In this document: piece by piece, positions 1 to 64,000 of the stretch
Position numbering within the stretch: position 1 is the first letter of the stretch
Layout of the letters: each line of letters begins with the position of its first letter
Source: Candidatus Flemingiibacterium sp.
GTDB lineage: Bacteria; Bacillota; Clostridia; Oscillospirales; CAG-272
Reading direction: 5' to 3'
Assembly (NCBI GenBank): GCA_045634005.1
Contig: JAZQZL010000003.1
Span: forward strand, 13,038-77,037
Length of the DNA stretch: 64,000 nucleotides
Program-made: the position numbers and the translations under genes
Notes under the pieces: generated by a model
What the model saw: only the letters and a program-made list of their open reading frames with translations
Database searches by the model: none
What the model was told of the DNA's origin: nothing

Positions 1-1
1 C

Positions 2-265
2 TCCACAAGCGAAAACGTACGCTTCACCAAGACGCTTCTTCTGGAGCTTGGTATATCCGACAAGCGGATAATCGGCGTTTCAACCGCGTTCCATCTGCCA
101 CGCATCGAGATCTTATCGGAGCGCTACGGCTTGGCGATGGATACGTGCGGTGCACCTTCTCCGAGCGCACTGCATTACTATACCAGTATGATACGTGAAT
201 ACCTGTCCTACATCAAGATGATGCTTTTTGATAAGGCTATATTTATTGATCTGATAGGCGGATAA
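2..265 (+). CDS. 3' fragment of a DUF218/YdcF-like protein (5' end outside window)
   Basis: Frame 2 is open from the window edge to TAA at 263-265 (...GVSTAFHLPRIEILSERYGLAMDTCG...IDLIGG*). A hairpin terminator follows. The family call is from motif memory only. Confidence 0.35.
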   Translation, partial: STSENVRFTKTLLLELGISDKRIIGVSTAFHLPRIEILSERYGLAMDTCGAPSPSALHYYTSMIREYLSYIKMMLFDKAIFIDLIGG

Positions 266-306
266 AAAAAGCCCTTTGACGTAACGTCAAAGGGCTCAAT
301 TTTTTA
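264..306. terminator. Bidirectional rho-independent terminator between convergent genes
   Basis: Perfect 11-bp stem gccctttgacg (271-281) / cgtcaaagggc (285-295). An A-run lies upstream and a T-run downstream. Confidence 0.8.
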
Positions 307-2739
307 TTGTCTGTACTGCGGCGGATATCTCGTTTGTGCCGACTGCATCTGCTGCGTACGCATCATTTCCTGACGGTGGCGCATCGCCGCCTCACGGCGC
401 TTCTTTCTGATGTATCTCGCTCGCAGATAAAGCGCACCGTACGCACCTACTGCAAGGATAACGAGTATCAAAAGCACCACGAATATCCAGCCTATGACGC
501 CCATCGGACGTTTCACCTGAAGCGTTACGTACTCAAGTCTGATGCCGTACTCGCCAATCACGTTGTCGCTGTCCGCGTTGCTTACCCACAGCTTCATAAG
601 ATCAAGCTCTCCGTCGGTTTTTAACGAAAAATCCTTGATATCAAAGCTTATATCGTTCCAAACGTTCGGCTTTACGGTAACAACGCTTTCATACACCGCG
701 CCGACCTCGTCGCCATAGGCGTTATCCTGCAGACGGAGCATAAGATTCATCGTGCCGACGTCAGCGGGAGTAGCGACCATAACACGCAAGGTGATATAGT
801 GCGCCTTCTTAAGCACGTCTTCAGCAAATACAGAGTTGCCTATTCCCGTATAACCGTTCGGTATATCGGGAAGCTTCGCATAAAGCATCGTTTCCGAGGC
901 ATCTTCGAAGGAACGAAGCTCAACGTACTGCGCGCCGTCCGTGGGGTAGAAATCGCACAGTCGTCCATCGGTAAGGTCAAAAAGCACCTTTCCCTTGTAT
1001 CCGCGCTTATAATCCTCTGGCGCTATGACATTTCCCTCAAACACCGTGCGTTCGTTAAACTGCTTATACTTAACGTTTTCCGGCATAAATATTCCAAACG
1101 CGCCCGAGCCTACGGTATTCTTTACAAACGCCGTTACAGCCTCGCTGTTTTGCGTATCTATAAGCGAAAATACGTTGTATATGGGCTTCTTGGCAAGAGG
1201 CTCGACCGTGGTGTCGGGAGCATTCGTCCAAAGCCCGTAATACTGAGTTTCTGCCGAATGGTCCACGTGACGGTGGTAAATAAATGCGTCAATGTCCTCG
1301 TTCTGCTCTACAGAGTAATATGCAAGTGCATACGCCGCCGCCTGAAGCGTCATAGATTCATCGCTCGACGGATCGCCTGACAGACCGAACTCGCCGATTA
1401 TTATGCTTCTTATCGCAGAATCGTAAAGAAGCGGCTCCTCGGACATGTAACGCGTAAGTGTACCAAGATTTTTCATCGTTATAAACGGCGTTTCAAAGTC
1501 GTTGGTTGCATATTCATCATTCCAGAAATCGGTAAGACCGGGAGATGACGGATGCGGATTTATAGAAAGGCCCCACGGTATATCACCCGAGCTTTTGATA
1601 ACCGCGGCAAAGCTGTCGAGAAAATCCTTTGCGGGATAATCCTGAAGTGAATTTGCATTGGCAGACATATCACTTGCCGCAGCGGTAAAATTATTGCCAA
1701 GCGAAATATATACGCGCCCGTTTGCGTAGTGCGACGTCATCGCGGTGTAAGCCACGCGAAACGCCGTACAGTACGAATAGATATAGTTAGTGAGCGACGC
1801 GTTGCCGGCGTTGTTCCACACGCGGTTCGAGTTCACCTCAAAGCCCATTATAAACGCGGGCACAAAGCCGTATGCGCGGTCCTCACGGGTATATCTCGAC
1901 GCGAGATAATCCATAACCGCCTGGAAGGACTTCATTGCTGTTTCGTTCCCCGTATTAAGCGCGTAAAGCGTTGCTTCGGGAGAGATTCCCTCGCAGTAAA
2001 GGCTCGCAATATTCGGGTGTGCGTTTTCAGCCTTTGCGGTAAGTATGATATTAAAATATACGTTTATGCCTGCATCGGTGTAAGTTTTTACCTTGTGGTC
2101 GAGCAGCGCTATCTTCGCTCTGTCAATATAATAAGTCTGACCGTTATAAACAAACGACTGCGCAGCATCAGAGCCTTCACCATGTAGATACTCGTTGATC
2201 GCTACGTTTACAACCGTATGCGAAACTCCAAGCTGCTGTGCATCGGTAAACGTCTGTATCTGAAGTCCCTTTTTGCTCGGGCGTTCGGGATACGCCTCGG
2301 TGTTACTTGCGAGCGCAGAAATATTTTCAACGTATTTTGCCTTCGTGATTATGTTGTACGTTCCGTCGTCAGCCTTTTCCGCAACAACAAACTTCGAATA
2401 CAGTCTTGTCGTATTGCCGTTATAGAAGGGGAGCTTTACAGTCGTTTTTTCTGCAAGCTTAAACTCCTTGACGGGCTCCATCGAATTTATCGCAGAGGTC
2501 GACTCGTACGGTAAAAGCTCAAAGATATACAACGTAGCAGGCTTGTTCGCCTTAACGTATTCTTTGCTCACCGATATTTCTATCGCTACCTCACTTTTAC
2601 TCTTGGTAAGCTCAACCGAGGTAATCTCTCCGGCGTCCTGCGTACCGGCGCTCACTACGCCTGTAAGAAGTACAAGTGAGAGCATCGCCGCAGCTATGAC
2701 AAATGCCGCCTTAAGATGATTTTTTACGTTATATTTCAT
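304..2739 (-). CDS. Large secreted, C-terminally membrane-anchored protein; central TIM-barrel glycosidase-like region (function uncertain)
   Basis: ORF 304-2763. The preferred start is the ATG at 2739 (MKYNVKN...), 6 nt after GGAGGG. It has an N-terminal signal peptide (AAFVIAAAMLSLVLLTGVVSA) and a C-terminal TM helix (WIFVVLLILVILAVGAYGALYL) followed by a basic tail. Confidence 0.85.
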   Translation of the reverse strand: MKYNVKNHLKAAFVIAAAMLSLVLLTGVVSAGTQDAGEITSVELTKSKSEVAIEISVSKEYVKANKPATLYIFELLPYESTSAINSMEPVKEFKLAEKTTVKLPFYNGNTTRLYSKFVVAEKADDGTYNIITKAKYVENISALASNTEAYPERPSKKGLQIQTFTDAQQLGVSHTVVNVAINEYLHGEGSDAAQSFVYNGQTYYIDRAKIALLDHKVKTYTDAGINVYFNIILTAKAENAHPNIASLYCEGISPEATLYALNTGNETAMKSFQAVMDYLASRYTREDRAYGFVPAFIMGFEVNSNRVWNNAGNASLTNYIYSYCTAFRVAYTAMTSHYANGRVYISLGNNFTAAASDMSANANSLQDYPAKDFLDSFAAVIKSSGDIPWGLSINPHPSSPGLTDFWNDEYATNDFETPFITMKNLGTLTRYMSEEPLLYDSAIRSIIIGEFGLSGDPSSDESMTLQAAAYALAYYSVEQNEDIDAFIYHRHVDHSAETQYYGLWTNAPDTTVEPLAKKPIYNVFSLIDTQNSEAVTAFVKNTVGSGAFGIFMPENVKYKQFNERTVFEGNVIAPEDYKRGYKGKVLFDLTDGRLCDFYPTDGAQYVELRSFEDASETMLYAKLPDIPNGYTGIGNSVFAEDVLKKAHYITLRVMVATPADVGTMNLMLRLQDNAYGDEVGAVYESVVTVKPNVWNDISFDIKDFSLKTDGELDLMKLWVSNADSDNVIGEYGIRLEYVTLQVKRPMGVIGWIFVVLLILVILAVGAYGALYLRARYIRKKRREAAMRHRQEMMRTQQMQSAQTRYPPQYRQ

Positions 2740-2915
2740 ACACTGCCCTCCAAGTCGTATCAAAGCCGACTGTTATACTTTAATATATTGTAACACAATC
2801 CGACAAAAAAAGCAACGGATAATTTGTTAATAGAATGATTTTACAGCATAATATATCCGCTCAAAACAAAAAGGCTGCCCTTCGGCAGCCAATTTTGCTT
2901 CTTTGCTTTGAGAGA

Positions 2916-3257
2916 TTAGAGCTGTTCCTTAACCTTGGAGCTCTTGCCCACACGGTCACGGAGATAGTAAAGCTTCGCACGGCGAACCTTACCGCGTCTG
3001 ATGATCTCAACCTTTTCAACGTTGGGAGAATGTACCGGGAAGGTCTTCTCAACGCCGCAGCCGTAAGAAACACGTCTTACAGTGAAGGTCTCGGAGATAC
3101 CGCCGCCATTCTTAGCGATGATGGTACCCTCGAACATCTGAATTCTCTCTCTGTTGCCCTCTTTGATCTTGTTGTGGATCTTAACGGTGTCACCAACGTT
3201 AAGTACAGGGGCATTTTCCTTGAGCTGCTCACTAGTTAAAGCCTTAATAAAATCCAT
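2916..3257 (-). CDS. rplS: 50S ribosomal protein L19
   Basis: [62 protein letters not shown]... is the classic L19 sequence. Start ATG at 3257 is preceded by AAGGAGG. The track's longer start at 3311 is rejected. Confidence 0.97.
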
Positions 3258-3392
3258 TTTGGCTTCCTCCTTAAAAAATTTAAGTGTTTGAGGCGTGTTC
3301 GTGCGGAGCATTGTCGCAGAGGACCACCCTCGCCAAGCGTCCTTTTGGACACACAGCTCTTATATTATATCACAACAAAAGACGAATTGCAA
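3258..3392 (-). promoter_or_regulatory. rplS promoter (TTGCAA-17-TATAAT) plus a structured 5' leader of about 105 nt
   Basis: On the minus strand the -35 is at 3387-3392 and the -10 at 3364-3369, with a 17-nt spacer. The leader contains GTCC/GGAC and GAGG/CCTC pairings. It may be an L19-leader-type autoregulatory element. Confidence 0.5.
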
Positions 3393-3578
3393 GTGTTTTT
3401 TAAAATTTTTACGGGTAATTTTGCCGATATTTCAGATGTAAACCGCCTTTTTTCCCGTCACTGTGAAAAAATTTCGCACTTTGCTTTACTTTTTGAGCAT
3501 ATTATGATAGAATATACTTAATATGGTCAATACTACCTATGTAATCATTGACACTATCACTATGGAGGTAAGCGAAGC

Positions 3579-3986
3579 ATGCCAAATATTCCGTCACGCG
3601 AGCGTTTCCGCGAAGCACAAAAGCAGCCGACAAATCAGGCGCAGCATCAAACGACGCAAACGCGTCCCAATCAGGCTCGCCCTCAAGCGGCGGCACAGCA
3701 GCGTGTGCAGGTGCAACAGATGCGCTACGGACAAAATCCGCAAATACGCACTCTTACACCGCCGCCATCGGCAGAACGGCTTCGCCCGATAAAACCGTCG
3801 CAAAACGGCACAAAAAAAGCATCACCGCAAAAAAAGCATAGCTCCTCGGCGCGGCACTCGAAATCCCGCCGTCAGCGCGAGCGTACGACGCTCGGCGATT
3901 TCCTGCTTTCGTTCTTCGTGGCGCTTTTCGTATTCGGTGTTGCGGCAATATTTGTGTGCAACGCGCTTATATCGCTGTTTACGTAA
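3579..3986 (+). CDS. Q/P/R-rich disordered protein with a single C-terminal TM helix
   Basis: GGAGG lies 9 nt upstream of the ATG. The N-terminus is low complexity (QAQHQTTQTRPNQARPQAAAQQRVQVQQ) and the C-terminus is FLLSFFVALFVFGVAAIFVCNALISLF. The stop overlaps the next start (TAATG). Confidence 0.6.
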   Translation: MPNIPSRERFREAQKQPTNQAQHQTTQTRPNQARPQAAAQQRVQVQQMRYGQNPQIRTLTPPPSAERLRPIKPSQNGTKKASPQKKHSSSARHSKSRRQRERTTLGDFLLSFFVALFVFGVAAIFVCNALISLFT

Positions 3987-4693
3987 TGAGAATTGATAAA
4001 TTATTTTCCGAAATGGGCCTGCTGTCGCGTACGGAAACGCGCAAAGCCGCAAAAGCGGGCAAAATATGCGTCGACGGTGCAGCTATTAAAAATGCTGATA
4101 TGCACGTTGATCCCGACAAAAACGAGATCACGTATCTCGGTCAACGCGTTGCTTACAAGCAGTTCACCTATATAATGTTAAACAAGCCCGAGGGCTACGT
4201 GTCCGCCACCGACGACGTGCGTGAACGCACGGTGCTTGAACTGCTCGGCGAGCGCGAGCGACGTCTTGGGCTTTTCCCGTGCGGTCGACTTGATAAAAAC
4301 ACGCTCGGCCTTCTCATTCTTACCAATGACGGTGAGCTTTGTCACAGATTACTCTCGCCAAAGCATCACGTGTCGAAGGTCTACTATTTTAAAGCCGAGC
4401 GGCACATCACCGAGGAGGACAGGCAACGTCTTGAGAGCGGTGTAACGCTCGACGGCGAGCTTACAAAGCCTGCAAAACTTACGCTCTCGGAGGACGGTAT
4501 GTCCGGTTATCTGACGCTCACAGAGGGCAAATTCCACCAAGTCAAGCGTATGCTTGAGGCGGTATGCAACAAGGTCATCTACCTTGAACGCGTGGAATTT
4601 GCGGGACTGCCGCTTGACGCATCCCTTGAGCGCGGAGAATGGCGTGAGCTTACCGCCGACGAGGAAGCACATTTAAGATCATTTTTACTTTAA
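3986..4693 (+). CDS. Pseudouridine synthase, RsuA/RluB family (S4 domain + catalytic domain)
   Basis: MRIDKLFSEMGLLSRTETRKAAKAGKICVDG is an S4 domain; GRLDKNTLGLLILTNDGEL is the catalytic Asp motif. The ATG at 3986 overlaps the upstream stop. Confidence 0.9.
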   Translation: MRIDKLFSEMGLLSRTETRKAAKAGKICVDGAAIKNADMHVDPDKNEITYLGQRVAYKQFTYIMLNKPEGYVSATDDVRERTVLELLGERERRLGLFPCGRLDKNTLGLLILTNDGELCHRLLSPKHHVSKVYYFKAERHITEEDRQRLESGVTLDGELTKPAKLTLSEDGMSGYLTLTEGKFHQVKRMLEAVCNKVIYLERVEFAGLPLDASLERGEWRELTADEEAHLRSFLL

Positions 4694-4702
4694 GGAGCAT
4701 AT

Positions 4703-6853
4703 ATGGATATAATAGCAAAACTCGCCTCCGAGCTGTCGCTCGGCGTTGAGCAGGTAAAAAACACCGTCGCACTTATCGATGACGGCAACACAATTCCCTT
4801 CATCGCGCGTTACCGTAAGGAGGTAACGGGCTCACTTGATGATGAAAAGCTGCGCGATCTTTCCGAGCGTCTTACATACCTTCGCAACCTCGAAGCGCGT
4901 AAGGCCGAGGTTCACGCGCTTATCACCGAGCAGGGCAAGATGACACCAGAGATCGAAGCGGCGCTCAACGCGGCAAATATCCTCACCGAGGTCGAGGACA
5001 TCTACCGCCCCTACCGTCCAAAGCGTAAGACTCGCGCATCCGTTGCACGCGAGCGCGGACTCGAGCCGCTTGCAGCGGCGATACTCGCGCAGGAAGCGTC
5101 TTACTACCCGACACTCGACGAGCTTGCCGCGTCCCTCGTTGACGCCGAAAAGGGCGTTGAAACCGCCGAAGATGCGTTTAACGGCGCGTGCGACATTATC
5201 GCAGAGGATATTTCCGACAACGCGGACTACCGCAAGATTATTCGTAATCTCACGTTTATGAACGGCGAGATCGTTTCAGTCGGAGCTACTGAAGAGGATT
5301 CGGTATATTCGCAGTACTACGATTACAAAGAACCGCTCCGCAAGCTCCCCGGTCACCGTATTCTCGCGCTTAACCGCGGCGAAAAGGAAGAATTCCTAAA
5401 GGTATCAATTAACGTAACGCCCGATATTATTCTCAACAATCTCTACAACAGACTCGTTAAAAAGGGTGAGAGCCCTGCAAAGGTTTACGTAGAAAGAGCT
5501 ATCGTTGACAGCTACGACAGACTTATCGCTCCCTCGATTGAGCGCGAGATCCGTTCGTCGCTCTTTGACGATGCTTGCGAAGGCGCACTCAAGGTGTTTG
5601 AGGTAAATCTTAAGAATCTCCTTATGCAGCCTCCGCTCAAGGGAAAGACAGCGCTCGGATATGACCCCGGCTACCGCAACGGCTGTAAGCTTGCCGTGGT
5701 TGACAAAACGGGTAAGGTGCTCGACACCGCCGTCATCTACCCTATGAAGCCGCAGTCGCGCACCGAGGAATCGAAGCGTATCGTGAAGCGTCTTATCTCG
5801 GCGCATAACGTCGGAGTTATCGCTATCGGTAACGGTACGGCATCTAAGGAAAGCGAGATATTCATCGCAGAGCTTCTCAAAGAAATCGATGCAGACGTCA
5901 AGTACGCGGTCATCAGCGAGGCAGGCGCATCGGTTTACTCCGCGTCTAAGCAGGCCACCGAGGAGTTCCCCGACTATGACGTTATGCAGAGAAGTGCGAT
6001 ATCCATAGCAAGACGTCTTCAGGACCCGCTCGCAGAGCTTGTTAAGATCGATCCCAAGGCGATCGGTGTCGGACAGTATCAGCACGATATGAAGCCCGCC
6101 CGGCTCGACGAGGCACTCGGCGGAGTTGTCGAGGACTGCGTTAACGCAGTCGGTGTCGACGTAAATACAGCCTCCTATTCCCTGCTCTCGTACGTTGCGG
6201 GTATCAATGCGACCTCGGCAAAGAATATCGTAAAATACCGCGAGGAGAACGGCGAGTTCAAGTCGCGCGCGGCTATAAAGAAAGTACCGCGTATCGGTGA
6301 TAAGGCATTCGAGCAGTGTGCAGGATTCCTTCGTGTTTCCGGCTCGGACGAGATTCTCGACTGCACCGGTGTGCACCCCGAAAGCTATCCCGTAGCAAGA
6401 GCGTTGCTTAAGAAGTTTGACTACACAGCAGACGACGTTCGCGCATCGAAGCTCGGCGGGCTTCGCGAGAAGGTAAAATCCGTCGGAATCAAATCGCTTT
6501 GCGAGGAATTATCCGTAGGCGAGCCTACGCTTGCGGACATCATCGGCGAGCTTGAAAAGCCCGGCCGCGACGTGCGTGACAGCCTGCCGCAGACGGTGCT
6601 TCGCGACGACGTTCTCGACATAAGCGACTTAAAGCCCGATATGATTTTAACGGGCACCGTTCGAAACGTAATCGACTTCGGCGCATTCGTTGACATCGGT
6701 GTTCACCACGACGGCCTTGTACACATCTCCGAAATCTGCGACAAATTCATCAAGCATCCGAGCGAAAAGCTCGCTGTCGGTGACGTCGTAGAGGTTAAGA
6801 TAAAGTCAGTGGACCTCAAGAAAAACCGCATTTCGCTTACAATGAAGTTCTGA
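4703..6853 (+). CDS. tex: Tex-like transcription accessory protein (YqgF/HhH/S1 domains)
   Basis: 716 aa. N-terminus is IPFIARYRKEVTG. The C-terminal S1 domain is GTVRNVIDFGAFVDIGVHHDGLVHISE. Confidence 0.93.
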   Translation: MDIIAKLASELSLGVEQVKNTVALIDDGNTIPFIARYRKEVTGSLDDEKLRDLSERLTYLRNLEARKAEVHALITEQGKMTPEIEAALNAANILTEVEDIYRPYRPKRKTRASVARERGLEPLAAAILAQEASYYPTLDELAASLVDAEKGVETAEDAFNGACDIIAEDISDNADYRKIIRNLTFMNGEIVSVGATEEDSVYSQYYDYKEPLRKLPGHRILALNRGEKEEFLKVSINVTPDIILNNLYNRLVKKGESPAKVYVERAIVDSYDRLIAPSIEREIRSSLFDDACEGALKVFEVNLKNLLMQPPLKGKTALGYDPGYRNGCKLAVVDKTGKVLDTAVIYPMKPQSRTEESKRIVKRLISAHNVGVIAIGNGTASKESEIFIAELLKEIDADVKYAVISEAGASVYSASKQATEEFPDYDVMQRSAISIARRLQDPLAELVKIDPKAIGVGQYQHDMKPARLDEALGGVVEDCVNAVGVDVNTASYSLLSYVAGINATSAKNIVKYREENGEFKSRAAIKKVPRIGDKAFEQCAGFLRVSGSDEILDCTGVHPESYPVARALLKKFDYTADDVRASKLGGLREKVKSVGIKSLCEELSVGEPTLADIIGELEKPGRDVRDSLPQTVLRDDVLDISDLKPDMILTGTVRNVIDFGAFVDIGVHHDGLVHISEICDKFIKHPSEKLAVGDVVEVKIKSVDLKKNRISLTMKF

Positions 6854-6854
6854 T

Positions 6855-7796
6855 ATGCAAAATCTGAAAAGATTTATTTCCAAGGCAGTTTCCTTTATCG
6901 CTGTCGCAGCGGTGGTGATCGCCATTCTCGCAGTAAGCGGAATTTTGCCAAAGCTCATACAAAAATTCGAGAACGCGCTTGATTATTCACGCGCGTTCTC
7001 CCATTCTGTGGGCGAAAACGAAATCTTCATTCACGTAATAGACGTTGGTCAGGGCGATGCTGCGCTGATTCAGTCGCAGGCAGGCAATATACTTATCGAC
7101 ACAGGCACGAACGACTCCGAGGACGAGCTCGTTGCGCACCTTAAAGCGTGCAAAGTCAAAACGGTGGATTATCTTATCTGCTCACACGCGCACAGCGATC
7201 ACCTTGGCGGTGCTGACGCAGTACTCGACAGCTTTGATGTTTCCACTATTGTCATACCGAGCGTCGCCGAATCAACACTCGACATTGAATCGATGCTGTT
7301 TTCAATGAAGGACGGAAATATTCCCGACGTAATTCATCCCCAAAAGGGCGACACCTTCTCGCTCGGCGACATATCCTTCACCGTACTTACACCGATATCG
7401 GACACCGACGACTACAACGATATGAGCCTTGTTGTGAAAATATCGTTCGCTGACACCTCGCTTCTGTTCACGGGTGATATCAGCGAGGATATCGAGCATG
7501 AGCTTATACAAGTATATCCAAACGGCGAGCTAGACTGCGATTTTCTGAAGATCGCACATCACGGCTCGAACACGTCAACCTGTGCCGAGTTTATTGCCGC
7601 GGTCACGCCAAGCGTTGCAGTCGTATCCAGCGGCGAATACAATGACTTCGGCCATCCGCGCTACGAAGTTTTGCAAAGACTTCGCACGGGCGGATGCGAG
7701 CAAATATACCGCACGGACAAGATGAGCAGCATCGTGCTTCGAAGCGACGGCAGTGAGATAACGCTTGTTGCCACCCGTGAGGGCATCTCAAAGTGA
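6855..7796 (+). CDS. MBL-fold hydrolase, ComEC C-terminal-domain-like, N-terminal TM anchor
   Basis: HVIDVGQGDAALIQS...ILIDTG...CSHAHSDHLGG is the metallo-beta-lactamase motif. An N-terminal TM helix is present. Confidence 0.85.
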   Translation: MQNLKRFISKAVSFIAVAAVVIAILAVSGILPKLIQKFENALDYSRAFSHSVGENEIFIHVIDVGQGDAALIQSQAGNILIDTGTNDSEDELVAHLKACKVKTVDYLICSHAHSDHLGGADAVLDSFDVSTIVIPSVAESTLDIESMLFSMKDGNIPDVIHPQKGDTFSLGDISFTVLTPISDTDDYNDMSLVVKISFADTSLLFTGDISEDIEHELIQVYPNGELDCDFLKIAHHGSNTSTCAEFIAAVTPSVAVVSSGEYNDFGHPRYEVLQRLRTGGCEQIYRTDKMSSIVLRSDGSEITLVATREGISK

Positions 7797-7827
7797 CAGA
7801 CAAGCTCGATATTTTTGAGTACACCTA

Positions 7828-7856
7828 TTGACATATAATAAAATTAAATGTATAAT
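7828..7856 (+). promoter_or_regulatory. Consensus sigma-A-type promoter for proS
   Basis: TTGACA (7828-7833), 17-nt spacer, TATAAT (7851-7856). Confidence 0.7.
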
Positions 7857-7890
7857 ATAGTATATTCCAAGTTTTGAAAGGACAATTAAA

Positions 7891-9333
7891 ATGGCAAACG
7901 ATAAAAAGCTCGTCGAAGCGATAACCTCAATGGACGTCGACTTCGCGCAGTGGTACACAGATATTTGTAAGAAGGCCGATCTTATCGACTATTCGAGCGT
8001 TAAGGGATGTATGATCATTCGTCCCTACGGCTACGCTATCTGGGAGCTTATTCAGAAGAATCTCGACACCCGCTTTAAGGAGCTCGGTCACGAGAACGTA
8101 TATATGCCGATGTTTATTCCCGAGTCGCTTCTTCAGAAGGAGAAGGACCACGTCGAGGGCTTTGCTCCCGAGGTTGCTTGGGTAACTCACGGCGGTAGCG
8201 AAAGACTCACCGAGCGTATGTGCGTACGCCCGACCTCTGAAACGCTTTTCTGCGAGCATTTCGCTAACATAATCCGCTCTTACCGCGACCTTCCCAAGCT
8301 CTACAATCAGTGGTGCTCGGTAGTTCGTTGGGAAAAGACAACCCGTCCGTTCCTTCGCTCGCGTGAGTTCCTCTGGCAGGAGGGACACACTATGCACGCA
8401 ACTGCAGAGGAGGCACGCGCGGAAACCGTACAGATGCTGAACGTATACGCAGACTTCCACGAGAAGGATCTTGCAATACCGGTTGTCAAGGGCGTAAAGA
8501 CTCCCTCCGACAAGTTCGCAGGCGCAGAGGACACCTATGGTATCGAAGCGCTTATGCACGACGGTAAGGCACTTCAGGCGGCGACCTCGCATTTCTTCGG
8601 CGACGGCTTTGCACGCGCGTTCGATATCACCTTCACCTCGAAGGATAACAAGCTTGAGTATCCCTTCCAAACCTCTTGGGGCTGTACTACCCGCATGATC
8701 GGCGGTATCATAATGACCCACGGTGACGACAACGGTCTCGTTCTTCCGCCGGCAGTTGCTCCGATTCAGGCAGTCGTAATCCCCGTTGCGGCACACAAGG
8801 AGGGCGTTGTTGAGGCAGCGTCTGCTATCGCCGACAGACTTAAGGCGGCAGGCATTCGCGTGAAGCTCGACGACTCCGATCAGTCGCCCGGCTGGAAGTA
8901 CGCTGAATACGAGATGAAGGGTGTTCCGGTACGCATCGAGATCGGTCCTCGCGATATTGAGGCAAATCAGTGCGTTATCGTTACCCGCCACAACAGAGAA
9001 AAGACCTTTATCAGCCTTGACAATCTCGAGGCGGCTGCACTCGAAAAGCTTCAGGCAGTTCGCGACGGTCTTTACGAGAAGGCGCTCGCAAACCGCGAGG
9101 CTCGCACATACGACTGTGCTACAATGGACGAGATCACAGCAAAGCTCGCAGAGAACGGCGACGGATTCGTTCGTGCTATGTGGTGTGGCGACGAGGAGTG
9201 CGAGGACAAGGTAAAGGAAATAACGGGCGTTGGCTCGCGCTGTATGCCTCTCGACCAGGTTGCAAACGGCGACAAATGCGTATGCTGCGGCAAGTCTGCA
9301 AAACATCTCGTTTATTGGGGCAAGGCATATTAA
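7891..9333 (+). CDS. proS: Prolyl-tRNA synthetase (short, archaeal/eukaryote-like class IIa type)
   Basis: 480 aa. [35 protein letters not shown], with a C-terminal zinc-binding CxxC...CxxC. Confidence 0.95.
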
Positions 9334-9410
9334 GCCTTACGGCAAGCATTTCCTACATTTCCATACCATATATTTTGCATTGAAATGCTACCTCGATTAT
9401 GATAAAATAT

Positions 9411-9449
9411 ACGCGTGCGGTAAACGCTACCGCACGCGTTTTTATTTTT
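9411..9449 (+). terminator. Strong rho-independent terminator downstream of proS, 17 nt before the next gene's RBS
   Basis: 12-bp stem acgcgtgcggta / taccgcacgcgt with loop aacgc, then TTTTTATTTTT. Confidence 0.85.
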
Positions 9450-9465
9450 CACAAGGAGGTAAAGA

Positions 9466-10278
9466 ATGAAAAATTTACGTATTATAATATGCGCCGTGCT
9501 GTGCGCTATGGTATTTAGCGTAGCGACTCACGCGTATGAATCTATCGACGTGCGCCTTAACGGAAATGACACCGAGATCGGCGCGCTGCTCATCGGCTCG
9601 ACTACATACGTACCGTTTAACACGGCAAATGCGGAGTTGTCGTTTGGTACAGCCACGATAAGCTGCGCCGATGACACGACGTACGCTACGACGCCGTTTG
9701 CAACTATAAGCGCAAGATCGGGCGACTGTTACATAGAGGCTGAAGGACGCTATCTTGGCGGCGAGGTTTTAAACGTCAGCGGAATCTTGTACGTTCCCAT
9801 ACGCTCGCTCGCAAAGGCGTACAACGCCGGTGTAGAATGGAACGCCGATACTCGCTCGGTAGACCTTACGGCAACCGTAGGTGACAGCATCGTCAGCGGC
9901 AACGAGTTTTATGACTCCGACGAGGTCTATTGGCTCTCTCGGATAATAAGCGCCGAGGCAGGCGCCGAGCCGATGAGCGGAAAAATCCTCGTCGGCAACG
10001 TCATACTCAACCGTGTGGCAAGCGATGAGTTTCCGAACACGATTTACGGCGTTATTTTTGACCGCGAATGGGGCGTACAGTTTACCCCCACCGAAAACGG
10101 CACGATATATAATCCACCGACCGCAGACAGCGTTATTGCCGCAAAGCTCTGCCTTGATTCATATTACATCTCACGCAGCGCGATGTACTTTCTTAATCCG
10201 AAGCGTGCAACAAACTTTTGGGTTCCCACAAACCGACCTTATCTGATGACTGTCGGCTGTCACGATTTTTATTCCTAA
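9466..10278 (+). CDS. SleB/CwlJ-family cell wall hydrolase with N-terminal copper-amine-oxidase-like (stalk) domain
   Basis: Signal peptide present. YWLSRIISAEAGAEPMSGKILVGNVILNRVASDEFPNTIYGVIF is the Hydrolase_2 signature. Confidence 0.85.
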   Translation: MKNLRIIICAVLCAMVFSVATHAYESIDVRLNGNDTEIGALLIGSTTYVPFNTANAELSFGTATISCADDTTYATTPFATISARSGDCYIEAEGRYLGGEVLNVSGILYVPIRSLAKAYNAGVEWNADTRSVDLTATVGDSIVSGNEFYDSDEVYWLSRIISAEAGAEPMSGKILVGNVILNRVASDEFPNTIYGVIFDREWGVQFTPTENGTIYNPPTADSVIAAKLCLDSYYISRSAMYFLNPKRATNFWVPTNRPYLMTVGCHDFYS

Positions 10279-10292
10279 TTGAAGATTTTTGT

Positions 10293-10324
10293 AAGGAGGA
10301 GAGTTATCTCCTCCTTCTTTTTTG
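10293..10324 (+). terminator. Rho-independent terminator
   Basis: AAGGAGGAGA gtta TCTCCTCCTT followed by CTTTTTTG. Confidence 0.8.
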
Positions 10325-10550
10325 ATATTTTTACCATTTTTGGAGGTAGTTTTTTCTAAAAAGCTGCCGCTTTATGCCTCAATTTGTCGAAAATATAGCA
10401 CTTTTTTGTAGAAATGGTCTAAAATTGTCGAAATCCGCTCACAAAAGTTGATACATTTTTTACTTTTTCTATTGATTTTTACAGCATTTTATAGTATCAT
10501 ATATTTACTGACAAATTTATTATTTTTTTACAGTTAGGAGAACTCAAAAA

Positions 10551-10781
10551 ATGAACTACGTTTACAAGCTTACCGTATCAACCGTCACTTCAGAGGAGGG
10601 CACCGCACACACCACATTTGGAATCGAGGCGTATAAGAAGGGCGAAGCCAATCCCTGCCGTACAATCCCTGATATTTTTACAAGCCGCGAAGCTGCTGAA
10701 GATTTTATTCGTGCCTGCAACCTGCTCGGGCTTGACATAGACCATCTTGACGACGTGGTTTACGACGTCATCAACGCATAA
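10551..10781 (+). CDS. Small (76 aa) hypothetical protein, tandem paralog 1
   Basis: AGGAG RBS. It is the same length and collinear with the next ORF (MNY.Y...GIEAYKKGE...R.IP.IF..R..A..F......L.L....LD..V.D). Confidence 0.7.
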   Translation: MNYVYKLTVSTVTSEEGTAHTTFGIEAYKKGEANPCRTIPDIFTSREAAEDFIRACNLLGLDIDHLDDVVYDVINA

Positions 10782-10804
10782 AAACATACAAAGGAGAACA
10801 CGCT

Positions 10805-11035
10805 ATGAACTATTTTTACACAACCCACGCAACCACCACCTTTGACGAACGCGGCAATATGCGCCACATATGGGGCATCGCCGTATACAAAAAAGGCTCG
10901 CTCGTGCCGGAGCGAGTCATTCCTGGTATTTTCCGCGCACGCGACGCTATCGAATGGTTCGTCGACCTCATAAACGTCCTCGACCTATCCCCCGAGCAGC
11001 TCGACGCTGCGGTGTCCGACCTCGCGTGTGCATAG
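10805..11035 (+). CDS. Small (76 aa) hypothetical protein, tandem paralog 2
   Basis: AAGGAGAA RBS. Paralogous to 10551-10781. A hairpin terminator follows. Confidence 0.7.
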   Translation: MNYFYTTHATTTFDERGNMRHIWGIAVYKKGSLVPERVIPGIFRARDAIEWFVDLINVLDLSPEQLDAAVSDLACA

Positions 11036-11047
11036 ATTTACAAAAAA

Positions 11048-11074
11048 GCAGCTTACAGTCAAACTGTAAGCTGC
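11048..11074. terminator. Hairpin terminator between convergent genes
   Basis: gcagcttacag tcaaa ctgtaagctgc (11-bp stem), with an A-run upstream. Confidence 0.65.
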
Positions 11075-11080
11075 CTATAT

Positions 11081-12307
11081 TTATACGGATATTATGTAAA
11101 CCGTATTCGTTTGCTCATATCCTATGTCGAGTGCTGTGAAGTTGCCGTTTTTTTCTGCCCACTCGCCAAACTGCACGTCATCAAACGGAATACAGTTTTG
11201 CGTGAGGATGTAATTAAGCGAGTTAGCATAAAGTATACGATACATTTCATCGGACTCATACTCTGGCAGAAACATACAGTAAATGCAGTTGTTTATTCTG
11301 AATCCGCGTGTTTCCTGTATTCCAAGCCGCGAAACGCCAATCAACCGACCACCATCGAACATTCCAAACGGCTGATTGTCGACACGCTTTTCAAAGGGTA
11401 TGGCTAACGCTTGCTTTAGCCCCCAATCCCAGCGTCCGTTGTCGATATTCATTTCCTTTGCCCAAGCGACAACATCATCTATGTCATTTTCTTTGAGTAC
11501 ACGGAATTCGTATTTTTCGCTACCTTGCGGAAGCGATACTTCATCGCCAAAATACATTGCTTGCGGTATGGTGTCAAGCTTTTTGTACGCTATTCCATCG
11601 AGGACACGCTTGATTTCTTCACTATCCGTCACTTCTTCCACCGCAACCTGTATCACCTTCGGAGATAGCTTCATAAGGCACTCAACAAAGAAGCGAAGCT
11701 CTGAAACCTTTTTAACGTGAACATAAAAATATCTATATCCGGAAGGAAACATATCCGCGCCGATAAAGCAGCCCTCCGTGTCAATATCACGCTCACTCAG
11801 TATCACCGTTCCGTTTACTTCCATAGTAACGGCGTCGTAACCGAACCGCTTCGCGTCTGTTTTGAGCAAATAGTCGATTGCAATATCAGTCGGAACGACC
11901 TTAAATTCGGGGAACATATGCGCGATACGCTGACCTGTAACTGCATTAAGCTTAAGATCGGTGAATTTTAACGGCTCCGATTTGAACATTTCCCGATATT
12001 CACTCGGCGTTTTACCGTACTGATTTTTAAAGGCGCGTCCAAATCCGTCGTGGGAATCGTATCCGCACGCAAGACCTATATCCACTATGCTACGATCACC
12101 CTTACGAAGCTGCATCGCGGCATAAACAAGTCTGCGAAAACGAACGTATTCCATTACGTTATATCCCGTATGATTTCGAAATACTCGATTAAAATAATCG
12201 GTTGAGAATCCGATGTTTTTTGCTACGTCCTCTATATTCAGAGTAGACTCGGTTTTATTTTTTTCGATATAATCAAGTGCTTTTGCTACAAGTTCATAAT
12301 TTCCCAT
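11081..12307 (-). CDS. AraC-family transcriptional regulator (N-terminal HTH, large C-terminal sensor/GNAT-like region)
   Basis: STDYFNRVFRNHTGYNVMEYVRFRRL...GYDSHDGFGRAFKNQYGKTPSEYR. ATG at 12307 lies 8 nt after GGAGG. Confidence 0.85.
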   Translation of the reverse strand: MGNYELVAKALDYIEKNKTESTLNIEDVAKNIGFSTDYFNRVFRNHTGYNVMEYVRFRRLVYAAMQLRKGDRSIVDIGLACGYDSHDGFGRAFKNQYGKTPSEYREMFKSEPLKFTDLKLNAVTGQRIAHMFPEFKVVPTDIAIDYLLKTDAKRFGYDAVTMEVNGTVILSERDIDTEGCFIGADMFPSGYRYFYVHVKKVSELRFFVECLMKLSPKVIQVAVEEVTDSEEIKRVLDGIAYKKLDTIPQAMYFGDEVSLPQGSEKYEFRVLKENDIDDVVAWAKEMNIDNGRWDWGLKQALAIPFEKRVDNQPFGMFDGGRLIGVSRLGIQETRGFRINNCIYCMFLPEYESDEMYRILYANSLNYILTQNCIPFDDVQFGEWAEKNGNFTALDIGYEQTNTVYIISV

Positions 12308-12446
12308 AAACACAACCTCCTTTTTATTCGGAGCATTCCGCGGTATGCTTCGGTATGTTTATTATATCAAAGCGGCGCATAAAATTCTCGACTGAAAACG
12401 TTCAATACATTACGCCCCACCGCGACTGCAGCGGTGGGGCGCATTT

Positions 12447-15284
12447 CTATTTCTCCTTCATTATCTTTTTGAGATACTGTCCCGTATACGAGCGCTCGCA
12501 CTCGGCAACCGCCTCGGGCGTACCCGTCGCGATGATCTCACCACCGCCGTCACCGCCCTCGGGACCGAGGTCGATAATGTAGTCGGCAGTTTTTATCATA
12601 TCGAGATTGTGCTCGATAACGAGCACCGTGTTGCCTGCATCAACAAGTCGCTGAAGCACCTCGATAAGCTTCTTAACGTCCGCCATATGAAGTCCCGTCG
12701 TCGGCTCGTCGAGGATATAGATCGTCTTGCCTGTAGAGCGCTTTGCAAGCTCTGTTGCGAGCTTGACACGCTGTGCCTCACCGCCCGAAAGCGTGGTTGA
12801 GGACTGACCTATCTTGATATAGCCGAGTCCGACGTCATAAAGCGTCTGAAGCTTACGCGCAAGGCTTGGCAGATGTGCGAAGAACTCAAGCCCCTCCTCA
12901 ACGGTCATCTCAAGCACGTCGGAAATATTCTTGCCCTTATACTTGACCTCGAGCGTATCGCGGTTGTAGCGCTTGCCCTTGCACGCGTCGCAAGTAACGT
13001 AAACGTCCGGCAAGAAATGCATCTCTATACACTTCACACCGTCGCCCTCACACGCCTCACAGCGACCGCCCTTCACGTTGAACGAGAAACGACCTGCCGA
13101 ATATCCGCGCATTTTTGCATCGGTAGTCTTGGCGAAAAGGTCGCGTATATCGGTGAAAAGTCCTGTGTACGTCGCGGGATTCGAGCGTGGTGTACGGCCT
13201 ATCGGGCTTTGGTCGATAGCGATTATCTTATCGAGGTTATCGATGCCCTCGATGCGCTTGTGCTTGCCGGGATATGTGTGTGCACGGTTAAGCTCGCGCG
13301 CGAGCACCTGATAGAGTATCGAGTTGACAAGCGACGACTTGCCCGAGCCCGACACACCGGTCACACAGCAGAAAAGTCCAAGCGGAATTTCAACGTCAAC
13401 GTTTTTGAGGTTGTTCTGTGCGGCACCGACTATCTTAACGAATTTTCCGTTACCGGAGCGGCGTATCGCCGGGACTTCTATCTTTTCCCTGCCCGACAAA
13501 AATGCGCCCGTCACAGACGTGGGATGCGCCTTTATCTCGTCGGGTGTACCCGCGGCGACTATCTGTCCTCCGTGGATACCTGCGCCGGGGCCTATGTCTA
13601 CGATGTAGTCTGATGCCTCCATCGTTTCCTCGTCGTGCTCGACGACGATAAGGCTGTTGCCTGCATCACGCAAACGTTTAAGCGTCGCGATAAGCTTCGA
13701 ATTGTCGCGCTGATGCAGACCGATGCTCGGCTCGTCGAGGATATAGAGCACGCCCATAAGCGAGGAGCCAATCTGCGTTGCAAGGCGTATACGCTGTGCC
13801 TCACCGCCCGAAAGCGTTCCCGCTTTACGCGCGAGTGTGAGGTACTCAAGTCCGACGCTTTCCAAAAATCCAAGACGCGACTTTATCTCCTTGATTATCT
13901 CGCGTGCTATCGCCATTTCTGTTTCGGTAAATGTGAGTCCGTTTACAAACTCAAGCGCCTTCGACACCGACATACGGCAAAAATCGTCGATATTTATACC
14001 GCCGACAGTAACCGCAAGCGACATCGGATTAAGCCGCTTACCGTGACATTCAGGACACGGAGTATCCTCGATAAATTCCTCGTAATACTCGTGCTGCGAC
14101 TGATCGAATCGCTGCTGAATTATGTTTATAACGCCGTCAAATTTCACGCGCTGATGCTTTGCGGCGCCTTCCCAATATCGCGTGATCTCGTACATTTCGT
14201 TGCCCGAGCCATAGAGCAACACCTTAAGCTGCTTGTCCGTGTACTCGGAAAGCGGCATATCAAAAGTAAAGCCGTACTTTTTGGCAACCGCCTCGAAAAG
14301 CGGTCCGTTCCAGCTCTGCTCGTCAAGCGACTTAAAGCCGTTCACCTGTATCGCGCCTTCGGAAAGTGAAAGCGACTTATCGGGGATCACCTTCTCTGCC
14401 GATACGGTTCTCATCTCACCAAGTCCCGCGCATCTCTCGCATGCACCGAACGGATTATTAAACGAGAACATTCGCGGCGAGAGCTCGCCAACGCTGATGC
14501 CGTGCTCCTCGCAGGCATAGCTCTGCGAGAAGGACATTTCCGTATCTCCCTCGAACGCTTCTCCGTCGCGAAGCACGACGGACACGACGAGATTTCCGTC
14601 TGTGAGCGCGAGTGCAGTTTCAACCGAGTCCGCAAGTCGCGAGCGCATATCCTCGCGGCGAACGAGTCGGTCAACGACGATCTCGACGGTATGCTTAATA
14701 TTCTTATCAAGCTTTATTTCTTCGGCAAGATCATACATCGAGCCGTCCACGCGGACACGCACGTATCCGCTCTTCTTTGCGTCCTCAAATATCTTTTCGT
14801 GCATACCCTTTTTGCCGCGAACCATCGGTGCAAGCACCATAAAACGCGTGCCCTCGGGCAGCAGCATAATTCGGTCGATTATCTGATCGACGGTCTGCTG
14901 GCGTATCTCCTTACCGCAGATCGGGCAGTGCGGTATGCCGACACGGGCATAAAGAAGGCGCAGATAGTCGTATATCTCCGTTACCGTTCCAACGGTAGAA
15001 CGCGGGTTTTTCGACGTTGTTTTCTGATCTATCGAAATTGCGGGCGAAAGTCCCTCGATAGAGTCAAGATCGGGCTTATCAAGCTGACCTAAAAACATTC
15101 GGGCATAGCTCGACAGCGACTCCACAAAGCGACGGTGTCCTTCGGCATAGATAGTATCAAATGCAAGCGAGGACTTACCCGAACCCGACAAACCCGTGAA
15201 TACAACGAGCTTATCGCGCGGGATCGTCAGATCAATGTTTTTTAGATTGTGTACGCGCACACCGCGCATAATTAAATCTGCCAT
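12447..15284 (-). CDS. uvrA: Excinuclease ABC subunit A
   Basis: 945 aa. [45 protein letters not shown]. It carries two ABC modules and zinc fingers. Confidence 0.98.
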
Positions 15285-15308
15285 TGTTTACTCCTGAATT
15301 TATATAAT

Positions 15309-17288
15309 TCACTGCAAATTCTTGATCTTGTCGCGCAGATATGCGGCACGCTCGAATTCGAGCTTCTTTGCCGCCGCGCGCATCTCGACTGTAAGCTCGT
15401 CGATAAGCGCCTGACGCTCGTCCTTCGTGAGCTTCTTCTTGTCTGCGATAGCTTCCTTGAAACGCTTTTCGGGCGATGCCTCGGCTTCCTTCTTGCCGAT
15501 CTCGATAAGATCACGCACACTCTTTTTGATCGTCTGCGGAGTGATGCCGTTCGCTTCGTTATAAGCCTTCTGAAGCTCGCGGCGGCGGTTGGTTTCGTCG
15601 ATAGCCGCACGCATCGACGGCGTTACCGTGTCTGCGTACATTATAACCTTGCCGTCCGCATTACGCGCCGCACGTCCTATCGTCTGTATAAGCGACGTTT
15701 CGGAGCGCAAAAAGCCCTCCTTGTCCGCATCGAGTATCGCAACGAGCGACACCTCGGGTATATCAAGTCCCTCACGAAGCAGGTTGATACCTACAAGTAC
15801 GTCGAATACACCGAGTCGCAGGTCGCGTATTATCTCACTGCGCTCCATCGTTTCGATGTTATGGTGGATATACTTGACCTTGATAAGGTTCATTTCGAGG
15901 TACTCGGTGAGGTCCTCCGCCATCTTCTTCGTAAGCGTGGTTATGAGCACTCGCTCGCCGCGCTCTACGCGCGCGTTTATCTCGCCGATGAGGTCGTCTA
16001 TCTGCCCCTCAACAGGACGCACCTCGACCTCGGGATCAAGTAATCCCGTCGGGCGGATTATCTGCTCAACCGTTTGCTCGGAATGAGTTTTTTCATACTC
16101 TGCGGGGGTTGCGCTTACAAATATCGTCTGATTTATCTTATTTTCAAACTCGTCGAAAAACAGAGGTCTGTTGTCAAATGCCGACGGAAGCCTAAACCCG
16201 AATTCGACGAGGTTTTTCTTTCTCGCGCGGTCGCCGCCGCTCATACCCTTTACCTGCGGCAAGGTAACGTGTGACTCGTCGACAAAGAGAAGGAAATCCT
16301 TCGGGAAATAGTCAAGCAGCGAATACGGCGTTGAGCCGGGTTCACGTCCTGCCATAACGCGCGAATAGTTTTCAACGCCAGAGCAGAAGCCGATCTCACG
16401 AAGCATTTCGAGGTCGTAACGCGTACGCTCCTCTATGCGCTGTGCTTCAAGCAGCTTATTCTGCGAGCGGAAGAAATCAACTCGTTCAACAAGCTCGTCC
16501 TCTATCTCCCTCAGCGCCTTTTCGCGGCGCTCGTCGGACACGGCATAGTGAGTCGCGGGATATATTGCCGCATAGGAAAGCGTGCGAAGCAGCTCGCCCG
16601 TAACTGTATTTATCTCAGACACGCGCTCGATCTCGTCGCCAAAGAATTCCACGCGGATCGCCTTATCGCCGCTCGATGCGGGAAGCACCTCAACAACGTC
16701 GCCGCGAACTCTGAACTTGTCGCGAACGAAATTCATATCGTTGCGGTCGTACGACATCGAGATAAGCCGCCTTGTAAACTCGTCGCGCTCCATTATCATA
16801 CCGGGGCGCACCGCGATAAACATCGACTGATACTCCGCCGGATCACCGAGCGAGTAGATACACGACACGCTCGACACGATTATAACGTCGCGCCGCTCAA
16901 AAAGCGCACTCGTCGCGCTGTGGCGAAGCATATCGATCTCGTCGTTTACAGAGCTGTCCTTTTCTATATACATATCCTTGCCCGGGATATACGCCTCGGG
17001 CTGATAGTAGTCGTAGTACGACACAAAAAACTCCACCGCGTTTTCGGGAAAGAACTCGCGAAACTCCGAACAAAGCTGTGCGGCGAGCGTTTTGTTATGC
17101 GCAAGCACGAGCGTTGGGCGGTTGACCTCGGCGATAATGTTCGCCATTGTGAAGGTCTTGCCCGAGCCGGTAACGCCGAGCAGGGTCTGATTTTTCATAC
17201 CCGCCATAACACCTGCAGAGAGGCGCTCGATAGCGGCAGGCTGATCGCCTGTCGGTTTATATGGAGAATGAAGCTTGAATCTGTCCAT
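15309..17288 (-). CDS. uvrB: Excinuclease ABC subunit B
   Basis: 659 aa. [25 protein letters not shown], and a C-terminal UVR domain. Confidence 0.98.
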
Positions 17289-17487
17289 AATTGCCTCCCG
17301 TTAAAGTTTGTCCACATACTTAAAGTATATCACAAAACATTTTAAATGTAAAGATGATAGAAAACTTAAAATAAAATTTCCATTTGTGCGAACAAATCTT
17401 ATTTTTTTGCGTCTAATATGTCAGATATGAGATTTTTTGGTGTCTTATACTTATGAAAGGCCCTTTCAGACACAGGAGGTGGACAGA

Positions 17488-18042
17488 TTGACAGATGAAG
17501 CTATAATTGAGATGTATTTTTTGAGAGATGAGTGCGCGATAGCGGAAAGTGACGCGGCATACGGCGCGTACTGCCTTGCCGTGGCAAACAACATACTCCC
17601 CTCACGCGAGGACGCAAGGGAGTGTGTCAACGACACGTGGTTGCGTGCGTGGAACAGCATTCCGCCGCAAAGACCGAGCGTGCTTCGACTGTTTTTCACG
17701 AAGATAACGCGAAATTTAGCATACAACAAGGCTCGAGAAAACGGTGCCGCCAAGCGAGGCGGTGAGCTTCACGCGGCGCTTGACGAGCTTGAGGGCGTAA
17801 TTGGCGAAAGCTGTATCGAGCGTCACATAGAAAGCTCCGAGCTAACGCGGATAATAAACGAATTTTTGGCGACGCTTGACGTGCGCGAGCGCGGAGTTTT
17901 CGTGAGAAGGTACTTTTTCGTTGAAGCAACGCGTGACATCGCGCAGAGATACGCTATATCAAACGCAAACGTGCTGACAGTACTTTCGCGGACACGCAAA
18001 AAGTTAAGGCGCCACCTTGAAAGGGAGGGATATACGCTGTGA
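17488..18042 (+). CDS. ECF-type RNA polymerase sigma factor
   Basis: Region 2 is REDARECVNDTWLRAW and region 4 is IAQRYAISNANVLTVLSRTRKKLR. The preferred start is TTG at 17488, 8 nt after AGGAGG; the track ORF starts at 17437. Confidence 0.85.
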   Translation: MTDEAIIEMYFLRDECAIAESDAAYGAYCLAVANNILPSREDARECVNDTWLRAWNSIPPQRPSVLRLFFTKITRNLAYNKARENGAAKRGGELHAALDELEGVIGESCIERHIESSELTRIINEFLATLDVRERGVFVRRYFFVEATRDIAQRYAISNANVLTVLSRTRKKLRRHLEREGYTL

Positions 18043-20417
18043 AAAAAGAGGATTTATTTGAGGCAATCGGAAATATAGACGAGTATTACGTAAAAGAAAG
18101 CGAGCAAAAAGCAGCTTCGGCAATACGCCCGTTTGGCATTGGCAGAACGCTTGTGAGCGCCGCGGCTATCGTACTGATATTCGGCGTGGCGATAATACTG
18201 TCGCAGCTGATACGCCCCGACGGGGTTTCGCCCGTTGACACGGGCGACTTAACCGACACAACGGATACAACACTTGACATCGCGATAGAATACAACCACC
18301 CGTCGGATGAGGAAATAAAAGCCGCGTACGAGGCGGCGTGTGAGGCGGCAAGCTGGTTCACTCAATCCTCACTCGGTACAGAGTGCGGCGACAAGGACGA
18401 TAATATCGTCATCGACGGTCAGCCGTATTGGCGCGTAACGAAGTTTGAAACGAACGACGAATTCAAGGAATATCTGCTCTCGCTTTTCTCGGATAGGCTT
18501 GCGGCAGAATTTGTAAACAACTCGAGCGATTACGTTGTTCAGGACGGCAAGCTCTACTCTGCTCCTGCTCCCGGAGGCGTTGCGCCGCCGTGGAATGAGG
18601 AGTTCAGAATTTCGGATATTTCTCACGATGATGAGGATACAATCTCCATACTGGTTACGTATGACATATACGACTACGCAGATACAAGCGCAATCGCGCC
18701 GACGGGACAGGTGATCGGTAATGAAATGCAGCTCTTTCTGTACGAAAAAGTCGGCGACAAGTGGGTGTTCACAAGATTCCCCACGCTTGACTCTATGGAG
18801 ATTTACGAGAAGTATACCGGCACGGTCGAAAATGACCTGACGGACGGCAATTATATACTCATTACAAACGGCGTGAACGTTCCGATCCCCGGCGAGTATA
18901 TGAGCAACAGCTACCTCAACATCGTAACGGGCAGCAACAGCGGCGCACTGATAACCTTCTACTGCTCGCCCACGTACGTTGGCAGTGCTCGCGGCGAGAT
19001 ACTTCGCCTCTACCGTTACACTAAAGACGAGTATGTGACCAACGTTCTGCAAAACCCTGTTGGGAACGTATATTCCCTTGCCTGCGACGGCGAATATTAC
19101 TATGCTATGAGTATTCCGACCGATCTTCAGGTTGACCCGACTGACACGGAGGGCGCAAAGAAATACGAACAGCTCGCCGAAGCCTGCCGTACGGCTATAC
19201 TCGAAAGCTTTGCCGCAGTGAATGGGTTTGCATCGGTTCATCTTAACTATGGCGGCGGCATAAACATCTTAACCGTCGGCGGTGTTAAGTACCCCATTCC
19301 CACAGACGTTTCGGGATACGAAAACCTCGGCTTTGACACAGATGGCGACTCGGTGTTCACGCTTACCGTTAACGGCTACAGTAAAGTATACAGCATCTAC
19401 CGCTATGCTGCCGATGAGTATATAGAAAAGCTCGCAAACGGTGAAATAGACAAAGACCGCACTCTCCCACTCGCGAGTGACGGCGAAAACTATTATGTAG
19501 TTTATTACTCGTCGGATACCGTTGCGGTATTCTCCGAGGTACTGTTTGATTATTTCCCCACGATAAACGGGTTTGATCCAATGGTAAAAACAGAGCCGGC
19601 CGATTCTGCAAAGGATTTGAATTTCGTTGGTATAGACGGCGTTAAAATACCGATACCCTCGAAATATTCAACGGGCGATTACACGGGCTTTGACAGCGAG
19701 GGCGACTCGATAATGATTATATACTACACACCCGAGCACGACAAAAGCGGATACGGCGAAATACTGCGCATCCACCGCTACAGCGCAGGCGAGTACGAGC
19801 GCAACTTCCTTGAGAGTAATCTCTACATGGGCGGCGCGTTTGCGCTCGCAACCGACGGCAAAAGCTACTACGTTATGAGCACCCCGACGGACGTTCAGGC
19901 AGACCCAACCAATACCGAATCGTTCGAGGAATACGCCGAGGTTGCAGAGGCGTGCCGTGCGGCTATACTCGAAAACTTCACAGATGTCAACGGATTTGAA
20001 GCGGTTGACTCAAAAGAGTTTTACGAGCGCAAATACACCTTTGACGGCGAGCACTACTTCATACGCTTCTATCCCTACGGCAAGGGCACGGACAGCTATT
20101 ATACGCTCGTTTTGTCACAGCCTGCAAAAGAGGGCGAGGGCGGCATATGGTGCGTCGAGCGTTGGCTCGACCATCACATTGAGGAAATTTCCTCTCTCGG
20201 TCACATACACTTGAGCTTCCCCGACAGCGGCGATCTTTCCGCGGCACAATACTACGCAAAGGTGCAGACGGAATTTGACAGCGGCAAGCACAGTGAGCTT
20301 GCGTCACCGATGACTGCGGCGAAGGCTTGGGCGGCGGAAATATTCTCAAGCAGCTATATGGGATATTTCGAAGCTGCCAACGAACAAGATATGCCCGAGG
20401 GCGAGTGGGTGTATTAA
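18039..20417 (+). CDS. Putative anti-sigma factor / membrane sensor with three internal repeat modules
   Basis: The GTG start overlaps the sigma gene's stop (GTGA). One TM helix (LVSAAAIVLIFGVAIILSQLI). The extracytoplasmic part contains three copies of a module of about 125 aa (G(V/I)(N/K).PIP...GEILR(L/I).RY...EY...). Confidence 0.7.
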   Translation: MKKEDLFEAIGNIDEYYVKESEQKAASAIRPFGIGRTLVSAAAIVLIFGVAIILSQLIRPDGVSPVDTGDLTDTTDTTLDIAIEYNHPSDEEIKAAYEAACEAASWFTQSSLGTECGDKDDNIVIDGQPYWRVTKFETNDEFKEYLLSLFSDRLAAEFVNNSSDYVVQDGKLYSAPAPGGVAPPWNEEFRISDISHDDEDTISILVTYDIYDYADTSAIAPTGQVIGNEMQLFLYEKVGDKWVFTRFPTLDSMEIYEKYTGTVENDLTDGNYILITNGVNVPIPGEYMSNSYLNIVTGSNSGALITFYCSPTYVGSARGEILRLYRYTKDEYVTNVLQNPVGNVYSLACDGEYYYAMSIPTDLQVDPTDTEGAKKYEQLAEACRTAILESFAAVNGFASVHLNYGGGINILTVGGVKYPIPTDVSGYENLGFDTDGDSVFTLTVNGYSKVYSIYRYAADEYIEKLANGEIDKDRTLPLASDGENYYVVYYSSDTVAVFSEVLFDYFPTINGFDPMVKTEPADSAKDLNFVGIDGVKIPIPSKYSTGDYTGFDSEGDSIMIIYYTPEHDKSGYGEILRIHRYSAGEYERNFLESNLYMGGAFALATDGKSYYVMSTPTDVQADPTNTESFEEYAEVAEACRAAILENFTDVNGFEAVDSKEFYERKYTFDGEHYFIRFYPYGKGTDSYYTLVLSQPAKEGEGGIWCVERWLDHHIEEISSLGHIHLSFPDSGDLSAAQYYAKVQTEFDSGKHSELASPMTAAKAWAAEIFSSSYMGYFEAANEQDMPEGEWVY

Positions 20418-20457
20418 AACACGAGATAATGCGGCAATCTATGTTTTTCTAAAACTC

Positions 20458-20537
20458 TGTAGGGACCGGCGTCCTCGACGGTCCGTTTCGAAGTAAGAGT
20501 CGATAGTTTCGGACCGTCCGGGAGTCCGGTCCCTACA
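20458..20537. repeat. Long GC-rich imperfect palindrome (REP-like hairpin element)
   Basis: Outer 12-bp stem TGTAGGGACCGG / CCGGTCCCTACA and inner 9-bp stem GACGGTCCG / CGGACCGTC, separated by an internal loop. Confidence 0.6.
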
Positions 20538-20543
20538 AAAAAA

Positions 20544-20572
20544 GCGCAGAGAAAATATCTCTGCGTTTTTTA
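20544..20572. terminator. Bidirectional rho-independent terminator
   Basis: A7-GCGCAGAGA-aaata-TCTCTGCG-T6, between convergent genes. Confidence 0.8.
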
Positions 20573-20598
20573 TTTATCTTTGTTCTAAAGTTGCATAC

Positions 20599-21696
20599 TC
20601 ACTCCACCGCAAGCAAGTTAAGATCCCACGCGGGGACGTATTCGTAGCGGCGAAGATAGAGCCTCGTGTATCCCATATCGCGCACCAAAAGCGGCAGGCG
20701 GTAGATATCCTCGCTCTTGTGGTAAAGCGACACCAAAAGCTCGGGGTGCTCGCGTGCGATAACCTCGCGCGAGCCGATAAGCGCCTCATATTCCGCGCCC
20801 TCAACGTCGTATTTGATATAGTCGCACGCGCCCGTGTAAACGCTGTCAAGGCGCGCCGCCTCAACTGTCTTTATCTTCGCGCCCGTCATAACACCTACCG
20901 TGCCGATGAGCGTCGAATTACGGTTTCCGCCCGAGGTAAATTCAAGCGTTTTCTCGCTGTCCCACGCGGCACAGTTGTATGCCGCAATCTCGTACGGTGC
21001 CTCCTCGGCAAATGCCGTCAGCTTTTTGAAGTTGCGCGCATCGGGTTCAAATGCGACCACATTTTCAAGGCTCGGTGCATACTCTGCAAGCTCGCGTATG
21101 CTGTCGCCGTTGTACGCGCCGAGATCGGCACTGTGGCGGTACTTGTCCGCGTGTAGCACGCCGCTCATAACGTCGCGCGGCGCGACCGTATGTCGGCGCA
21201 AATATTCGAGCTTACCCGTCAGGCGATAGAGTATTACGTCGCAGAAGGTCTGCTTTGAAAGCTCGTCCGCAAGGCTATCGCAAGCCGCATACAGCTCATT
21301 AAAATGCGCTTTAAAAAACTCAAGGTCGAATATATCTCCCCCATCAACAACGGGCACGTCGGGAATGTATAATTCCCTCTCGGCATCGATGCGGTAAATA
21401 TTCGAAAGCACGTCGGGAAGGCTCGAGCCAAACGATACGACGACTGTAAAATCCTCATATTTTTCGCATATTTCTGCATAGCTCATCACAGTTTTGCCAT
21501 GAAAAAGCTGATGGCGCACAAATCCGTCGGATGCAAAAAAGTCAGCGACCTCGATGCCCTTTTCTGAAAAAACGGCGAGGATCTTATCCGCGCCGTTTCC
21601 CATTCCGTACATCACTATAGGCTTTGTGCTTTCCTGAAGCGTCTGCCACATATCGCGACAAACGTCGATTTCATTCACACAGTGACATATTTTCAT
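20599..21696 (-). CDS. FkbM-family methyltransferase
   Basis: DLGAYNGDSIRELAEY...VVAFEPDARNFKKL...IDYIKYDVEGAEYEAL. Confidence 0.8.
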   Translation of the reverse strand: MKICHCVNEIDVCRDMWQTLQESTKPIVMYGMGNGADKILAVFSEKGIEVADFFASDGFVRHQLFHGKTVMSYAEICEKYEDFTVVVSFGSSLPDVLSNIYRIDAERELYIPDVPVVDGGDIFDLEFFKAHFNELYAACDSLADELSKQTFCDVILYRLTGKLEYLRRHTVAPRDVMSGVLHADKYRHSADLGAYNGDSIRELAEYAPSLENVVAFEPDARNFKKLTAFAEEAPYEIAAYNCAAWDSEKTLEFTSGGNRNSTLIGTVGVMTGAKIKTVEAARLDSVYTGACDYIKYDVEGAEYEALIGSREVIAREHPELLVSLYHKSEDIYRLPLLVRDMGYTRLYLRRYEYVPAWDLNLLAVE

Positions 21697-22499
21697 AATT
21701 TCAAAAATCTCTTTGCATTATTATAGAATATATCCTCACGCTCTTTTTCTGTGAGGTCTATTTTAAGGAAGCGTTCAACCTCTCCCTCGATATTCTTTAC
21801 GGGATAGTCCGTGCCGAACATAACGCGATCCGTGCCAAGCTTGTGGATTATATATTCCGCACGCTCGGGTGTCATCGACCAGATAGCGCTCGACGTGTCG
21901 TACCACACGTTCGGTCTGCCTGCAAGGTATTCAATAGCCTCGTCGGATACGCCGTAACCGCCAAGATGTGCCGCAACCACCTCAAGCTTCGGGAACCGCT
22001 CAAGCAGATGCGCGAGCTTTCTCGGCTCGGAAAACTTGTACTGCGGTCTGGGATCTCCCATATGCAGATAGAGCGGCATACGGCCTTCAATTATCTCGCA
22101 AAGCTCCATCATACGCTTTGAGTCAACGTCAACGCCCTGAATATCGGGGTGTATCTTAACGCCGCGAAGTCCGAGCGACTCTGCTCTGTCGACCTCTGCC
22201 GCGAAATCGGGGAAATCCTGATGCATTCCCATAAAGCCGACTGTTTCAAAGCCTGCCTCACGCGATGCTTTCGCGAGCGCCGCAATAGAATCGTTGACCT
22301 TTTCCACCTGATGCGCGTTTGTAGCCACCGAGAAAAGCAACATTCCCACAACGCCGTGCGACTTGCTGTTATGCGCAAGCTCCGCGTACGTTCCCCTGCC
22401 TTCGCAAACGAATTCGTAAAACGCGTTGAGGCTTACGACAGCCTTATCGGCTATCTTCTCGGGATACGTGTGTGTATGAATATCGAATATTTTATACAA
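21693..22499 (-). CDS. Amidohydrolase-family (TIM-barrel metal-dependent) hydrolase
   Basis: The N-terminal IFDIHTHTYP motif. The stop overlaps the downstream start (ATGA). Confidence 0.75.
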   Translation of the reverse strand: MYKIFDIHTHTYPEKIADKAVVSLNAFYEFVCEGRGTYAELAHNSKSHGVVGMLLFSVATNAHQVEKVNDSIAALAKASREAGFETVGFMGMHQDFPDFAAEVDRAESLGLRGVKIHPDIQGVDVDSKRMMELCEIIEGRMPLYLHMGDPRPQYKFSEPRKLAHLLERFPKLEVVAAHLGGYGVSDEAIEYLAGRPNVWYDTSSAIWSMTPERAEYIIHKLGTDRVMFGTDYPVKNIEGEVERFLKIDLTEKEREDIFYNNAKRFLKL

Positions 22500-22514
22500 C
22501 GGTTTCGCCTTCTT

Positions 22515-23828
22515 TTAATATACAAATTCCTGGTAGATAGCGCGGAGTGCTTCCTCGAAGTCCTGCTCCTCAACGCCAACGATAATGCTTATTTCACTCG
22601 AGCCCTGGTCGATCATACGAATGTTGATACCTGCGCCGCTTATTGCCTTGAATACGCGAGCCGCAGTACCCTTCGCCTTAACCATCGCACGTCCTACGAC
22701 AGCAACAAGTGCAAGGCCGTCCTCAATAGAAAGGGTGTCGGGATTTACCGCACGGCAGATACCTGCCTTAAGCACATCACGCTTACCGTCTATTTCCTTA
22801 GTGTTAAGAACGATGCTCATATTGTCGATACCGGAGGGAAGATGCTCAAAGCCGATACCGTTGTTCTCGAGCACCTCGAGAACGCGTCTGCCAAAGCCGA
22901 TCTCGGAGTTCATCATATCCTTTTCGATATTGAGTACCGAGAAATTCTTCTTACCTGCAACGCCGGTGATAACGTTACCGGTGTCGTACTTATCGCTGGA
23001 TGCCACGATAAACGTACCGCGCGCCTCGGGATTGTTGGTGTTTCTGATGTTTATCGGAATACCTGCAAGACGTACGGGGAAAATAGCATCCTCGTGAAGA
23101 ACGGTCGCTCCCATATATGAAAGCTCGCGAAGCTCGTGATATGTGATCTCGCTGATAACTCTGGGGTTATCAATAATTCTGGGGTCACCCATAAGGAATC
23201 CGTCAACGTCGGTCCAGTTTTCGTAAATGTCACAAGCTGCCGCGCGAGCAACGATAGAGCCCGTAATATCCGAGCCGCCGCGCGAGAAGGTCTTGATGGT
23301 ATCGTTAGGCATCGAGCCGTAGAAGCCGGGAATTACGGCATAATCGTGCTTCTTGAGTTCTTCGCTGAGAACCTTATTGGTACGCTCGGAATCAAACTGA
23401 CCGTTATCGTTGAAGAATATTACCTCTGCAGCATCAATAAAGTCAAATCCGAGATACTTTGCAAGTATCTTACCGTTAAGATATTCGCCGCGGCTTGCCG
23501 CGAAGTCGCGTCCTGCCTTATGAATAAAAGCGTTCTTGATAAGGTGAAAATCATGCTCGAGCGAGAAATCGAGTCCAAGCTCGGAAATAATTCCGTTATA
23601 TCTCGCCTCAATTTCAGAGAACGGCGCGGTAATGTCCTCGCCTCTCGCCGCCATTTCATAGCAAGCGTAGAGCATATCGGTAACCTTGGTATCACTCTTA
23701 TGGCGCTTACCGGGAGCCGACGGAACAACGTAACGGCGCTCCGGCTCTGCCTTTATAATGCTTGCAACCTTCTTAAACTGTGTAGCGTCAGCGAGCGAGC
23801 TGCCGCCGAATTTTACAACTTTCAACAC
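22515..23828 (-). CDS. lysC: Aspartate kinase
   Basis: VVKFGGSSLADATQFKKV, with C-terminal ACT repeats. Confidence 0.93.
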   Translation of the reverse strand: MLKVVKFGGSSLADATQFKKVASIIKAEPERRYVVPSAPGKRHKSDTKVTDMLYACYEMAARGEDITAPFSEIEARYNGIISELGLDFSLEHDFHLIKNAFIHKAGRDFAASRGEYLNGKILAKYLGFDFIDAAEVIFFNDNGQFDSERTNKVLSEELKKHDYAVIPGFYGSMPNDTIKTFSRGGSDITGSIVARAAACDIYENWTDVDGFLMGDPRIIDNPRVISEITYHELRELSYMGATVLHEDAIFPVRLAGIPINIRNTNNPEARGTFIVASSDKYDTGNVITGVAGKKNFSVLNIEKDMMNSEIGFGRRVLEVLENNGIGFEHLPSGIDNMSIVLNTKEIDGKRDVLKAGICRAVNPDTLSIEDGLALVAVVGRAMVKAKGTAARVFKAISGAGINIRMIDQGSSEISIIVGVEEQDFEEALRAIYQEFVY

Positions 23829-23885
23829 GATAAAAACCTCATAATATATAAGTATTTTGTTTTTGATAATAAAATCACATATTAT

Positions 23886-23914
23886 ATTATATGGAAAAAG
23901 CCGCGCTTTGTCAA
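23886..23914 (-). promoter_or_regulatory. Perfect consensus promoter for lysC
   Basis: On the minus strand: TTGACA (23914-23909), 17-nt spacer, TATAAT (23891-23886). The -35 is embedded in the upstream gene's terminator hairpin GCCGCGC...GCGCGGC-TTTTT. Confidence 0.7.
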
Positions 23915-24010
23915 GAGCCGCGCGGCCTTTTCGATAATTTTCGTAAGCTATGACAAGCGCGGCGCGATGTTACGCGCCGCGCATATACATTTTAACACAC
24001 TAAATCGGCA

Positions 24011-24931
24011 TTAAAGCCCGTACTTATCGCACATCTTGCGCGCAATCTGGTAGAGCAGCGTTTCAGAATACGGCACAACCTCATCTGCAAACTTGCTGTT
24101 GAAAGTATGCGCCTCATATACGAAATCACCCGTATATCCGATGTCGCGAAGTCCAAGGCAGAAGCCTTCCCAATCGACGTTTCCGAATCCCGGCGCTGTA
24201 TGGCTATCCGAAATCCCGTCGTTATCGTGAACGTGCATAGATTTAAGTCTGTGTCCGAGCACGTTTACAAATTCTCTGACTGACATATCCCGACAGGCGA
24301 GATTGGTATGTCCGACGTCAACACAAGCAACGAAGCGCTCGTCCTTGCAAAGCGAGTTCATTGTATCGATATAGTCGACCATATCGTAGGGGCTTGAGCA
24401 AACTGTAGGGCAGATTATATTTTTCTTTGCGGGATCGTTTGCCCACATATTCTCGATCGCGATCTTCATATCGTATTCGTAGAGATACGGTATAAAGCGG
24501 GAGTAAAAGTCAACGTTCGTTGCTTTTACAATCTCCTTATCGTTTGAGTATAACTGCTTTTTAAAGCTTCCGTCGGGCAGAATAGCTCTGTGCGAGGGGT
24601 GAACGACCGTATGTCGCGCACCAAGCACGCTTGACGCGAGTATTGACTTTTTGAGTGCCTCAAATATAAGCTTGTTTTTTTCGTGATCCTCAACTACAGT
24701 AGGATACGGCGAATGCGTCTGGTAGACGTACATTCCGCGCTCCTCGACAAGACGGCGCATCTTCGTAAAATACTCGCGCACGTTGTCGTCGCTCTCGGTA
24801 AGAATACCCGAATCGATCGGGTAAAACAGGCTGAAATCGACAGACTCAAAGCCCGCGTTCGCGATTATATCAAGACCCTTTTCGTAACCGAACCGACCGC
24901 AAATGTCTTTTGTAAGCGTACAAATATTCAT
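24011..24931 (-). CDS. Sugar phosphate isomerase/epimerase (xylose-isomerase-like TIM barrel)
   Basis: 306 aa. The pattern ...VVHP...IAIENM...DVGH...HVHDN is typical of the AP_endonuc_2 fold. Confidence 0.7.
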   Translation of the reverse strand: MNICTLTKDICGRFGYEKGLDIIANAGFESVDFSLFYPIDSGILTESDDNVREYFTKMRRLVEERGMYVYQTHSPYPTVVEDHEKNKLIFEALKKSILASSVLGARHTVVHPSHRAILPDGSFKKQLYSNDKEIVKATNVDFYSRFIPYLYEYDMKIAIENMWANDPAKKNIICPTVCSSPYDMVDYIDTMNSLCKDERFVACVDVGHTNLACRDMSVREFVNVLGHRLKSMHVHDNDGISDSHTAPGFGNVDWEGFCLGLRDIGYTGDFVYEAHTFNSKFADEVVPYSETLLYQIARKMCDKYGL

Positions 24932-24942
24932 TCGGCAATCTC

Positions 24943-26445
24943 CTAATTAACGCTTTGACCGTTTAAATACGCGACGTATTCCTCAAGACACATATTAGAC
25001 TGGTACATTCTTTGCGCGTGATAGCGTCCTACGTAACGGTAATGCCACGGCTCGAACGTTATTCCGGTTATCTCCGTCTTATCCTGCGGATAGCGGAGAA
25101 CAAAACCAAACTTCCAGCAATTCTCGCGAAGCCACGTGTAAGCCGGCTCGTTTGCAAACGCCGCACTCGCGGACGGCAGATTATGCATATCAACGCAAAG
25201 TCCCGTCTGATGCTCGCTCGAGCCGGGCGGATTTGAGAAGCTTGCCACCTTCTCGTAGTCGTAATTGTTCTGGGCAAGATACTGATTGAATATCTGCTCC
25301 TGATAGCTGTAGCTTCTGTAGGCACTCGTTACGCTTACATCATCGAAGCCTGCTGCTTCCATCTCCATAAACATCGCCTCAAGTGCCATCATCGCATAAA
25401 GACGAAGCTGCTGCTTTGCGCGTCCGTCCTGACGTGTCGCCTCGGTAAAATAAAGGTCCTGCGGCACGTAGGTGGAATCGAGAGTATGATCCGGGCTTAC
25501 GAGTGTGAGATACTCGTCGGTATTTCCTGGATTCATATATTCCTCGTACATCGTAAGGTTATTGACAAATCCAAGGTCAGGCATCTGCGCCATAGTCTGC
25601 TCTGACTCATTGAGCGGCTTTATTGCCTGTGTTGACTGCAAAAGAAGCGAAAGACTTGCGTACTCTGCCTCCTCGCCCTTGGGAAGCTTGCCCTTTTCGT
25701 TAAGATTTGTAATTATACGAGAGATCTCAACCTCGTGCTTATTCTCGTTCACCTCTACGGTAAGTCCCTTAAAGTATGCATTAACAAAGCTTACAGGTAC
25801 GTAAAGCTCATCGTTTTCAAAATAGCACTCCGCGGCAAGGCGAGCCTCAACGCCGTTCACGTAAACCTCGCGCGAGCCGATAATAAAGCGTATCTTTTCC
25901 TCGTCCTCGCCCTTGATAACATAAGTGAGATCATCCGTCTTGGAGCCCATCGGGACAAGATCGCACATTTGTGCAACGGCGGTAAAGCTTACGTAAACTC
26001 TGCCGTCGCGCACAGCCTTGTTATAAGGGAGCGTGTATTTGTCCTCGCCAATATGATACGTATAGCGCGAGGAATCGGCAGACGCCACGTGGTTAAGATT
26101 CAGGAAAAAAAGTCCTGCCGATATAGCTGCCATAATAACGAAAACAGCCGCAAAAAGCGCGAGCCTTGTCAAGAAAAGCTTTTTGGCTGCCGCACGGCGC
26201 TTTTTTGCATAGTATTTTTCGCGTTCCCTTCTCTGGCGGTTTATTGCCGCCTGCTCGGGAGTAAGCTTTGTGCGAGGCTTTTGAGCCTGCGCGCGTGCTT
26301 TTTGAGCGGGCTGCTGCCCCTTTGATACAGGGCGCTTCGCCTGAGGCGCATTCGCCGCCGTCTGTGGGCGCTGCGCCTGACGCGGCGGCATATTATTCTG
26401 TGCACCCGTCGGTCTGCTGCCGTTTGGTGTACGGTTATTATTCAT
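24943..26445 (-). CDS. M15-family D-alanyl-D-alanine carboxypeptidase (VanY-like) with disordered N-terminus, TM helix and stalk domain
   Basis: SAYRSYSYQEQIF...GSSEHQTGLCVD...FEPWHYRYVG. The N-terminus is Q/P/A-rich, followed by a TM helix. Confidence 0.85.
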   Translation of the reverse strand: MNNNRTPNGSRPTGAQNNMPPRQAQRPQTAANAPQAKRPVSKGQQPAQKARAQAQKPRTKLTPEQAAINRQRREREKYYAKKRRAAAKKLFLTRLALFAAVFVIMAAISAGLFFLNLNHVASADSSRYTYHIGEDKYTLPYNKAVRDGRVYVSFTAVAQMCDLVPMGSKTDDLTYVIKGEDEEKIRFIIGSREVYVNGVEARLAAECYFENDELYVPVSFVNAYFKGLTVEVNENKHEVEISRIITNLNEKGKLPKGEEAEYASLSLLLQSTQAIKPLNESEQTMAQMPDLGFVNNLTMYEEYMNPGNTDEYLTLVSPDHTLDSTYVPQDLYFTEATRQDGRAKQQLRLYAMMALEAMFMEMEAAGFDDVSVTSAYRSYSYQEQIFNQYLAQNNYDYEKVASFSNPPGSSEHQTGLCVDMHNLPSASAAFANEPAYTWLRENCWKFGFVLRYPQDKTEITGITFEPWHYRYVGRYHAQRMYQSNMCLEEYVAYLNGQSVN

Positions 26446-26530
26446 ATATTCTCACCCTTAATACAGTTTATAGTTATCAATAACATTATATCACATATTT
26501 TGCGACAAATAAATAGAAATTGGGATTTTT

Positions 26531-27049
26531 TCAGAATTTATTTTTCGGCAAATATTTTATAAGCAGTCCGCCGCAAAGTCCGACGAATATTCCCGAAATA
26601 ACGCCCGTAAACGTAAGCACTATCATATAGTAACCAATTTCCGCCGTACGGAGCAGTACCATAGCGACAAGCACCTGCCCTACGTTGTGCATCACACCGC
26701 CCGCAACGCTAACACCGACACCCGACATAAAATTAAGCCGTTTAAGTATCGACATTACCGCAAGGCTCAAAGCCGCACCTGCAAGGCTGTATATAAACGT
26801 CATCGGATTTCCGAAAAGCGCGGCAACAACTATCATTCTGACAAGAGATATTACAGCAGCATCAAGCACTCCAAAGCGGTAAAGTGCGAATATCACGCAG
26901 ATATTCGCAAGTCCGATTTTTATTCCCGGCACTGCCGCAAATATCGGCGGCAGCATAACCTCGACGTAGGAAAGTATGAGCGCTATCGCAGCGCAAAGTC
27001 CCATTACGGCGAGCTTACTGACTCTTTTGTTTCTCACCTTACACCTCAC
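26531..27049 (-). CDS. Gx-transporter / heptaprenyl-diphosphate-synthase-component-I-like membrane protein
   Basis: Polytopic. ALILSYVEVMLPPIFAAVPGIKIGLANI...GGVMHNVGQVLVA. Confidence 0.65.
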   Translation of the reverse strand: MRCKVRNKRVSKLAVMGLCAAIALILSYVEVMLPPIFAAVPGIKIGLANICVIFALYRFGVLDAAVISLVRMIVVAALFGNPMTFIYSLAGAALSLAVMSILKRLNFMSGVGVSVAGGVMHNVGQVLVAMVLLRTAEIGYYMIVLTFTGVISGIFVGLCGGLLIKYLPKNKF

Positions 27050-27447
27050 GAAATAATATCGGGCGCACTGTTATCCCTCGCGCTCGCGGTAATTACCACT
27101 TTATTTGGAAGGCACACGATGCTCTCGCCATCGCGCGAGATCGGCTTATGTGCCGCGCAGATACCGTCAGGACAGCTCGCACTCTCAACGTGTGCCTTGC
27201 CGTTTTCTATAACGAGAATATTGTATCCACCCTCTGAAAATATCTCCACGGTTCGATCATCGCCAAGCGAATATTCACCGTACAGCACACCGTCTACCGT
27301 TACGGATACCGTATCTCCGCCCGATCTGAACAGATAAAAGCCAAGTCCTACAAGAGCCGATATCAAAACGAGCGCGGCTATGAAGATTATATCATTTTTT
27401 AGTCTGCGTCCGCCGAAAGCAGTCTCGCTCATATTCAGCCCTCCCAA
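27046..27447 (-). CDS. NusG-domain-II-containing membrane protein
   Basis: N-terminal TM helix. NILVIENGKAHVESASCPDGICAAHKPISRDGESIVCLPNKVVI. It overlaps the downstream gene by 4 nt. Confidence 0.7.
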   Translation of the reverse strand: MGGLNMSETAFGGRRLKNDIIFIAALVLISALVGLGFYLFRSGGDTVSVTVDGVLYGEYSLGDDRTVEIFSEGGYNILVIENGKAHVESASCPDGICAAHKPISRDGESIVCLPNKVVITASARDNSAPDIIS

Positions 27448-27671
27448 AGTATCTTAGATAAATAACATAATAATTATATAATAATTCGCGCCGATTGTCA
27501 ATCTTTTTGCTAAATCGCAGCTTTGCCTGATTTTCGCACATCACGTTTTTTAAGTAAAACCTATTGATTTTTCCCAAAAACCGTGATATACTAAAAATAG
27601 GTACACGGGTATAGGAGCATCGGCACCGCCTACCCGTCGACAAATAACTCGAGCAGAAGGGAAACGTAAAG

Positions 27672-27833
27672 ATGAGAAAAACACTCCGAATAATCGCGGT
27701 CTGTGCCGCCGTTGTTAGCCTTGTTGCAACGATTGCCCTGGGATTTATTTATCTTGAGGATGCGCTTAAGCGTTTAAAGGCCTTTAAATCCGGCTTTAAG
27801 AACAGATTTATAATCGACGACGAGGAAGAATGA
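27672..27833 (+). CDS. Unlisted 53-aa small membrane protein
   Basis: Read directly: MRKTLRIIAVCAAVVSLVATIALGFIYLEDALKRLKAFKSGFKNRFIIDDEEE*. GAAGGGA RBS. A promoter TTGATT-17-TATACT lies at 27564-27592 and a terminator immediately downstream. Confidence 0.55.
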   Translation: MRKTLRIIAVCAAVVSLVATIALGFIYLEDALKRLKAFKSGFKNRFIIDDEEE

Positions 27834-27841
27834 TCCTTCGG

Positions 27842-27870
27842 GGACTATGCTTGCATAGTCCTCACTTTTT
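27842..27870 (+). terminator. Hairpin terminator after the small ORF
   Basis: GGACTATGC tt GCATAGTCC, then TCACTTTTT. Confidence 0.6.
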
Positions 27871-27901
27871 ACGCACAATTTCAAGCTATGAGGTGACACG
27901 T

Positions 27902-28867
27902 ATGAACATCGCATTCGCCGGCTTTGGACACGCGCATATTTTCGCGCTTTACCGCGAAGCGCTCGCTCATAAAAAAGTTACTGTACTCGGAGCGTTTGAA
28001 GAAAGCGCCGAAGCACGCGCCCAAATATCCTACGAACGCAAAATCGAATTTAATTATGCCTCTTATGAAGAAATGCTTAATGACAGTCGTGTTGACGTAA
28101 TTGCCATAGGCGATATTTTTGCAAAGCGCGGAAAACTTATAATCAAAGCTCTTAAGCACGGCAAGCACGTAATATGCGATAAGCCGCTGTGCACCTCGCT
28201 TGAGGAGCTTGATGAGATAAAGCGCCTTGCAAACGCAAGCGGACTGAAGGTTCACTGTATGCTCGAGCTTCGCTTTATGCCGCAGGCAGAAAAGGTGCGT
28301 GAGCTTATCCACAGCGGCGAAATAGGCGAGATAAAAAGCGCTAACTTTACCGCACAGCACCATTTAGCATACGGAACGCGCCCGGATTGGTACTTCAAAG
28401 ACGGTGCTCACGGCGGCACGATAAATGATATTGCAATACACGGCATCGATCTGCTCCGATTTTTGACGGGCAAGGAGCTCACGAAAATACACGCAGCACG
28501 CACTTGGAACGCGTTCGCCGACAAAGAGCCGCACTTTAAAGACTCGGCGCAGTTTATGGCGGAGATGGACGGAATGGCGCTTATGGCGGATGTGTCGTAT
28601 GCCGCACCGAAATGCCCTCTCCCGACGTATTGGGACGTCTATCTTTGGGGAACGGACGGAATGATAAATTTCAGATGCGCTGACAACGAGATACGCATCT
28701 ACAAGAATGAAAAAACAACTATCACGTGCGAGGCAACTCCGTCGCGCTTCATCGACTGTCTTATTGACGAAATAAGCGGCGGTGCACCTATTATAAACAC
28801 CGCGGATTCGCTCGAATCCGCAAAACAAGCGCTGATGCTTCAAGCGTTTGCAAACGAGGTCGGATAA
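27902..28867 (+). CDS. Gfo/Idh/MocA-family oxidoreductase
   Basis: MNIAFAGFGHAHIF.... The ATG at 27902 follows GAGGTGA. The track start at 27830 would run through the terminator hairpin. Confidence 0.8.
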   Translation: MNIAFAGFGHAHIFALYREALAHKKVTVLGAFEESAEARAQISYERKIEFNYASYEEMLNDSRVDVIAIGDIFAKRGKLIIKALKHGKHVICDKPLCTSLEELDEIKRLANASGLKVHCMLELRFMPQAEKVRELIHSGEIGEIKSANFTAQHHLAYGTRPDWYFKDGAHGGTINDIAIHGIDLLRFLTGKELTKIHAARTWNAFADKEPHFKDSAQFMAEMDGMALMADVSYAAPKCPLPTYWDVYLWGTDGMINFRCADNEIRIYKNEKTTITCEATPSRFIDCLIDEISGGAPIINTADSLESAKQALMLQAFANEVG

Positions 28868-29475
28868 TGAAAAAATCAGATATTACGAAAGAAAAAATAC
28901 TTCGTGCCGCCGAAACGGCATTTGCTGAACGCGGACTCTACGGCGCGCGGGTCGACGAAATAGCCGAGCTTGCAGGTGTAAACAAGCGAATGATATACGC
29001 TCATTTCGGCAGCAAGGATGACCTGTACCTTGCTGTGCTTGATGCGGTATACGGAAGGATTGCTGACGAGGAGCAAAATATCCTTTCACAGACTGCCGAC
29101 TGCGTAGAGCTTATACGCCGCAATATTGAGGGCAACTTCAAATTTCTGTGTGCCAATCCGACGTTCGTTAAAATGGTGCTTTGGGAAAACCTAAACGGTG
29201 GCGATTATTTAAAGCAGTCCTCGTCAATAAGCGCCAAGCGGGCATCGCTCACCACATTCAGAAACGTCCTTCTGGAAGGAATAACAAAGGGTGTTTTCCG
29301 TTCCGACATAGACGTTGACGAGCTTGTTCTCTCTAGCCAGATGTTTGTATATTCGTATTTTTCCAACATACATACGATGGCATACATTATGGAACGAGAT
29401 TTTCTGAACGAGGAATCGTTACAAAAGCGCTGTGAGCACATAACGGATATGATACTGCGGTACATTATGAAATAA
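28867..29475 (+). CDS. TetR/AcrR-family transcriptional regulator
   Basis: KEKILRAAETAFAERGLYGARVDEIAELAGVNKRMIYAHFGSKDDLYLAVL. The start overlaps the upstream stop (TAATG). Confidence 0.92.
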   Translation: MKKSDITKEKILRAAETAFAERGLYGARVDEIAELAGVNKRMIYAHFGSKDDLYLAVLDAVYGRIADEEQNILSQTADCVELIRRNIEGNFKFLCANPTFVKMVLWENLNGGDYLKQSSSISAKRASLTTFRNVLLEGITKGVFRSDIDVDELVLSSQMFVYSYFSNIHTMAYIMERDFLNEESLQKRCEHITDMILRYIMK

Positions 29476-29482
29476 AAATTCG

Positions 29483-29510
29483 AGGCTGTCCTTTTTGGAC
29501 AGCCTATTTT
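29483..29510 (+). terminator. Rho-independent terminator after the TetR gene
   Basis: AGGCTGTCC ttttt GGACAGCCT, then ATTTT. Confidence 0.7.
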
Positions 29511-29520
29511 CTAAAAACTA

Positions 29521-29572
29521 TTGACTTATCAGAGCAGATATGCTATAATTAAAGTAACCAAACAGTTACTTT
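29521..29572 (+). promoter_or_regulatory. Consensus promoter with an adjacent perfect palindromic operator (probable TetR site)
   Basis: TTGACT (29521-29526), 17-nt spacer, TATAAT (29544-29549). Then AAAGTAAC-caaaca-GTTACTTT (29551-29572), an 8-bp perfect inverted repeat just before the GGAGG RBS. Confidence 0.7.
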
Positions 29573-29583
29573 GGAGGATTACT

Positions 29584-30600
29584 ATGTGGACTGAAGAAGA
29601 GCTTAACAGTATGCTGACCGAGCCGTCGGCGGCGCTTATTGAGGATATCAAGAAAATAGACGGCGACATTATGGTGCTCGGCGCAGGCGGCAAAATGGGA
29701 CCTACGCTTTGCATTCTCGCTAAAAATGCAATAGAGAAGGCAGGCGTAGAGAAGCGCGTTATCGCCGTTTCTCGCTTTACCGATCCTATCGCAACCGCGC
29801 TTCTTAATGATAACGGTGTTGAAACGATAAGCTGCGACCTTCTCGACACGGAGCAGCTTCGCGCGCTTCCCGATGTGAAGAACATCATCTTTATGGCTGG
29901 CAGAAAATTCGGCACGGACGGCGGCGAATGGCAGACGTGGGCTATGAATTCCACCCTTCCCGCGTTTGTGGCGGAAAAGTTTAAGGGTGCAAACATCGTC
30001 GTATTCTCCTCGGGCAACATCTACCCTATCGTCCCCCTCTCTACAGGCGGATGCACAGAAAAGGACAAGGTAGGCCCCATCGGCGAATATGCAATGAGCT
30101 GTCTTGCACGCGAGCGCGCATTCGAATATGCGGCACACAAGTACGGCACGAAGGTATTCATCTACCGCCTCAACTTCGCAGTTGACCTTCGCTACGGCGT
30201 ACTCTACGATATGGCTGAAAAGATAATGAGCGGCACGCCTATCGACATTAAAACACCCGCGCTTAACTGCATCTGGCAAGGAAGTGCCAACGAGATCGCA
30301 ATACGCGGTCTTCTCCACGCAGATGAAAACGTTAAGATAATGAACGTAACCGGTCCCGAAACCGTATCTATACAGAAGGCGGCGAGAAAGCTTGCGAAGT
30401 ATCTCGGCAAGGAAGCTATTTTCGAGGGCGTCCCCGGCACGGATGCTTACCTCAACGACGCGTCGCAGGCTATGGAGATATTCGGTTATCCGTCGGTAAA
30501 TATAGAAACGCTTATTCGCTGGCAGGCAGAGTGGATCCTCGACGGCGGCCGCTCGCTCGGCAAGCCTACTCACTTCGAGGAGAGAAAGGGTAGCTATTAA
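29584..30600 (+). CDS. NAD-dependent epimerase/dehydratase-family protein
   Basis: The ATG at 29584 (MWTEEEL) follows GGAGG. Rossmann motif IMVLGAGGKMGPTL. Confidence 0.8.
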   Translation: MWTEEELNSMLTEPSAALIEDIKKIDGDIMVLGAGGKMGPTLCILAKNAIEKAGVEKRVIAVSRFTDPIATALLNDNGVETISCDLLDTEQLRALPDVKNIIFMAGRKFGTDGGEWQTWAMNSTLPAFVAEKFKGANIVVFSSGNIYPIVPLSTGGCTEKDKVGPIGEYAMSCLARERAFEYAAHKYGTKVFIYRLNFAVDLRYGVLYDMAEKIMSGTPIDIKTPALNCIWQGSANEIAIRGLLHADENVKIMNVTGPETVSIQKAARKLAKYLGKEAIFEGVPGTDAYLNDASQAMEIFGYPSVNIETLIRWQAEWILDGGRSLGKPTHFEERKGSY

Positions 30601-30601
30601 A

Positions 30602-31651
30602 ATGAACAGAACTGCAAAGGCACTTGAAATATTAAAGTCGGGTACCGTTATCCCGGCAACACCGCTCGCTCTCACGGCAGAGCGCAAATTCGATGAGGCA
30701 TCGCAGCGCCGACTCACGAGGTACTATCTCGAGGCCGGCGCCGGCGGTATCGCAACTGCAGTGCACAGCACACAGTTTGAAATACGCGATCCCAAGGTTA
30801 ATCTTTTTGAAACCGTGCTTCGCACAGTTTCCTCGGTAATCGACGGCTTTGAAGCGGAAACCGGTAAGACGGTTGTCAAGGTATGCGGCGTTTGCGGCAA
30901 GACCGAACAGGCAATAGCTGAAGCGATGCTCGCTAAAGATATCGGCTACGATGCGGTGCTTTTAAGCCCCGGCGGACTACGCGATTTTGACGAGGAGTAT
31001 ATGATCGAGCGCACAAAGGCGGTCGCAAAGGTAATGCCCGTTATCGGATTTTATCTTCAGCCAAGCGTTGGCGGACGTGTGTTCAGCTACTCATATTGGG
31101 AAAGAATATGCGAAATCGAGGGCGTTCTCGCGATCAAGTGCGCTCCCTTCAACCGCTATCTTACCCACGACGTCGTACGCGCGGTGGCACTTTCAAGCCG
31201 CGCTGACGAAATCACGCTCTACACGGGTAATGACGACAACATCGTTTTCGATCTGCTCACAGAATACCGCTTTACCAAGAACGGCAAGAAGGTAACAAAA
31301 CGCTTTGAAGGCGGACTTCTCGGCCATTGGTGCGTATGGACCAAAAAGGTCGTTGAGATGTTCCCCGCTCTCAAGAACGGAACTCCGAGTGCAGATCTTC
31401 TCTCGCTCGCCGCGGAGATAACCGATGCCAACGAGGCGATCTTCGACTCGACCAACGGCTTTGCAGGATGTATCCCCGGCATACACGAGGTGCTTCGCCG
31501 TCAGGGGCTTCTTGAGGGCATTTGGTGCATTAATCCGAATGAGGCGCTCTCAAATGGACAGGATGATGAAATTGAACGCGTATGCAAAGCCTATCCTCAT
31601 CTTTGCGACGATGAATTCGTAAAGGACTTTCTTGCACGCTACAAGGCGTAG
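30602..31651 (+). CDS. Dihydrodipicolinate-synthase/N-acetylneuraminate-lyase-superfamily protein
   Basis: 349 aa, tightly linked (1-nt gap) to the epimerase gene. The TIM-barrel aldolase-like pattern is called from memory. Confidence 0.55.
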   Translation: MNRTAKALEILKSGTVIPATPLALTAERKFDEASQRRLTRYYLEAGAGGIATAVHSTQFEIRDPKVNLFETVLRTVSSVIDGFEAETGKTVVKVCGVCGKTEQAIAEAMLAKDIGYDAVLLSPGGLRDFDEEYMIERTKAVAKVMPVIGFYLQPSVGGRVFSYSYWERICEIEGVLAIKCAPFNRYLTHDVVRAVALSSRADEITLYTGNDDNIVFDLLTEYRFTKNGKKVTKRFEGGLLGHWCVWTKKVVEMFPALKNGTPSADLLSLAAEITDANEAIFDSTNGFAGCIPGIHEVLRRQGLLEGIWCINPNEALSNGQDDEIERVCKAYPHLCDDEFVKDFLARYKA

Positions 31652-31664
31652 AAAGGGGTTTAAA

Positions 31665-32606
31665 ATGTTTAAGTTAGGTATCGTTGGAACAGGTCTTATA
31701 GCGGGCGGACACGCAAAGGCTATTGCCGCTATGGAAGGCGAATGCACGCTTGCGGCAGTCGCAGACATCGACGGAGAAAAGGCGAAGGGCTTCGGCGAGC
31801 GCTTTGGCGCACCGCATTTCACGGACTACCGCGAAATGGCAGACACCGTCGAGCTTGATGCGGTAATATTAAATCTTCCGCACTTTCTACACCGCGACGT
31901 AACCGTATATTTTCTCGAGCGCGGCATAAACGTGCTTGTTGAGAAGCCAATGGCTAACACCGTCGAGGAGTGTGACGAAATGATCGCCGCGGCAAAAAAG
32001 AGCGGTGCAAAGCTCGCTGTCGGTCACGTTCAGCGCTACTACGAGAGCGTTAAGAGAGTTAAAGAGATCATCGAAACCGAGCGTTTCGGCAAGCTCTGCA
32101 TGATTCGCGAGGTGCGCAACACCGACTATGCAAACGAGCGCCGTCCAAAATGGTTTTTATCAAAGAAGCTTGCAGGCGGCGGCATCGCGATGAACTTCGG
32201 CGCGCATTCGCTTGACAGACTTTTCTATGCAACGGGACTTTCGGTTGAAAAGGTGCACAGCGTCACTTCAAATCCCGTCACGGGCGATGACGTTGACGTT
32301 TGCACACAGATATTTTTAGAGCTTTCGGGCGGTGTGTCGCAGACGATAACCCTCTGCGGCTCGCACGTTCCAAACGAATTCGAAACCGCATACTATTTCA
32401 CCGACGGCGCTGTGAAGATCATCAACGCCTGTGAGCTTGTAGTGTACGAAAACGGCGAATGGGTAAACTACGGCGGCCGCGACGAGCTTATGCTCGATCA
32501 GCTCGGTGAGTTCGTGAAATTATTAAAGGACGAGCCAAATGAAATGTCAACTCCCGAATACTCGCGCGAGATCGTTCGAGTCATCGAAGAAATCGTAAAT
32601 AAGTAA
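31665..32606 (+). CDS. Gfo/Idh/MocA-family oxidoreductase
   Basis: MFKLGIVGTGLIAGGHAKAI...VLVEKPMA. The ATG at 31665 follows AAAGGGG. Confidence 0.85.
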   Translation: MFKLGIVGTGLIAGGHAKAIAAMEGECTLAAVADIDGEKAKGFGERFGAPHFTDYREMADTVELDAVILNLPHFLHRDVTVYFLERGINVLVEKPMANTVEECDEMIAAAKKSGAKLAVGHVQRYYESVKRVKEIIETERFGKLCMIREVRNTDYANERRPKWFLSKKLAGGGIAMNFGAHSLDRLFYATGLSVEKVHSVTSNPVTGDDVDVCTQIFLELSGGVSQTITLCGSHVPNEFETAYYFTDGAVKIINACELVVYENGEWVNYGGRDELMLDQLGEFVKLLKDEPNEMSTPEYSREIVRVIEEIVNK

Positions 32607-32611
32607 AATTA

Positions 32612-32637
32612 AATCCCTCGGCTTTAGCCGAGGGATT
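32612..32637. terminator. Bidirectional terminator between convergent operons
   Basis: AATCCCTCGGC ttta GCCGAGGGATT, with A- and T-runs on either side. Confidence 0.85.
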
Positions 32638-32640
32638 CTT

Positions 32641-34743
32641 TTATTTAACGTCGTAGGTAACTTTTATTGTGTGCTTGTCGGAAACTTCCGTTTCGTAGTA
32701 GATATGCCACTGCGGCGCTTCCTTCGCGTGGAACTGTTCGGGTACGCCTTCGTTAAGGTCCACTCCGAACTTGTCGGATATTTCGCGAAGCGTGAGCGAG
32801 CTGTCGGGCGAAACCGTCATTTTGACTCCGCCGCGCTCGATTATAACTTCGTTGCCGTCAGCTACGGGTGCAGATAATGCGTGAAGCGGATAGGTTATCT
32901 TAACGCCGTGATCTGCCTCGATCTCGTCAAGCACCGTAATGCGTCTGTCTTCAAGCGTGATCGTACGCTGCCACTTCTTTAGCATCGGGTAAGATGCGGA
33001 TATGTCAAGTACCGCGCGCTTGGTAACGCCATCGTCCGTACAGGACACGATCTTGCCGCGCGAGTTCATGCTCGCCGCCTCCTGACCGACACCGTCGACA
33101 AGCATTGCATTGTGCGCGACCGTCTGCCGCATCCAATTAAAATGATGCGCCGTTCCGTACTCTCTGCCGAAATATCCCGACGGAGAGATGAGCGCCGTTC
33201 CCTTATAGTAGATCGCAAAGCTACCCTGATCGGCGTGACGGTGAGTGTCCGAGCCGAACTTCGATGCTCTTGCAAGAACCGCAAGGTCATTTTCGGTGTT
33301 TCTGATATCGGTGTGCATACTGACAAATCCCGCATCGGGGAACACCGCCGTATCAGAAAGCTCCTCGCAAAGTGCTCTCGACGTCGGCTTACCGACGGGC
33401 AGGAAAATATCAAGCAAATGCAGCTTGTAAATCTCCGGCGATGCGGACTTTGCAGCAAGCTTTTTCGCCTCGTCGGGACCGAATCTGTCAGCCCAGAAGC
33501 GCATCGGGCTTTGCGCGAAAAATCCCGGCCAGGCAGGATCGTCGGGGGTACACCAATATCCGTCGCCAAACGGGTGATTCTCCTGCCGTGGATTTGCGAA
33601 ATGCAAAAAGAATTTAGTAAGTCTTTGATAGAACGGACGGTTTAAGAAAGACGTTCCGCCAAAGCGCTCAACTGCCGAGAAAAACGGTATAAACCATTTC
33701 GTATAGCTCGTCGAATAAAAAGCGCCCTCTGCCCAACCACCGTCGGGTGTGCCGTAATACGGGAAGATACCGCCGAATATTTCAAGTGAATATTCAAGCC
33801 AGCGCACAAGCTCATCCTCGGGCACAACGCCGCTATCTTTAAGCACAAGCGCCGCTTCACCGAGGTATGCCGGCAAGCGACCTGCGTGAGAGTTGCCGGG
33901 ATTTTGGCAGTAATCGAGATTTTTCAGAACCTCGTATGCCTGCGTTGCATATACGCGAATGGTAGAGGCAACGTATCTACGCTCCTTATCGTCAAGAAGC
34001 GGATAAAGCATATCATAAACCGCCGGCAAGCAGCGAATCATCGAAAGCCCGATCTCATCGCCCCAGCTCCACTGAACCGAAAACGGTCCGTGCGGATTTC
34101 GGTCACACAGCGTGAAAAGCATTTCCTTTGCAAATGCGCCCGCGCGCTCGTCACCTATGAGCGCGTATCCAAGCGCACACGCGACGAGATTACGGTCAAC
34201 ATATTCGCGGAAAACACCGAGGAACTCCCGATAAGGAAGCGCCCCCGGATCGCGGTGATACATCGGAAGCGGCGGCATACCGTTTTCATACGCAAGCTCG
34301 ATATTACGGCGAAGCACCGTAAGCTCCGCTTTATGTGTGCGAACTATCTCGGGAATATCATTTTCAAAAAAGAGATGGCGCGGATGCACGTCAGGCACCT
34401 TGGAAAGCAGCGTTTTCGCGTCGACTCGCGGTATCTCCACGGCATAGTCAGCGAGAGTAAACTGCATCTCACCGCGCTCTGCCCCCTCACAGTACACGTT
34501 CCACTTATACTCGCCGGCACCGGGAAGCGTAACAACACAGTAGTTAAAGCCCGTGTCCGCACGGAATATTTCACCGCTCTTATCCGAAACGGTAACGGTA
34601 TAAGTATGCTTTCCCTCTATCGGTATCCAACAAAGGCAGGCGGGATTTTCCTCGACTACCCTGCCCGCTTCGGGAAATGTAAAGACCTGTATTTTGGACG
34701 TACGTTCAAGCGGAAACTTCAGATTTGACATTTTATCCCTCAT
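32641..34743 (-). CDS. Heparinase II/III-family (polysaccharide lyase-like) protein
   Basis: About 700 aa. HRHADQGSFAIYYKG...HNAMLVDG is the C-terminal heparinase II/III signature. The start is either ATG 34743 (ATGA overlap with the upstream stop) or ATG 34731 (after GAGGGA). Confidence 0.8.
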   Translation of the reverse strand: MRDKMSNLKFPLERTSKIQVFTFPEAGRVVEENPACLCWIPIEGKHTYTVTVSDKSGEIFRADTGFNYCVVTLPGAGEYKWNVYCEGAERGEMQFTLADYAVEIPRVDAKTLLSKVPDVHPRHLFFENDIPEIVRTHKAELTVLRRNIELAYENGMPPLPMYHRDPGALPYREFLGVFREYVDRNLVACALGYALIGDERAGAFAKEMLFTLCDRNPHGPFSVQWSWGDEIGLSMIRCLPAVYDMLYPLLDDKERRYVASTIRVYATQAYEVLKNLDYCQNPGNSHAGRLPAYLGEAALVLKDSGVVPEDELVRWLEYSLEIFGGIFPYYGTPDGGWAEGAFYSTSYTKWFIPFFSAVERFGGTSFLNRPFYQRLTKFFLHFANPRQENHPFGDGYWCTPDDPAWPGFFAQSPMRFWADRFGPDEAKKLAAKSASPEIYKLHLLDIFLPVGKPTSRALCEELSDTAVFPDAGFVSMHTDIRNTENDLAVLARASKFGSDTHRHADQGSFAIYYKGTALISPSGYFGREYGTAHHFNWMRQTVAHNAMLVDGVGQEAASMNSRGKIVSCTDDGVTKRAVLDISASYPMLKKWQRTITLEDRRITVLDEIEADHGVKITYPLHALSAPVADGNEVIIERGGVKMTVSPDSSLTLREISDKFGVDLNEGVPEQFHAKEAPQWHIYYETEVSDKHTIKVTYDVK

Positions 34744-35303
34744 TTTTTAGACTTACTGTACCAGATATATTCGCCCGTTTCGGGATTGATCTCGCCTATC
34801 TGCTTTGCCGGAACGCCTGCCATTATCGCGTAGTCGGGCGTGGATTTCGTAACTACCGCACCTGCGCAGATAAGATTTGCGCGTCCCATCTTAACTCCGC
34901 CCGTCACGGTAACGTTCGATGCGAGCCAACATCCGTAGCCTATCACTATGCTGTCGTCGCCGTCGCGATTTGTACGCGCGGAGAACCAGCCCGTTTTGGG
35001 ATCAAACTTGTGATTGCCCGCTGCAACCGAGCAACCGGGTCCGATCATAGTGTGGTCTCCGATCGTAATATCGCCGTTAAGATAAGCGTACAGACCGATA
35101 TAAACGTCCTCGCCGATCTGCTCCTTGGGTACGCGAACGACCGCGCCCGGTGCTATTCTGACACCGTTTTCGCCGTATCCCATAACTCTCGCGCGGCGGC
35201 TGTCACCCTCAAAGTTGTGATGCTCGTTGCAAAACGCGGTAAACTCCGCGAAGCGCTCGTCGGTAAATTCAACGCTTATAAAGCCGTTATCTTTTTCGGA
35301 CAT
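34740..35303 (-). CDS. Hexapeptide-repeat (LbH) acetyltransferase
   Basis: IGDHTMIGPGCSVAAGNH...IGYGCWLASNVTVTGGVKMGRANLICAGAVV. Confidence 0.85.
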   Translation of the reverse strand: MSEKDNGFISVEFTDERFAEFTAFCNEHHNFEGDSRRARVMGYGENGVRIAPGAVVRVPKEQIGEDVYIGLYAYLNGDITIGDHTMIGPGCSVAAGNHKFDPKTGWFSARTNRDGDDSIVIGYGCWLASNVTVTGGVKMGRANLICAGAVVTKSTPDYAIMAGVPAKQIGEINPETGEYIWYSKSKK

Positions 35304-35319
35304 TTTTCTTTTCTCCGTT

Positions 35320-36657
35320 TCATATTTTTATGCTGATACTACCGTCCTCGCCGTATTCGATCGGCTCAAAATCGCGGCAGAAGCTGTCTATTTCTTTAAG
35401 AAGCGAATCCTTTGTATGTGTCGGATGCGACTCGGCGAGTATGGTCTTCGCAACGGCAGCTCCGCCCTTAAGAAAATCGTATGCAAGACGTGTCAGCGCC
35501 TCTGCACCGAGCATATACGCCCACTCGGGATTTTTTATGGTAAAGTCCGCGCCGTGACCGCGTCCTGCCGTGCCGCTGACGGATGCCTGTATGCAAGGCA
35601 TAACGCAAGCGATATCACCAATATCCGTGCAGCCGGGATCAAAATATCCCTCCTGCTCGTTTATATCCTCGCGCGGCACGAGCGTTGCGAATGTGTCAAC
35701 CATAGCACGCTGAAGTGCCTTACATGGTACGAAGGGCATATCGCCCGGTCGGTCGGATATTTCCACCGATGCACCGATCGCCGCAGTACAGCAGGCTACC
35801 GTGCGGTTGATCTTATCGTTTTCGGCTCTGATCGCTTCAACATTCGAGCCTCGAAGCTGCGCTTCCATACGTACGTCGTCTGCCACGACGTTTACAGCAT
35901 CGCCGCCCTTCGAATACCAATAACTAAATCGCGTGTAGTTCTGCTCGCGGAATGTGTCGCGCTGCGCGTTAACGCCGTTCATCGCAAGTGTCGCCGCCTC
36001 AAGCGCGTTTACACCGTTCCAGGGACCCGCAACGTGCGAGCTCCTGCCCTTGAAGCGCAACATTTTTATAATCGAGCCGTTGCTTCCGGGATTAAAATAG
36101 AAGCAAGGCTTCTTTCCGCCAAGCGTATGTATCATAACGGCGATATCAACGCCGTCAAAAAGTCCGCGGTGCAAAAACTCAACCTTTCCGCTCGTGTAGC
36201 GTATCACGCCGTCACGGCGAAGCTTTTCGCGCTCCTCAACCTGAAGCTCCTCTGCCGGAACTGCCATAAAGCGTACCTTACCGCAAAGGTCAGCAAGCAC
36301 ACGCTCATCGCGAAGCACGTATGCCGCACCAATAAGCTCTGCGTCCTGCGCATTGTGAGCGCATACGTGCGCCGCACCCGTAACGGGATCTGCCGCTGGA
36401 TGCTCGCGGCATACGAGCGCGTCCATTTCCGCCATCAGTGCAACGCACGGGCCGGGACGTCCCGTATCAAGCTCCGCGATAAATCCGGGGATATTTCCTG
36501 CCGTCTTTACCTCGTAGCCGAAATCCTCGAATTTTTTCTTTAAAAATTCGTGTGCCTTCCACTCAAAAAAGCCAAGCTCGGGATTATCCCAAAGATACTT
36601 TCCCACCTCGTATATGTGCTCTCTCGCCGCTTCTGTAAGCTCGTGTATTATCTGCAA
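35320..36657 (-). CDS. M20-family amidohydrolase/peptidase
   Basis: 445 aa. LMAEMDAL...HVCAHN...GGDAVNVV is the M20D-type pattern. Confidence 0.75.
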   Translation of the reverse strand: MQIIHELTEAAREHIYEVGKYLWDNPELGFFEWKAHEFLKKKFEDFGYEVKTAGNIPGFIAELDTGRPGPCVALMAEMDALVCREHPAADPVTGAAHVCAHNAQDAELIGAAYVLRDERVLADLCGKVRFMAVPAEELQVEEREKLRRDGVIRYTSGKVEFLHRGLFDGVDIAVMIHTLGGKKPCFYFNPGSNGSIIKMLRFKGRSSHVAGPWNGVNALEAATLAMNGVNAQRDTFREQNYTRFSYWYSKGGDAVNVVADDVRMEAQLRGSNVEAIRAENDKINRTVACCTAAIGASVEISDRPGDMPFVPCKALQRAMVDTFATLVPREDINEQEGYFDPGCTDIGDIACVMPCIQASVSGTAGRGHGADFTIKNPEWAYMLGAEALTRLAYDFLKGGAAVAKTILAESHPTHTKDSLLKEIDSFCRDFEPIEYGEDGSISIKI

Positions 36658-36795
36658 ACCGGCTCACCGTCCTCTATAATAATGTATATCAAATGTACCT
36701 ACAACTACATCCTACACTATCAAAAAAGGTTTGTCAATATCTGCGAGGAAATTTAGTAACCATTTAGTTATTTTCGCTTCGTGCGATTATAAAAA

Positions 36796-36822
36796 GCCTC
36801 GCTTTCGTATGGAAAGCGAGGC
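36796..36822 (-). terminator. glnA terminator
   Basis: A5-GCCTCGCTTTC-gtatg-GAAAGCGAGGC-T5. Confidence 0.85.
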
Positions 36823-36834
36823 TTTTTGGTTAAA

Positions 36835-38259
36835 TTAAAGGTTATAATATCTGTCGAACTCTGCGGGATGCGGAATCTTTGCAAGTTCTGCACACTCTGC
36901 GCGCTTTGCCTTGACAAAATTCTTTAAAAGCTCCTCGGGGAATACTCCGCCGGCGGTCAGATAATCGTGATCTGCCTCGAGCGCGTCGAGCGCCTCGGGA
37001 AGCGAGGTGGGAAGTCCCTTAAGCTTTGCCTTCTCCTCCTCGGGAAGATGATAGAGGTTGAAGTCGTAGGGGCCCCAGCCGTTTGCGTGAGGATCGATCT
37101 TGTTCTTGATACCGTCAAGACCCGCCATAAGGATAGCCGCGTAGCAGAAGTACGGGTTGCAGGTAGGGTCGGGGTTACGAAGCTCAAATCTTCTCTTCTC
37201 GGGGCTCTTTGCATACGCAGGAATACGAATGACTGCGCTTCTGTTGGAGGTTGCGTAGCCAACGGTAACGGGCGCCTCAAATCCGGGAACAAGACGCTTG
37301 AAGGAGTTAGTGCTGGGATTGGTGATAGCGCAAAGAGATGCGATGTGCTTTAAAAGTCCGCCCATAAAGTAGTGTGCGGTTTCGCTGAGGTGAGAGTATC
37401 CGTTATCATCAGAGAATACGGGCTTGCCGTCCTTCATAAGAAGCATGTGTACGTGCATACCGCTTCCTGCCTCACCGTAGATCGGCTTGGGCATAAAGGT
37501 TGCGCTCTTGCCGTACTTGAGCGCGGTGTTGTGAATGATGTACTTTATCATCATAGTAGCGTCAGCCATATGTACTACCTCGCCAAGCTGAGGCTCGATC
37601 TCGAACTGACCGGAAGCTGCTACCTCGGGATGATGGTAATTGATATCAATACCCATTTCCTTCATAAGCATACACATCTCGCTGCGGCACTCGTAGGAAA
37701 TGTCAAACGGCTTTGCTATGTGGTAGTTCTTCTGCTTGGGAACAACGACGCCCTTGCCCTCCACAGCGCTGTTCCAATACGACTGAACAGCATCCACGGA
37801 AGCGCCGATATAGTTGCCCTCAACGCCCCAGGTTACGTTATCAAAGAGATAAAACTCGAACTCGGGAAGAATATACATCGTATCAGCTATACCGCTCTTT
37901 TTCATCTCCTCGACAGCCGCACGGATAATGTTTCTCGGGTACTGTGCGAGCGGACGGTTTTCGGGAGAATCGATGATCATTGCGTTACCCGTCATAGAAA
38001 GTGTCGGGATAGAGCAGAAGGGATCGATAACTGCGGTGTCGGGATCGGGAATGAACACCATATCGCTCTTTTCAACTACTGCATAGCCGTAGTTCGAAGC
38101 GTCAAAGCCGATACCGCTCTTCATCGTATCCTCGGAAAAGTTCTCCGCAGGGATAGTAACGTGGCGGTACTGACCGTTGATGTCAACCATTTTGAAGTCT
38201 ACCATTTTGATGCCGTTCTCTTTGATCAGAGAAAGCACGTCTTTGATGCTCTTTGCCAT
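36835..38259 (-). CDS. glnA: Glutamine synthetase, type I
   Basis: 474 aa. VDFKMVDINGQYRHVTIP...GSGMHVHMLL...NRSAVIRIP. Confidence 0.95.
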   Translation of the reverse strand: MAKSIKDVLSLIKENGIKMVDFKMVDINGQYRHVTIPAENFSEDTMKSGIGFDASNYGYAVVEKSDMVFIPDPDTAVIDPFCSIPTLSMTGNAMIIDSPENRPLAQYPRNIIRAAVEEMKKSGIADTMYILPEFEFYLFDNVTWGVEGNYIGASVDAVQSYWNSAVEGKGVVVPKQKNYHIAKPFDISYECRSEMCMLMKEMGIDINYHHPEVAASGQFEIEPQLGEVVHMADATMMIKYIIHNTALKYGKSATFMPKPIYGEAGSGMHVHMLLMKDGKPVFSDDNGYSHLSETAHYFMGGLLKHIASLCAITNPSTNSFKRLVPGFEAPVTVGYATSNRSAVIRIPAYAKSPEKRRFELRNPDPTCNPYFCYAAILMAGLDGIKNKIDPHANGWGPYDFNLYHLPEEEKAKLKGLPTSLPEALDALEADHDYLTAGGVFPEELLKNFVKAKRAECAELAKIPHPAEFDRYYNL

Positions 38260-38300
38260 AATTATCTCCTCATTATAATTAAAATTGTTTTATAGTTTAC

Positions 38301-38990
38301 TTACTGGAGCAGCTCGAACTTGTAGCCAACGCCCCAAACCGTCTTAAGTATCCACTTATCGGATACGCCCTCAAGCTTCTCGCGAAGACGCTTAACGTGA
38401 ACGTCAACCGTACGGGAGTCGCCGAGATAGTCAAAGCCCCAAACCTTGTCAAGAAGCTGATCGCGCGTGAATACGCGATTGTAGTTCGAAGCAAGGAAAT
38501 AAAGAAGCTCAAGCTCCTTCGGAGGAATGTCAACCGACTTGCCGTTTAATTTAAGCTCGTACTTCTGACGGGAAATTTCGATGTTATCGAACTTGATAGT
38601 TTCGTCGTCGTTCTGATTGTCGTGTGCGCTGTAGCGGCGAAGGACTGCCTTTACGCGCGCGGAAAGCTCCTTGGTTTCAAACGGCTTTACCATAAAGTCG
38701 TCCGCGCCAAGCTCAAGGCCGAGCACCTTGTCGAACACCTCACCCTTTGCGGTAAGCATAATGATCGGCTTCGAGGACATTTCGCGAATCTCGCGGCATA
38801 CCTGCCAGCCGTCCTTTTTGGGAAGCATAATGTCGAGGAGCACAAGATCGGGCTCGTACATTTTAAAGAAGCTTACGCCCTCCGCTCCGTCATTGGCGGT
38901 TTTCACCTCATAGCCCTCGTTTTCGAAATACAACCGAAGGAGATCACAGATATTAAGGTCGTCGTCCACAACAAGAATTTTCGTTGCCAT
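38301..38990 (-). CDS. OmpR-family response regulator (receiver + winged helix), no adjacent kinase
   Basis: KILVVDDDLNICDLL...DLVLLDIMLPKKDGW...LTAKG... and a C-terminal TVWGVGYKF. Confidence 0.93.
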   Translation of the reverse strand: MATKILVVDDDLNICDLLRLYFENEGYEVKTANDGAEGVSFFKMYEPDLVLLDIMLPKKDGWQVCREIREMSSKPIIMLTAKGEVFDKVLGLELGADDFMVKPFETKELSARVKAVLRRYSAHDNQNDDETIKFDNIEISRQKYELKLNGKSVDIPPKELELLYFLASNYNRVFTRDQLLDKVWGFDYLGDSRTVDVHVKRLREKLEGVSDKWILKTVWGVGYKFELLQ

Positions 38991-39133
38991 TTGTGTTTAC
39001 TTCCTTTCTTTTATAGTAATTTTTAAGTTAAACTTTGTTATTTCTGTGACAATGTGCACAATTTGTTGTTCATAATTTCACACATTCGTCAAATTGTTAA
39101 TTTCGTGAAATATATAACCATATTCACAATTGT

Positions 39134-39162
39134 ATTATAGCAGAGTAAAATGGATTTGTCAA
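39134..39162 (-). promoter_or_regulatory. Perfect consensus promoter for the response-regulator/glnA unit
   Basis: On the minus strand: TTGACA (39162-39157), 17-nt spacer, TATAAT (39139-39134). It leaves an AT-rich leader of about 135 nt. Confidence 0.65.
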
Positions 39163-39239
39163 GACGTCACTGTGAAGATACGGTGAATTTTTGCCATTTT
39201 ATCAAAATCAAACACGAATAAGTTTCGTCCAACCGACAC

Positions 39240-39268
39240 TTGACATTGTTCGATGCAAAAGCTATAAT
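39240..39268 (+). promoter_or_regulatory. Perfect consensus promoter for the GH28 gene
   Basis: TTGACA (39240-39245), 17-nt spacer, TATAAT (39263-39268). Confidence 0.7.
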
Positions 39269-39294
39269 AATATTAAGTATAGTGAGGTGTTTAT

Positions 39295-40566
39295 ATGACT
39301 TACGATATTACCGCGTTTGGAGCCGTAGGCAACGGCATAACCCTTAACACTTCGGCAATTCAGTCTGCGATCGACGCTTGCAGCGACGCAGGCGGAGGAC
39401 GCGTAAACGTTCCTGCAGGCATATTCAAAACAGGCACACTGTGGCTCCGCTCAAATATAGAGCTGCATCTTGAACACGGTGCTACTCTTTTGGCATCCGA
39501 CAATCTTGACGACTATAACGGCGATGATGCATATGCACAGAATTTCGGCTATCCGGAGCTCGAGCAGTGGCACGCGAAGCACCTCATAATCGCGCTTGAA
39601 ACGACCAACACCTCCATCACCGGCTTCGGCACCGTTGACGGAAACTGCTACGCTTTCGTTGACGACGATTTTGAAAATATGCCCACCTACGGCTGGAGAT
39701 ACGGCAAGACCAAAATCAAGGATATGAGCGTGCTTCGTCCCGGTCCGCTCGTAGTATTCGTTGAATGCACGCACGTGGATATTCGTGACTTCACGATAAG
39801 AAACGCTCCCTGCTGGTCACTTCTCATTCACGGTTGCGAGTACGTATCTGTACGCGGATACAAAGCACTCAACCCACGAAATATGCTCAACTCCGACGGA
39901 CTTGACATCGACACCTGCCGCTACGTCACCGTTTCCGACTGTATCATCGACACCGGCGACGATGCGATTGCCATAAGATGCTGCGAGCATCACCTCAAAA
40001 ACAAAAATATTCACTGCGAATACATCACAGTAACCAACTGCGTTTTCCGCACGGGAATATGCGCCTTCAGGCTTGGCGTTGGATTTGGCACGATCAGGCA
40101 CGTTCAAATTTCCAATATATCCGTCGAGCGCAGCTGTATGCTCGTTCAGTTCTGTACCGCGTACCTCGAGAACGGATGCGCACACATCAGCGACATAAAT
40201 ATAAGCAACATATGCGCGACTGAAACAGACCGCTTCATCCAGCTTTTCACGAAAAACGGCGCGACCGTCAAAAATGTCACGCTTGAAAATATTAGCGCCG
40301 AATGCTGTGCGATGAGCTACATCGAATGCGAGGACGGCGCCGTCGAAAATATCACGCTCAAGGATATTGACATCACACTCACCGACAGAAAAACCGAGCT
40401 CACCGAGGCCGAATTCAAAAAGCGCGGCGCTCATCTGTTTAAGCTTCGCGGAGCCGCAGAGGTACGCCTCGACAACGTTAAAATCCGTGGCTCGCTTTAC
40501 GGCTGTGACGAGCCCATTTCCATAACCGATTGCGACGGCCTTGTAAAAAAAGATTGCAATTTCTAA
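39295..40566 (+). CDS. Glycoside hydrolase family 28 (polygalacturonase-like, right-handed beta-helix)
   Basis: DITAFGAVGNGITLNTSAIQSAIDAC...NSDGLDIDTC...GDDAIAI. No signal peptide is evident. Confidence 0.85.
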   Translation: MTYDITAFGAVGNGITLNTSAIQSAIDACSDAGGGRVNVPAGIFKTGTLWLRSNIELHLEHGATLLASDNLDDYNGDDAYAQNFGYPELEQWHAKHLIIALETTNTSITGFGTVDGNCYAFVDDDFENMPTYGWRYGKTKIKDMSVLRPGPLVVFVECTHVDIRDFTIRNAPCWSLLIHGCEYVSVRGYKALNPRNMLNSDGLDIDTCRYVTVSDCIIDTGDDAIAIRCCEHHLKNKNIHCEYITVTNCVFRTGICAFRLGVGFGTIRHVQISNISVERSCMLVQFCTAYLENGCAHISDINISNICATETDRFIQLFTKNGATVKNVTLENISAECCAMSYIECEDGAVENITLKDIDITLTDRKTELTEAEFKKRGAHLFKLRGAAEVRLDNVKIRGSLYGCDEPISITDCDGLVKKDCNF

Positions 40567-40570
40567 ATAA

Positions 40571-40597
40571 AAACGCTCACATAAGCTGTGAGCGTTT
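40571..40597. terminator. Bidirectional terminator
   Basis: AAACGCTCAC ataagct GTGAGCGTTT, followed by a T-run. Confidence 0.8.
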
Positions 40598-40604
40598 TAT
40601 TTTT

Positions 40605-41531
40605 TTATTTATCCTCTGCCGCAAGGTATTCCTCTGCCATATGAACGGAAACCGCGCCGTCCGCCACCGCCGTTACGACTTGACGCAGATGCTTTGTGCG
40701 CACATCGCCTGCGGCGTATACGCCCTCGATGCCAGTTTTCGTCGTTTCGTCTGCGACTATATATCCGTTGTCGTCAAGCTCGACGGCGCCCTTTAAAAAG
40801 TCTGTCGCAGGCTTTCTTCCGATGCTCACGAAAACTCCGTCAAGGGAAATATCACGTTTTTCTCCCGTCTGTGTGTCCTTTACCTTAACACCGTCAAGGC
40901 GCTCGCTAACGCTGAATCCAGAAACGGTGCTGTTCCACACAAACTCAATATTTTCCGTATTACGAAGCGGCTCGTGGTAGATCTTCGTCGCGCGAAGGCT
41001 GTCACGGCGGTGTATGAGATACACCTTTTTCACAAGCCTTGAGAGATAGAGCGCATCCGCCGCCGCAGAATTTCCTCCGCCCACAACGGCTACGGTCATA
41101 TCCTTATAAAATCTGCCGTCACAGTGCGCGCAGTAGTGTACGCCCTGACCGATAAGCTCGCGTTCGCCGTCAACCCCAAGCTCACGCGGATTTGCACCCG
41201 TCGCGATAACAACGGTCTTTCCGAAAAACTCACCGCTTGTAGTCTGCACTTTCTTGAGCTTGTCCGAAAAATCAAGCTCCGTCACCTCGCAATACTCGGT
41301 TTTTGCGCCAAAGCGCTCTGCGCCTGACTGCATCTTCATACCGAGCGTGAATCCGTCTATTCCCTCGTCAAAGCCGGGGTAGTTATCAATGTCGCCAGTC
41401 AGCGTCATCTGCCCGCCTGCGGACATTTTTTCTATCACGACCGTATCAAGTCCTGCGCGTGCGGCATACAAAGCGGCTGTGTATCCGGCAGGACCGCCGC
41501 CGATAATTATCATATCGTAAACGTGTTGCAT
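40605..41531 (-). CDS. trxB: Thioredoxin-disulfide reductase
   Basis: DMIIIGGGPAGYTAALYAAR, redox CAHCDG, and VVGGGNSA. Confidence 0.93.
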   Translation of the reverse strand: MQHVYDMIIIGGGPAGYTAALYAARAGLDTVVIEKMSAGGQMTLTGDIDNYPGFDEGIDGFTLGMKMQSGAERFGAKTEYCEVTELDFSDKLKKVQTTSGEFFGKTVVIATGANPRELGVDGERELIGQGVHYCAHCDGRFYKDMTVAVVGGGNSAAADALYLSRLVKKVYLIHRRDSLRATKIYHEPLRNTENIEFVWNSTVSGFSVSERLDGVKVKDTQTGEKRDISLDGVFVSIGRKPATDFLKGAVELDDNGYIVADETTKTGIEGVYAAGDVRTKHLRQVVTAVADGAVSVHMAEEYLAAEDK

Positions 41532-41601
41532 AGTTATTCCTCCAAACTCATCTTGCTACCATATATTATACACTATCCCGAGTGCTTTTTCTACAGTTTT
41601 A

Positions 41602-41630
41602 TTGCAAATATCAGAATTATGTGCTATAAT
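41602..41630 (+). promoter_or_regulatory. Promoter for mtnA
   Basis: TTGCAA, 17-nt spacer, TATAAT. Confidence 0.6.
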
Positions 41631-41675
41631 TATTTAAAAGTAATCTCCACAACCTATATATAAAGGATAAATACA

Positions 41676-42758
41676 ATGAACAACACGTTTAACAAGCTTC
41701 CCGACACGGTCATCTTCGACGAAAATACGCCGGCTCTCGTTATAATCGACCAGACGCTTCTGCCGACAAAGCTCGAGCTTATCAGCCTTTACGATCAGGC
41801 GGAAATTTGGGACGCCATAAAAAAATTAAAGGTACGCGGCGCGCCTGCTATCGGCGTTGCCGCAGGCATCGCGCTATATCTCGCCGCTCACGCTATTTCT
41901 AAAAGCGGAGTAACTGACAGTACAGAGTTTTTAGGGAAATTGAACGCCGCGAAGGATTATCTCGCCTCCTCGCGTCCTACCGCAGTAAATCTCTTTTGGG
42001 CGCTTGAGCGTATGTACGGCGCGGCAGAGGCGCTCATCGCGAGCGGCAGCTCTGTCAGTGCGTGCGTATACGGACTCGCTGACGAGTGCAAGGCAATACG
42101 CGACGAGGATATAGCCTCCTCTAAAGCTATCGGCGAAAACGGCCTTACGCTTCTTACCGACGGTTGCGGCATACTCACACATTGCAACGCGGGTCAGCTC
42201 GCGACCGTCCGCTACGGCACGGCACTCGCCCCCATACACATCGGCCGGGAAAAGGGTATGAATTTTAAAGTCTACTGCGACGAAACAAGACCGCTTTTAC
42301 AAGGCGCAAGACTTTCCTCCTACGAGCTCGTCTGCGACGGAGTTGACACGACGGTAATATGCGACAATATGGCATCGCAGGTGATGAAGGGTGGTAAGGT
42401 ACAGGCAGTAATCGTCGGCGCCGACCGCATCGCCGCAAACGGCGACGCGGCAAACAAAATCGGAACGTCCGGCGTGGCTATTCTCGCAAAATACTACGGT
42501 ATTCCCTTCTATGTAGCGGCACCCTGCTCTACCATCGACGTAACGCTTTCATCGGGCGACCTTATCCCGATCGAACAGCGTGATCCGGATGAGGTGACCG
42601 AGATGTGGTACGCAGAACGTATGGCACCCGAAAATGTCGGCGTATTCAACCCCGCATTTGACGTAACGCCAAACGAGCTTATTACGGCAATCATCACCGA
42701 GCGCGGTATAATAAGACCGGGCTTCACCGAGAACATTGCCAAAATAATGGAGAAATAA
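41676..42758 (+). CDS. mtnA: S-methyl-5-thioribose-1-phosphate (or 5-deoxyribose-1-phosphate) isomerase
   Basis: LKVRGAPAIGVAA...SRPTAVNLFWA...THCNAG...ETRP.LQGARL...VGADRIAANGD.ANKIGT. Confidence 0.92.
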   Translation: MNNTFNKLPDTVIFDENTPALVIIDQTLLPTKLELISLYDQAEIWDAIKKLKVRGAPAIGVAAGIALYLAAHAISKSGVTDSTEFLGKLNAAKDYLASSRPTAVNLFWALERMYGAAEALIASGSSVSACVYGLADECKAIRDEDIASSKAIGENGLTLLTDGCGILTHCNAGQLATVRYGTALAPIHIGREKGMNFKVYCDETRPLLQGARLSSYELVCDGVDTTVICDNMASQVMKGGKVQAVIVGADRIAANGDAANKIGTSGVAILAKYYGIPFYVAAPCSTIDVTLSSGDLIPIEQRDPDEVTEMWYAERMAPENVGVFNPAFDVTPNELITAIITERGIIRPGFTENIAKIMEK

Positions 42759-42760
42759 AA

Positions 42761-43393
42761 ATGACAGACATAGAAAAGAAGCTTATCGCCGATATGATCG
42801 ACGTCGGCAAAAAAATGTATCTGCGCGGCTTTGTTGCGGCAAACGACGGTAATTTAAGCGTACGCTGTCCCGACGGCGTTTGTGCTATCGTTACCCCTTC
42901 GGGCGTATCCAAGGGCAGTATGTGTGAGGATATGTTCGTCAAGGTGCGTATATCCGACGGTGAGGTGCTTGAGGGCACACATAAGCCGTCAATCGAAACG
43001 AAGATGCACCTTCGTCTTTACACCGAGAACCCCGACATTTCTGCGGTAGTGCACGCGCATCCTATCTTTGCAACCACGTTTGCGATAGCCCGTCAGCCGC
43101 TTAACGAACCTATATACCCCGCCTCGATGATGAACCTCGGCGACGTACACGTTGCCGAATATTCCGCCCCCGGCACAGATGGTGTCGCAGACTCCGTCGC
43201 ACCGTATGCGAAAAATTCGCGTGCGCTCTTACTTGCAAATCACGGAGCGCTTACCTGGGCGCGCGATATACTTACCGCGTGGTACCGTATGGAGGAGCTT
43301 GAAAATTTCGCGCACCTTACGTTCAACACAGTCTACGTAATGAAAAAGGCCGCAGAGGTTCCCGTTTTGGAGCCACTGCCAGATAAAAAATAA
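42761..43393 (+). CDS. Class II aldolase/adducin-family protein (MtnB/Ald2/DrdA-like)
   Basis: GNLSVR...PSGV.KG...KPSIETKMHL..Y......AVVHAHP. Confidence 0.85.
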   Translation: MTDIEKKLIADMIDVGKKMYLRGFVAANDGNLSVRCPDGVCAIVTPSGVSKGSMCEDMFVKVRISDGEVLEGTHKPSIETKMHLRLYTENPDISAVVHAHPIFATTFAIARQPLNEPIYPASMMNLGDVHVAEYSAPGTDGVADSVAPYAKNSRALLLANHGALTWARDILTAWYRMEELENFAHLTFNTVYVMKKAAEVPVLEPLPDKK

Positions 43394-43400
43394 GCACAAA

Positions 43401-43428
43401 GAAAATCCGCCGATTTCGGCGGATTTTC
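43401..43428. terminator. Bidirectional terminator
   Basis: GAAAATCCGCCGA tt TCGGCGGATTTTC, then TGTTTTT. Confidence 0.85.
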
Positions 43429-43448
43429 TGTTTTTATTAAGAGTTTGA

Positions 43449-44363
43449 TTAACCCTTGTGCTCCTCTTTCCAGGTAAGCTCAAGAGCTGCCCAGTCACGC
43501 ATCTGGCGAAGTGCAGTCCATCTCTCATTACCGTTGTCGTCCATCTTATAGTCGTGAGAGTTGGTCGCTTCCTGAATCTCTGCATAATACCACTTGGTAG
43601 TATCAGCGTTATCGGGCCACTTGATCATAGTATCAAGCAGGTAATCCTTATGCGGTGCACGCTCAAGCGTACGGTTCACTATCTTCATCGTTTCTGCACG
43701 CGTTACCGCCTGATCGGGATGGAAGGTACCGTCGCCGTATCCGTCAACGATGCCGAGCTTGGAAGCTTCTTCAATAAACTTCTCTGCCCAGTGAGCCTCG
43801 ATGTCGGAAAATTCGGTCGTCTTGCCCGCTGTAGTATCGTAGAACGAAGATGCGATCTTGATAAGCTCTGCTCTGGTGATCGTATCGTTCGGCTTGAACG
43901 TACCGTCGGTATAGCCGTCGAGTACGCCAGCGTTTGCAAGAGTGGAGATCGCTGTGTTGTACCAATCATCCTCTGCAACGTCGGTGAACTTATTGGTCTG
44001 TGCCCAATAGTGATTACGCGCGTTGTCAGTAAGCATACGGAAGAAGATAGTTACAACCTCCGCACGGGTGATATTTGCCTCAGGACGAACGGTTCCGTCG
44101 GGATAACCGATGATGTAACCGAAGTGGTCGTCCTTTTCAAGCATTATCTCTGTGTAGGTGTTGGTAAACTCTATCTCGGTTTCCTTCTCCTTAACCACAC
44201 TAACAACGCCGTCCTCATCACTCGAGGTCACGTTGAGAGTATAGCCGTCGATCTCGGATCTTCTTTCAACGACCTTGTACTGACCGGAGAGAAGCTTTAC
44301 CGATGCGCTCTCGCCTGCCTTGATAACGACAGTTTCCACAAAGGTAAACTCGTCGCCGTTCAC
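43449..44363 (-). CDS. C-terminal Ig-like half-domain + three SLH domains; in frame with the upstream giant ORF
   Basis: Three SLH repeats (e.g. FTDVAEDDWYNTAISTLANAGVLDGYTDGTFKPNDTITRAEL). The only start is a GTG with no RBS or signal peptide. It shares its frame with 44382-49736, from which a single TAA separates it. Confidence 0.8.
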   Translation of the reverse strand: MNGDEFTFVETVVIKAGESASVKLLSGQYKVVERRSEIDGYTLNVTSSDEDGVVSVVKEKETEIEFTNTYTEIMLEKDDHFGYIIGYPDGTVRPEANITRAEVVTIFFRMLTDNARNHYWAQTNKFTDVAEDDWYNTAISTLANAGVLDGYTDGTFKPNDTITRAELIKIASSFYDTTAGKTTEFSDIEAHWAEKFIEEASKLGIVDGYGDGTFHPDQAVTRAETMKIVNRTLERAPHKDYLLDTMIKWPDNADTTKWYYAEIQEATNSHDYKMDDNGNERWTALRQMRDWAALELTWKEEHKG

Positions 44364-44381
44364 CTTGAAAATATCAAAGGT

Positions 44382-47300
44382 TTATTCAGTAGGCGCATCT
44401 GCATCGTCGGGTGCAACGAGAGTCTTGCTTATCGTAAGGGTGCCGCGCGGGATAACGGGAATCACGATGTTATTATCTTTAAACTCACCGTAAATCTCAA
44501 CGTCGGACCAAGGCATAATAAAATTATCGTCAGCTGCAATAAACGCCGCATCCATCTTCACGTTTATAGGATCGTCCCAACCCTGGAACGTGCCCGAGCC
44601 GGTGGGATCCTCGATAATGTCGTGTACTGCGCCGGGAATAACCTCGTAGGTTTCGTAAAGCACGCCGTCAACGTAGTATCTGACCTCGTAAACGCCGTCG
44701 TGCTGACCGTAGAGAACTACATCTCTTGCGGGCATTGTGAAGGTTGCAGCGCCGGTAACATTGACCTCGTTGGAGTGCCAGCCATTAAATGCAAATCCAT
44801 CGTAATCATCCAGCTTGTCTGCAATCGTAACGGTTGCTCCGTACATCACTCCGGTGAGTCCGTCGGGGATAACGATTCCCTCGGGGTCAATACCCGTGTA
44901 AACATAGGTCACGTTGTAGGTAAGACGGTCGTAGTAGAGGTTAAGCACGAGGCTTCCGTCGCCCTTAACGTATCCGAAGTATTCGTCATTATCGGACGGA
45001 GAGGAAACAAATCCCTCATAGGTCTTGATGTAGTCGGGATATGCACTTACGTAATGTCCGGTAACTGCGCTGAGTGTTTCCTCATCGCGAATTACCTCGT
45101 CGTAGTACTTGCCGTTGTGTTCCTTGGTGCCGGTACCCTCGAGCACCTGCTGCCAATATTTAATCTTGTAGTTAACGGTGTCAGCAGTAAAGCTACCGGT
45201 CAGAACAACGTCATTTGCAGGCATAGTAAACTCGCCGTTTGCAACTGTTGCATCATCGGTCGTCCAACCGCTGAAGGTGTAGCCGGCAATGGTATAGCCC
45301 TCGTGTACGTCAACGTCAGCGCCAAACTTGTAAGCTGCCGACTGCGGCACGTCTGCTCCGTCAGGGATAAGCGTGCTTTCTATAACGTAAGTAACGTTAT
45401 ATTCGTTTGCGGTGTAGTAGAACTTAAGCGTGAGTGTACCATCTGCATTAACGGTGCCGCCAAGCACGGTCTTTTCTGCATTCGCAAACGCAATACCGCT
45501 GCCTGCGGGTATATTACCTTCGGTCACGTCAGCGGAATAGGTGTAACCGTGGATAATGTGATTTGTGGCGGTTACCCTCTGATCGGTAACGCCTGTGCGA
45601 ACATCGCTTATGCCGTGAAGCACGTAGGTGTTGCCACTCTCTACCCAATGCTCAACCTTGTACGTAGCCGCATCTGCGGTGTAAGCACCGGTGAAGATCA
45701 CGTTGCTCTGCGGCATAGTAAATTCGCCGCCGTTTACGGTAACGTTTTGTGCACTCCAGCCGCTGAAGGTGTAACCGTCGATCTCATCGGCCGCCATAAC
45801 GGTTACGGTCGTGCCGTGAGCATATGCGGTATTGTCAACGGGAAGGACAGCGCCTGCGGGAGCAGTTGTATAAACGTAGGTTACCGTGTAGGTGTTTCTA
45901 TCATAGTAGAGCTTGAGCACAGTCGAGCCGTCGCCTGCGATAACGCCGGTACGGGTTGCCGCAGATTCGGTCTGATTGTAAGTGTAGCCCGCAACACCAA
46001 TAGGCGTTGCAGTCACCTGTGTGCCGGTCGGACCCGTAAGCGAATCGGTCTTGTACGGAGTAGATTCATATACACCGTCAACAGTCGTTTCAAGATAATG
46101 CTCTACCTTGTAGGGAGTATCGGTGTTTGCTACGAATCTGCCGACGAGCTCAACGTTGTGTGCAGGCATCTCAAAGGAGTCTATCTCCGTCTTGGTTCCG
46201 TCGTTGTTGCGGTACCATCCCTTGAACGTGTAGCCGGGAGCACTTGCATCAGTAGCAACGGTTACAGGCGACTTATATTCGTAGGATTCGGTAGTGGGAA
46301 GTCCGCTTGCACCCGCGGGAACCATACCCTCGTAAGAGTAGGTTACCGTGTAGGAAGCATAATCATAATAAAGCTTAAGAACAAGGGGAGCCTCGTGCGA
46401 GGAGGGCACGGTGCCGCTTGCAGTGCTTTCGCCTGCATTGTAGGTGTAGCCGGCAACGTCTATGGAAGTCGCGGTAACGTCCTGGCCCTCGTCGCCCTTA
46501 AAGGTTTCAGTGTACTGACTGTTTAGCTCATATTCGCCGTTTGCATTCTCAAAATAATGCTCAACGTAATATTCAAGGCCGGTGGTAGGATCAAAGTGAC
46601 CGAGAATAAGCACGTCACTTTGCGGCATTACAAAGCTTCCGGTAATAATATCGCGGCTTCCGTTGAAGTACCAGCCGTGGAAGTCATAGCCGCTTGCCGT
46701 AGGTGCTGCGGTAGGTGCGGGAACAGTCTGACCCCACTTATACGTACCGCCGAGCGAAGCCAGTCCACTTTGTGCGGGATCTGCATCGGCAGGAACGTTA
46801 CCCTCATAAGCATAGGTTACGGTATACTTAATTCTGTCGTAGTAAACCTCAAGGATCACCTCGCTGCTGCCGGTAATGGTTTCTTCAAGATACGACTTGG
46901 TGTAGTTGACCGTATATCCCTGAACGTTGAGAGGAAGCGCCTCAACATCCTGACCTACAGTTGCATTTCTGAACACCTCGGTCTTACTTTCGTCCAAGGT
47001 ATATCTGTTATTGTTTGCATTCTGGAAATAATGCTCAACAGAATATTCAAGATCGGTACGTGCCGAGAAATAACCGTGAAGCGTTACGTCATGAGCAGGC
47101 ATCGCAAAGCTTGCAGTATCTGCCGTTACCGTGCCGCCAAGGCTATACCAGCCGGTGAAGATATATCCTGCCGCACTTGCGTCGGGATTCACGGTTACGG
47201 TTTCACCGTACTTGAAGGTATCAAAGTACTCATCCAGTCTTGCCGCTGTAGGACTTGCCTTCGCGGGAACCGTACCAACATACTCGTAAGTAAGCGTATA

Positions 47301-49736
47301 CTCGTTTCTCGTATAGTAGAGTGTGAGCGTGAGGCTACCGTCTGCGGCAATAGCTCCGGACACAACGGTCTTGTTGCCGTTACCGTTGTCGTAGTCCTCA
47401 TCAAAGGTAAAGCCATCGTAATCGTTGGGCGCTGCAGTTACCTGATCGCCCGTAGCTCCCGAAAGATTTTCGGTATCCTCAAGAGTGAACGTACCGTCAA
47501 GATTTTCGATATAGTGCTCTACCTTGTATGCGGTATCTGTGCCCGGAACGTAGCGTCCGAGAAGAACAACGTCGTGATCGGGCATCGAGAACTCGGTAAG
47601 ATTACCCGTACCGAGTGCCTCATCCTGCGGATACCAACCAATGAAGGTGTATCCGGCAATCTCAAGCTCGCTCGGATAATTAACAGTTACGGTATCGCCG
47701 TAGGGCACATCAACGTGTGCATCGGGAAGGCTTGCCTCATCGTAAACCTGAAGTCCTACAAACTGATAAGTCACGTTGTAGGTATTGCGAGTGAAGTCGC
47801 CAACGATCAATACGTCACCAGAAGGCATCGTAAATTCGCCGTTTGCAATATCAGCGTCGTCGGTAGACCAGCCGCTGAAGGTATAGCCCGCCTTGACAGG
47901 TGCGGTAATGAGTGTATGCTCACTTCCGGGTAAGCGGTAATAGGTCGCATATTCTTCGCCTGCAACCTCGTATATTACTTCTTTAAGCTCAACAACAGGC
48001 GAATTAACTCTTGCTACTACGGTAGTACCGCTCATAACCTCGGCTGTACCGTAATTTGTTTCAACAAATCCGTTATTTGCTTCAATCTCATCAGCGTGAG
48101 CGTCTATAGTTGCATAGTCGGGTGTCACGTTGAGAGTGAGAATAAGCATCTTTCCGTAGAAATCTGCGCCACCTACCGAACGCGGCTCGGTAGATACGTA
48201 GTTTGCGTCAAAATCAAAGCCCTCAACCGTAACGGTGTTGCCGGAAACGGTAGGTCTGAGGTCAGACGCTACTGCAGGTGACCAGGTTCCGTCCGCGAGC
48301 TTCTCTGATGTAGCAACGGAAATGCTGTTCGTACCGTTCGGAATAGTAAAGAACTCCGAAACAGCGTCTACGAGTGTCGTTTCCTCGCCGAGGGTAATAG
48401 TCGGCTCCGCGAGCTCCGCGCTGATCTCATCAAAAATCATCGCAAGGCTGTGAGAGGTATCGGGAGTGAGATAATATCCATTATCGGGAGTACCGGTTCC
48501 TGCGGTAATATTTCCGCTGCTTTCGCTGTAGGAAGCACTCGGGTAGTTACTCGAGAGATAGTGCATGAACTTGTTGGAATTGCTACTGCCGAGCTGTGTG
48601 CCGTCAGCGCCTTCCTCAACGCCTATCGTATAAACCTTAATGTTATCATCCTTAAGGACCTTCGCGTAGTTTATAGCCGCACCGGCAACGCTCGCCTGAT
48701 AGCTGCTACTGTGTGTAGGTGCACCATCGGTGAATACTATAACCACCTTATTTCTGCCCTGTGTAGCCTCGGTCTGCTCGTGCGATGCAAAGAGAAGGTC
48801 TGCAAGGTACATACCGTAGTCAACTGCGGTAGCTCCGCCGGGATCAAGCGCGTCCATAGCGGAAATAAGCGTTGTCTTGCCTGCGGCATCAACAGTCGTA
48901 AAGTCCTTAACAACCTGTGTATAGTTGTAACCGCTTCTGTTCTTATCGTCGCCCTCTGCAAGAAGATTGTTGTCGTCATAGTAGTCGTTCGATGCGAACT
49001 TAATAATCGAAATGCGGTGCATCATAGACTCGTCGCTACCAAAGGCAGCGTTGTACTCCGCGGTAGCCGAGATAAACTCGTCAACAGCCGCCTTGAGAAG
49101 ATCTATCTTCGCGCCGCCCGCATTGGTTACGACAGTAGTTTGCGCATAAAGCTGTACTACGTCGTAATTCTCCGAGCGTGTGACGTTCGGGGTAAGTCCC
49201 GCTTCAAGCTCGGGATAAACGTAAGTACGGTTATTGCGGCTACCGTAGTAGTAATAGCGGTATCCGTTGCCATCGTACCCTACGCTGGTTACGCTGGTGT
49301 ACGAGCCGTTGGCATTTTTGATATAGAGCGTACCGTTAGAAGAAACGTTGTAATATACTCTGTTGCCAAAACGCGTTTCTTCTGCGTATACGGCAGTATA
49401 CGAGGTTTCAACGGTATCGCTGAGCGTATCGTCCATACTTCCGGACATATCGAGTACAAGTGCAATATCCGTAGGTACTGCCGCCTCTACTCTGCTGACT
49501 CTTCCCGTTGTATGTGCCTGAACAACAATGTCAACGGTACCGTCCGGCATTCCGTTAACAAGGTGCGGCTGTGCATACTTGGCAAGAATTATGCCATCGC
49601 CCTGATTGTCGTTCATCAGTACGGGAGTTTCCGGAAATGCAGAAACTGTAACCGCCGATACGGGGATAACCGATACCGGAATGAACGATACAACCATAAG
49701 CACGGATAAAACGAGTGCCATAAGTCTTTTCTTCAT
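44382..49736 (-). CDS. Giant secreted adhesin: signal peptide, vWA (MIDAS) domain, 9 Flg_new-like (Listeria-Bacteroides) repeats interleaved with 6 MucBP-like modules
   Basis: The signal peptide is MKKRLMALVLSVLMVVSF...SA and the MIDAS motif is LVLDMSGSMDD. Repeats are of the form GY.F.GW....(F.MP..DV.L.G.F) alternating with Y.VEHY....G.Y......G..G..V.A......GY.......G.....G...L.LYY.R..Y.V.Y. It ends ...TISKTLVAPDDADAPTE*. Confidence 0.9.
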   Translation of the reverse strand: MKKRLMALVLSVLMVVSFIPVSVIPVSAVTVSAFPETPVLMNDNQGDGIILAKYAQPHLVNGMPDGTVDIVVQAHTTGRVSRVEAAVPTDIALVLDMSGSMDDTLSDTVETSYTAVYAEETRFGNRVYYNVSSNGTLYIKNANGSYTSVTSVGYDGNGYRYYYYGSRNNRTYVYPELEAGLTPNVTRSENYDVVQLYAQTTVVTNAGGAKIDLLKAAVDEFISATAEYNAAFGSDESMMHRISIIKFASNDYYDDNNLLAEGDDKNRSGYNYTQVVKDFTTVDAAGKTTLISAMDALDPGGATAVDYGMYLADLLFASHEQTEATQGRNKVVIVFTDGAPTHSSSYQASVAGAAINYAKVLKDDNIKVYTIGVEEGADGTQLGSSNSNKFMHYLSSNYPSASYSESSGNITAGTGTPDNGYYLTPDTSHSLAMIFDEISAELAEPTITLGEETTLVDAVSEFFTIPNGTNSISVATSEKLADGTWSPAVASDLRPTVSGNTVTVEGFDFDANYVSTEPRSVGGADFYGKMLILTLNVTPDYATIDAHADEIEANNGFVETNYGTAEVMSGTTVVARVNSPVVELKEVIYEVAGEEYATYYRLPGSEHTLITAPVKAGYTFSGWSTDDADIANGEFTMPSGDVLIVGDFTRNTYNVTYQFVGLQVYDEASLPDAHVDVPYGDTVTVNYPSELEIAGYTFIGWYPQDEALGTGNLTEFSMPDHDVVLLGRYVPGTDTAYKVEHYIENLDGTFTLEDTENLSGATGDQVTAAPNDYDGFTFDEDYDNGNGNKTVVSGAIAADGSLTLTLYYTRNEYTLTYEYVGTVPAKASPTAARLDEYFDTFKYGETVTVNPDASAAGYIFTGWYSLGGTVTADTASFAMPAHDVTLHGYFSARTDLEYSVEHYFQNANNNRYTLDESKTEVFRNATVGQDVEALPLNVQGYTVNYTKSYLEETITGSSEVILEVYYDRIKYTVTYAYEGNVPADADPAQSGLASLGGTYKWGQTVPAPTAAPTASGYDFHGWYFNGSRDIITGSFVMPQSDVLILGHFDPTTGLEYYVEHYFENANGEYELNSQYTETFKGDEGQDVTATSIDVAGYTYNAGESTASGTVPSSHEAPLVLKLYYDYASYTVTYSYEGMVPAGASGLPTTESYEYKSPVTVATDASAPGYTFKGWYRNNDGTKTEIDSFEMPAHNVELVGRFVANTDTPYKVEHYLETTVDGVYESTPYKTDSLTGPTGTQVTATPIGVAGYTYNQTESAATRTGVIAGDGSTVLKLYYDRNTYTVTYVYTTAPAGAVLPVDNTAYAHGTTVTVMAADEIDGYTFSGWSAQNVTVNGGEFTMPQSNVIFTGAYTADAATYKVEHWVESGNTYVLHGISDVRTGVTDQRVTATNHIIHGYTYSADVTEGNIPAGSGIAFANAEKTVLGGTVNADGTLTLKFYYTANEYNVTYVIESTLIPDGADVPQSAAYKFGADVDVHEGYTIAGYTFSGWTTDDATVANGEFTMPANDVVLTGSFTADTVNYKIKYWQQVLEGTGTKEHNGKYYDEVIRDEETLSAVTGHYVSAYPDYIKTYEGFVSSPSDNDEYFGYVKGDGSLVLNLYYDRLTYNVTYVYTGIDPEGIVIPDGLTGVMYGATVTIADKLDDYDGFAFNGWHSNEVNVTGAATFTMPARDVVLYGQHDGVYEVRYYVDGVLYETYEVIPGAVHDIIEDPTGSGTFQGWDDPINVKMDAAFIAADDNFIMPWSDVEIYGEFKDNNIVIPVIPRGTLTISKTLVAPDDADAPTE
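44480..47930 (-). repeat. Coding tandem-repeat region of the adhesin (about 9 diverged units)
   Basis: The protein-level periodicity described above. The units are diverged at the DNA level. Confidence 0.8.
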
Positions 49737-49851
49737 AGGTGTATATCTCCTTTCACGCGTCGGGCGGACTCGTTATGAAAAGCCACCTTAAGCGTGTAAT
49801 ATATTCTCAGCAGCGTGTGTTTTTTCAAAACAGTGTCTACTGGGTCAATTT

Positions 49852-49881
49852 AATTATACCACCAAAATCCGTTTACTGTCA
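49852..49881 (-). promoter_or_regulatory. Promoter for the adhesin gene
   Basis: On the minus strand: TTGACA (49881-49876), 18-nt spacer, TATAAT (49857-49852). Confidence 0.55.
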
Positions 49882-50051
49882 ACATAATATAATATATTCC
49901 ACCTTTTTGCATTATCTTCTCCAATTTAAACAAATAATACCCCATCGTTATATGTGTTCTGCATATCATATTGTGCTGAAATGTCGAAAAATGCGCTTAA
50001 AACCTGATGTTTTTACAACTCATCTTTAATTTTTCCTCGCAAATTAAAAGA

Positions 50052-50079
50052 AAAAAGCACCGATTGCTCGGTGCTTTTC
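50052..50079 (-). terminator. Terminator of the distal paralog
   Basis: AGCACCG attgct CGGTGCT, flanked by A- and T-runs. Confidence 0.75.
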
Positions 50080-50090
50080 GTTTTAGAATA

Positions 50091-52199
50091 TTACTTTCCG
50101 TATTTTTCGAGTAAATAATCGCAGTTTACGACCTTCTCGCAGATACCGAATCGGCTGAAGTAGTAGTGGTTTGCCGCCTCAAATCCGATTGCAGGATTCT
50201 TATTCATAAGAGCGAGCATATTGACAGCGTTTTCACGTTCGTCGAGAACGATATCGTAAAGCTCCTTGTTCGTGCCGCCGTTATCTCGAAGGCTTACGAA
50301 TTTCGAGAGATTAAGCGACGATCTGAAGAGGCTGTAGCCTGCCTCTGCCATTACCCTCAGCTCCTCATTATCGTCATTTTCGATGAGAGCAAGTCCCTCT
50401 TTCCACTTCGTGCAAAGCTTTGTAAGCTGATCTATATATACGTCCTCCGGATAGAACTTCGTAGCACCGCGCTCTGCACCGCGCCAACGGGTAAGATCGT
50501 CGTAGGCATAGCAGGTCATAGTGGCACGGTAGCCCGTAGGCTCCTCATAGAACAGTGTAGACGGGCCGGAATTCTGCGGGCCGAAATACGCAACGTTGAG
50601 GCTGGACGGGAATTCGGAAAACGCCTCAGAAAACAGCTTTGTAGCTTTTACCATATTATCGCTGATCGTGGGGATCTTCGCATTCTCAAAGAAATACTTG
50701 CAAGCGTAGAGAAGGTTCATCGAGGGATATCCGCCAAGCGTCCAGGAAAGCTGAACGTGGTTTACGCCAGCGTCGCGAAGGCCTGACATCATCTTGTCAA
50801 CCTTATCAAAAACGGGCAGCGCGGGAACGGTCGAGCACTCCCAAGTATTGTTGATCTGCACCTTTGCGGCAGTTTCAAGACCTCTCTGTTGTGCACGCTT
50901 CCACATTGCGAGCGATCTCTCGCCGGGACCGATAATATTAAGCGAATAGTCTGCGAGTGTACGCTCAAGTCCACCTATGGTATATTTGATACCGGACTCG
51001 GCAATGCTCTCGACGATAACTCTTTCGGGCAAGTGGTCGATGACGTCAAATCTTGCTTCGAGGGTGTCGCAGTCCCAAGAGAAATCGAACACCTTAATGC
51101 TCGGGTCAACTCTGTCAACGCCGGCACGGAAAGCGTGGAATATCTCGCCGATAACCTCGCCGACGGTTCTCTGACTGCATCTCGGACAGTTGCACTTTTC
51201 GGGTACGTGAACGTGAGAATAGCAGTTGGTAAGATTTTCGCTCTTACACATACAGATAAATCCGCCGATAAGGGGTGCGTTTCTGCAAATCGTTTCAAGA
51301 GCGTTAGAAAGGTAGTCCTGAACCTCCTTTGTAGAGGTGCACATACAGATATGCTCGTCATTCGACTCGTGTCCCTTTATGTGAGGATACTTTTCAAAGA
51401 ACGCCTTGTTCATCGAGCGAGGCTCGTTCAAATAAAGGTATATCTTGATGCCGTATTTATCGCATCTCTCGGTAAACTTTTTGAGGTTTGCAAGGCGCTT
51501 TTCATAGCCTGCCGAAAGCTCCTTGTTAAACGGAAATTCGGTAAGAAGATACAGCACGCCCTGAAGGTAAATTCCGTTAACGCCGACACGGCTGTAGCTC
51601 TCGAGAAGCGAATCGGGACAGTACGTTTCGCTGTCAACGTCGAGACACTTCTGATAGAGGCCGGAGAAAAGGTAGATAATTCTCGCGCCGAAGTTTTCCT
51701 TGCCGGAAAGCTCTACGTCGGGCATTATGTAATCAAACTCGAAGGGCTTCTTGCCTTCAAGCGAAAGCGTGCTCATAGAGAGCTTGATTCTCGCAAGCGC
51801 GACCTTGTCGGATTCGGTAATTTCCTTCCAAGCAAGTCTTTCGCAAACGGGCTTCTTGCCAAGCTTAATGTCGAGAAAGTCCTCCTCGCGGAGAAGAATA
51901 GCGAGCTCGTCCTCATCGGTTTCAAGTAACTCAATAAGCTGCTCGTACGGCATAAGGTGCCACATAGCACGGATTATCGTGATGTAGCCGACTCTAAGCC
52001 AAACGTCACTCTTCTGATCCTCCATAATACCCATAGCCGCGCCGAGTTCTTTAATGTTTTCGGGCGTGGTTCCGAGTGTCTTTGCTATCTTTTCGTACGT
52101 AAAAAATTCAAGCGCGCGGTATACGAACGCACATTCAAGCGTCGGAAAATGCGGTATTTTAACGGGCGCTTTATCGAGCTTCGGAAGTTCAAATTTCAT
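50091..52199 (-). CDS. Uncharacterised clan-GH-A / GH42-like TIM-barrel protein, paralog B (CxCxxC cluster intact)
   Basis: 702 aa. IYLYLNEPRSM is a candidate NE acid/base motif. Cys cluster: CMCTSTKE...NCYSHVHVPEKCNCPRC. Collinear with 54241-56355. Confidence 0.85.
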   Translation of the reverse strand: MKFELPKLDKAPVKIPHFPTLECAFVYRALEFFTYEKIAKTLGTTPENIKELGAAMGIMEDQKSDVWLRVGYITIIRAMWHLMPYEQLIELLETDEDELAILLREEDFLDIKLGKKPVCERLAWKEITESDKVALARIKLSMSTLSLEGKKPFEFDYIMPDVELSGKENFGARIIYLFSGLYQKCLDVDSETYCPDSLLESYSRVGVNGIYLQGVLYLLTEFPFNKELSAGYEKRLANLKKFTERCDKYGIKIYLYLNEPRSMNKAFFEKYPHIKGHESNDEHICMCTSTKEVQDYLSNALETICRNAPLIGGFICMCKSENLTNCYSHVHVPEKCNCPRCSQRTVGEVIGEIFHAFRAGVDRVDPSIKVFDFSWDCDTLEARFDVIDHLPERVIVESIAESGIKYTIGGLERTLADYSLNIIGPGERSLAMWKRAQQRGLETAAKVQINNTWECSTVPALPVFDKVDKMMSGLRDAGVNHVQLSWTLGGYPSMNLLYACKYFFENAKIPTISDNMVKATKLFSEAFSEFPSSLNVAYFGPQNSGPSTLFYEEPTGYRATMTCYAYDDLTRWRGAERGATKFYPEDVYIDQLTKLCTKWKEGLALIENDDNEELRVMAEAGYSLFRSSLNLSKFVSLRDNGGTNKELYDIVLDERENAVNMLALMNKNPAIGFEAANHYYFSRFGICEKVVNCDYLLEKYGK

Positions 52200-52225
52200 T
52201 GTATTTTACCTTGCCTTTCGGATGA

Positions 52226-54088
52226 TTATTTTACTTCTTCGAGATAGCCGTACTTTGCAAGGAATGCAAAATATTCGAGGTTCTTCTCGATGCCGACATC
52301 GGAGGTTCTGGTGTTGTGAGCCGCATCTCTGAGGCGGATAGCGTCGAGAGCGGTTCTCTCGGGAGAAATAAGTCCCCAAACCATTTCGTGACAAGGCTCA
52401 ATAAACCTGCGCTCTGCAACGGGCACGCGTGCCTGCGAGAACGGAAGTCCCTTGGTTGCCTTGCGGTAACGAATGCTGTTTGCCTTCTTTTCAGCCTCGG
52501 AGAGCTCGCGCTCGGGAAGCTCCTTGAGATAACCGTCAGCCCAATGCTCGGGAAGCGTAGGAGTTACAACGCCGTCAAAGAAGCGGTTGAAGGAGTCCAT
52601 TCTGCCGAGATAAAGCATTTCTGCCGCATCGCATCTCCACTTTGCGTCGATTTTTGCAAGCTTTCCTGCACCTGCAAGGCCTGAAATGTAGTTCTTTCTA
52701 AGCTCCAGCCATTTTGCCGCGGTAGGCTCGAGTGCCGCCGCAAGCTTTGCAAAATGCTCTCTGTCGCCGCAGACGAGTACTGCGGTGTAAGCTGCAAGCA
52801 TAGGAATGAGCTTTGCCATAAGCTCGGGAATCATTCCGTCGAAGATACGTGCGTCTGCGTGGTGATAGTCGCCGCGGTTGTTGCCACAGCCGCTCACGCA
52901 CCAGGTGGTGGGAATATCAACGGTGGTCTCCGCCTGCCAGCAGTCGTCGGACATATTACCCGGCTGAAGCGAGAAGCGAACGTCGGGACAGAAGCGATCC
53001 ATCGCCTCATTAAAGAGCATATCGCCAAAGAACGGACTTGAAAGCGGCGACTCTCTGATTCCAATAGGCTGATTAAGCACCTTCGTCGCATAGCAGGTCA
53101 GGGTGTCGATGCTTGCAGCCGCGAGAATTCTCTTGTCGTGATTTGCGAAGAACGCGGCGAAGCCGTAGCGCTCCATTGAGAATATAAGACGGAGCGTCTT
53201 TTCGGGCTTCGGAAGCACGCCGTCCTCGATAAGCTTTTTAAGCATAAGCGCAACCTCAACTCCAACGCCAAAGCCCTGTGAGTCGTCGGAGTAGAAGGGC
53301 TCGTAAAGGTGAGCGAGAATCGCAAACTCGTCCTCAGACTTGCCGGGAATGGTTGCTGTTACAGTGTAGATCTCGCCGTCGTAAAGCTTGGTGTCCATAA
53401 CGCCGTGAAGGACTACCTTACCCTTTGCGAGAAGATTGAGAAGCTTCATACCGGTCTCGCAGGAAACGCAGAAGATCGATGTCATCGGATCTTCCTTAAG
53501 GTTGTACCAGCCGATCTTACCGTGACCGTTGGTCCACGAGGGAACGTCCGGCTCGTGCTCGGCGGTGTTGAACGCCGCGAAAACGATGCCTGCGCAGCCG
53601 GCACCCGCAAGCGTTACGCAAAGCGGATTCTGCGGCGGAAGATAGCCGCGGTAGAACACGTACTTACCCTTGCAGTCGGGGTTCTTCGGATCGAGCGTTG
53701 CATAGTCAACAAGCTCCGCGGTAATACCGCCCTCGGGAGTGGGCGCGGAATATTCGGAAACGTATATCGTGGAGATATCGGTATCCGCGATCATTTCGTT
53801 TATAGGCTCAACGATCTCAAGTGTGCTGCGTCCGCAAAGGTCCCACGCCTGAGGCATTATGAAGTCGAAATTAGCGGTTTCTCCGTCAGCCTTGTGCGCG
53901 ATACGGCGAACGTCGGAAAATCCTGCTTCACGAAGCACCTTTTCGCACCAAGCGGTAGACTTATTGAAGGTGTTATATCCGCGCGGATCCTCGAGCTCCT
54001 TGAGTGTCTTGATGGTTTCGAGCGTTCTCTTTTCGTCATACAGCTTGCAAAGCGTATCGTAGAGATCGGATTTGAAAAAAATGCTCAT
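52226..54088 (-). CDS. Hypothetical protein, possibly M28/DUF4910-type aminopeptidase-like
   Basis: 620 aa. ANFDFIMPQAWDLCGRSTLEIV resembles the DUF4910 N-terminal pattern. The function call is weak. Confidence 0.8.
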   Translation of the reverse strand: MSIFFKSDLYDTLCKLYDEKRTLETIKTLKELEDPRGYNTFNKSTAWCEKVLREAGFSDVRRIAHKADGETANFDFIMPQAWDLCGRSTLEIVEPINEMIADTDISTIYVSEYSAPTPEGGITAELVDYATLDPKNPDCKGKYVFYRGYLPPQNPLCVTLAGAGCAGIVFAAFNTAEHEPDVPSWTNGHGKIGWYNLKEDPMTSIFCVSCETGMKLLNLLAKGKVVLHGVMDTKLYDGEIYTVTATIPGKSEDEFAILAHLYEPFYSDDSQGFGVGVEVALMLKKLIEDGVLPKPEKTLRLIFSMERYGFAAFFANHDKRILAAASIDTLTCYATKVLNQPIGIRESPLSSPFFGDMLFNEAMDRFCPDVRFSLQPGNMSDDCWQAETTVDIPTTWCVSGCGNNRGDYHHADARIFDGMIPELMAKLIPMLAAYTAVLVCGDREHFAKLAAALEPTAAKWLELRKNYISGLAGAGKLAKIDAKWRCDAAEMLYLGRMDSFNRFFDGVVTPTLPEHWADGYLKELPERELSEAEKKANSIRYRKATKGLPFSQARVPVAERRFIEPCHEMVWGLISPERTALDAIRLRDAAHNTRTSDVGIEKNLEYFAFLAKYGYLEEVK

Positions 54089-54143
54089 AGTTTTCTCCTC
54101 AAAAAATTTTTAGCAGTATTAATTTACGCTAATTATCACAAAT

Positions 54144-54172
54144 ATTGTATCACAGCGTCGTATGTTTGTCAA
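54144..54172 (-). promoter_or_regulatory. Promoter for the 620-aa gene
   Basis: On the minus strand: TTGACA (54172-54167), 17-nt spacer, TACAAT (54149-54144). Confidence 0.55.
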
Positions 54173-54240
54173 TACACTTTTCAATAAAAGTCATTGAACA
54201 AAACGACGAAGAATAAGGGCCTCAAACGCGTTTTTTTGCT

Positions 54241-56355
54241 TTACTCGTTAGAGCCGTACTTTTCGAGCAGATAGTCGCAGTTTACAACCTTCTCACAAAT
54301 ACCGAAGCGGCTGAAATAATAGTGGTTGGCAGCCTCAAATCCGATTGACGGATCCTCATTCATAAGTGAGAGCATTTTGAGTGCATTTTCTCTCTCGTCG
54401 AGAACGATGTCGTAAAGCTCCTTTGCACTACCGCCGTTATCGCGCATTCTTATGAATTTCGAGAGATTGCGCGACGATCTGAATATGCTGTATCCCGCCT
54501 CTGCCATTATGCGAAGCTCCTTATTCTCACCGTCACCGATAAGCTCAATACCCTCCGCCCACTTCTCGCAAACCTTTTCGAGCTGGCTTATAAATACGCC
54601 CTCGGAATATCTGTTTTTGTATCCCGGACGAGCACCGCGCCAGCCTGCAAGATCGTCGAAAGCATAGCAGGTCATCGTAGCGCTATATCCGGTGGGCTTT
54701 TCATAAAAGAGCGTGGATGCGCCCGCGTTCTGCGGGCCGTAGTACGCGACGTTGGCATTGGATGGGAACTCGCTGAATGCCTCGGAGAATATCTTCGTTG
54801 CCTTCTGCATATTCTCGCTGATTTCGGGAATTTTCGCGTTTTCAAAGAAATATTTGCAAGCGTAAAGCAGGTTCATCGACGGGTATCCACCAAGCGTCCA
54901 CGAAAGCTGAATGTGATCTACCTCCGCCTCGCGTAGCTTTGTCATAAGCTCGTCAACCTTACCGAGCACGGGAAGCGCCGGCACCGTCGAGCACTCCCAC
55001 GTGGTGTTGATCTGCACCTTCGCCGCGGTTTCAAGTCCGCGAGCCTTGGCAGCCTGCCACATCTTGAGCGATCTGTTTCCGGGGCCTAAAATATTGAGCG
55101 AATAGTCGGAAAGTCGCTGTCTTTCGCCTGCGATCTCAAATTCAATGCCAGACTCGCAGATGCTCTCCACGATAACTCTCTCGGGAAGATGTCTTATGAC
55201 GTCAAGTCGCACCTCAAGGTCGTCGCCATCCCACGAAAAGTCAAACACCTTCATCGTCGGGTCTACGCGGTCAACGCCCTCTCGGATAGCGTGGAACAGC
55301 TCACCTATGACCTCTCCGATGCTTCTGTCCTTACAGCGCGGACAGCTTGTAAATCCCGAATTAAGCACGTGCGAATAGCAGTTGGTGAGATTTTCACTCT
55401 TGGCCATACAGATAAATCCGCCAAGCAACGGCGCATTTCTGCACACGGTTTCAATCGCATTGCTTATGTAGTCGCGAACCTCCTTCGTTGAGGTGCACAT
55501 ACAGATGCGCTCGTCGTCCGCATAGTGTCCCATTATGTGCGGATGCTTCTCGAAAAACGCCTTGTTCATCGAGCGCGGCTCGTTTATGTAAAGGTAAATC
55601 TTTATGCCGTATTTCGCGCATCTTTCGGTAAAGTTCTTGAGATTTGCCAGACGCTTTTCAAATCCTGCTGAAAGCTCCTTGTTAAACGGAAATTCAGTGA
55701 GCATATAAAGTACGCCCTGCAGATAAATGCCGTTGACTCCAACTCGGCTGTAGCTCTCAAGAAGCTCGTCGGGACAGTACGTTTCACTGTCAACGTCAAG
55801 GCACTTCTGATAAAGTCCCGAGAAAAGATATATGATTCTCGCGCCGAAATTTTCCTTGCCTGAAAACTCTGTTTCGGGCATTATGTACTCAAACTCAAAC
55901 GGCTTTTTGCCTTCAAGCGAAAGCTCGCTCATCGAACGCTTTATCCTTGCAAGTGCTGCTTTATCGTCCTCGGTGATGTCCTTCCAGACAAGCTTTTCGC
56001 ACACAGGCTTGTCCCAAAGCTTGTAGTTGAGGAAATCCTCCTCTCGAAGAAGTATCGCAAACTCATCTTCACCTATATCGAGAAGCTTCAAAAGCTGCTC
56101 ATACGGCAAAATGTGCCACATCGCGCGAATGACCGTGATGTATCCCTTGGTAAGCCACACGTCATTTTGCCGGTCGCATGAGATGCCCATAGCATCGCCA
56201 AGAACTCTTACATTTTCGGGTGTAGTTCCCAAAATTTCCGCTATTTTTTCATATGTGAAAAATTCAAGCGCACGGAATACGAACGCCGCCTCTTCGCTCG
56301 GAAAATGCGGCAGTGGAACGGATGCCTTACCAAGCTTCGGAAGCTCAAATTTCAT
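54241..56355 (-). CDS. Uncharacterised clan-GH-A / GH42-like TIM-barrel protein, paralog A
   Basis: 704 aa. Long identical runs with paralog B: RIIYLFSGLYQKCLDVDSETYCPD, LTEFPFNKELSAG, QLSWTLGGYPSMNLLYACKYFFENAKIP, EAANHYYFSRFGICEKVVNCDYLLEKYG. Confidence 0.85.
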   Translation of the reverse strand: MKFELPKLGKASVPLPHFPSEEAAFVFRALEFFTYEKIAEILGTTPENVRVLGDAMGISCDRQNDVWLTKGYITVIRAMWHILPYEQLLKLLDIGEDEFAILLREEDFLNYKLWDKPVCEKLVWKDITEDDKAALARIKRSMSELSLEGKKPFEFEYIMPETEFSGKENFGARIIYLFSGLYQKCLDVDSETYCPDELLESYSRVGVNGIYLQGVLYMLTEFPFNKELSAGFEKRLANLKNFTERCAKYGIKIYLYINEPRSMNKAFFEKHPHIMGHYADDERICMCTSTKEVRDYISNAIETVCRNAPLLGGFICMAKSENLTNCYSHVLNSGFTSCPRCKDRSIGEVIGELFHAIREGVDRVDPTMKVFDFSWDGDDLEVRLDVIRHLPERVIVESICESGIEFEIAGERQRLSDYSLNILGPGNRSLKMWQAAKARGLETAAKVQINTTWECSTVPALPVLGKVDELMTKLREAEVDHIQLSWTLGGYPSMNLLYACKYFFENAKIPEISENMQKATKIFSEAFSEFPSNANVAYYGPQNAGASTLFYEKPTGYSATMTCYAFDDLAGWRGARPGYKNRYSEGVFISQLEKVCEKWAEGIELIGDGENKELRIMAEAGYSIFRSSRNLSKFIRMRDNGGSAKELYDIVLDERENALKMLSLMNEDPSIGFEAANHYYFSRFGICEKVVNCDYLLEKYGSNE

Positions 56356-56397
56356 TTTAGTTTACCTTACCTTTCGGTTATGATGTCTATTCAACTT

Positions 56398-56426
56398 ATT
56401 TTATCACACTTTACACCGCTTGTCAA
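56398..56426 (-). promoter_or_regulatory. Promoter for paralog A
   Basis: On the minus strand: TTGACA (56426-56421), 17-nt spacer, TAAAAT (56403-56398). Confidence 0.55.
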
Positions 56427-56440
56427 TCAAAATCAAGGTA

Positions 56441-56469
56441 TTGACATCGTCTATTTTTTATATTATAAT
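56441..56469 (+). promoter_or_regulatory. Perfect consensus promoter, with a 165-nt leader before the CE4-like gene
   Basis: TTGACA (56441-56446), 17-nt spacer, TATAAT (56464-56469). Confidence 0.65.
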
Positions 56470-56633
56470 GGACTTGCAATTGCTGCCATAGCAGCACTGT
56501 AAATGTGAGCCTATAGAGAAGGTATCTTTGCAGTTGATTTATCCATAAAGACAGTTGATTCACCCCTTGAAATCCACACCTTTAAATGATACACTTAAAG
56601 TGAATCTACCACCTTACATAAAGGAGCATTACG

Positions 56634-57956
56634 ATGACCGATATAATCATCTCCTTCGACACGGAGGATTTCACATCAAACATATCCGCTGACGCCATTT
56701 TAGAGGAGGCGCAGATACTGCGCTCTCACGGCATAAAGGGCGGCTTTCAGGTCGTAGGTCTGCTCGCAAAGCAGCTCGGCGCTTGGGGCCGCGAGGACAT
56801 TAAGGAAGAACTAAAAAATCACGAAATTTGCTTCCACTCCTACGGTCACTCGTATCACCCGACTATAAACGAATATACAGACCTCGAGGATTACGGCGAG
56901 GCTCGCCGCATACTTTGGGAAAGCGAGAGTGAGGGTGCCAAGCTCGTTCGCGATTTCTTCGGCAACGACAAGTTTTACTCAGCCTGCCCCCCCGGCAACT
57001 CTCTGAGCTACGTTGCAATGTACGCTTACGCGGATATGGACATACCGATATACGCCGGCACTAACTGTGACACGGCAGACGGTCGCGGCGTATTTTTGTG
57101 TAACGTATATCACACTGAATACTCTGTTTCCTTTGAGGAAATATCCGAGCTCGACAGCGATGAGAAAATGCGCGAGGTTCTTGACAGGCTCGCAACAAAA
57201 AAGCGTGCTATCGTCTACACTCATCCAAACAGCGCGAAGTTCCACAGCTATTGGGACCTTGTAAACTACTATAAAAAGAACATTCACGAATGGGGCGAAT
57301 GGGAAAATCCTCCGAGAAAAACAGAGGAAGAAACCGCAACATTTTACACGCGCATGAACCGCTTCATCGAGCTTATGAAGGCTGACGGCAGATTTAACAT
57401 CACCGCATACTCCGAGCTCGCAAAGCAGATCGAAAGCGAGTCCGTCAGAAAAATCACCGCTGCGGACATTCCCGCTATTCGCGAAAAGCTTCGCGCGGAG
57501 TTTGCGACCATCGAATCGCCCGTGTCGCTCTCTGTATCCGATATATTCCTTGCCTGCCGCGACATTCTTCTCGGAAATGATGATCACGTCTGCGGCAAGG
57601 TCTACGGCTTCCTTGACGAGCCTTTCGCGGCAAGTGAAGATCTTACGCTCTCCAAAGCCGACATCGTAAAATCCGCCGCAGAAATAAACGCTGACGGATT
57701 CTTGCCAACCGAAATCACCGTCGGAGGGCACAGGATCGGTCCTGCCGATTGGCTCTTTGCGGCAATGGATATCATCTGCGGCGCAGACACTGTAACCGTT
57801 ACACCGCGCGAGCAGTTACCCTCGCTCGATCCGCTTCCCTCCCTCAAGAAATCACGCTCTATGAAGGGCTGGATAAACGGCGACGACTTCGTGGACAACT
57901 ACCTTGTAAAGCGCTTAAAGCTCCAGATATGGACTATGAGATATCTCGGTGAGTAA
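56634..57956 (+). CDS. Polysaccharide-deacetylase-like (NodB/CE4-type) protein
   Basis: IIISFDTEDFT...CFHSYGHSYHP resembles the D(T/D)ED and H..H metal motifs. The call is moderate to weak. Confidence 0.8.
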   Translation: MTDIIISFDTEDFTSNISADAILEEAQILRSHGIKGGFQVVGLLAKQLGAWGREDIKEELKNHEICFHSYGHSYHPTINEYTDLEDYGEARRILWESESEGAKLVRDFFGNDKFYSACPPGNSLSYVAMYAYADMDIPIYAGTNCDTADGRGVFLCNVYHTEYSVSFEEISELDSDEKMREVLDRLATKKRAIVYTHPNSAKFHSYWDLVNYYKKNIHEWGEWENPPRKTEEETATFYTRMNRFIELMKADGRFNITAYSELAKQIESESVRKITAADIPAIREKLRAEFATIESPVSLSVSDIFLACRDILLGNDDHVCGKVYGFLDEPFAASEDLTLSKADIVKSAAEINADGFLPTEITVGGHRIGPADWLFAAMDIICGADTVTVTPREQLPSLDPLPSLKKSRSMKGWINGDDFVDNYLVKRLKLQIWTMRYLGE

Positions 57957-57961
57957 AGATT

Positions 57962-57995
57962 AAAAAGTGCCGTAAATACGGCACTTTTTGTTTTT
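57962..57995 (+). terminator. Rho-independent terminator; last element of the GC-richer core before the AT-rich island
   Basis: AAAAAGTGCCGTA aa TACGGCACTTTTT, then GTTTTT. Confidence 0.85.
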
Positions 57996-58282
57996 GTGGT
58001 GGAGGCGAGATAGCACCTTTCATTATCTCTAAAAGGGGAATATGGGTAGAGTCGCTATCCCGGCTACGATGCCCGTGATAGCGACTCTTGTCAATGCTCA
58101 TTTTACAGGATTTTCGAAGGCCATTCGAATAAAACATCCAAATCAATTCTTAAATTTTAAAAAATCTAAACTCCATCCCAAATATATGTATCATACCCTT
58201 TTATTAGTGGATATTTTTTAATTTACTGTAAACAATCCACTCAAAAAGAAGGGATTTCGGAACTTTTACCGATATTTATATA

Positions 58283-58606
58283 GTGGACACCAAAATTGAA
58301 GGAGGTACTGATTATGCACAAAACATGTTAACGGAGGGTGAGGTGCTCCGCATCCAAAACATTCTTAATGAAATTGAGAAGTGTCTCGGTCATCCGATTT
58401 CGGGAGGGATCATTGATGTATCAACCCTTAAAGATCATATACTTACCGGCGGCGAAGTGCTGCGTATTACTAACAATATCCGCAAAATTGAGAAAAGGGC
58501 TAATGTAAGTAAATTAGATTCGGCACAAATGTCGCAAATCTTTGATGAATGCGGAAATGTCAGTTGGTTCGGCGGGTACATCTCGCCTGCTATCATTTTC
58601 GAATAA
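58283..58606 (+). CDS. Small protein with an internal duplicated LT.GEVLRI.N.I..IEK motif (tail-fibre-like remnant?)
   Basis: The ORF has an alternative start at 58283 and an in-frame ATG at 58325. Repeats are LTEGEVLRIQNILNEIEK and LTGGEVLRITNNIRKIEK. Confidence 0.5.
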   Translation: MDTKIEGGTDYAQNMLTEGEVLRIQNILNEIEKCLGHPISGGIIDVSTLKDHILTGGEVLRITNNIRKIEKRANVSKLDSAQMSQIFDECGNVSWFGGYISPAIIFE

Positions 58607-58688
58607 CTAATTATATCAAGTTCAGTGTACCGTTTTTGCCCCACCACATCGTATATAATATGATCACAAATCAACGGAGGCAACTATT

Positions 58689-59150
58689 ATGAACATAACT
58701 ATTCTTTCACGCAAAGCGGCGGAGGAAATGATAAGCTCGGTTTTCCCTAAAAACACCGCTGTCATCAGCTTCTACGATCCGGAGTCAAGACACGACGCCG
58801 ACTATGCACCGGTAGATTATAAGGGCAAATGTGAACGCTACATAGGAGTATGCGTGCGTGATATCGACATTGAAATTCTCGGTGACTACGGACTTACATT
58901 TGAAACCTATCTCCCCGAGGCAAACGCCATTGCAAAATTTATTCTCTCTGCCAAGCATGATGGGCTTGACATCATATGCCAGTGCGAGTACGGTCAAAGC
59001 CGCAGTGCCGCCTGCGCTGCGGCAATAAAGGAATACTTTGAAGGCCGCGGCATCGAGATTTTCGCCGATTACAGATACTACCCGAATCAGCTTATTTTCA
59101 ACAAAATTTGGAATGCCTTAAAAGAAACCGGAGGCATCAAGCATGACTAA
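58689..59150 (+). CDS. Predicted Cys-based phosphatase-like protein (CX5R(S) P-loop, COG5350-like architecture)
   Basis: GLDIICQCEYGQSRSAACAAAI contains C-E-Y-G-Q-S-R-S, which fits CxxGxxR(S/T). The upstream VISFYDP and VRDIDIE blocks appear in the expected order. Confidence 0.65.
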   Translation: MNITILSRKAAEEMISSVFPKNTAVISFYDPESRHDADYAPVDYKGKCERYIGVCVRDIDIEILGDYGLTFETYLPEANAIAKFILSAKHDGLDIICQCEYGQSRSAACAAAIKEYFEGRGIEIFADYRYYPNQLIFNKIWNALKETGGIKHD

Positions 59151-59445
59151 AACGTATGTGTATATAGATCACTCCGGTATGGAATTTTATCTGTCCGACC
59201 GTGAGCGTACCGCGGCGGAAATGTATTGCTCTCTTTGCGAGTGCTCGGATAAGCTTATTGGCATATATGATGATGAAGAAGCGCTTGGGGCAAAGCTTGT
59301 GGATCTGTTTACCGCCGGTTATGACCTTCTTCCGTGCGACGATTATAACGAGATCAAGTACAAATACTGTCCGCCCGAGCTTCGCGAATGGGAGAAGCGC
59401 GACGATGATCCCAAAGGCTTTGAATTTAATTTTGATTTAGGATAA
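59143..59445 (+). CDS. Hypothetical 100-aa protein
   Basis: The start overlaps the upstream stop by 8 nt (ATGACTAA). It is acidic and carries a CSLCEC motif. Confidence 0.6.
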   Translation: MTKTYVYIDHSGMEFYLSDRERTAAEMYCSLCECSDKLIGIYDDEEALGAKLVDLFTAGYDLLPCDDYNEIKYKYCPPELREWEKRDDDPKGFEFNFDLG

Positions 59446-59494
59446 AATGAGTTTATTTTTATCAATAATGTTAGGATTTCGAGAGGTGGCTGAA

Positions 59495-60598
59495 ATGACG
59501 GATAATAAAAAGGCGATAGAAATGATTGACAAAATCACAAGAAAAGCTCACGGTTGCTACGTTCCCGAAATAAAAAACGCATACGAAATAATCTCAAACA
59601 GAGCAAGAGAAAGGGCGGAAGAAATATACGGTGTACCGCTACACAAGAAAATTTCAAAACGGCTGGAATGGGAGCTTGATGCAATAAAAGAGCGCCATCA
59701 CGAAATATATTTCTATATTACTGAGCAACTTGTACGTAAAACATATGAGAATGGTTACGTAATTTTCCCGTACAATGATTGGGGCGCATCGTTGGTTGCG
59801 TACTTACTTGGAATAACAGATATTAATCCTCTGCCGCTTCATTATGTTTGCGACGGCTGCAGGCACTTGGAATTCACCCACACTTGTGACGATAAGCTCT
59901 GTCCCGAATGTGGAGCTGAGCTTCGAGTTGACGGTTACGATCTTGCCATTGAAACTTTACTCGCGGACGGTAGCAGAGTACCGGATCTTCAGATAAGCAT
60001 ACCGGCAGAACTGCGGAATGAGTGCGAGGAAATATTGTGTGAAATACTTTCAAGCGAGAAGATTATACGGTGTGAGGGCGCGACAAAAAACACCGAATAT
60101 TATTACATACTTCCAAAGTCGGCAGACATTGATACCGGCAATAATACAGAGTTTCTGAACGATCATTTCATACGTATATCAATCGTAACAGATCCGCACA
60201 TTACGTTGCTTAACGAACTTAAACGACGAACGGGAATGGCGGTAGAATGCGATGTGTCTGCTGTATTTGAATCAACACGAAAAGAAGCGAGCATTTTTGC
60301 CGATGATATTATCCGTGAGCTGACCTCGCACGGTGTGCCTGCGTTTTTGGCGTACAGATTTATGAAAACGATAAAAAGAGGAGCGCTAAAACCGGGGGCG
60401 AAATACGATGGTTGGGTAGACACGCTTAGCGAGTATGGCGTGTCCACTGAGTATATTGCGTCGCTTTCAGAGATTGCATATTTGCCGACAAAGGCAGAAA
60501 CCGTTTCAAAAGCAAAAATCGAGCGTGCGCTTGCTGTGTATGACAAGCACTATGCGCAAGAATTTATGGAAGCCTGCGAGAAATACGGGGTATTGTGA
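59495..60598 (+). CDS. Miniaturised PolC-like protein (PHP-proximal segment, zinc finger, degenerate palm motif, C-terminal fingers-like segment)
   Basis: AEEIYGVPLHKKISKRLEWELDAI...GYVIFPYNDWGASLVAYLLGITDINPLPLHYVCDGCRHLEF...CPECG...VPDLQISI. The ATG at 59495 follows GAGAGGTGG; the track ORF begins at 59447. Confidence 0.7.
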   Translation: MTDNKKAIEMIDKITRKAHGCYVPEIKNAYEIISNRARERAEEIYGVPLHKKISKRLEWELDAIKERHHEIYFYITEQLVRKTYENGYVIFPYNDWGASLVAYLLGITDINPLPLHYVCDGCRHLEFTHTCDDKLCPECGAELRVDGYDLAIETLLADGSRVPDLQISIPAELRNECEEILCEILSSEKIIRCEGATKNTEYYYILPKSADIDTGNNTEFLNDHFIRISIVTDPHITLLNELKRRTGMAVECDVSAVFESTRKEASIFADDIIRELTSHGVPAFLAYRFMKTIKRGALKPGAKYDGWVDTLSEYGVSTEYIASLSEIAYLPTKAETVSKAKIERALAVYDKHYAQEFMEACEKYGVL

Positions 60599-60625
60599 TG
60601 AAAATTTATAATAAGGAGAAAAACT

Positions 60626-60829
60626 ATGGCACAAATTACAAGCAACACACGCTGCTGTGCAACCTGCGCATATTGGCTTGGCAACCACCAACCTAACCGC
60701 CTCGGATTCGTGGAGGTCAGAAGCAAAATGGACAGCGGTAGATGCGGTGCAAAAGGACTCAACGAAAGCAGAATTTATCAGGCGTCGTATTCGTGCGGTA
60801 GATATTGCAAGTGGAATGTATTGAAATAA
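60626..60829 (+). CDS. Cys-rich 67-aa protein (possible zinc ribbon)
   Basis: AAGGAGAA RBS. MAQITSNTRCCATCAYW...GRCGAKG...YSCGRYCKW. Confidence 0.6.
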   Translation: MAQITSNTRCCATCAYWLGNHQPNRLGFVEVRSKMDSGRCGAKGLNESRIYQASYSCGRYCKWNVLK

Positions 60830-60852
60830 TAAAAAAACAAGGAGAAACAACT

Positions 60853-61407
60853 ATGAAAAACAATTGGACTTTAACTGTAAAGACGTCTTTACCTAATGTC
60901 TGCGTAGATGACGCAGATCTAACAACCAGCATTACGTCATTTGAGAACTTTGAAGCGGCAAGAGATGCGATGAGGGAGGTTATTAAAAGTTTGGCATTTT
61001 CGGACAACGCTATGTTTGACGGGAATGGTCATTTAAAGAATTTAGCTCTCTATATTGAGGAAGCATTAGAAGTTGAAGCGGAGTATGACGATGCAGAATC
61101 GGATGATTCCGACTGGTTAACAAGTGCCGTGCTTCAAAGGCTTGACAAATATTTAGAGAGTGCATTTCTCGGAGAGACTGTAAAACTTGATTTCACGCAC
61201 AATAAATACGAAGACTGCTATGTTACTGCTAAAATCACAAAGAATTCTCTTAATATGCGAGGATATGGCGAAGGACCAATGAATGGAGTAAACCCACGCA
61301 TCCGTACAAACATTTTTGATATGAGCAAAGAAAAAACTATATACTGCACATTAATGATTTGTTTGGAAGCCACTGGGGTCAAGAATATAGTGCTGAGCTT
61401 TACATAG
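60853..61407 (+). CDS. Acidic hypothetical protein (184 aa); possible frameshift near its 3' end
   Basis: The ATG at 60853 follows AAGGAGAA. An A6 run lies at 61331-61336, after which the -1 frame stays open to 61433. Confidence 0.6.
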   Translation: MKNNWTLTVKTSLPNVCVDDADLTTSITSFENFEAARDAMREVIKSLAFSDNAMFDGNGHLKNLALYIEEALEVEAEYDDAESDDSDWLTSAVLQRLDKYLESAFLGETVKLDFTHNKYEDCYVTAKITKNSLNMRGYGEGPMNGVNPRIRTNIFDMSKEKTIYCTLMICLEATGVKNIVLSFT

Positions 61408-61524
61408 ATTTGGTAAAAATGGAGTTTGAATAATACTCCCTAAAAATGAATGTACCGAATTTGTCGCACGCACCTTGCGCTTTAATGGATTTTATGATAT
61501 ACTGTATTCAAAGAGGTGACTGCA

Positions 61525-62580
61525 ATGTACACTAAACAGCCGAAAAAGCTTTTGATTATGAATATCCTCGACATACTGCGCCGTTATAGCGACGCAGATC
61601 ATCGTCTCAGCCAAAGGGATATTATCGATATACTGCAAAGCGAATACAACATGGAAGCCGACCGTAAAGCGATCAAGCGTAATCTGATGAACCTGATCGA
61701 TTTCGGCTACAACCTTGAATATTCCGAAAGCATCCGCATAAACAAAAGCGGAGAAGAAGAAACAATATACACCGACTGGTACCTTGAGCGTGACTTTTCG
61801 GATGCCGAGCTTCGCCTTCTGATCGACGGTTTGCTGTTTTCAAAGCATATTCCTTACAGCCAATGCAAGGAGTTGATTGGCAAGCTCGAGGGACTGTCCA
61901 ATCAGTATTTCAAATCCAAAGTGCGACACATACGCAATCTTCCTGTTGATCAACCCCAAAATGCCGAACTTTTTTACACAATTGAGATATTAGACGAAGC
62001 CATTGAAAAAAATCGTCAGGTAACGTTCTATTATGCGGATTATGGGACAGACAAAAAATTGCATCCGCGCAACAACCGCAAAGGCGAACCACGCGAATAT
62101 CTTGTAAATCCTTACCAGATGGTAGCAACCAACGGCAGATACTATTTGATCGGCAATTATGAAAGTCACGATAATATATCCCATTACAGACTCGATCATA
62201 TTCGGAATATCAAACTGCTTGACACTACCGCCAAGCCCCCAAACAAGGTTGAAGGAATGGAGAACGGGCTTGATCTTCCGAAACATATGGCGGAGCATAT
62301 CTATATGTTTTCGGGAAAAAGTGAGCGGGTAATTCTGCGTACTTCCCCCGGCATGGCAGGTGAGTTGATCGATTGGTTTGGGAATGGAGTAACATTCAGC
62401 GATGAAACTGAGGATTCAGTTGTAGCAACTGTCATCGCAAGCATTCCGGCGATGAGATTTTGGGCGCTGCAGTATGCGCCGTATGTAACGGTGCTGGCAC
62501 CGCAGAGCTTGGTGGATGTGGTGAAAGCGGATTTGGAAGTGGCTAGGAGAAAGTATAAGGAGGAAACAAAGAATGAGTAA
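61525..62580 (+). CDS. wHTH-WYL-WCX transcriptional regulator (BrxR/CapW-like architecture)
   Basis: The N-terminal wHTH is LIMNILDILRRYSDADHRLSQRDIIDIL. The WYL core is QVTFYYADYG...REYLVNPYQMVATNGRYYLIGNYESHDNISHYRLDHIRNIKLL. The C-terminal part is RFWALQYAPYVTVLAPQSL. Confidence 0.85.
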   Translation: MYTKQPKKLLIMNILDILRRYSDADHRLSQRDIIDILQSEYNMEADRKAIKRNLMNLIDFGYNLEYSESIRINKSGEEETIYTDWYLERDFSDAELRLLIDGLLFSKHIPYSQCKELIGKLEGLSNQYFKSKVRHIRNLPVDQPQNAELFYTIEILDEAIEKNRQVTFYYADYGTDKKLHPRNNRKGEPREYLVNPYQMVATNGRYYLIGNYESHDNISHYRLDHIRNIKLLDTTAKPPNKVEGMENGLDLPKHMAEHIYMFSGKSERVILRTSPGMAGELIDWFGNGVTFSDETEDSVVATVIASIPAMRFWALQYAPYVTVLAPQSLVDVVKADLEVARRKYKEETKNE

Positions 62581-63781
62581 TTGTGGATTTAAAATCGAAC
62601 AATCCCTTACACAAGTAAAAGCAGAACAGGACCTACTTGAGTTATGGTCAATGGCACACCATTCAGAATTAGATACAAGCTATTTAAATGATAATATACC
62701 CAAAGATATGTTCTTGCCAGATGGAATTATTGATTCTGACAAATTCGCAAAGAGTAACTTAAAAGTATTATTCATTGCTAAAGAAGCAAATTGGTTTCAA
62801 TCAGATTCTAAAATTTCTGCAAATGAAAAATCCGGATCTATGTTTTGGCATAGAGAGGTGGCTTTAGGAAATGTTAATAAAACAAATTTTTCCTATCGAA
62901 TTGCTATGTTAGCAAACGCCATTATGTCAGCTGATACCGATAATTATTCTGTCGTTAATAAGAACCACGATATACTGCAATCTGTTGCATTTATAAACCT
63001 TAACAAGCGAGGAGGATATGCTTACTGCGTATGGGATGCGCTTAGCAGCTATGTAAATAAATATCAGGATTTTATTCGTTGTCAAATAAATATGATTGCA
63101 CCAGACCTGATAGTTTGCTGCGGATATGACGTGAAATGGTTATTAGATGAATATAAACTTGCACCAAACTGCCGAAATATGATATGGGTATATCATCCAA
63201 GCTATTTTGCAATTTCTGATACAGATTATTTAAATCAGTTGAAATGTGCAATGCGTGGAGAAAACTGGACTCCTTCGCATTTGTATGGTGCAGAAACAAA
63301 AATGGGGCTGCCTAAAACTAAAGGAATAATATTTGATACAAACAAAACGTATAGCCCGACTTCCACAATGGACATGCTGTTAAGTAATAAAGTCAGTGCC
63401 TATGATGATAAAGCGCATCTCGTAGACAGTTTTAATTTAGGTGATTACGTCTTTTTTTCAGTAAAAGGTACGGGCGTAGTGGCTGCAGGAAAAATTATTT
63501 CTGATACGGAAGAGAAACAGCATCCGAGAGGTCTTTACGAAAAATTCAAAGTTGTTGATTTTATAGTTCCAGAAGCACAGCAAATCCCACACGGCGAGGA
63601 TAAATTGCAAGGATTGTCGTGGAAAGAAATCATTTTTGAACTTGGACACGATTTCTATAAGTCGCGAACAGATAAGCGTCCATATTTAAACGAAAATGAA
63701 TGCATCAAGCTAATTGAAGCTTTGAAAAAACTAAATAATCACCAACTTTGTGGAACAGATTGGAGGACAAATAATGACTAA
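62573..63781 (+). CDS. Fusion protein: N-terminal UDG-superfamily-like fold + C-terminal PUA-like (EVE/ASCH-like) barrel
   Basis: The start overlaps the regulator's stop by 8 nt (ATGAGTAA) and AAGGAGG lies 9 nt upstream. Ordered motifs are KVLFIAKEANWF, AFINLNKRGG, DLIVCCGYDV and WVYHPSYF. The C-terminus is GDYVFFSVKGTGVVAAGKI...KFKVVDFIVPE. Confidence 0.6.
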   Translation: MSNCGFKIEQSLTQVKAEQDLLELWSMAHHSELDTSYLNDNIPKDMFLPDGIIDSDKFAKSNLKVLFIAKEANWFQSDSKISANEKSGSMFWHREVALGNVNKTNFSYRIAMLANAIMSADTDNYSVVNKNHDILQSVAFINLNKRGGYAYCVWDALSSYVNKYQDFIRCQINMIAPDLIVCCGYDVKWLLDEYKLAPNCRNMIWVYHPSYFAISDTDYLNQLKCAMRGENWTPSHLYGAETKMGLPKTKGIIFDTNKTYSPTSTMDMLLSNKVSAYDDKAHLVDSFNLGDYVFFSVKGTGVVAAGKIISDTEEKQHPRGLYEKFKVVDFIVPEAQQIPHGEDKLQGLSWKEIIFELGHDFYKSRTDKRPYLNENECIKLIEALKKLNNHQLCGTDWRTNND

Positions 63782-64000
63782 AACAGAAGAATTAAATGCG
63801 CTGTTTGATAAGTGAAAACAACAAAAGTTGCTGTTTTGCGAAGATGGAATCCTTGACGAGAATTTTTATGATAAATCACCATTTAAAATTCTGTTTGCAT
63901 TGAAAGATGTAAATAACAAAAAGGTGAATCAACTTCTTGAACATGAAAAAAGTGCAGATGGGAAAAGCATCGATATGCGAAGAGTGTTTCTTGAAACCAA
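63774..64000 (+). pseudogene. Second UDG-fold paralog with an in-frame TGA at codon 14 (truncated by window end)
   Basis: ATG at 63774 overlaps the upstream stop (ATGACTAA). MTKTEELNALFDK-TGA(63813-63815)-KQQKLLFCEDGILDENFYDKSPFKILFALKDVN... stays open to the window edge and parallels FLPDGIIDSDKFAKSNLKVLFIAKEAN of the previous gene. Confidence 0.55.

Follow-up and report, generated by a model that had tools for sequence, protein, structure and literature searches.

A probable point nonsense mutation ahead of the wall anchor in a giant SLH adhesin gene of a Candidatus Flemingiibacterium-like gut bacterium

Two reading frames of the same phase follow each other on the minus strand of the 64,000-nucleotide stretch of Candidatus Flemingiibacterium DNA analysed here (the window). 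The first encodes the body of a large adhesin and the second encodes three SLH modules. Are these two genes, or one gene cut by a stop codon, and is the stop genuine? Across the junction the frame reads ...GTLTISKTLVAPDDADAPTE-TAA-TFDIFKVNGDEF..., with the TAA at 44384-44382, just where a sequence-only reading of this DNA had placed a single in-frame interruption. Past this codon the same frame is open for another 310 codons, up to the TAA at 43451-43449, and the earliest potential start in it is a GTG at 44363, 7 codons on. The chance of a 310-codon open frame past a stop is about (61/64)^310, or about 3e-7; the frame beyond the TAA is not due to chance. Elsewhere in the window no protein domain bridges the stop between two ORFs of the same frame; the adhesin pair is the sole case (Table 1).

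Table 1. Features of the adhesin locus, in window coordinates and in the order of transcription.
Feature	Position	Strand	Remarks
Promoter-like site TTGACA-18-TATAAT	49853..49882	-	12/12, TG-extended; lies ahead of the adhesin gene; a consensus match, function putative
Shine-Dalgarno region (GAAAGGAG) ahead of ATG 49736	49737..49756	-	anti-SD duplex -12.7 kcal/mol
Upstream reading frame	44385..49736	-	1,784 codons; with TAA 49736..44382; protein of 1,784 aa
Sec-type signal peptide	49653-49736	-	residues 1-28 of the upstream frame
VWA domain, MIDAS motif DMSGS	49437-49451	-	residue 96; DxSxS type
Nine F-x-M-P repeat motifs alternating with seven YKVEHY-type modules	within 44385..49736	-	
DUF5979 Ig-like (pilin/CnaB-type) beta-sandwich, stop inside	44151..44438	-	Pfam on the joined sequence and homolog fold
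DUF5979 strand A with Lys1771	44424-44426 (Lys)	-	C-terminal part of the upstream frame; Lys before the stop
In-frame TAA, codon 1785	44382..44384	-	TAC/TAC/TAC/TAT (Tyr) in L001-L004
Glu1824; Asn1859	44265-44267; 44160-44162	-	conserved DUF5979 residues beyond the stop
Three SLH modules	43683..44132: ~44028-44132, 43857-43988, 43683-43811	-	Pfam SLH (PF00395)
TRAE motifs, one per SLH module	44058-44069, 43866-43877, 43692-43703	-	intact
Conserved C-terminal extension beyond SLH (WYYAEIQEATNSH...)	43449..43682	-	ends at the ancestral stop TAA 43451-43449
Bidirectional intrinsic-terminator-like hairpin	43400..43429	.	13 pairs

Pfam assigns a VWA domain and seven Flg_new/Flg_new_2 repeats to the upstream frame, and SLH to the downstream piece with 132.6 bits in three stretches. 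The domain between them is DUF5979, for which the Pfam cut-off is 25 bits. An end-to-end match (model 1-104 of 104, 31.6 bits) is obtained with the joined sequence only; the downstream piece alone covers model positions 30 to 104 with 24.3 bits and stays below the cut-off. Because the full-length match needs the joined sequence, the stop lies inside DUF5979, about 19% of the way in. In a structure model of the 52%-identical homolog P0015 (pLDDT 88), the residue equivalent to the stop is the second of beta-strand B, and the DUF5979 domain resembles the major pilin domains of Streptococcus pyogenes. The sequence-only reading had set the stop in the middle of a Cna-B/SpaA-like sandwich. The position inside an Ig-like domain holds, more exactly after strand A, and the fold is approximately right given the pilin-fold match, but Pfam places the domain in DUF5979, and the score for SpaA on the adhesin, 16.8 bits, is under that family's own cut-off. 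Among 15 sequences Lys1771 (in TISK) and Glu1824 (in KVVE) never vary, and Asn1859 (in FTNTY) is at least 90% conserved. This set sits where an intramolecular isopeptide would be expected, and the bond is predicted at most.

Four orthologs from Candidatus Flemingiibacterium MAGs (L001-L004), with 67-88% identity, are colinear with the adhesin and all uninterrupted at the stop site. L001 (2,109 aa) and L003 (2,130 aa, or about 2,117 aa when counted from the aligned Met) each consist of one ORF, to which both window pieces are colinear over their full length; 2,096 window codons align with them end to end. L002 and L004 are incomplete at contig ends, yet they span the site and read through it. 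The homolog L005 is also a single ORF. Other apparent splits among the homologs proved to be runs of N in scaffolds. In L001 and L003 the signal peptide and the SLH modules are on a single translated polypeptide; in the window they are not, the SLH modules lying behind the TAA and the signal peptide in the 1,784-codon frame. All four orthologs encode Tyr at the stop column, and ten remoter homologs have Phe or Tyr there. Because the orthologs carry a Tyr codon at this place, the lesion is one base, window 44382, which on the plus strand is T here and G in L001-L003.

The window shares synteny with L001 and L002, including genes for a 210-aa aldolase and a 360-aa IF-2B-family protein downstream, and the genes neighbouring the adhesin equal those of the orthologs in length. 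Read from this alignment, the interval 49736-43449 of the minus strand is shown to be a single ancestral gene, about 2,096 codons long. A recent nonsense mutation, which the sequence-only reading had proposed along with a comparison of orthologs at this codon, is supported by the sense codon in four of four; the arrangement as two separate genes, which it had named as evidence to the contrary, is absent from them.

The part downstream of the stop is as constrained as the part before it. Between the window and L001, dN/dS is 0.126 for the downstream part and 0.141 for the upstream part; pairs of intact orthologs give 0.09-0.16. Measured against the outgroup L003, the window has no elevated dN (0.159, versus 0.180 and 0.173). 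Just 3 replacements in 309 downstream codons are unique to the window, and they leave the TRAE motifs unaffected. At the level of substitutions, the downstream part is thus shown to be without decay, and therefore the change is very recent. The missing decay fits a consensus error equally well, which leaves either a very young event or a wrong base in the consensus. Since every sister species has the gene intact, we are dealing with an ordinary nonsense mutation of very recent date or with an error in the sequence. The finding opens no long-standing question and requires no new mechanism.

We consider it probable that a point nonsense mutation cut one wall-anchored adhesin gene of Candidatus Flemingiibacterium-like gut Clostridia before its anchor. 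The ancestral protein would have been exported by the Sec pathway and have started with a signal peptide and a VWA/MIDAS head. Flg_new-type repeats would have formed a long stalk, followed by the DUF5979 beta-sandwich, the three SLH modules and, at the end, a conserved tail. Its SLH modules would bind the secondary cell-wall polymer and hold the protein at the wall, as in Bacillus anthracis Sap. A sense-strand C to A transversion at window 44382 would have changed Tyr codon 1785 from TAC to TAA. Translation would end there, and the 1,784-residue protein would be exported through its signal peptide with strand A alone of DUF5979 and no SLH anchor; instead of being displayed it would be released or degraded. 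The remaining 930 nt would stay on the same mRNA without translation into an exportable product. In the sequence as written the SLH modules are untranslated. The domain content suggests secretion without anchoring, and we infer that the base at 44382 is real.

The main rival is an error of sequence, consensus or assembly. The organism would then have TAC (Tyr) at codon 1785 and a full-length anchored adhesin, the A at 44382 being wrong in the MAG consensus. The 310 downstream codons, intact and constrained like those upstream, are as expected of a functional gene, and just one base differs from the orthologs. Its source is probably a MAG, since the nearest relatives all come from MAGs belonging to an uncultured genus. 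Both ORF pieces are singletons: they occur once among about 15 billion proteins, in a single source, an 83,916-bp NCBI contig, and neither exact look-ups nor scans of genome and metagenome collections found a same-species copy. On the other side, consensus substitution errors are rare, and inspection of the sequence found no homopolymer or repeat at the TAA. The other scanned long ORFs of the window match Pfam families over their full length, except for a pol III alpha fragment at 59447-60598, and the neighbouring genes have the lengths of their orthologs, which gives no visible sign of an error-prone assembly. A real, independent nonsense codon is present in a homolog from another MAG (see below). 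An error is possible, though we hold it to be rather unlikely.

A second explanation is leaky or programmed readthrough of the TAA, with one mRNA yielding mostly the released form and some of the anchored form. In its favour, both parts share one frame, and the part beyond the stop is intact. The hairpin in Table 1 is the only strong terminator-like site from the promoter through the end of the SLH frame, and both frames are predicted to form one transcription unit. Every stop codon also shows low basal readthrough. However, the stop is missing from all four orthologs and from the remoter homologs, so nothing was selected to use it. RNA structure at the stop was no better than in shuffled sequence: the MFE of the 95 nt from the stop codon onward is -23.6 kcal/mol, and shuffled versions average -21.3 kcal/mol (z = -0.70). 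TAA is the main terminator in the window, ending 29 of its 41 long ORFs, and in bacteria it is generally the least leaky stop. No tRNA gene was found in the window. Partial readthrough, which the sequence-only reading had listed among its explanations, is left unsupported by the unconserved stop, the lack of structure after it and the prevalence of TAA, and we think it very unlikely.

Hardly credible is a true pair of genes, in which the SLH piece would reinitiate at GTG 44363 or later and rejoin the adhesin, for example by complementation of the split pilin-like domain, in the manner of engineered split CnaB domains. The GTG does lie close behind the stop, and the conserved Lys on one side with Glu and Asn on the other bears a superficial likeness to split isopeptide domains. 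Yet no in-frame start has a usable Shine-Dalgarno sequence before it: at the downstream GTG and ATG codons the best duplexes reach just +0.2 to -2.9 kcal/mol, with -7.7 at one internal GTG, versus -12.7 for the upstream ORF. The sole promoter-like site ahead of the stop matches 10/12, and one such site is within what chance would give; the SLH piece has no expression signals of its own. No hydrophobic N-terminal segment follows the downstream candidate starts; without a signal peptide, the piece would remain cytoplasmic. The sequence-only reading was correct in denying the downstream ORF its own start signals and signal peptide. Nor is a split conserved in any checked relative, L001, L003 and L005 being single ORFs and L002 and L004 reading through. 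An altered code or a suppressor tRNA that lets TAA be decoded as an amino acid has nothing beyond the in-frame stop itself in its favour, is contradicted by the stop usage of the window, by TAA-ended ORFs that adjoin the adhesin gene and match their orthologs in length, and by the lack of a tRNA gene in the window, and can practically be dismissed.

The favoured nonsense mutation resembles the premature stops in inlA of Listeria monocytogenes. According to PMC5131979 (citing Nightingale 2005), inlA nonsense mutations result in a truncated, secreted InlA. In both cases a point nonsense codon falls in a large Gram-positive adhesin gene before the C-terminal wall anchor, and the lesion is specific to a strain or lineage, with intact genes in close relatives. 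The predicted product here, like truncated InlA as described in PMC5131979, retains the signal peptide and binding domains and loses the anchor, and would be released. The anchors differ: that of InlA is covalent, formed by sortase at an LPXTG motif, whereas the adhesin here would be held non-covalently by SLH modules. The inlA alleles have also been confirmed across many isolates with phenotypes, while the present case is a single sequence of an uncultured gut bacterium known from DNA alone.

The anchor itself has counterparts in Sap and EA1 of Bacillus anthracis and SpaA of Paenibacillus alvei, which likewise contain three tandem SLH modules with TRAE. A Foldseek search with the P0015 model retrieved 6bt4, 3pyw and 6cwc, the SLH domains of Sap and SpaA, with target TM of 0.64-0.70. 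The Sap and SpaA crystals contain pyruvylated cell-wall-polymer ligands; the homolog model superposes on them, and binding is predicted for the adhesin. The pyruvyl-transferase family (CsaB) is not listed in the Pfam hits of the scanned window ORFs. Sap and SpaA are S-layer proteins with N-terminal SLH modules, whereas those here are C-terminal on a VWA/repeat adhesin, and in this genome the stop separates them from the exported part.

The exported part is more like pilus proteins. The tip adhesins GBS104 and RrgA also have a VWA domain with the MIDAS DxSxS, and a GBS104-like Ig domain is present in the distant homolog L034. With the Spy0128-type pilin isopeptide domains of S. pyogenes, the adhesin shares the pilin fold (in the DUF5979 of the homolog) and the conserved Lys, Glu and Asn, the isopeptide being a prediction. 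In contrast to GBS104/RrgA and Spy0128, it has neither a sortase signal nor a pilin motif, and is a single giant polypeptide with an SLH anchor.

L034, a remoter homolog from another NCBI MAG, contains an independent in-frame TAG at 6824-6826, where the homolog P0007 has Gln. Here too the stop falls between the body of the adhesin and its tail of DUF5979 and SLH, and the sequence downstream of the stop is intact in both L034 and the window. The independent TAG demonstrates that such lesions happen in this adhesin gene family. It also lends some support to the idea that anchor loss by point nonsense mutation recurs under selection among the giant VWA/Flg_new/SLH adhesins in gut Clostridia. Such loss would switch surface display on and off at the population level, for example under phage or host-antibody pressure, by analogy with the inlA premature stops; we think this unlikely.

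For annotation, the 1,784-aa and 304-aa ORF calls are best merged and marked as a single interrupted gene; the 304-aa "S-layer homology protein" does not count as a protein in its own right. If the base at 44382 is real, this strain would release a VWA adhesin of 2,100 residues instead of displaying it, and its adhesion in the gut could change. The event would then be of the same kind as the inlA stops that attenuate Listeria.

The adhesin is encoded on the minus strand by two ORFs that share one frame, with 310 codons open past the TAA between them. Minus-strand translation of 43400-44600 gives ...RGTLTISKTLVAPDDADAPTE, the stop, and then TFDIFKVNGDEFTF...; three SLH-like segments and the final stop come after it. 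In Pfam, the upstream product matches VWA, seven Flg_new/Flg_new_2 repeats and a SHIRT-like segment, and List_Bact_rpt is additionally matched in NCBIfam. The downstream product matches SLH with 132.6 bits in three stretches. Taken alone, the downstream piece gives a partial match to DUF5979, an Ig-like beta-sandwich (model positions 30-104, 24.3 bits, slightly below the Pfam cut-off). Once both sides are joined, DUF5979 is matched over positions 1-104 of 104 with 31.6 bits, and therefore the TAA lies inside a domain. The sequence-only reading had described an adhesin split by an in-frame TAA inside an Ig-like domain, and the translation, the ORF table and Pfam bear out every detail.

Coordinates of the features at the adhesin locus
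Feature	Coordinates	Strand	Source
In-frame TAA	44384-44382	minus	translation
Upstream ORF (ORF1), 1,784 aa, ATG start	49736..44382	minus	ORF table
Downstream ORF, 304 aa, GTG start	44363..43449	minus	ORF table
Consensus promoter, 12/12 with TG extension, 5' of adhesin gene	49882-49853		
Own terminator of the gene upstream of the adhesin	50079-50052		
Sole strong terminator-like hairpin after the promoter, directly past the SLH frame	43429-43400		
Antisense ORF, 1,022 aa	43458-46526	+	ORF table
Antisense ORF, 458 aa	46557-47933	+	ORF table
Antisense ORF, 419 aa	48450-49709	+	ORF table

The joined C-terminal 412 residues were used as the protein database query. The only identical match was the window's own 304-aa piece (100%), which comes from a single 83,916-bp NCBI contig; no other match exceeds 63% local identity, and matches across the stop site are about 50% identical. 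All 14 aligned homologs covering the stop site are continuous there, ten of them with Phe or Tyr at the column. Four close orthologs, L001-L004, were found in GTDB representative genomes, all of them MAGs of Candidatus Flemingiibacterium, which is classed as Clostridia incertae sedis. Their identities to the window are 88%, 85%, 73% and 67%, respectively, and all four read through the stop site with ...AEYTFDIFK.... The gene is one ORF of 2,109 aa in L001 and one ORF of 2,130 aa in L003 (about 2,117 aa when counted from the aligned Met); contig ends truncate the copies in L002 and L004. L001 and L002 share synteny with the window at 78-91% nucleotide identity, including genes for a class II aldolase (210 aa), an IF-2B-family protein (360 aa), a thioredoxin-reductase-like protein, a response regulator and glutamine synthetase.

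The codon at the stop column is TAA in the window, and TAC, TAC, TAC and TAT in the orthologs. Thus one transversion at window 44382 accounts for the stop. A sense codon in orthologs had been proposed as a check, and a nonsense mutation, listed first among the explanations at that stage, is judged the right leading one.

The age of the lesion was approached with Nei-Gojobori estimates from the codon alignment. Between the window and L001, dN/dS is 0.126 downstream of the stop and 0.141 upstream; between the window and L002 the values are 0.118 and 0.125. Pairs of intact genes give 0.09-0.16 downstream of the stop. The window's dN to the outgroup L003, 0.159, is no higher than that of L001 (0.180) or L002 (0.173). 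Counted where the other four sequences agree, window-unique replacements number three in 309 downstream codons, with none in the TRAE motifs, and no further stop or frameshift was found downstream of the TAA. Since dN/dS, dN and the few replacements show no downstream decay, the lesion would be either not real or, on the scale of species divergence, very young.

The TAA is probably a real allele. A sequence error would give exactly the total lack of decay seen downstream; however, UvrA, UvrB, ProRS, Tex, GlnA and other window genes have full-length Pfam matches, the genes adjoining the adhesin keep the lengths of their orthologs, and the stop site is not a homopolymer, so that the assembly does not look error-prone and an error is the less likely reading. 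A cluster look-up covering about 15 billion proteins lists each adhesin piece as a singleton and so shows no second copy of the allele, and neither piece has an exact match in the assembly index. No same-species sequence was found in the assembly index, the GTDB representative genomes or the metagenome scan, where six peptide patterns retrieved only distant SLH proteins of 27-46% identity.

A code change and programmed readthrough are without support. TAA ends 29 of the 41 non-overlapping long ORFs in the window, and these finish where their orthologs finish; this stop usage, together with a scan that found no tRNA genes in the window, rules out an alternative genetic code or a suppressor. The partial readthrough suggested by the sequence-only reading fares no better as a programmed event, as the folding of the 95 nt from the stop codon onward is no more stable than that of shuffled sequence (z = -0.70), and a readthrough-stimulating RNA structure was rejected.

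The adhesin gene has an SD, GAAAGGAG, before its ATG (-12.7 kcal/mol), and its product begins with MKKRLMALVLSVLMVVSFIPVSVIPVSA, by inspection a typical Sec signal peptide. The MIDAS motif DMSGS lies at residue 96, and residues 635-1739 hold nine repeat motifs, F-x-M-P-x-x-D/N-V, in alternation with seven modules of the YKVEHY type. With a promoter before ORF1 and the sole strong terminator past the SLH frame, both frames lie on one predicted transcription unit. No in-frame GTG or ATG codon after the TAA has a usable SD (+0.2 to -2.9 kcal/mol, and -7.7 kcal/mol at one GTG deep in the domain), and no signal peptide comes after any of them, in agreement with the earlier view that the downstream ORF has neither an RBS nor a signal peptide of its own. 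The long antisense ORFs opposite the adhesin gene, which are in codon register with it and are likewise present at the orthologous loci, are shadow ORFs, because TTA, CTA and TCA, which read as stops on the opposite strand, occur together just 5 times among the adhesin's 2,096 sense codons.

The fold of the C-terminal part was examined on the AlphaFold model of the homolog P0015 (52% identical; DUF5979 and SLH; pLDDT 88.2). In it, a beta-sandwich of nine strands leads into a helical SLH bundle. By Foldseek, the sandwich resembles the major pilins of S. pyogenes, and the SLH part resembles the SLH domains of B. anthracis Sap and P. alvei SpaA (target TM 0.64-0.70), whose matched structures contain pyruvylated wall-polymer ligands. 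When the sequence of the joined domain was searched against the PDB, nothing significant came up (best E-value 0.25). In the P0015 model, strand B has as its second residue the Tyr corresponding to the window stop. Before the stop, strand A carries an invariant Lys (window residue 1771); after it come an invariant Glu (1824) and a near-invariant Asn (1859), an arrangement that would be expected of a predicted pilin-type isopeptide domain.

A second split gene was found at L034 (GCA_964431775.1, contig CAYSKU010000005.1, 3980-8071), a more distant homologous adhesin locus in an NCBI MAG. It is called as a 948-aa VWA/GBS104-like-Ig/Flg_new protein and a 356-aa SLH protein, in one frame and separated by a single TAG at 6824-6826 (...IYYKLD before it, ADTYTVTY... 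after it). The locus contains no N, and the Flg_new repeat, DUF5979 and SLH downstream of the TAG are intact. Because its relative P0007 has Gln at the TAG position (...IYYNVLQADTYTVTY), the L034 stop is an independent CAG-to-TAG event, at another site and likewise upstream of the DUF5979/SLH tail.

Five other apparent splits, L035-L039, do not count. P0015 (L037), P0010 (L038) and P0007 (L039) were rejected for runs of N in their scaffolds (about 1459-1468, about 1681-1690 and 4623-4722, respectively). All three begin at the internal Met of an F-x-M-P motif: once the N run has broken the gene, gene calling resumes at the next Met, producing artefactual 'MPxxDV' N-termini. P0018 (L036) lies on a contig of 2.25x coverage whose first 240 nt are unrelated sequence, and P0023 (L035), preceded by about 900 nt that do not code, is a remnant truncated at its 5' end. 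Support for recurrent splitting thus comes only from L034, and one additional case falls short of a pattern.

Elsewhere in the window, a gene for a 423-aa GH28 glycoside hydrolase (39295..40566, + strand) lies in a stretch, 39200-40568, without a blastn match in the otherwise syntenic L001, L002 and L004, which hints that this lineage gained an insertion between the response-regulator gene and the thioredoxin-reductase-like one. At 50091-56355 on the minus strand are three consecutive large ORFs (702, 620 and 704 aa) without Pfam match; the 702-aa and 704-aa products are paralogs, 77% identical over their full length. None of the three has a signal-peptide-like hydrophobic N-terminus, and they are not part of the adhesin. 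Over 58000-64000 the G+C drops from about 0.50 to 0.38-0.42. The region may be acquired DNA. Its ORFs include one of 383 aa (59447..60598) that matches the DNA polymerase III alpha NTPase domain over the first half only (positions 3-132 of the 260-position model), one for a WYL/WCX-domain protein (61516..62580), and two to which Pfam assigns nothing. At 17437-20417, the gene of a 201-aa sigma-70 region-2 protein overlaps by 4 nt with the next ORF, of 792 aa and without Pfam match, in the layout of a putative ECF sigma factor/anti-sigma factor pair.

Premature-stop alleles of Listeria inlA are described as yielding a truncated, secreted internalin A without the wall-anchoring region (PMC5131979 and its reference 8). 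They are the closest analogue in mechanism to the stop in the window adhesin, whose anchor is of the SLH family, like those of Sap and SpaA, and whose head and stalk resemble VWA pilus-tip adhesins and pilin-type beta-sandwiches. The stop is an ordinary one: a one-base nonsense change, or a base error, in a conserved single gene. No new type of system is needed; it is a familiar event, in a fresh instance from an uncultured lineage of gut Clostridia.
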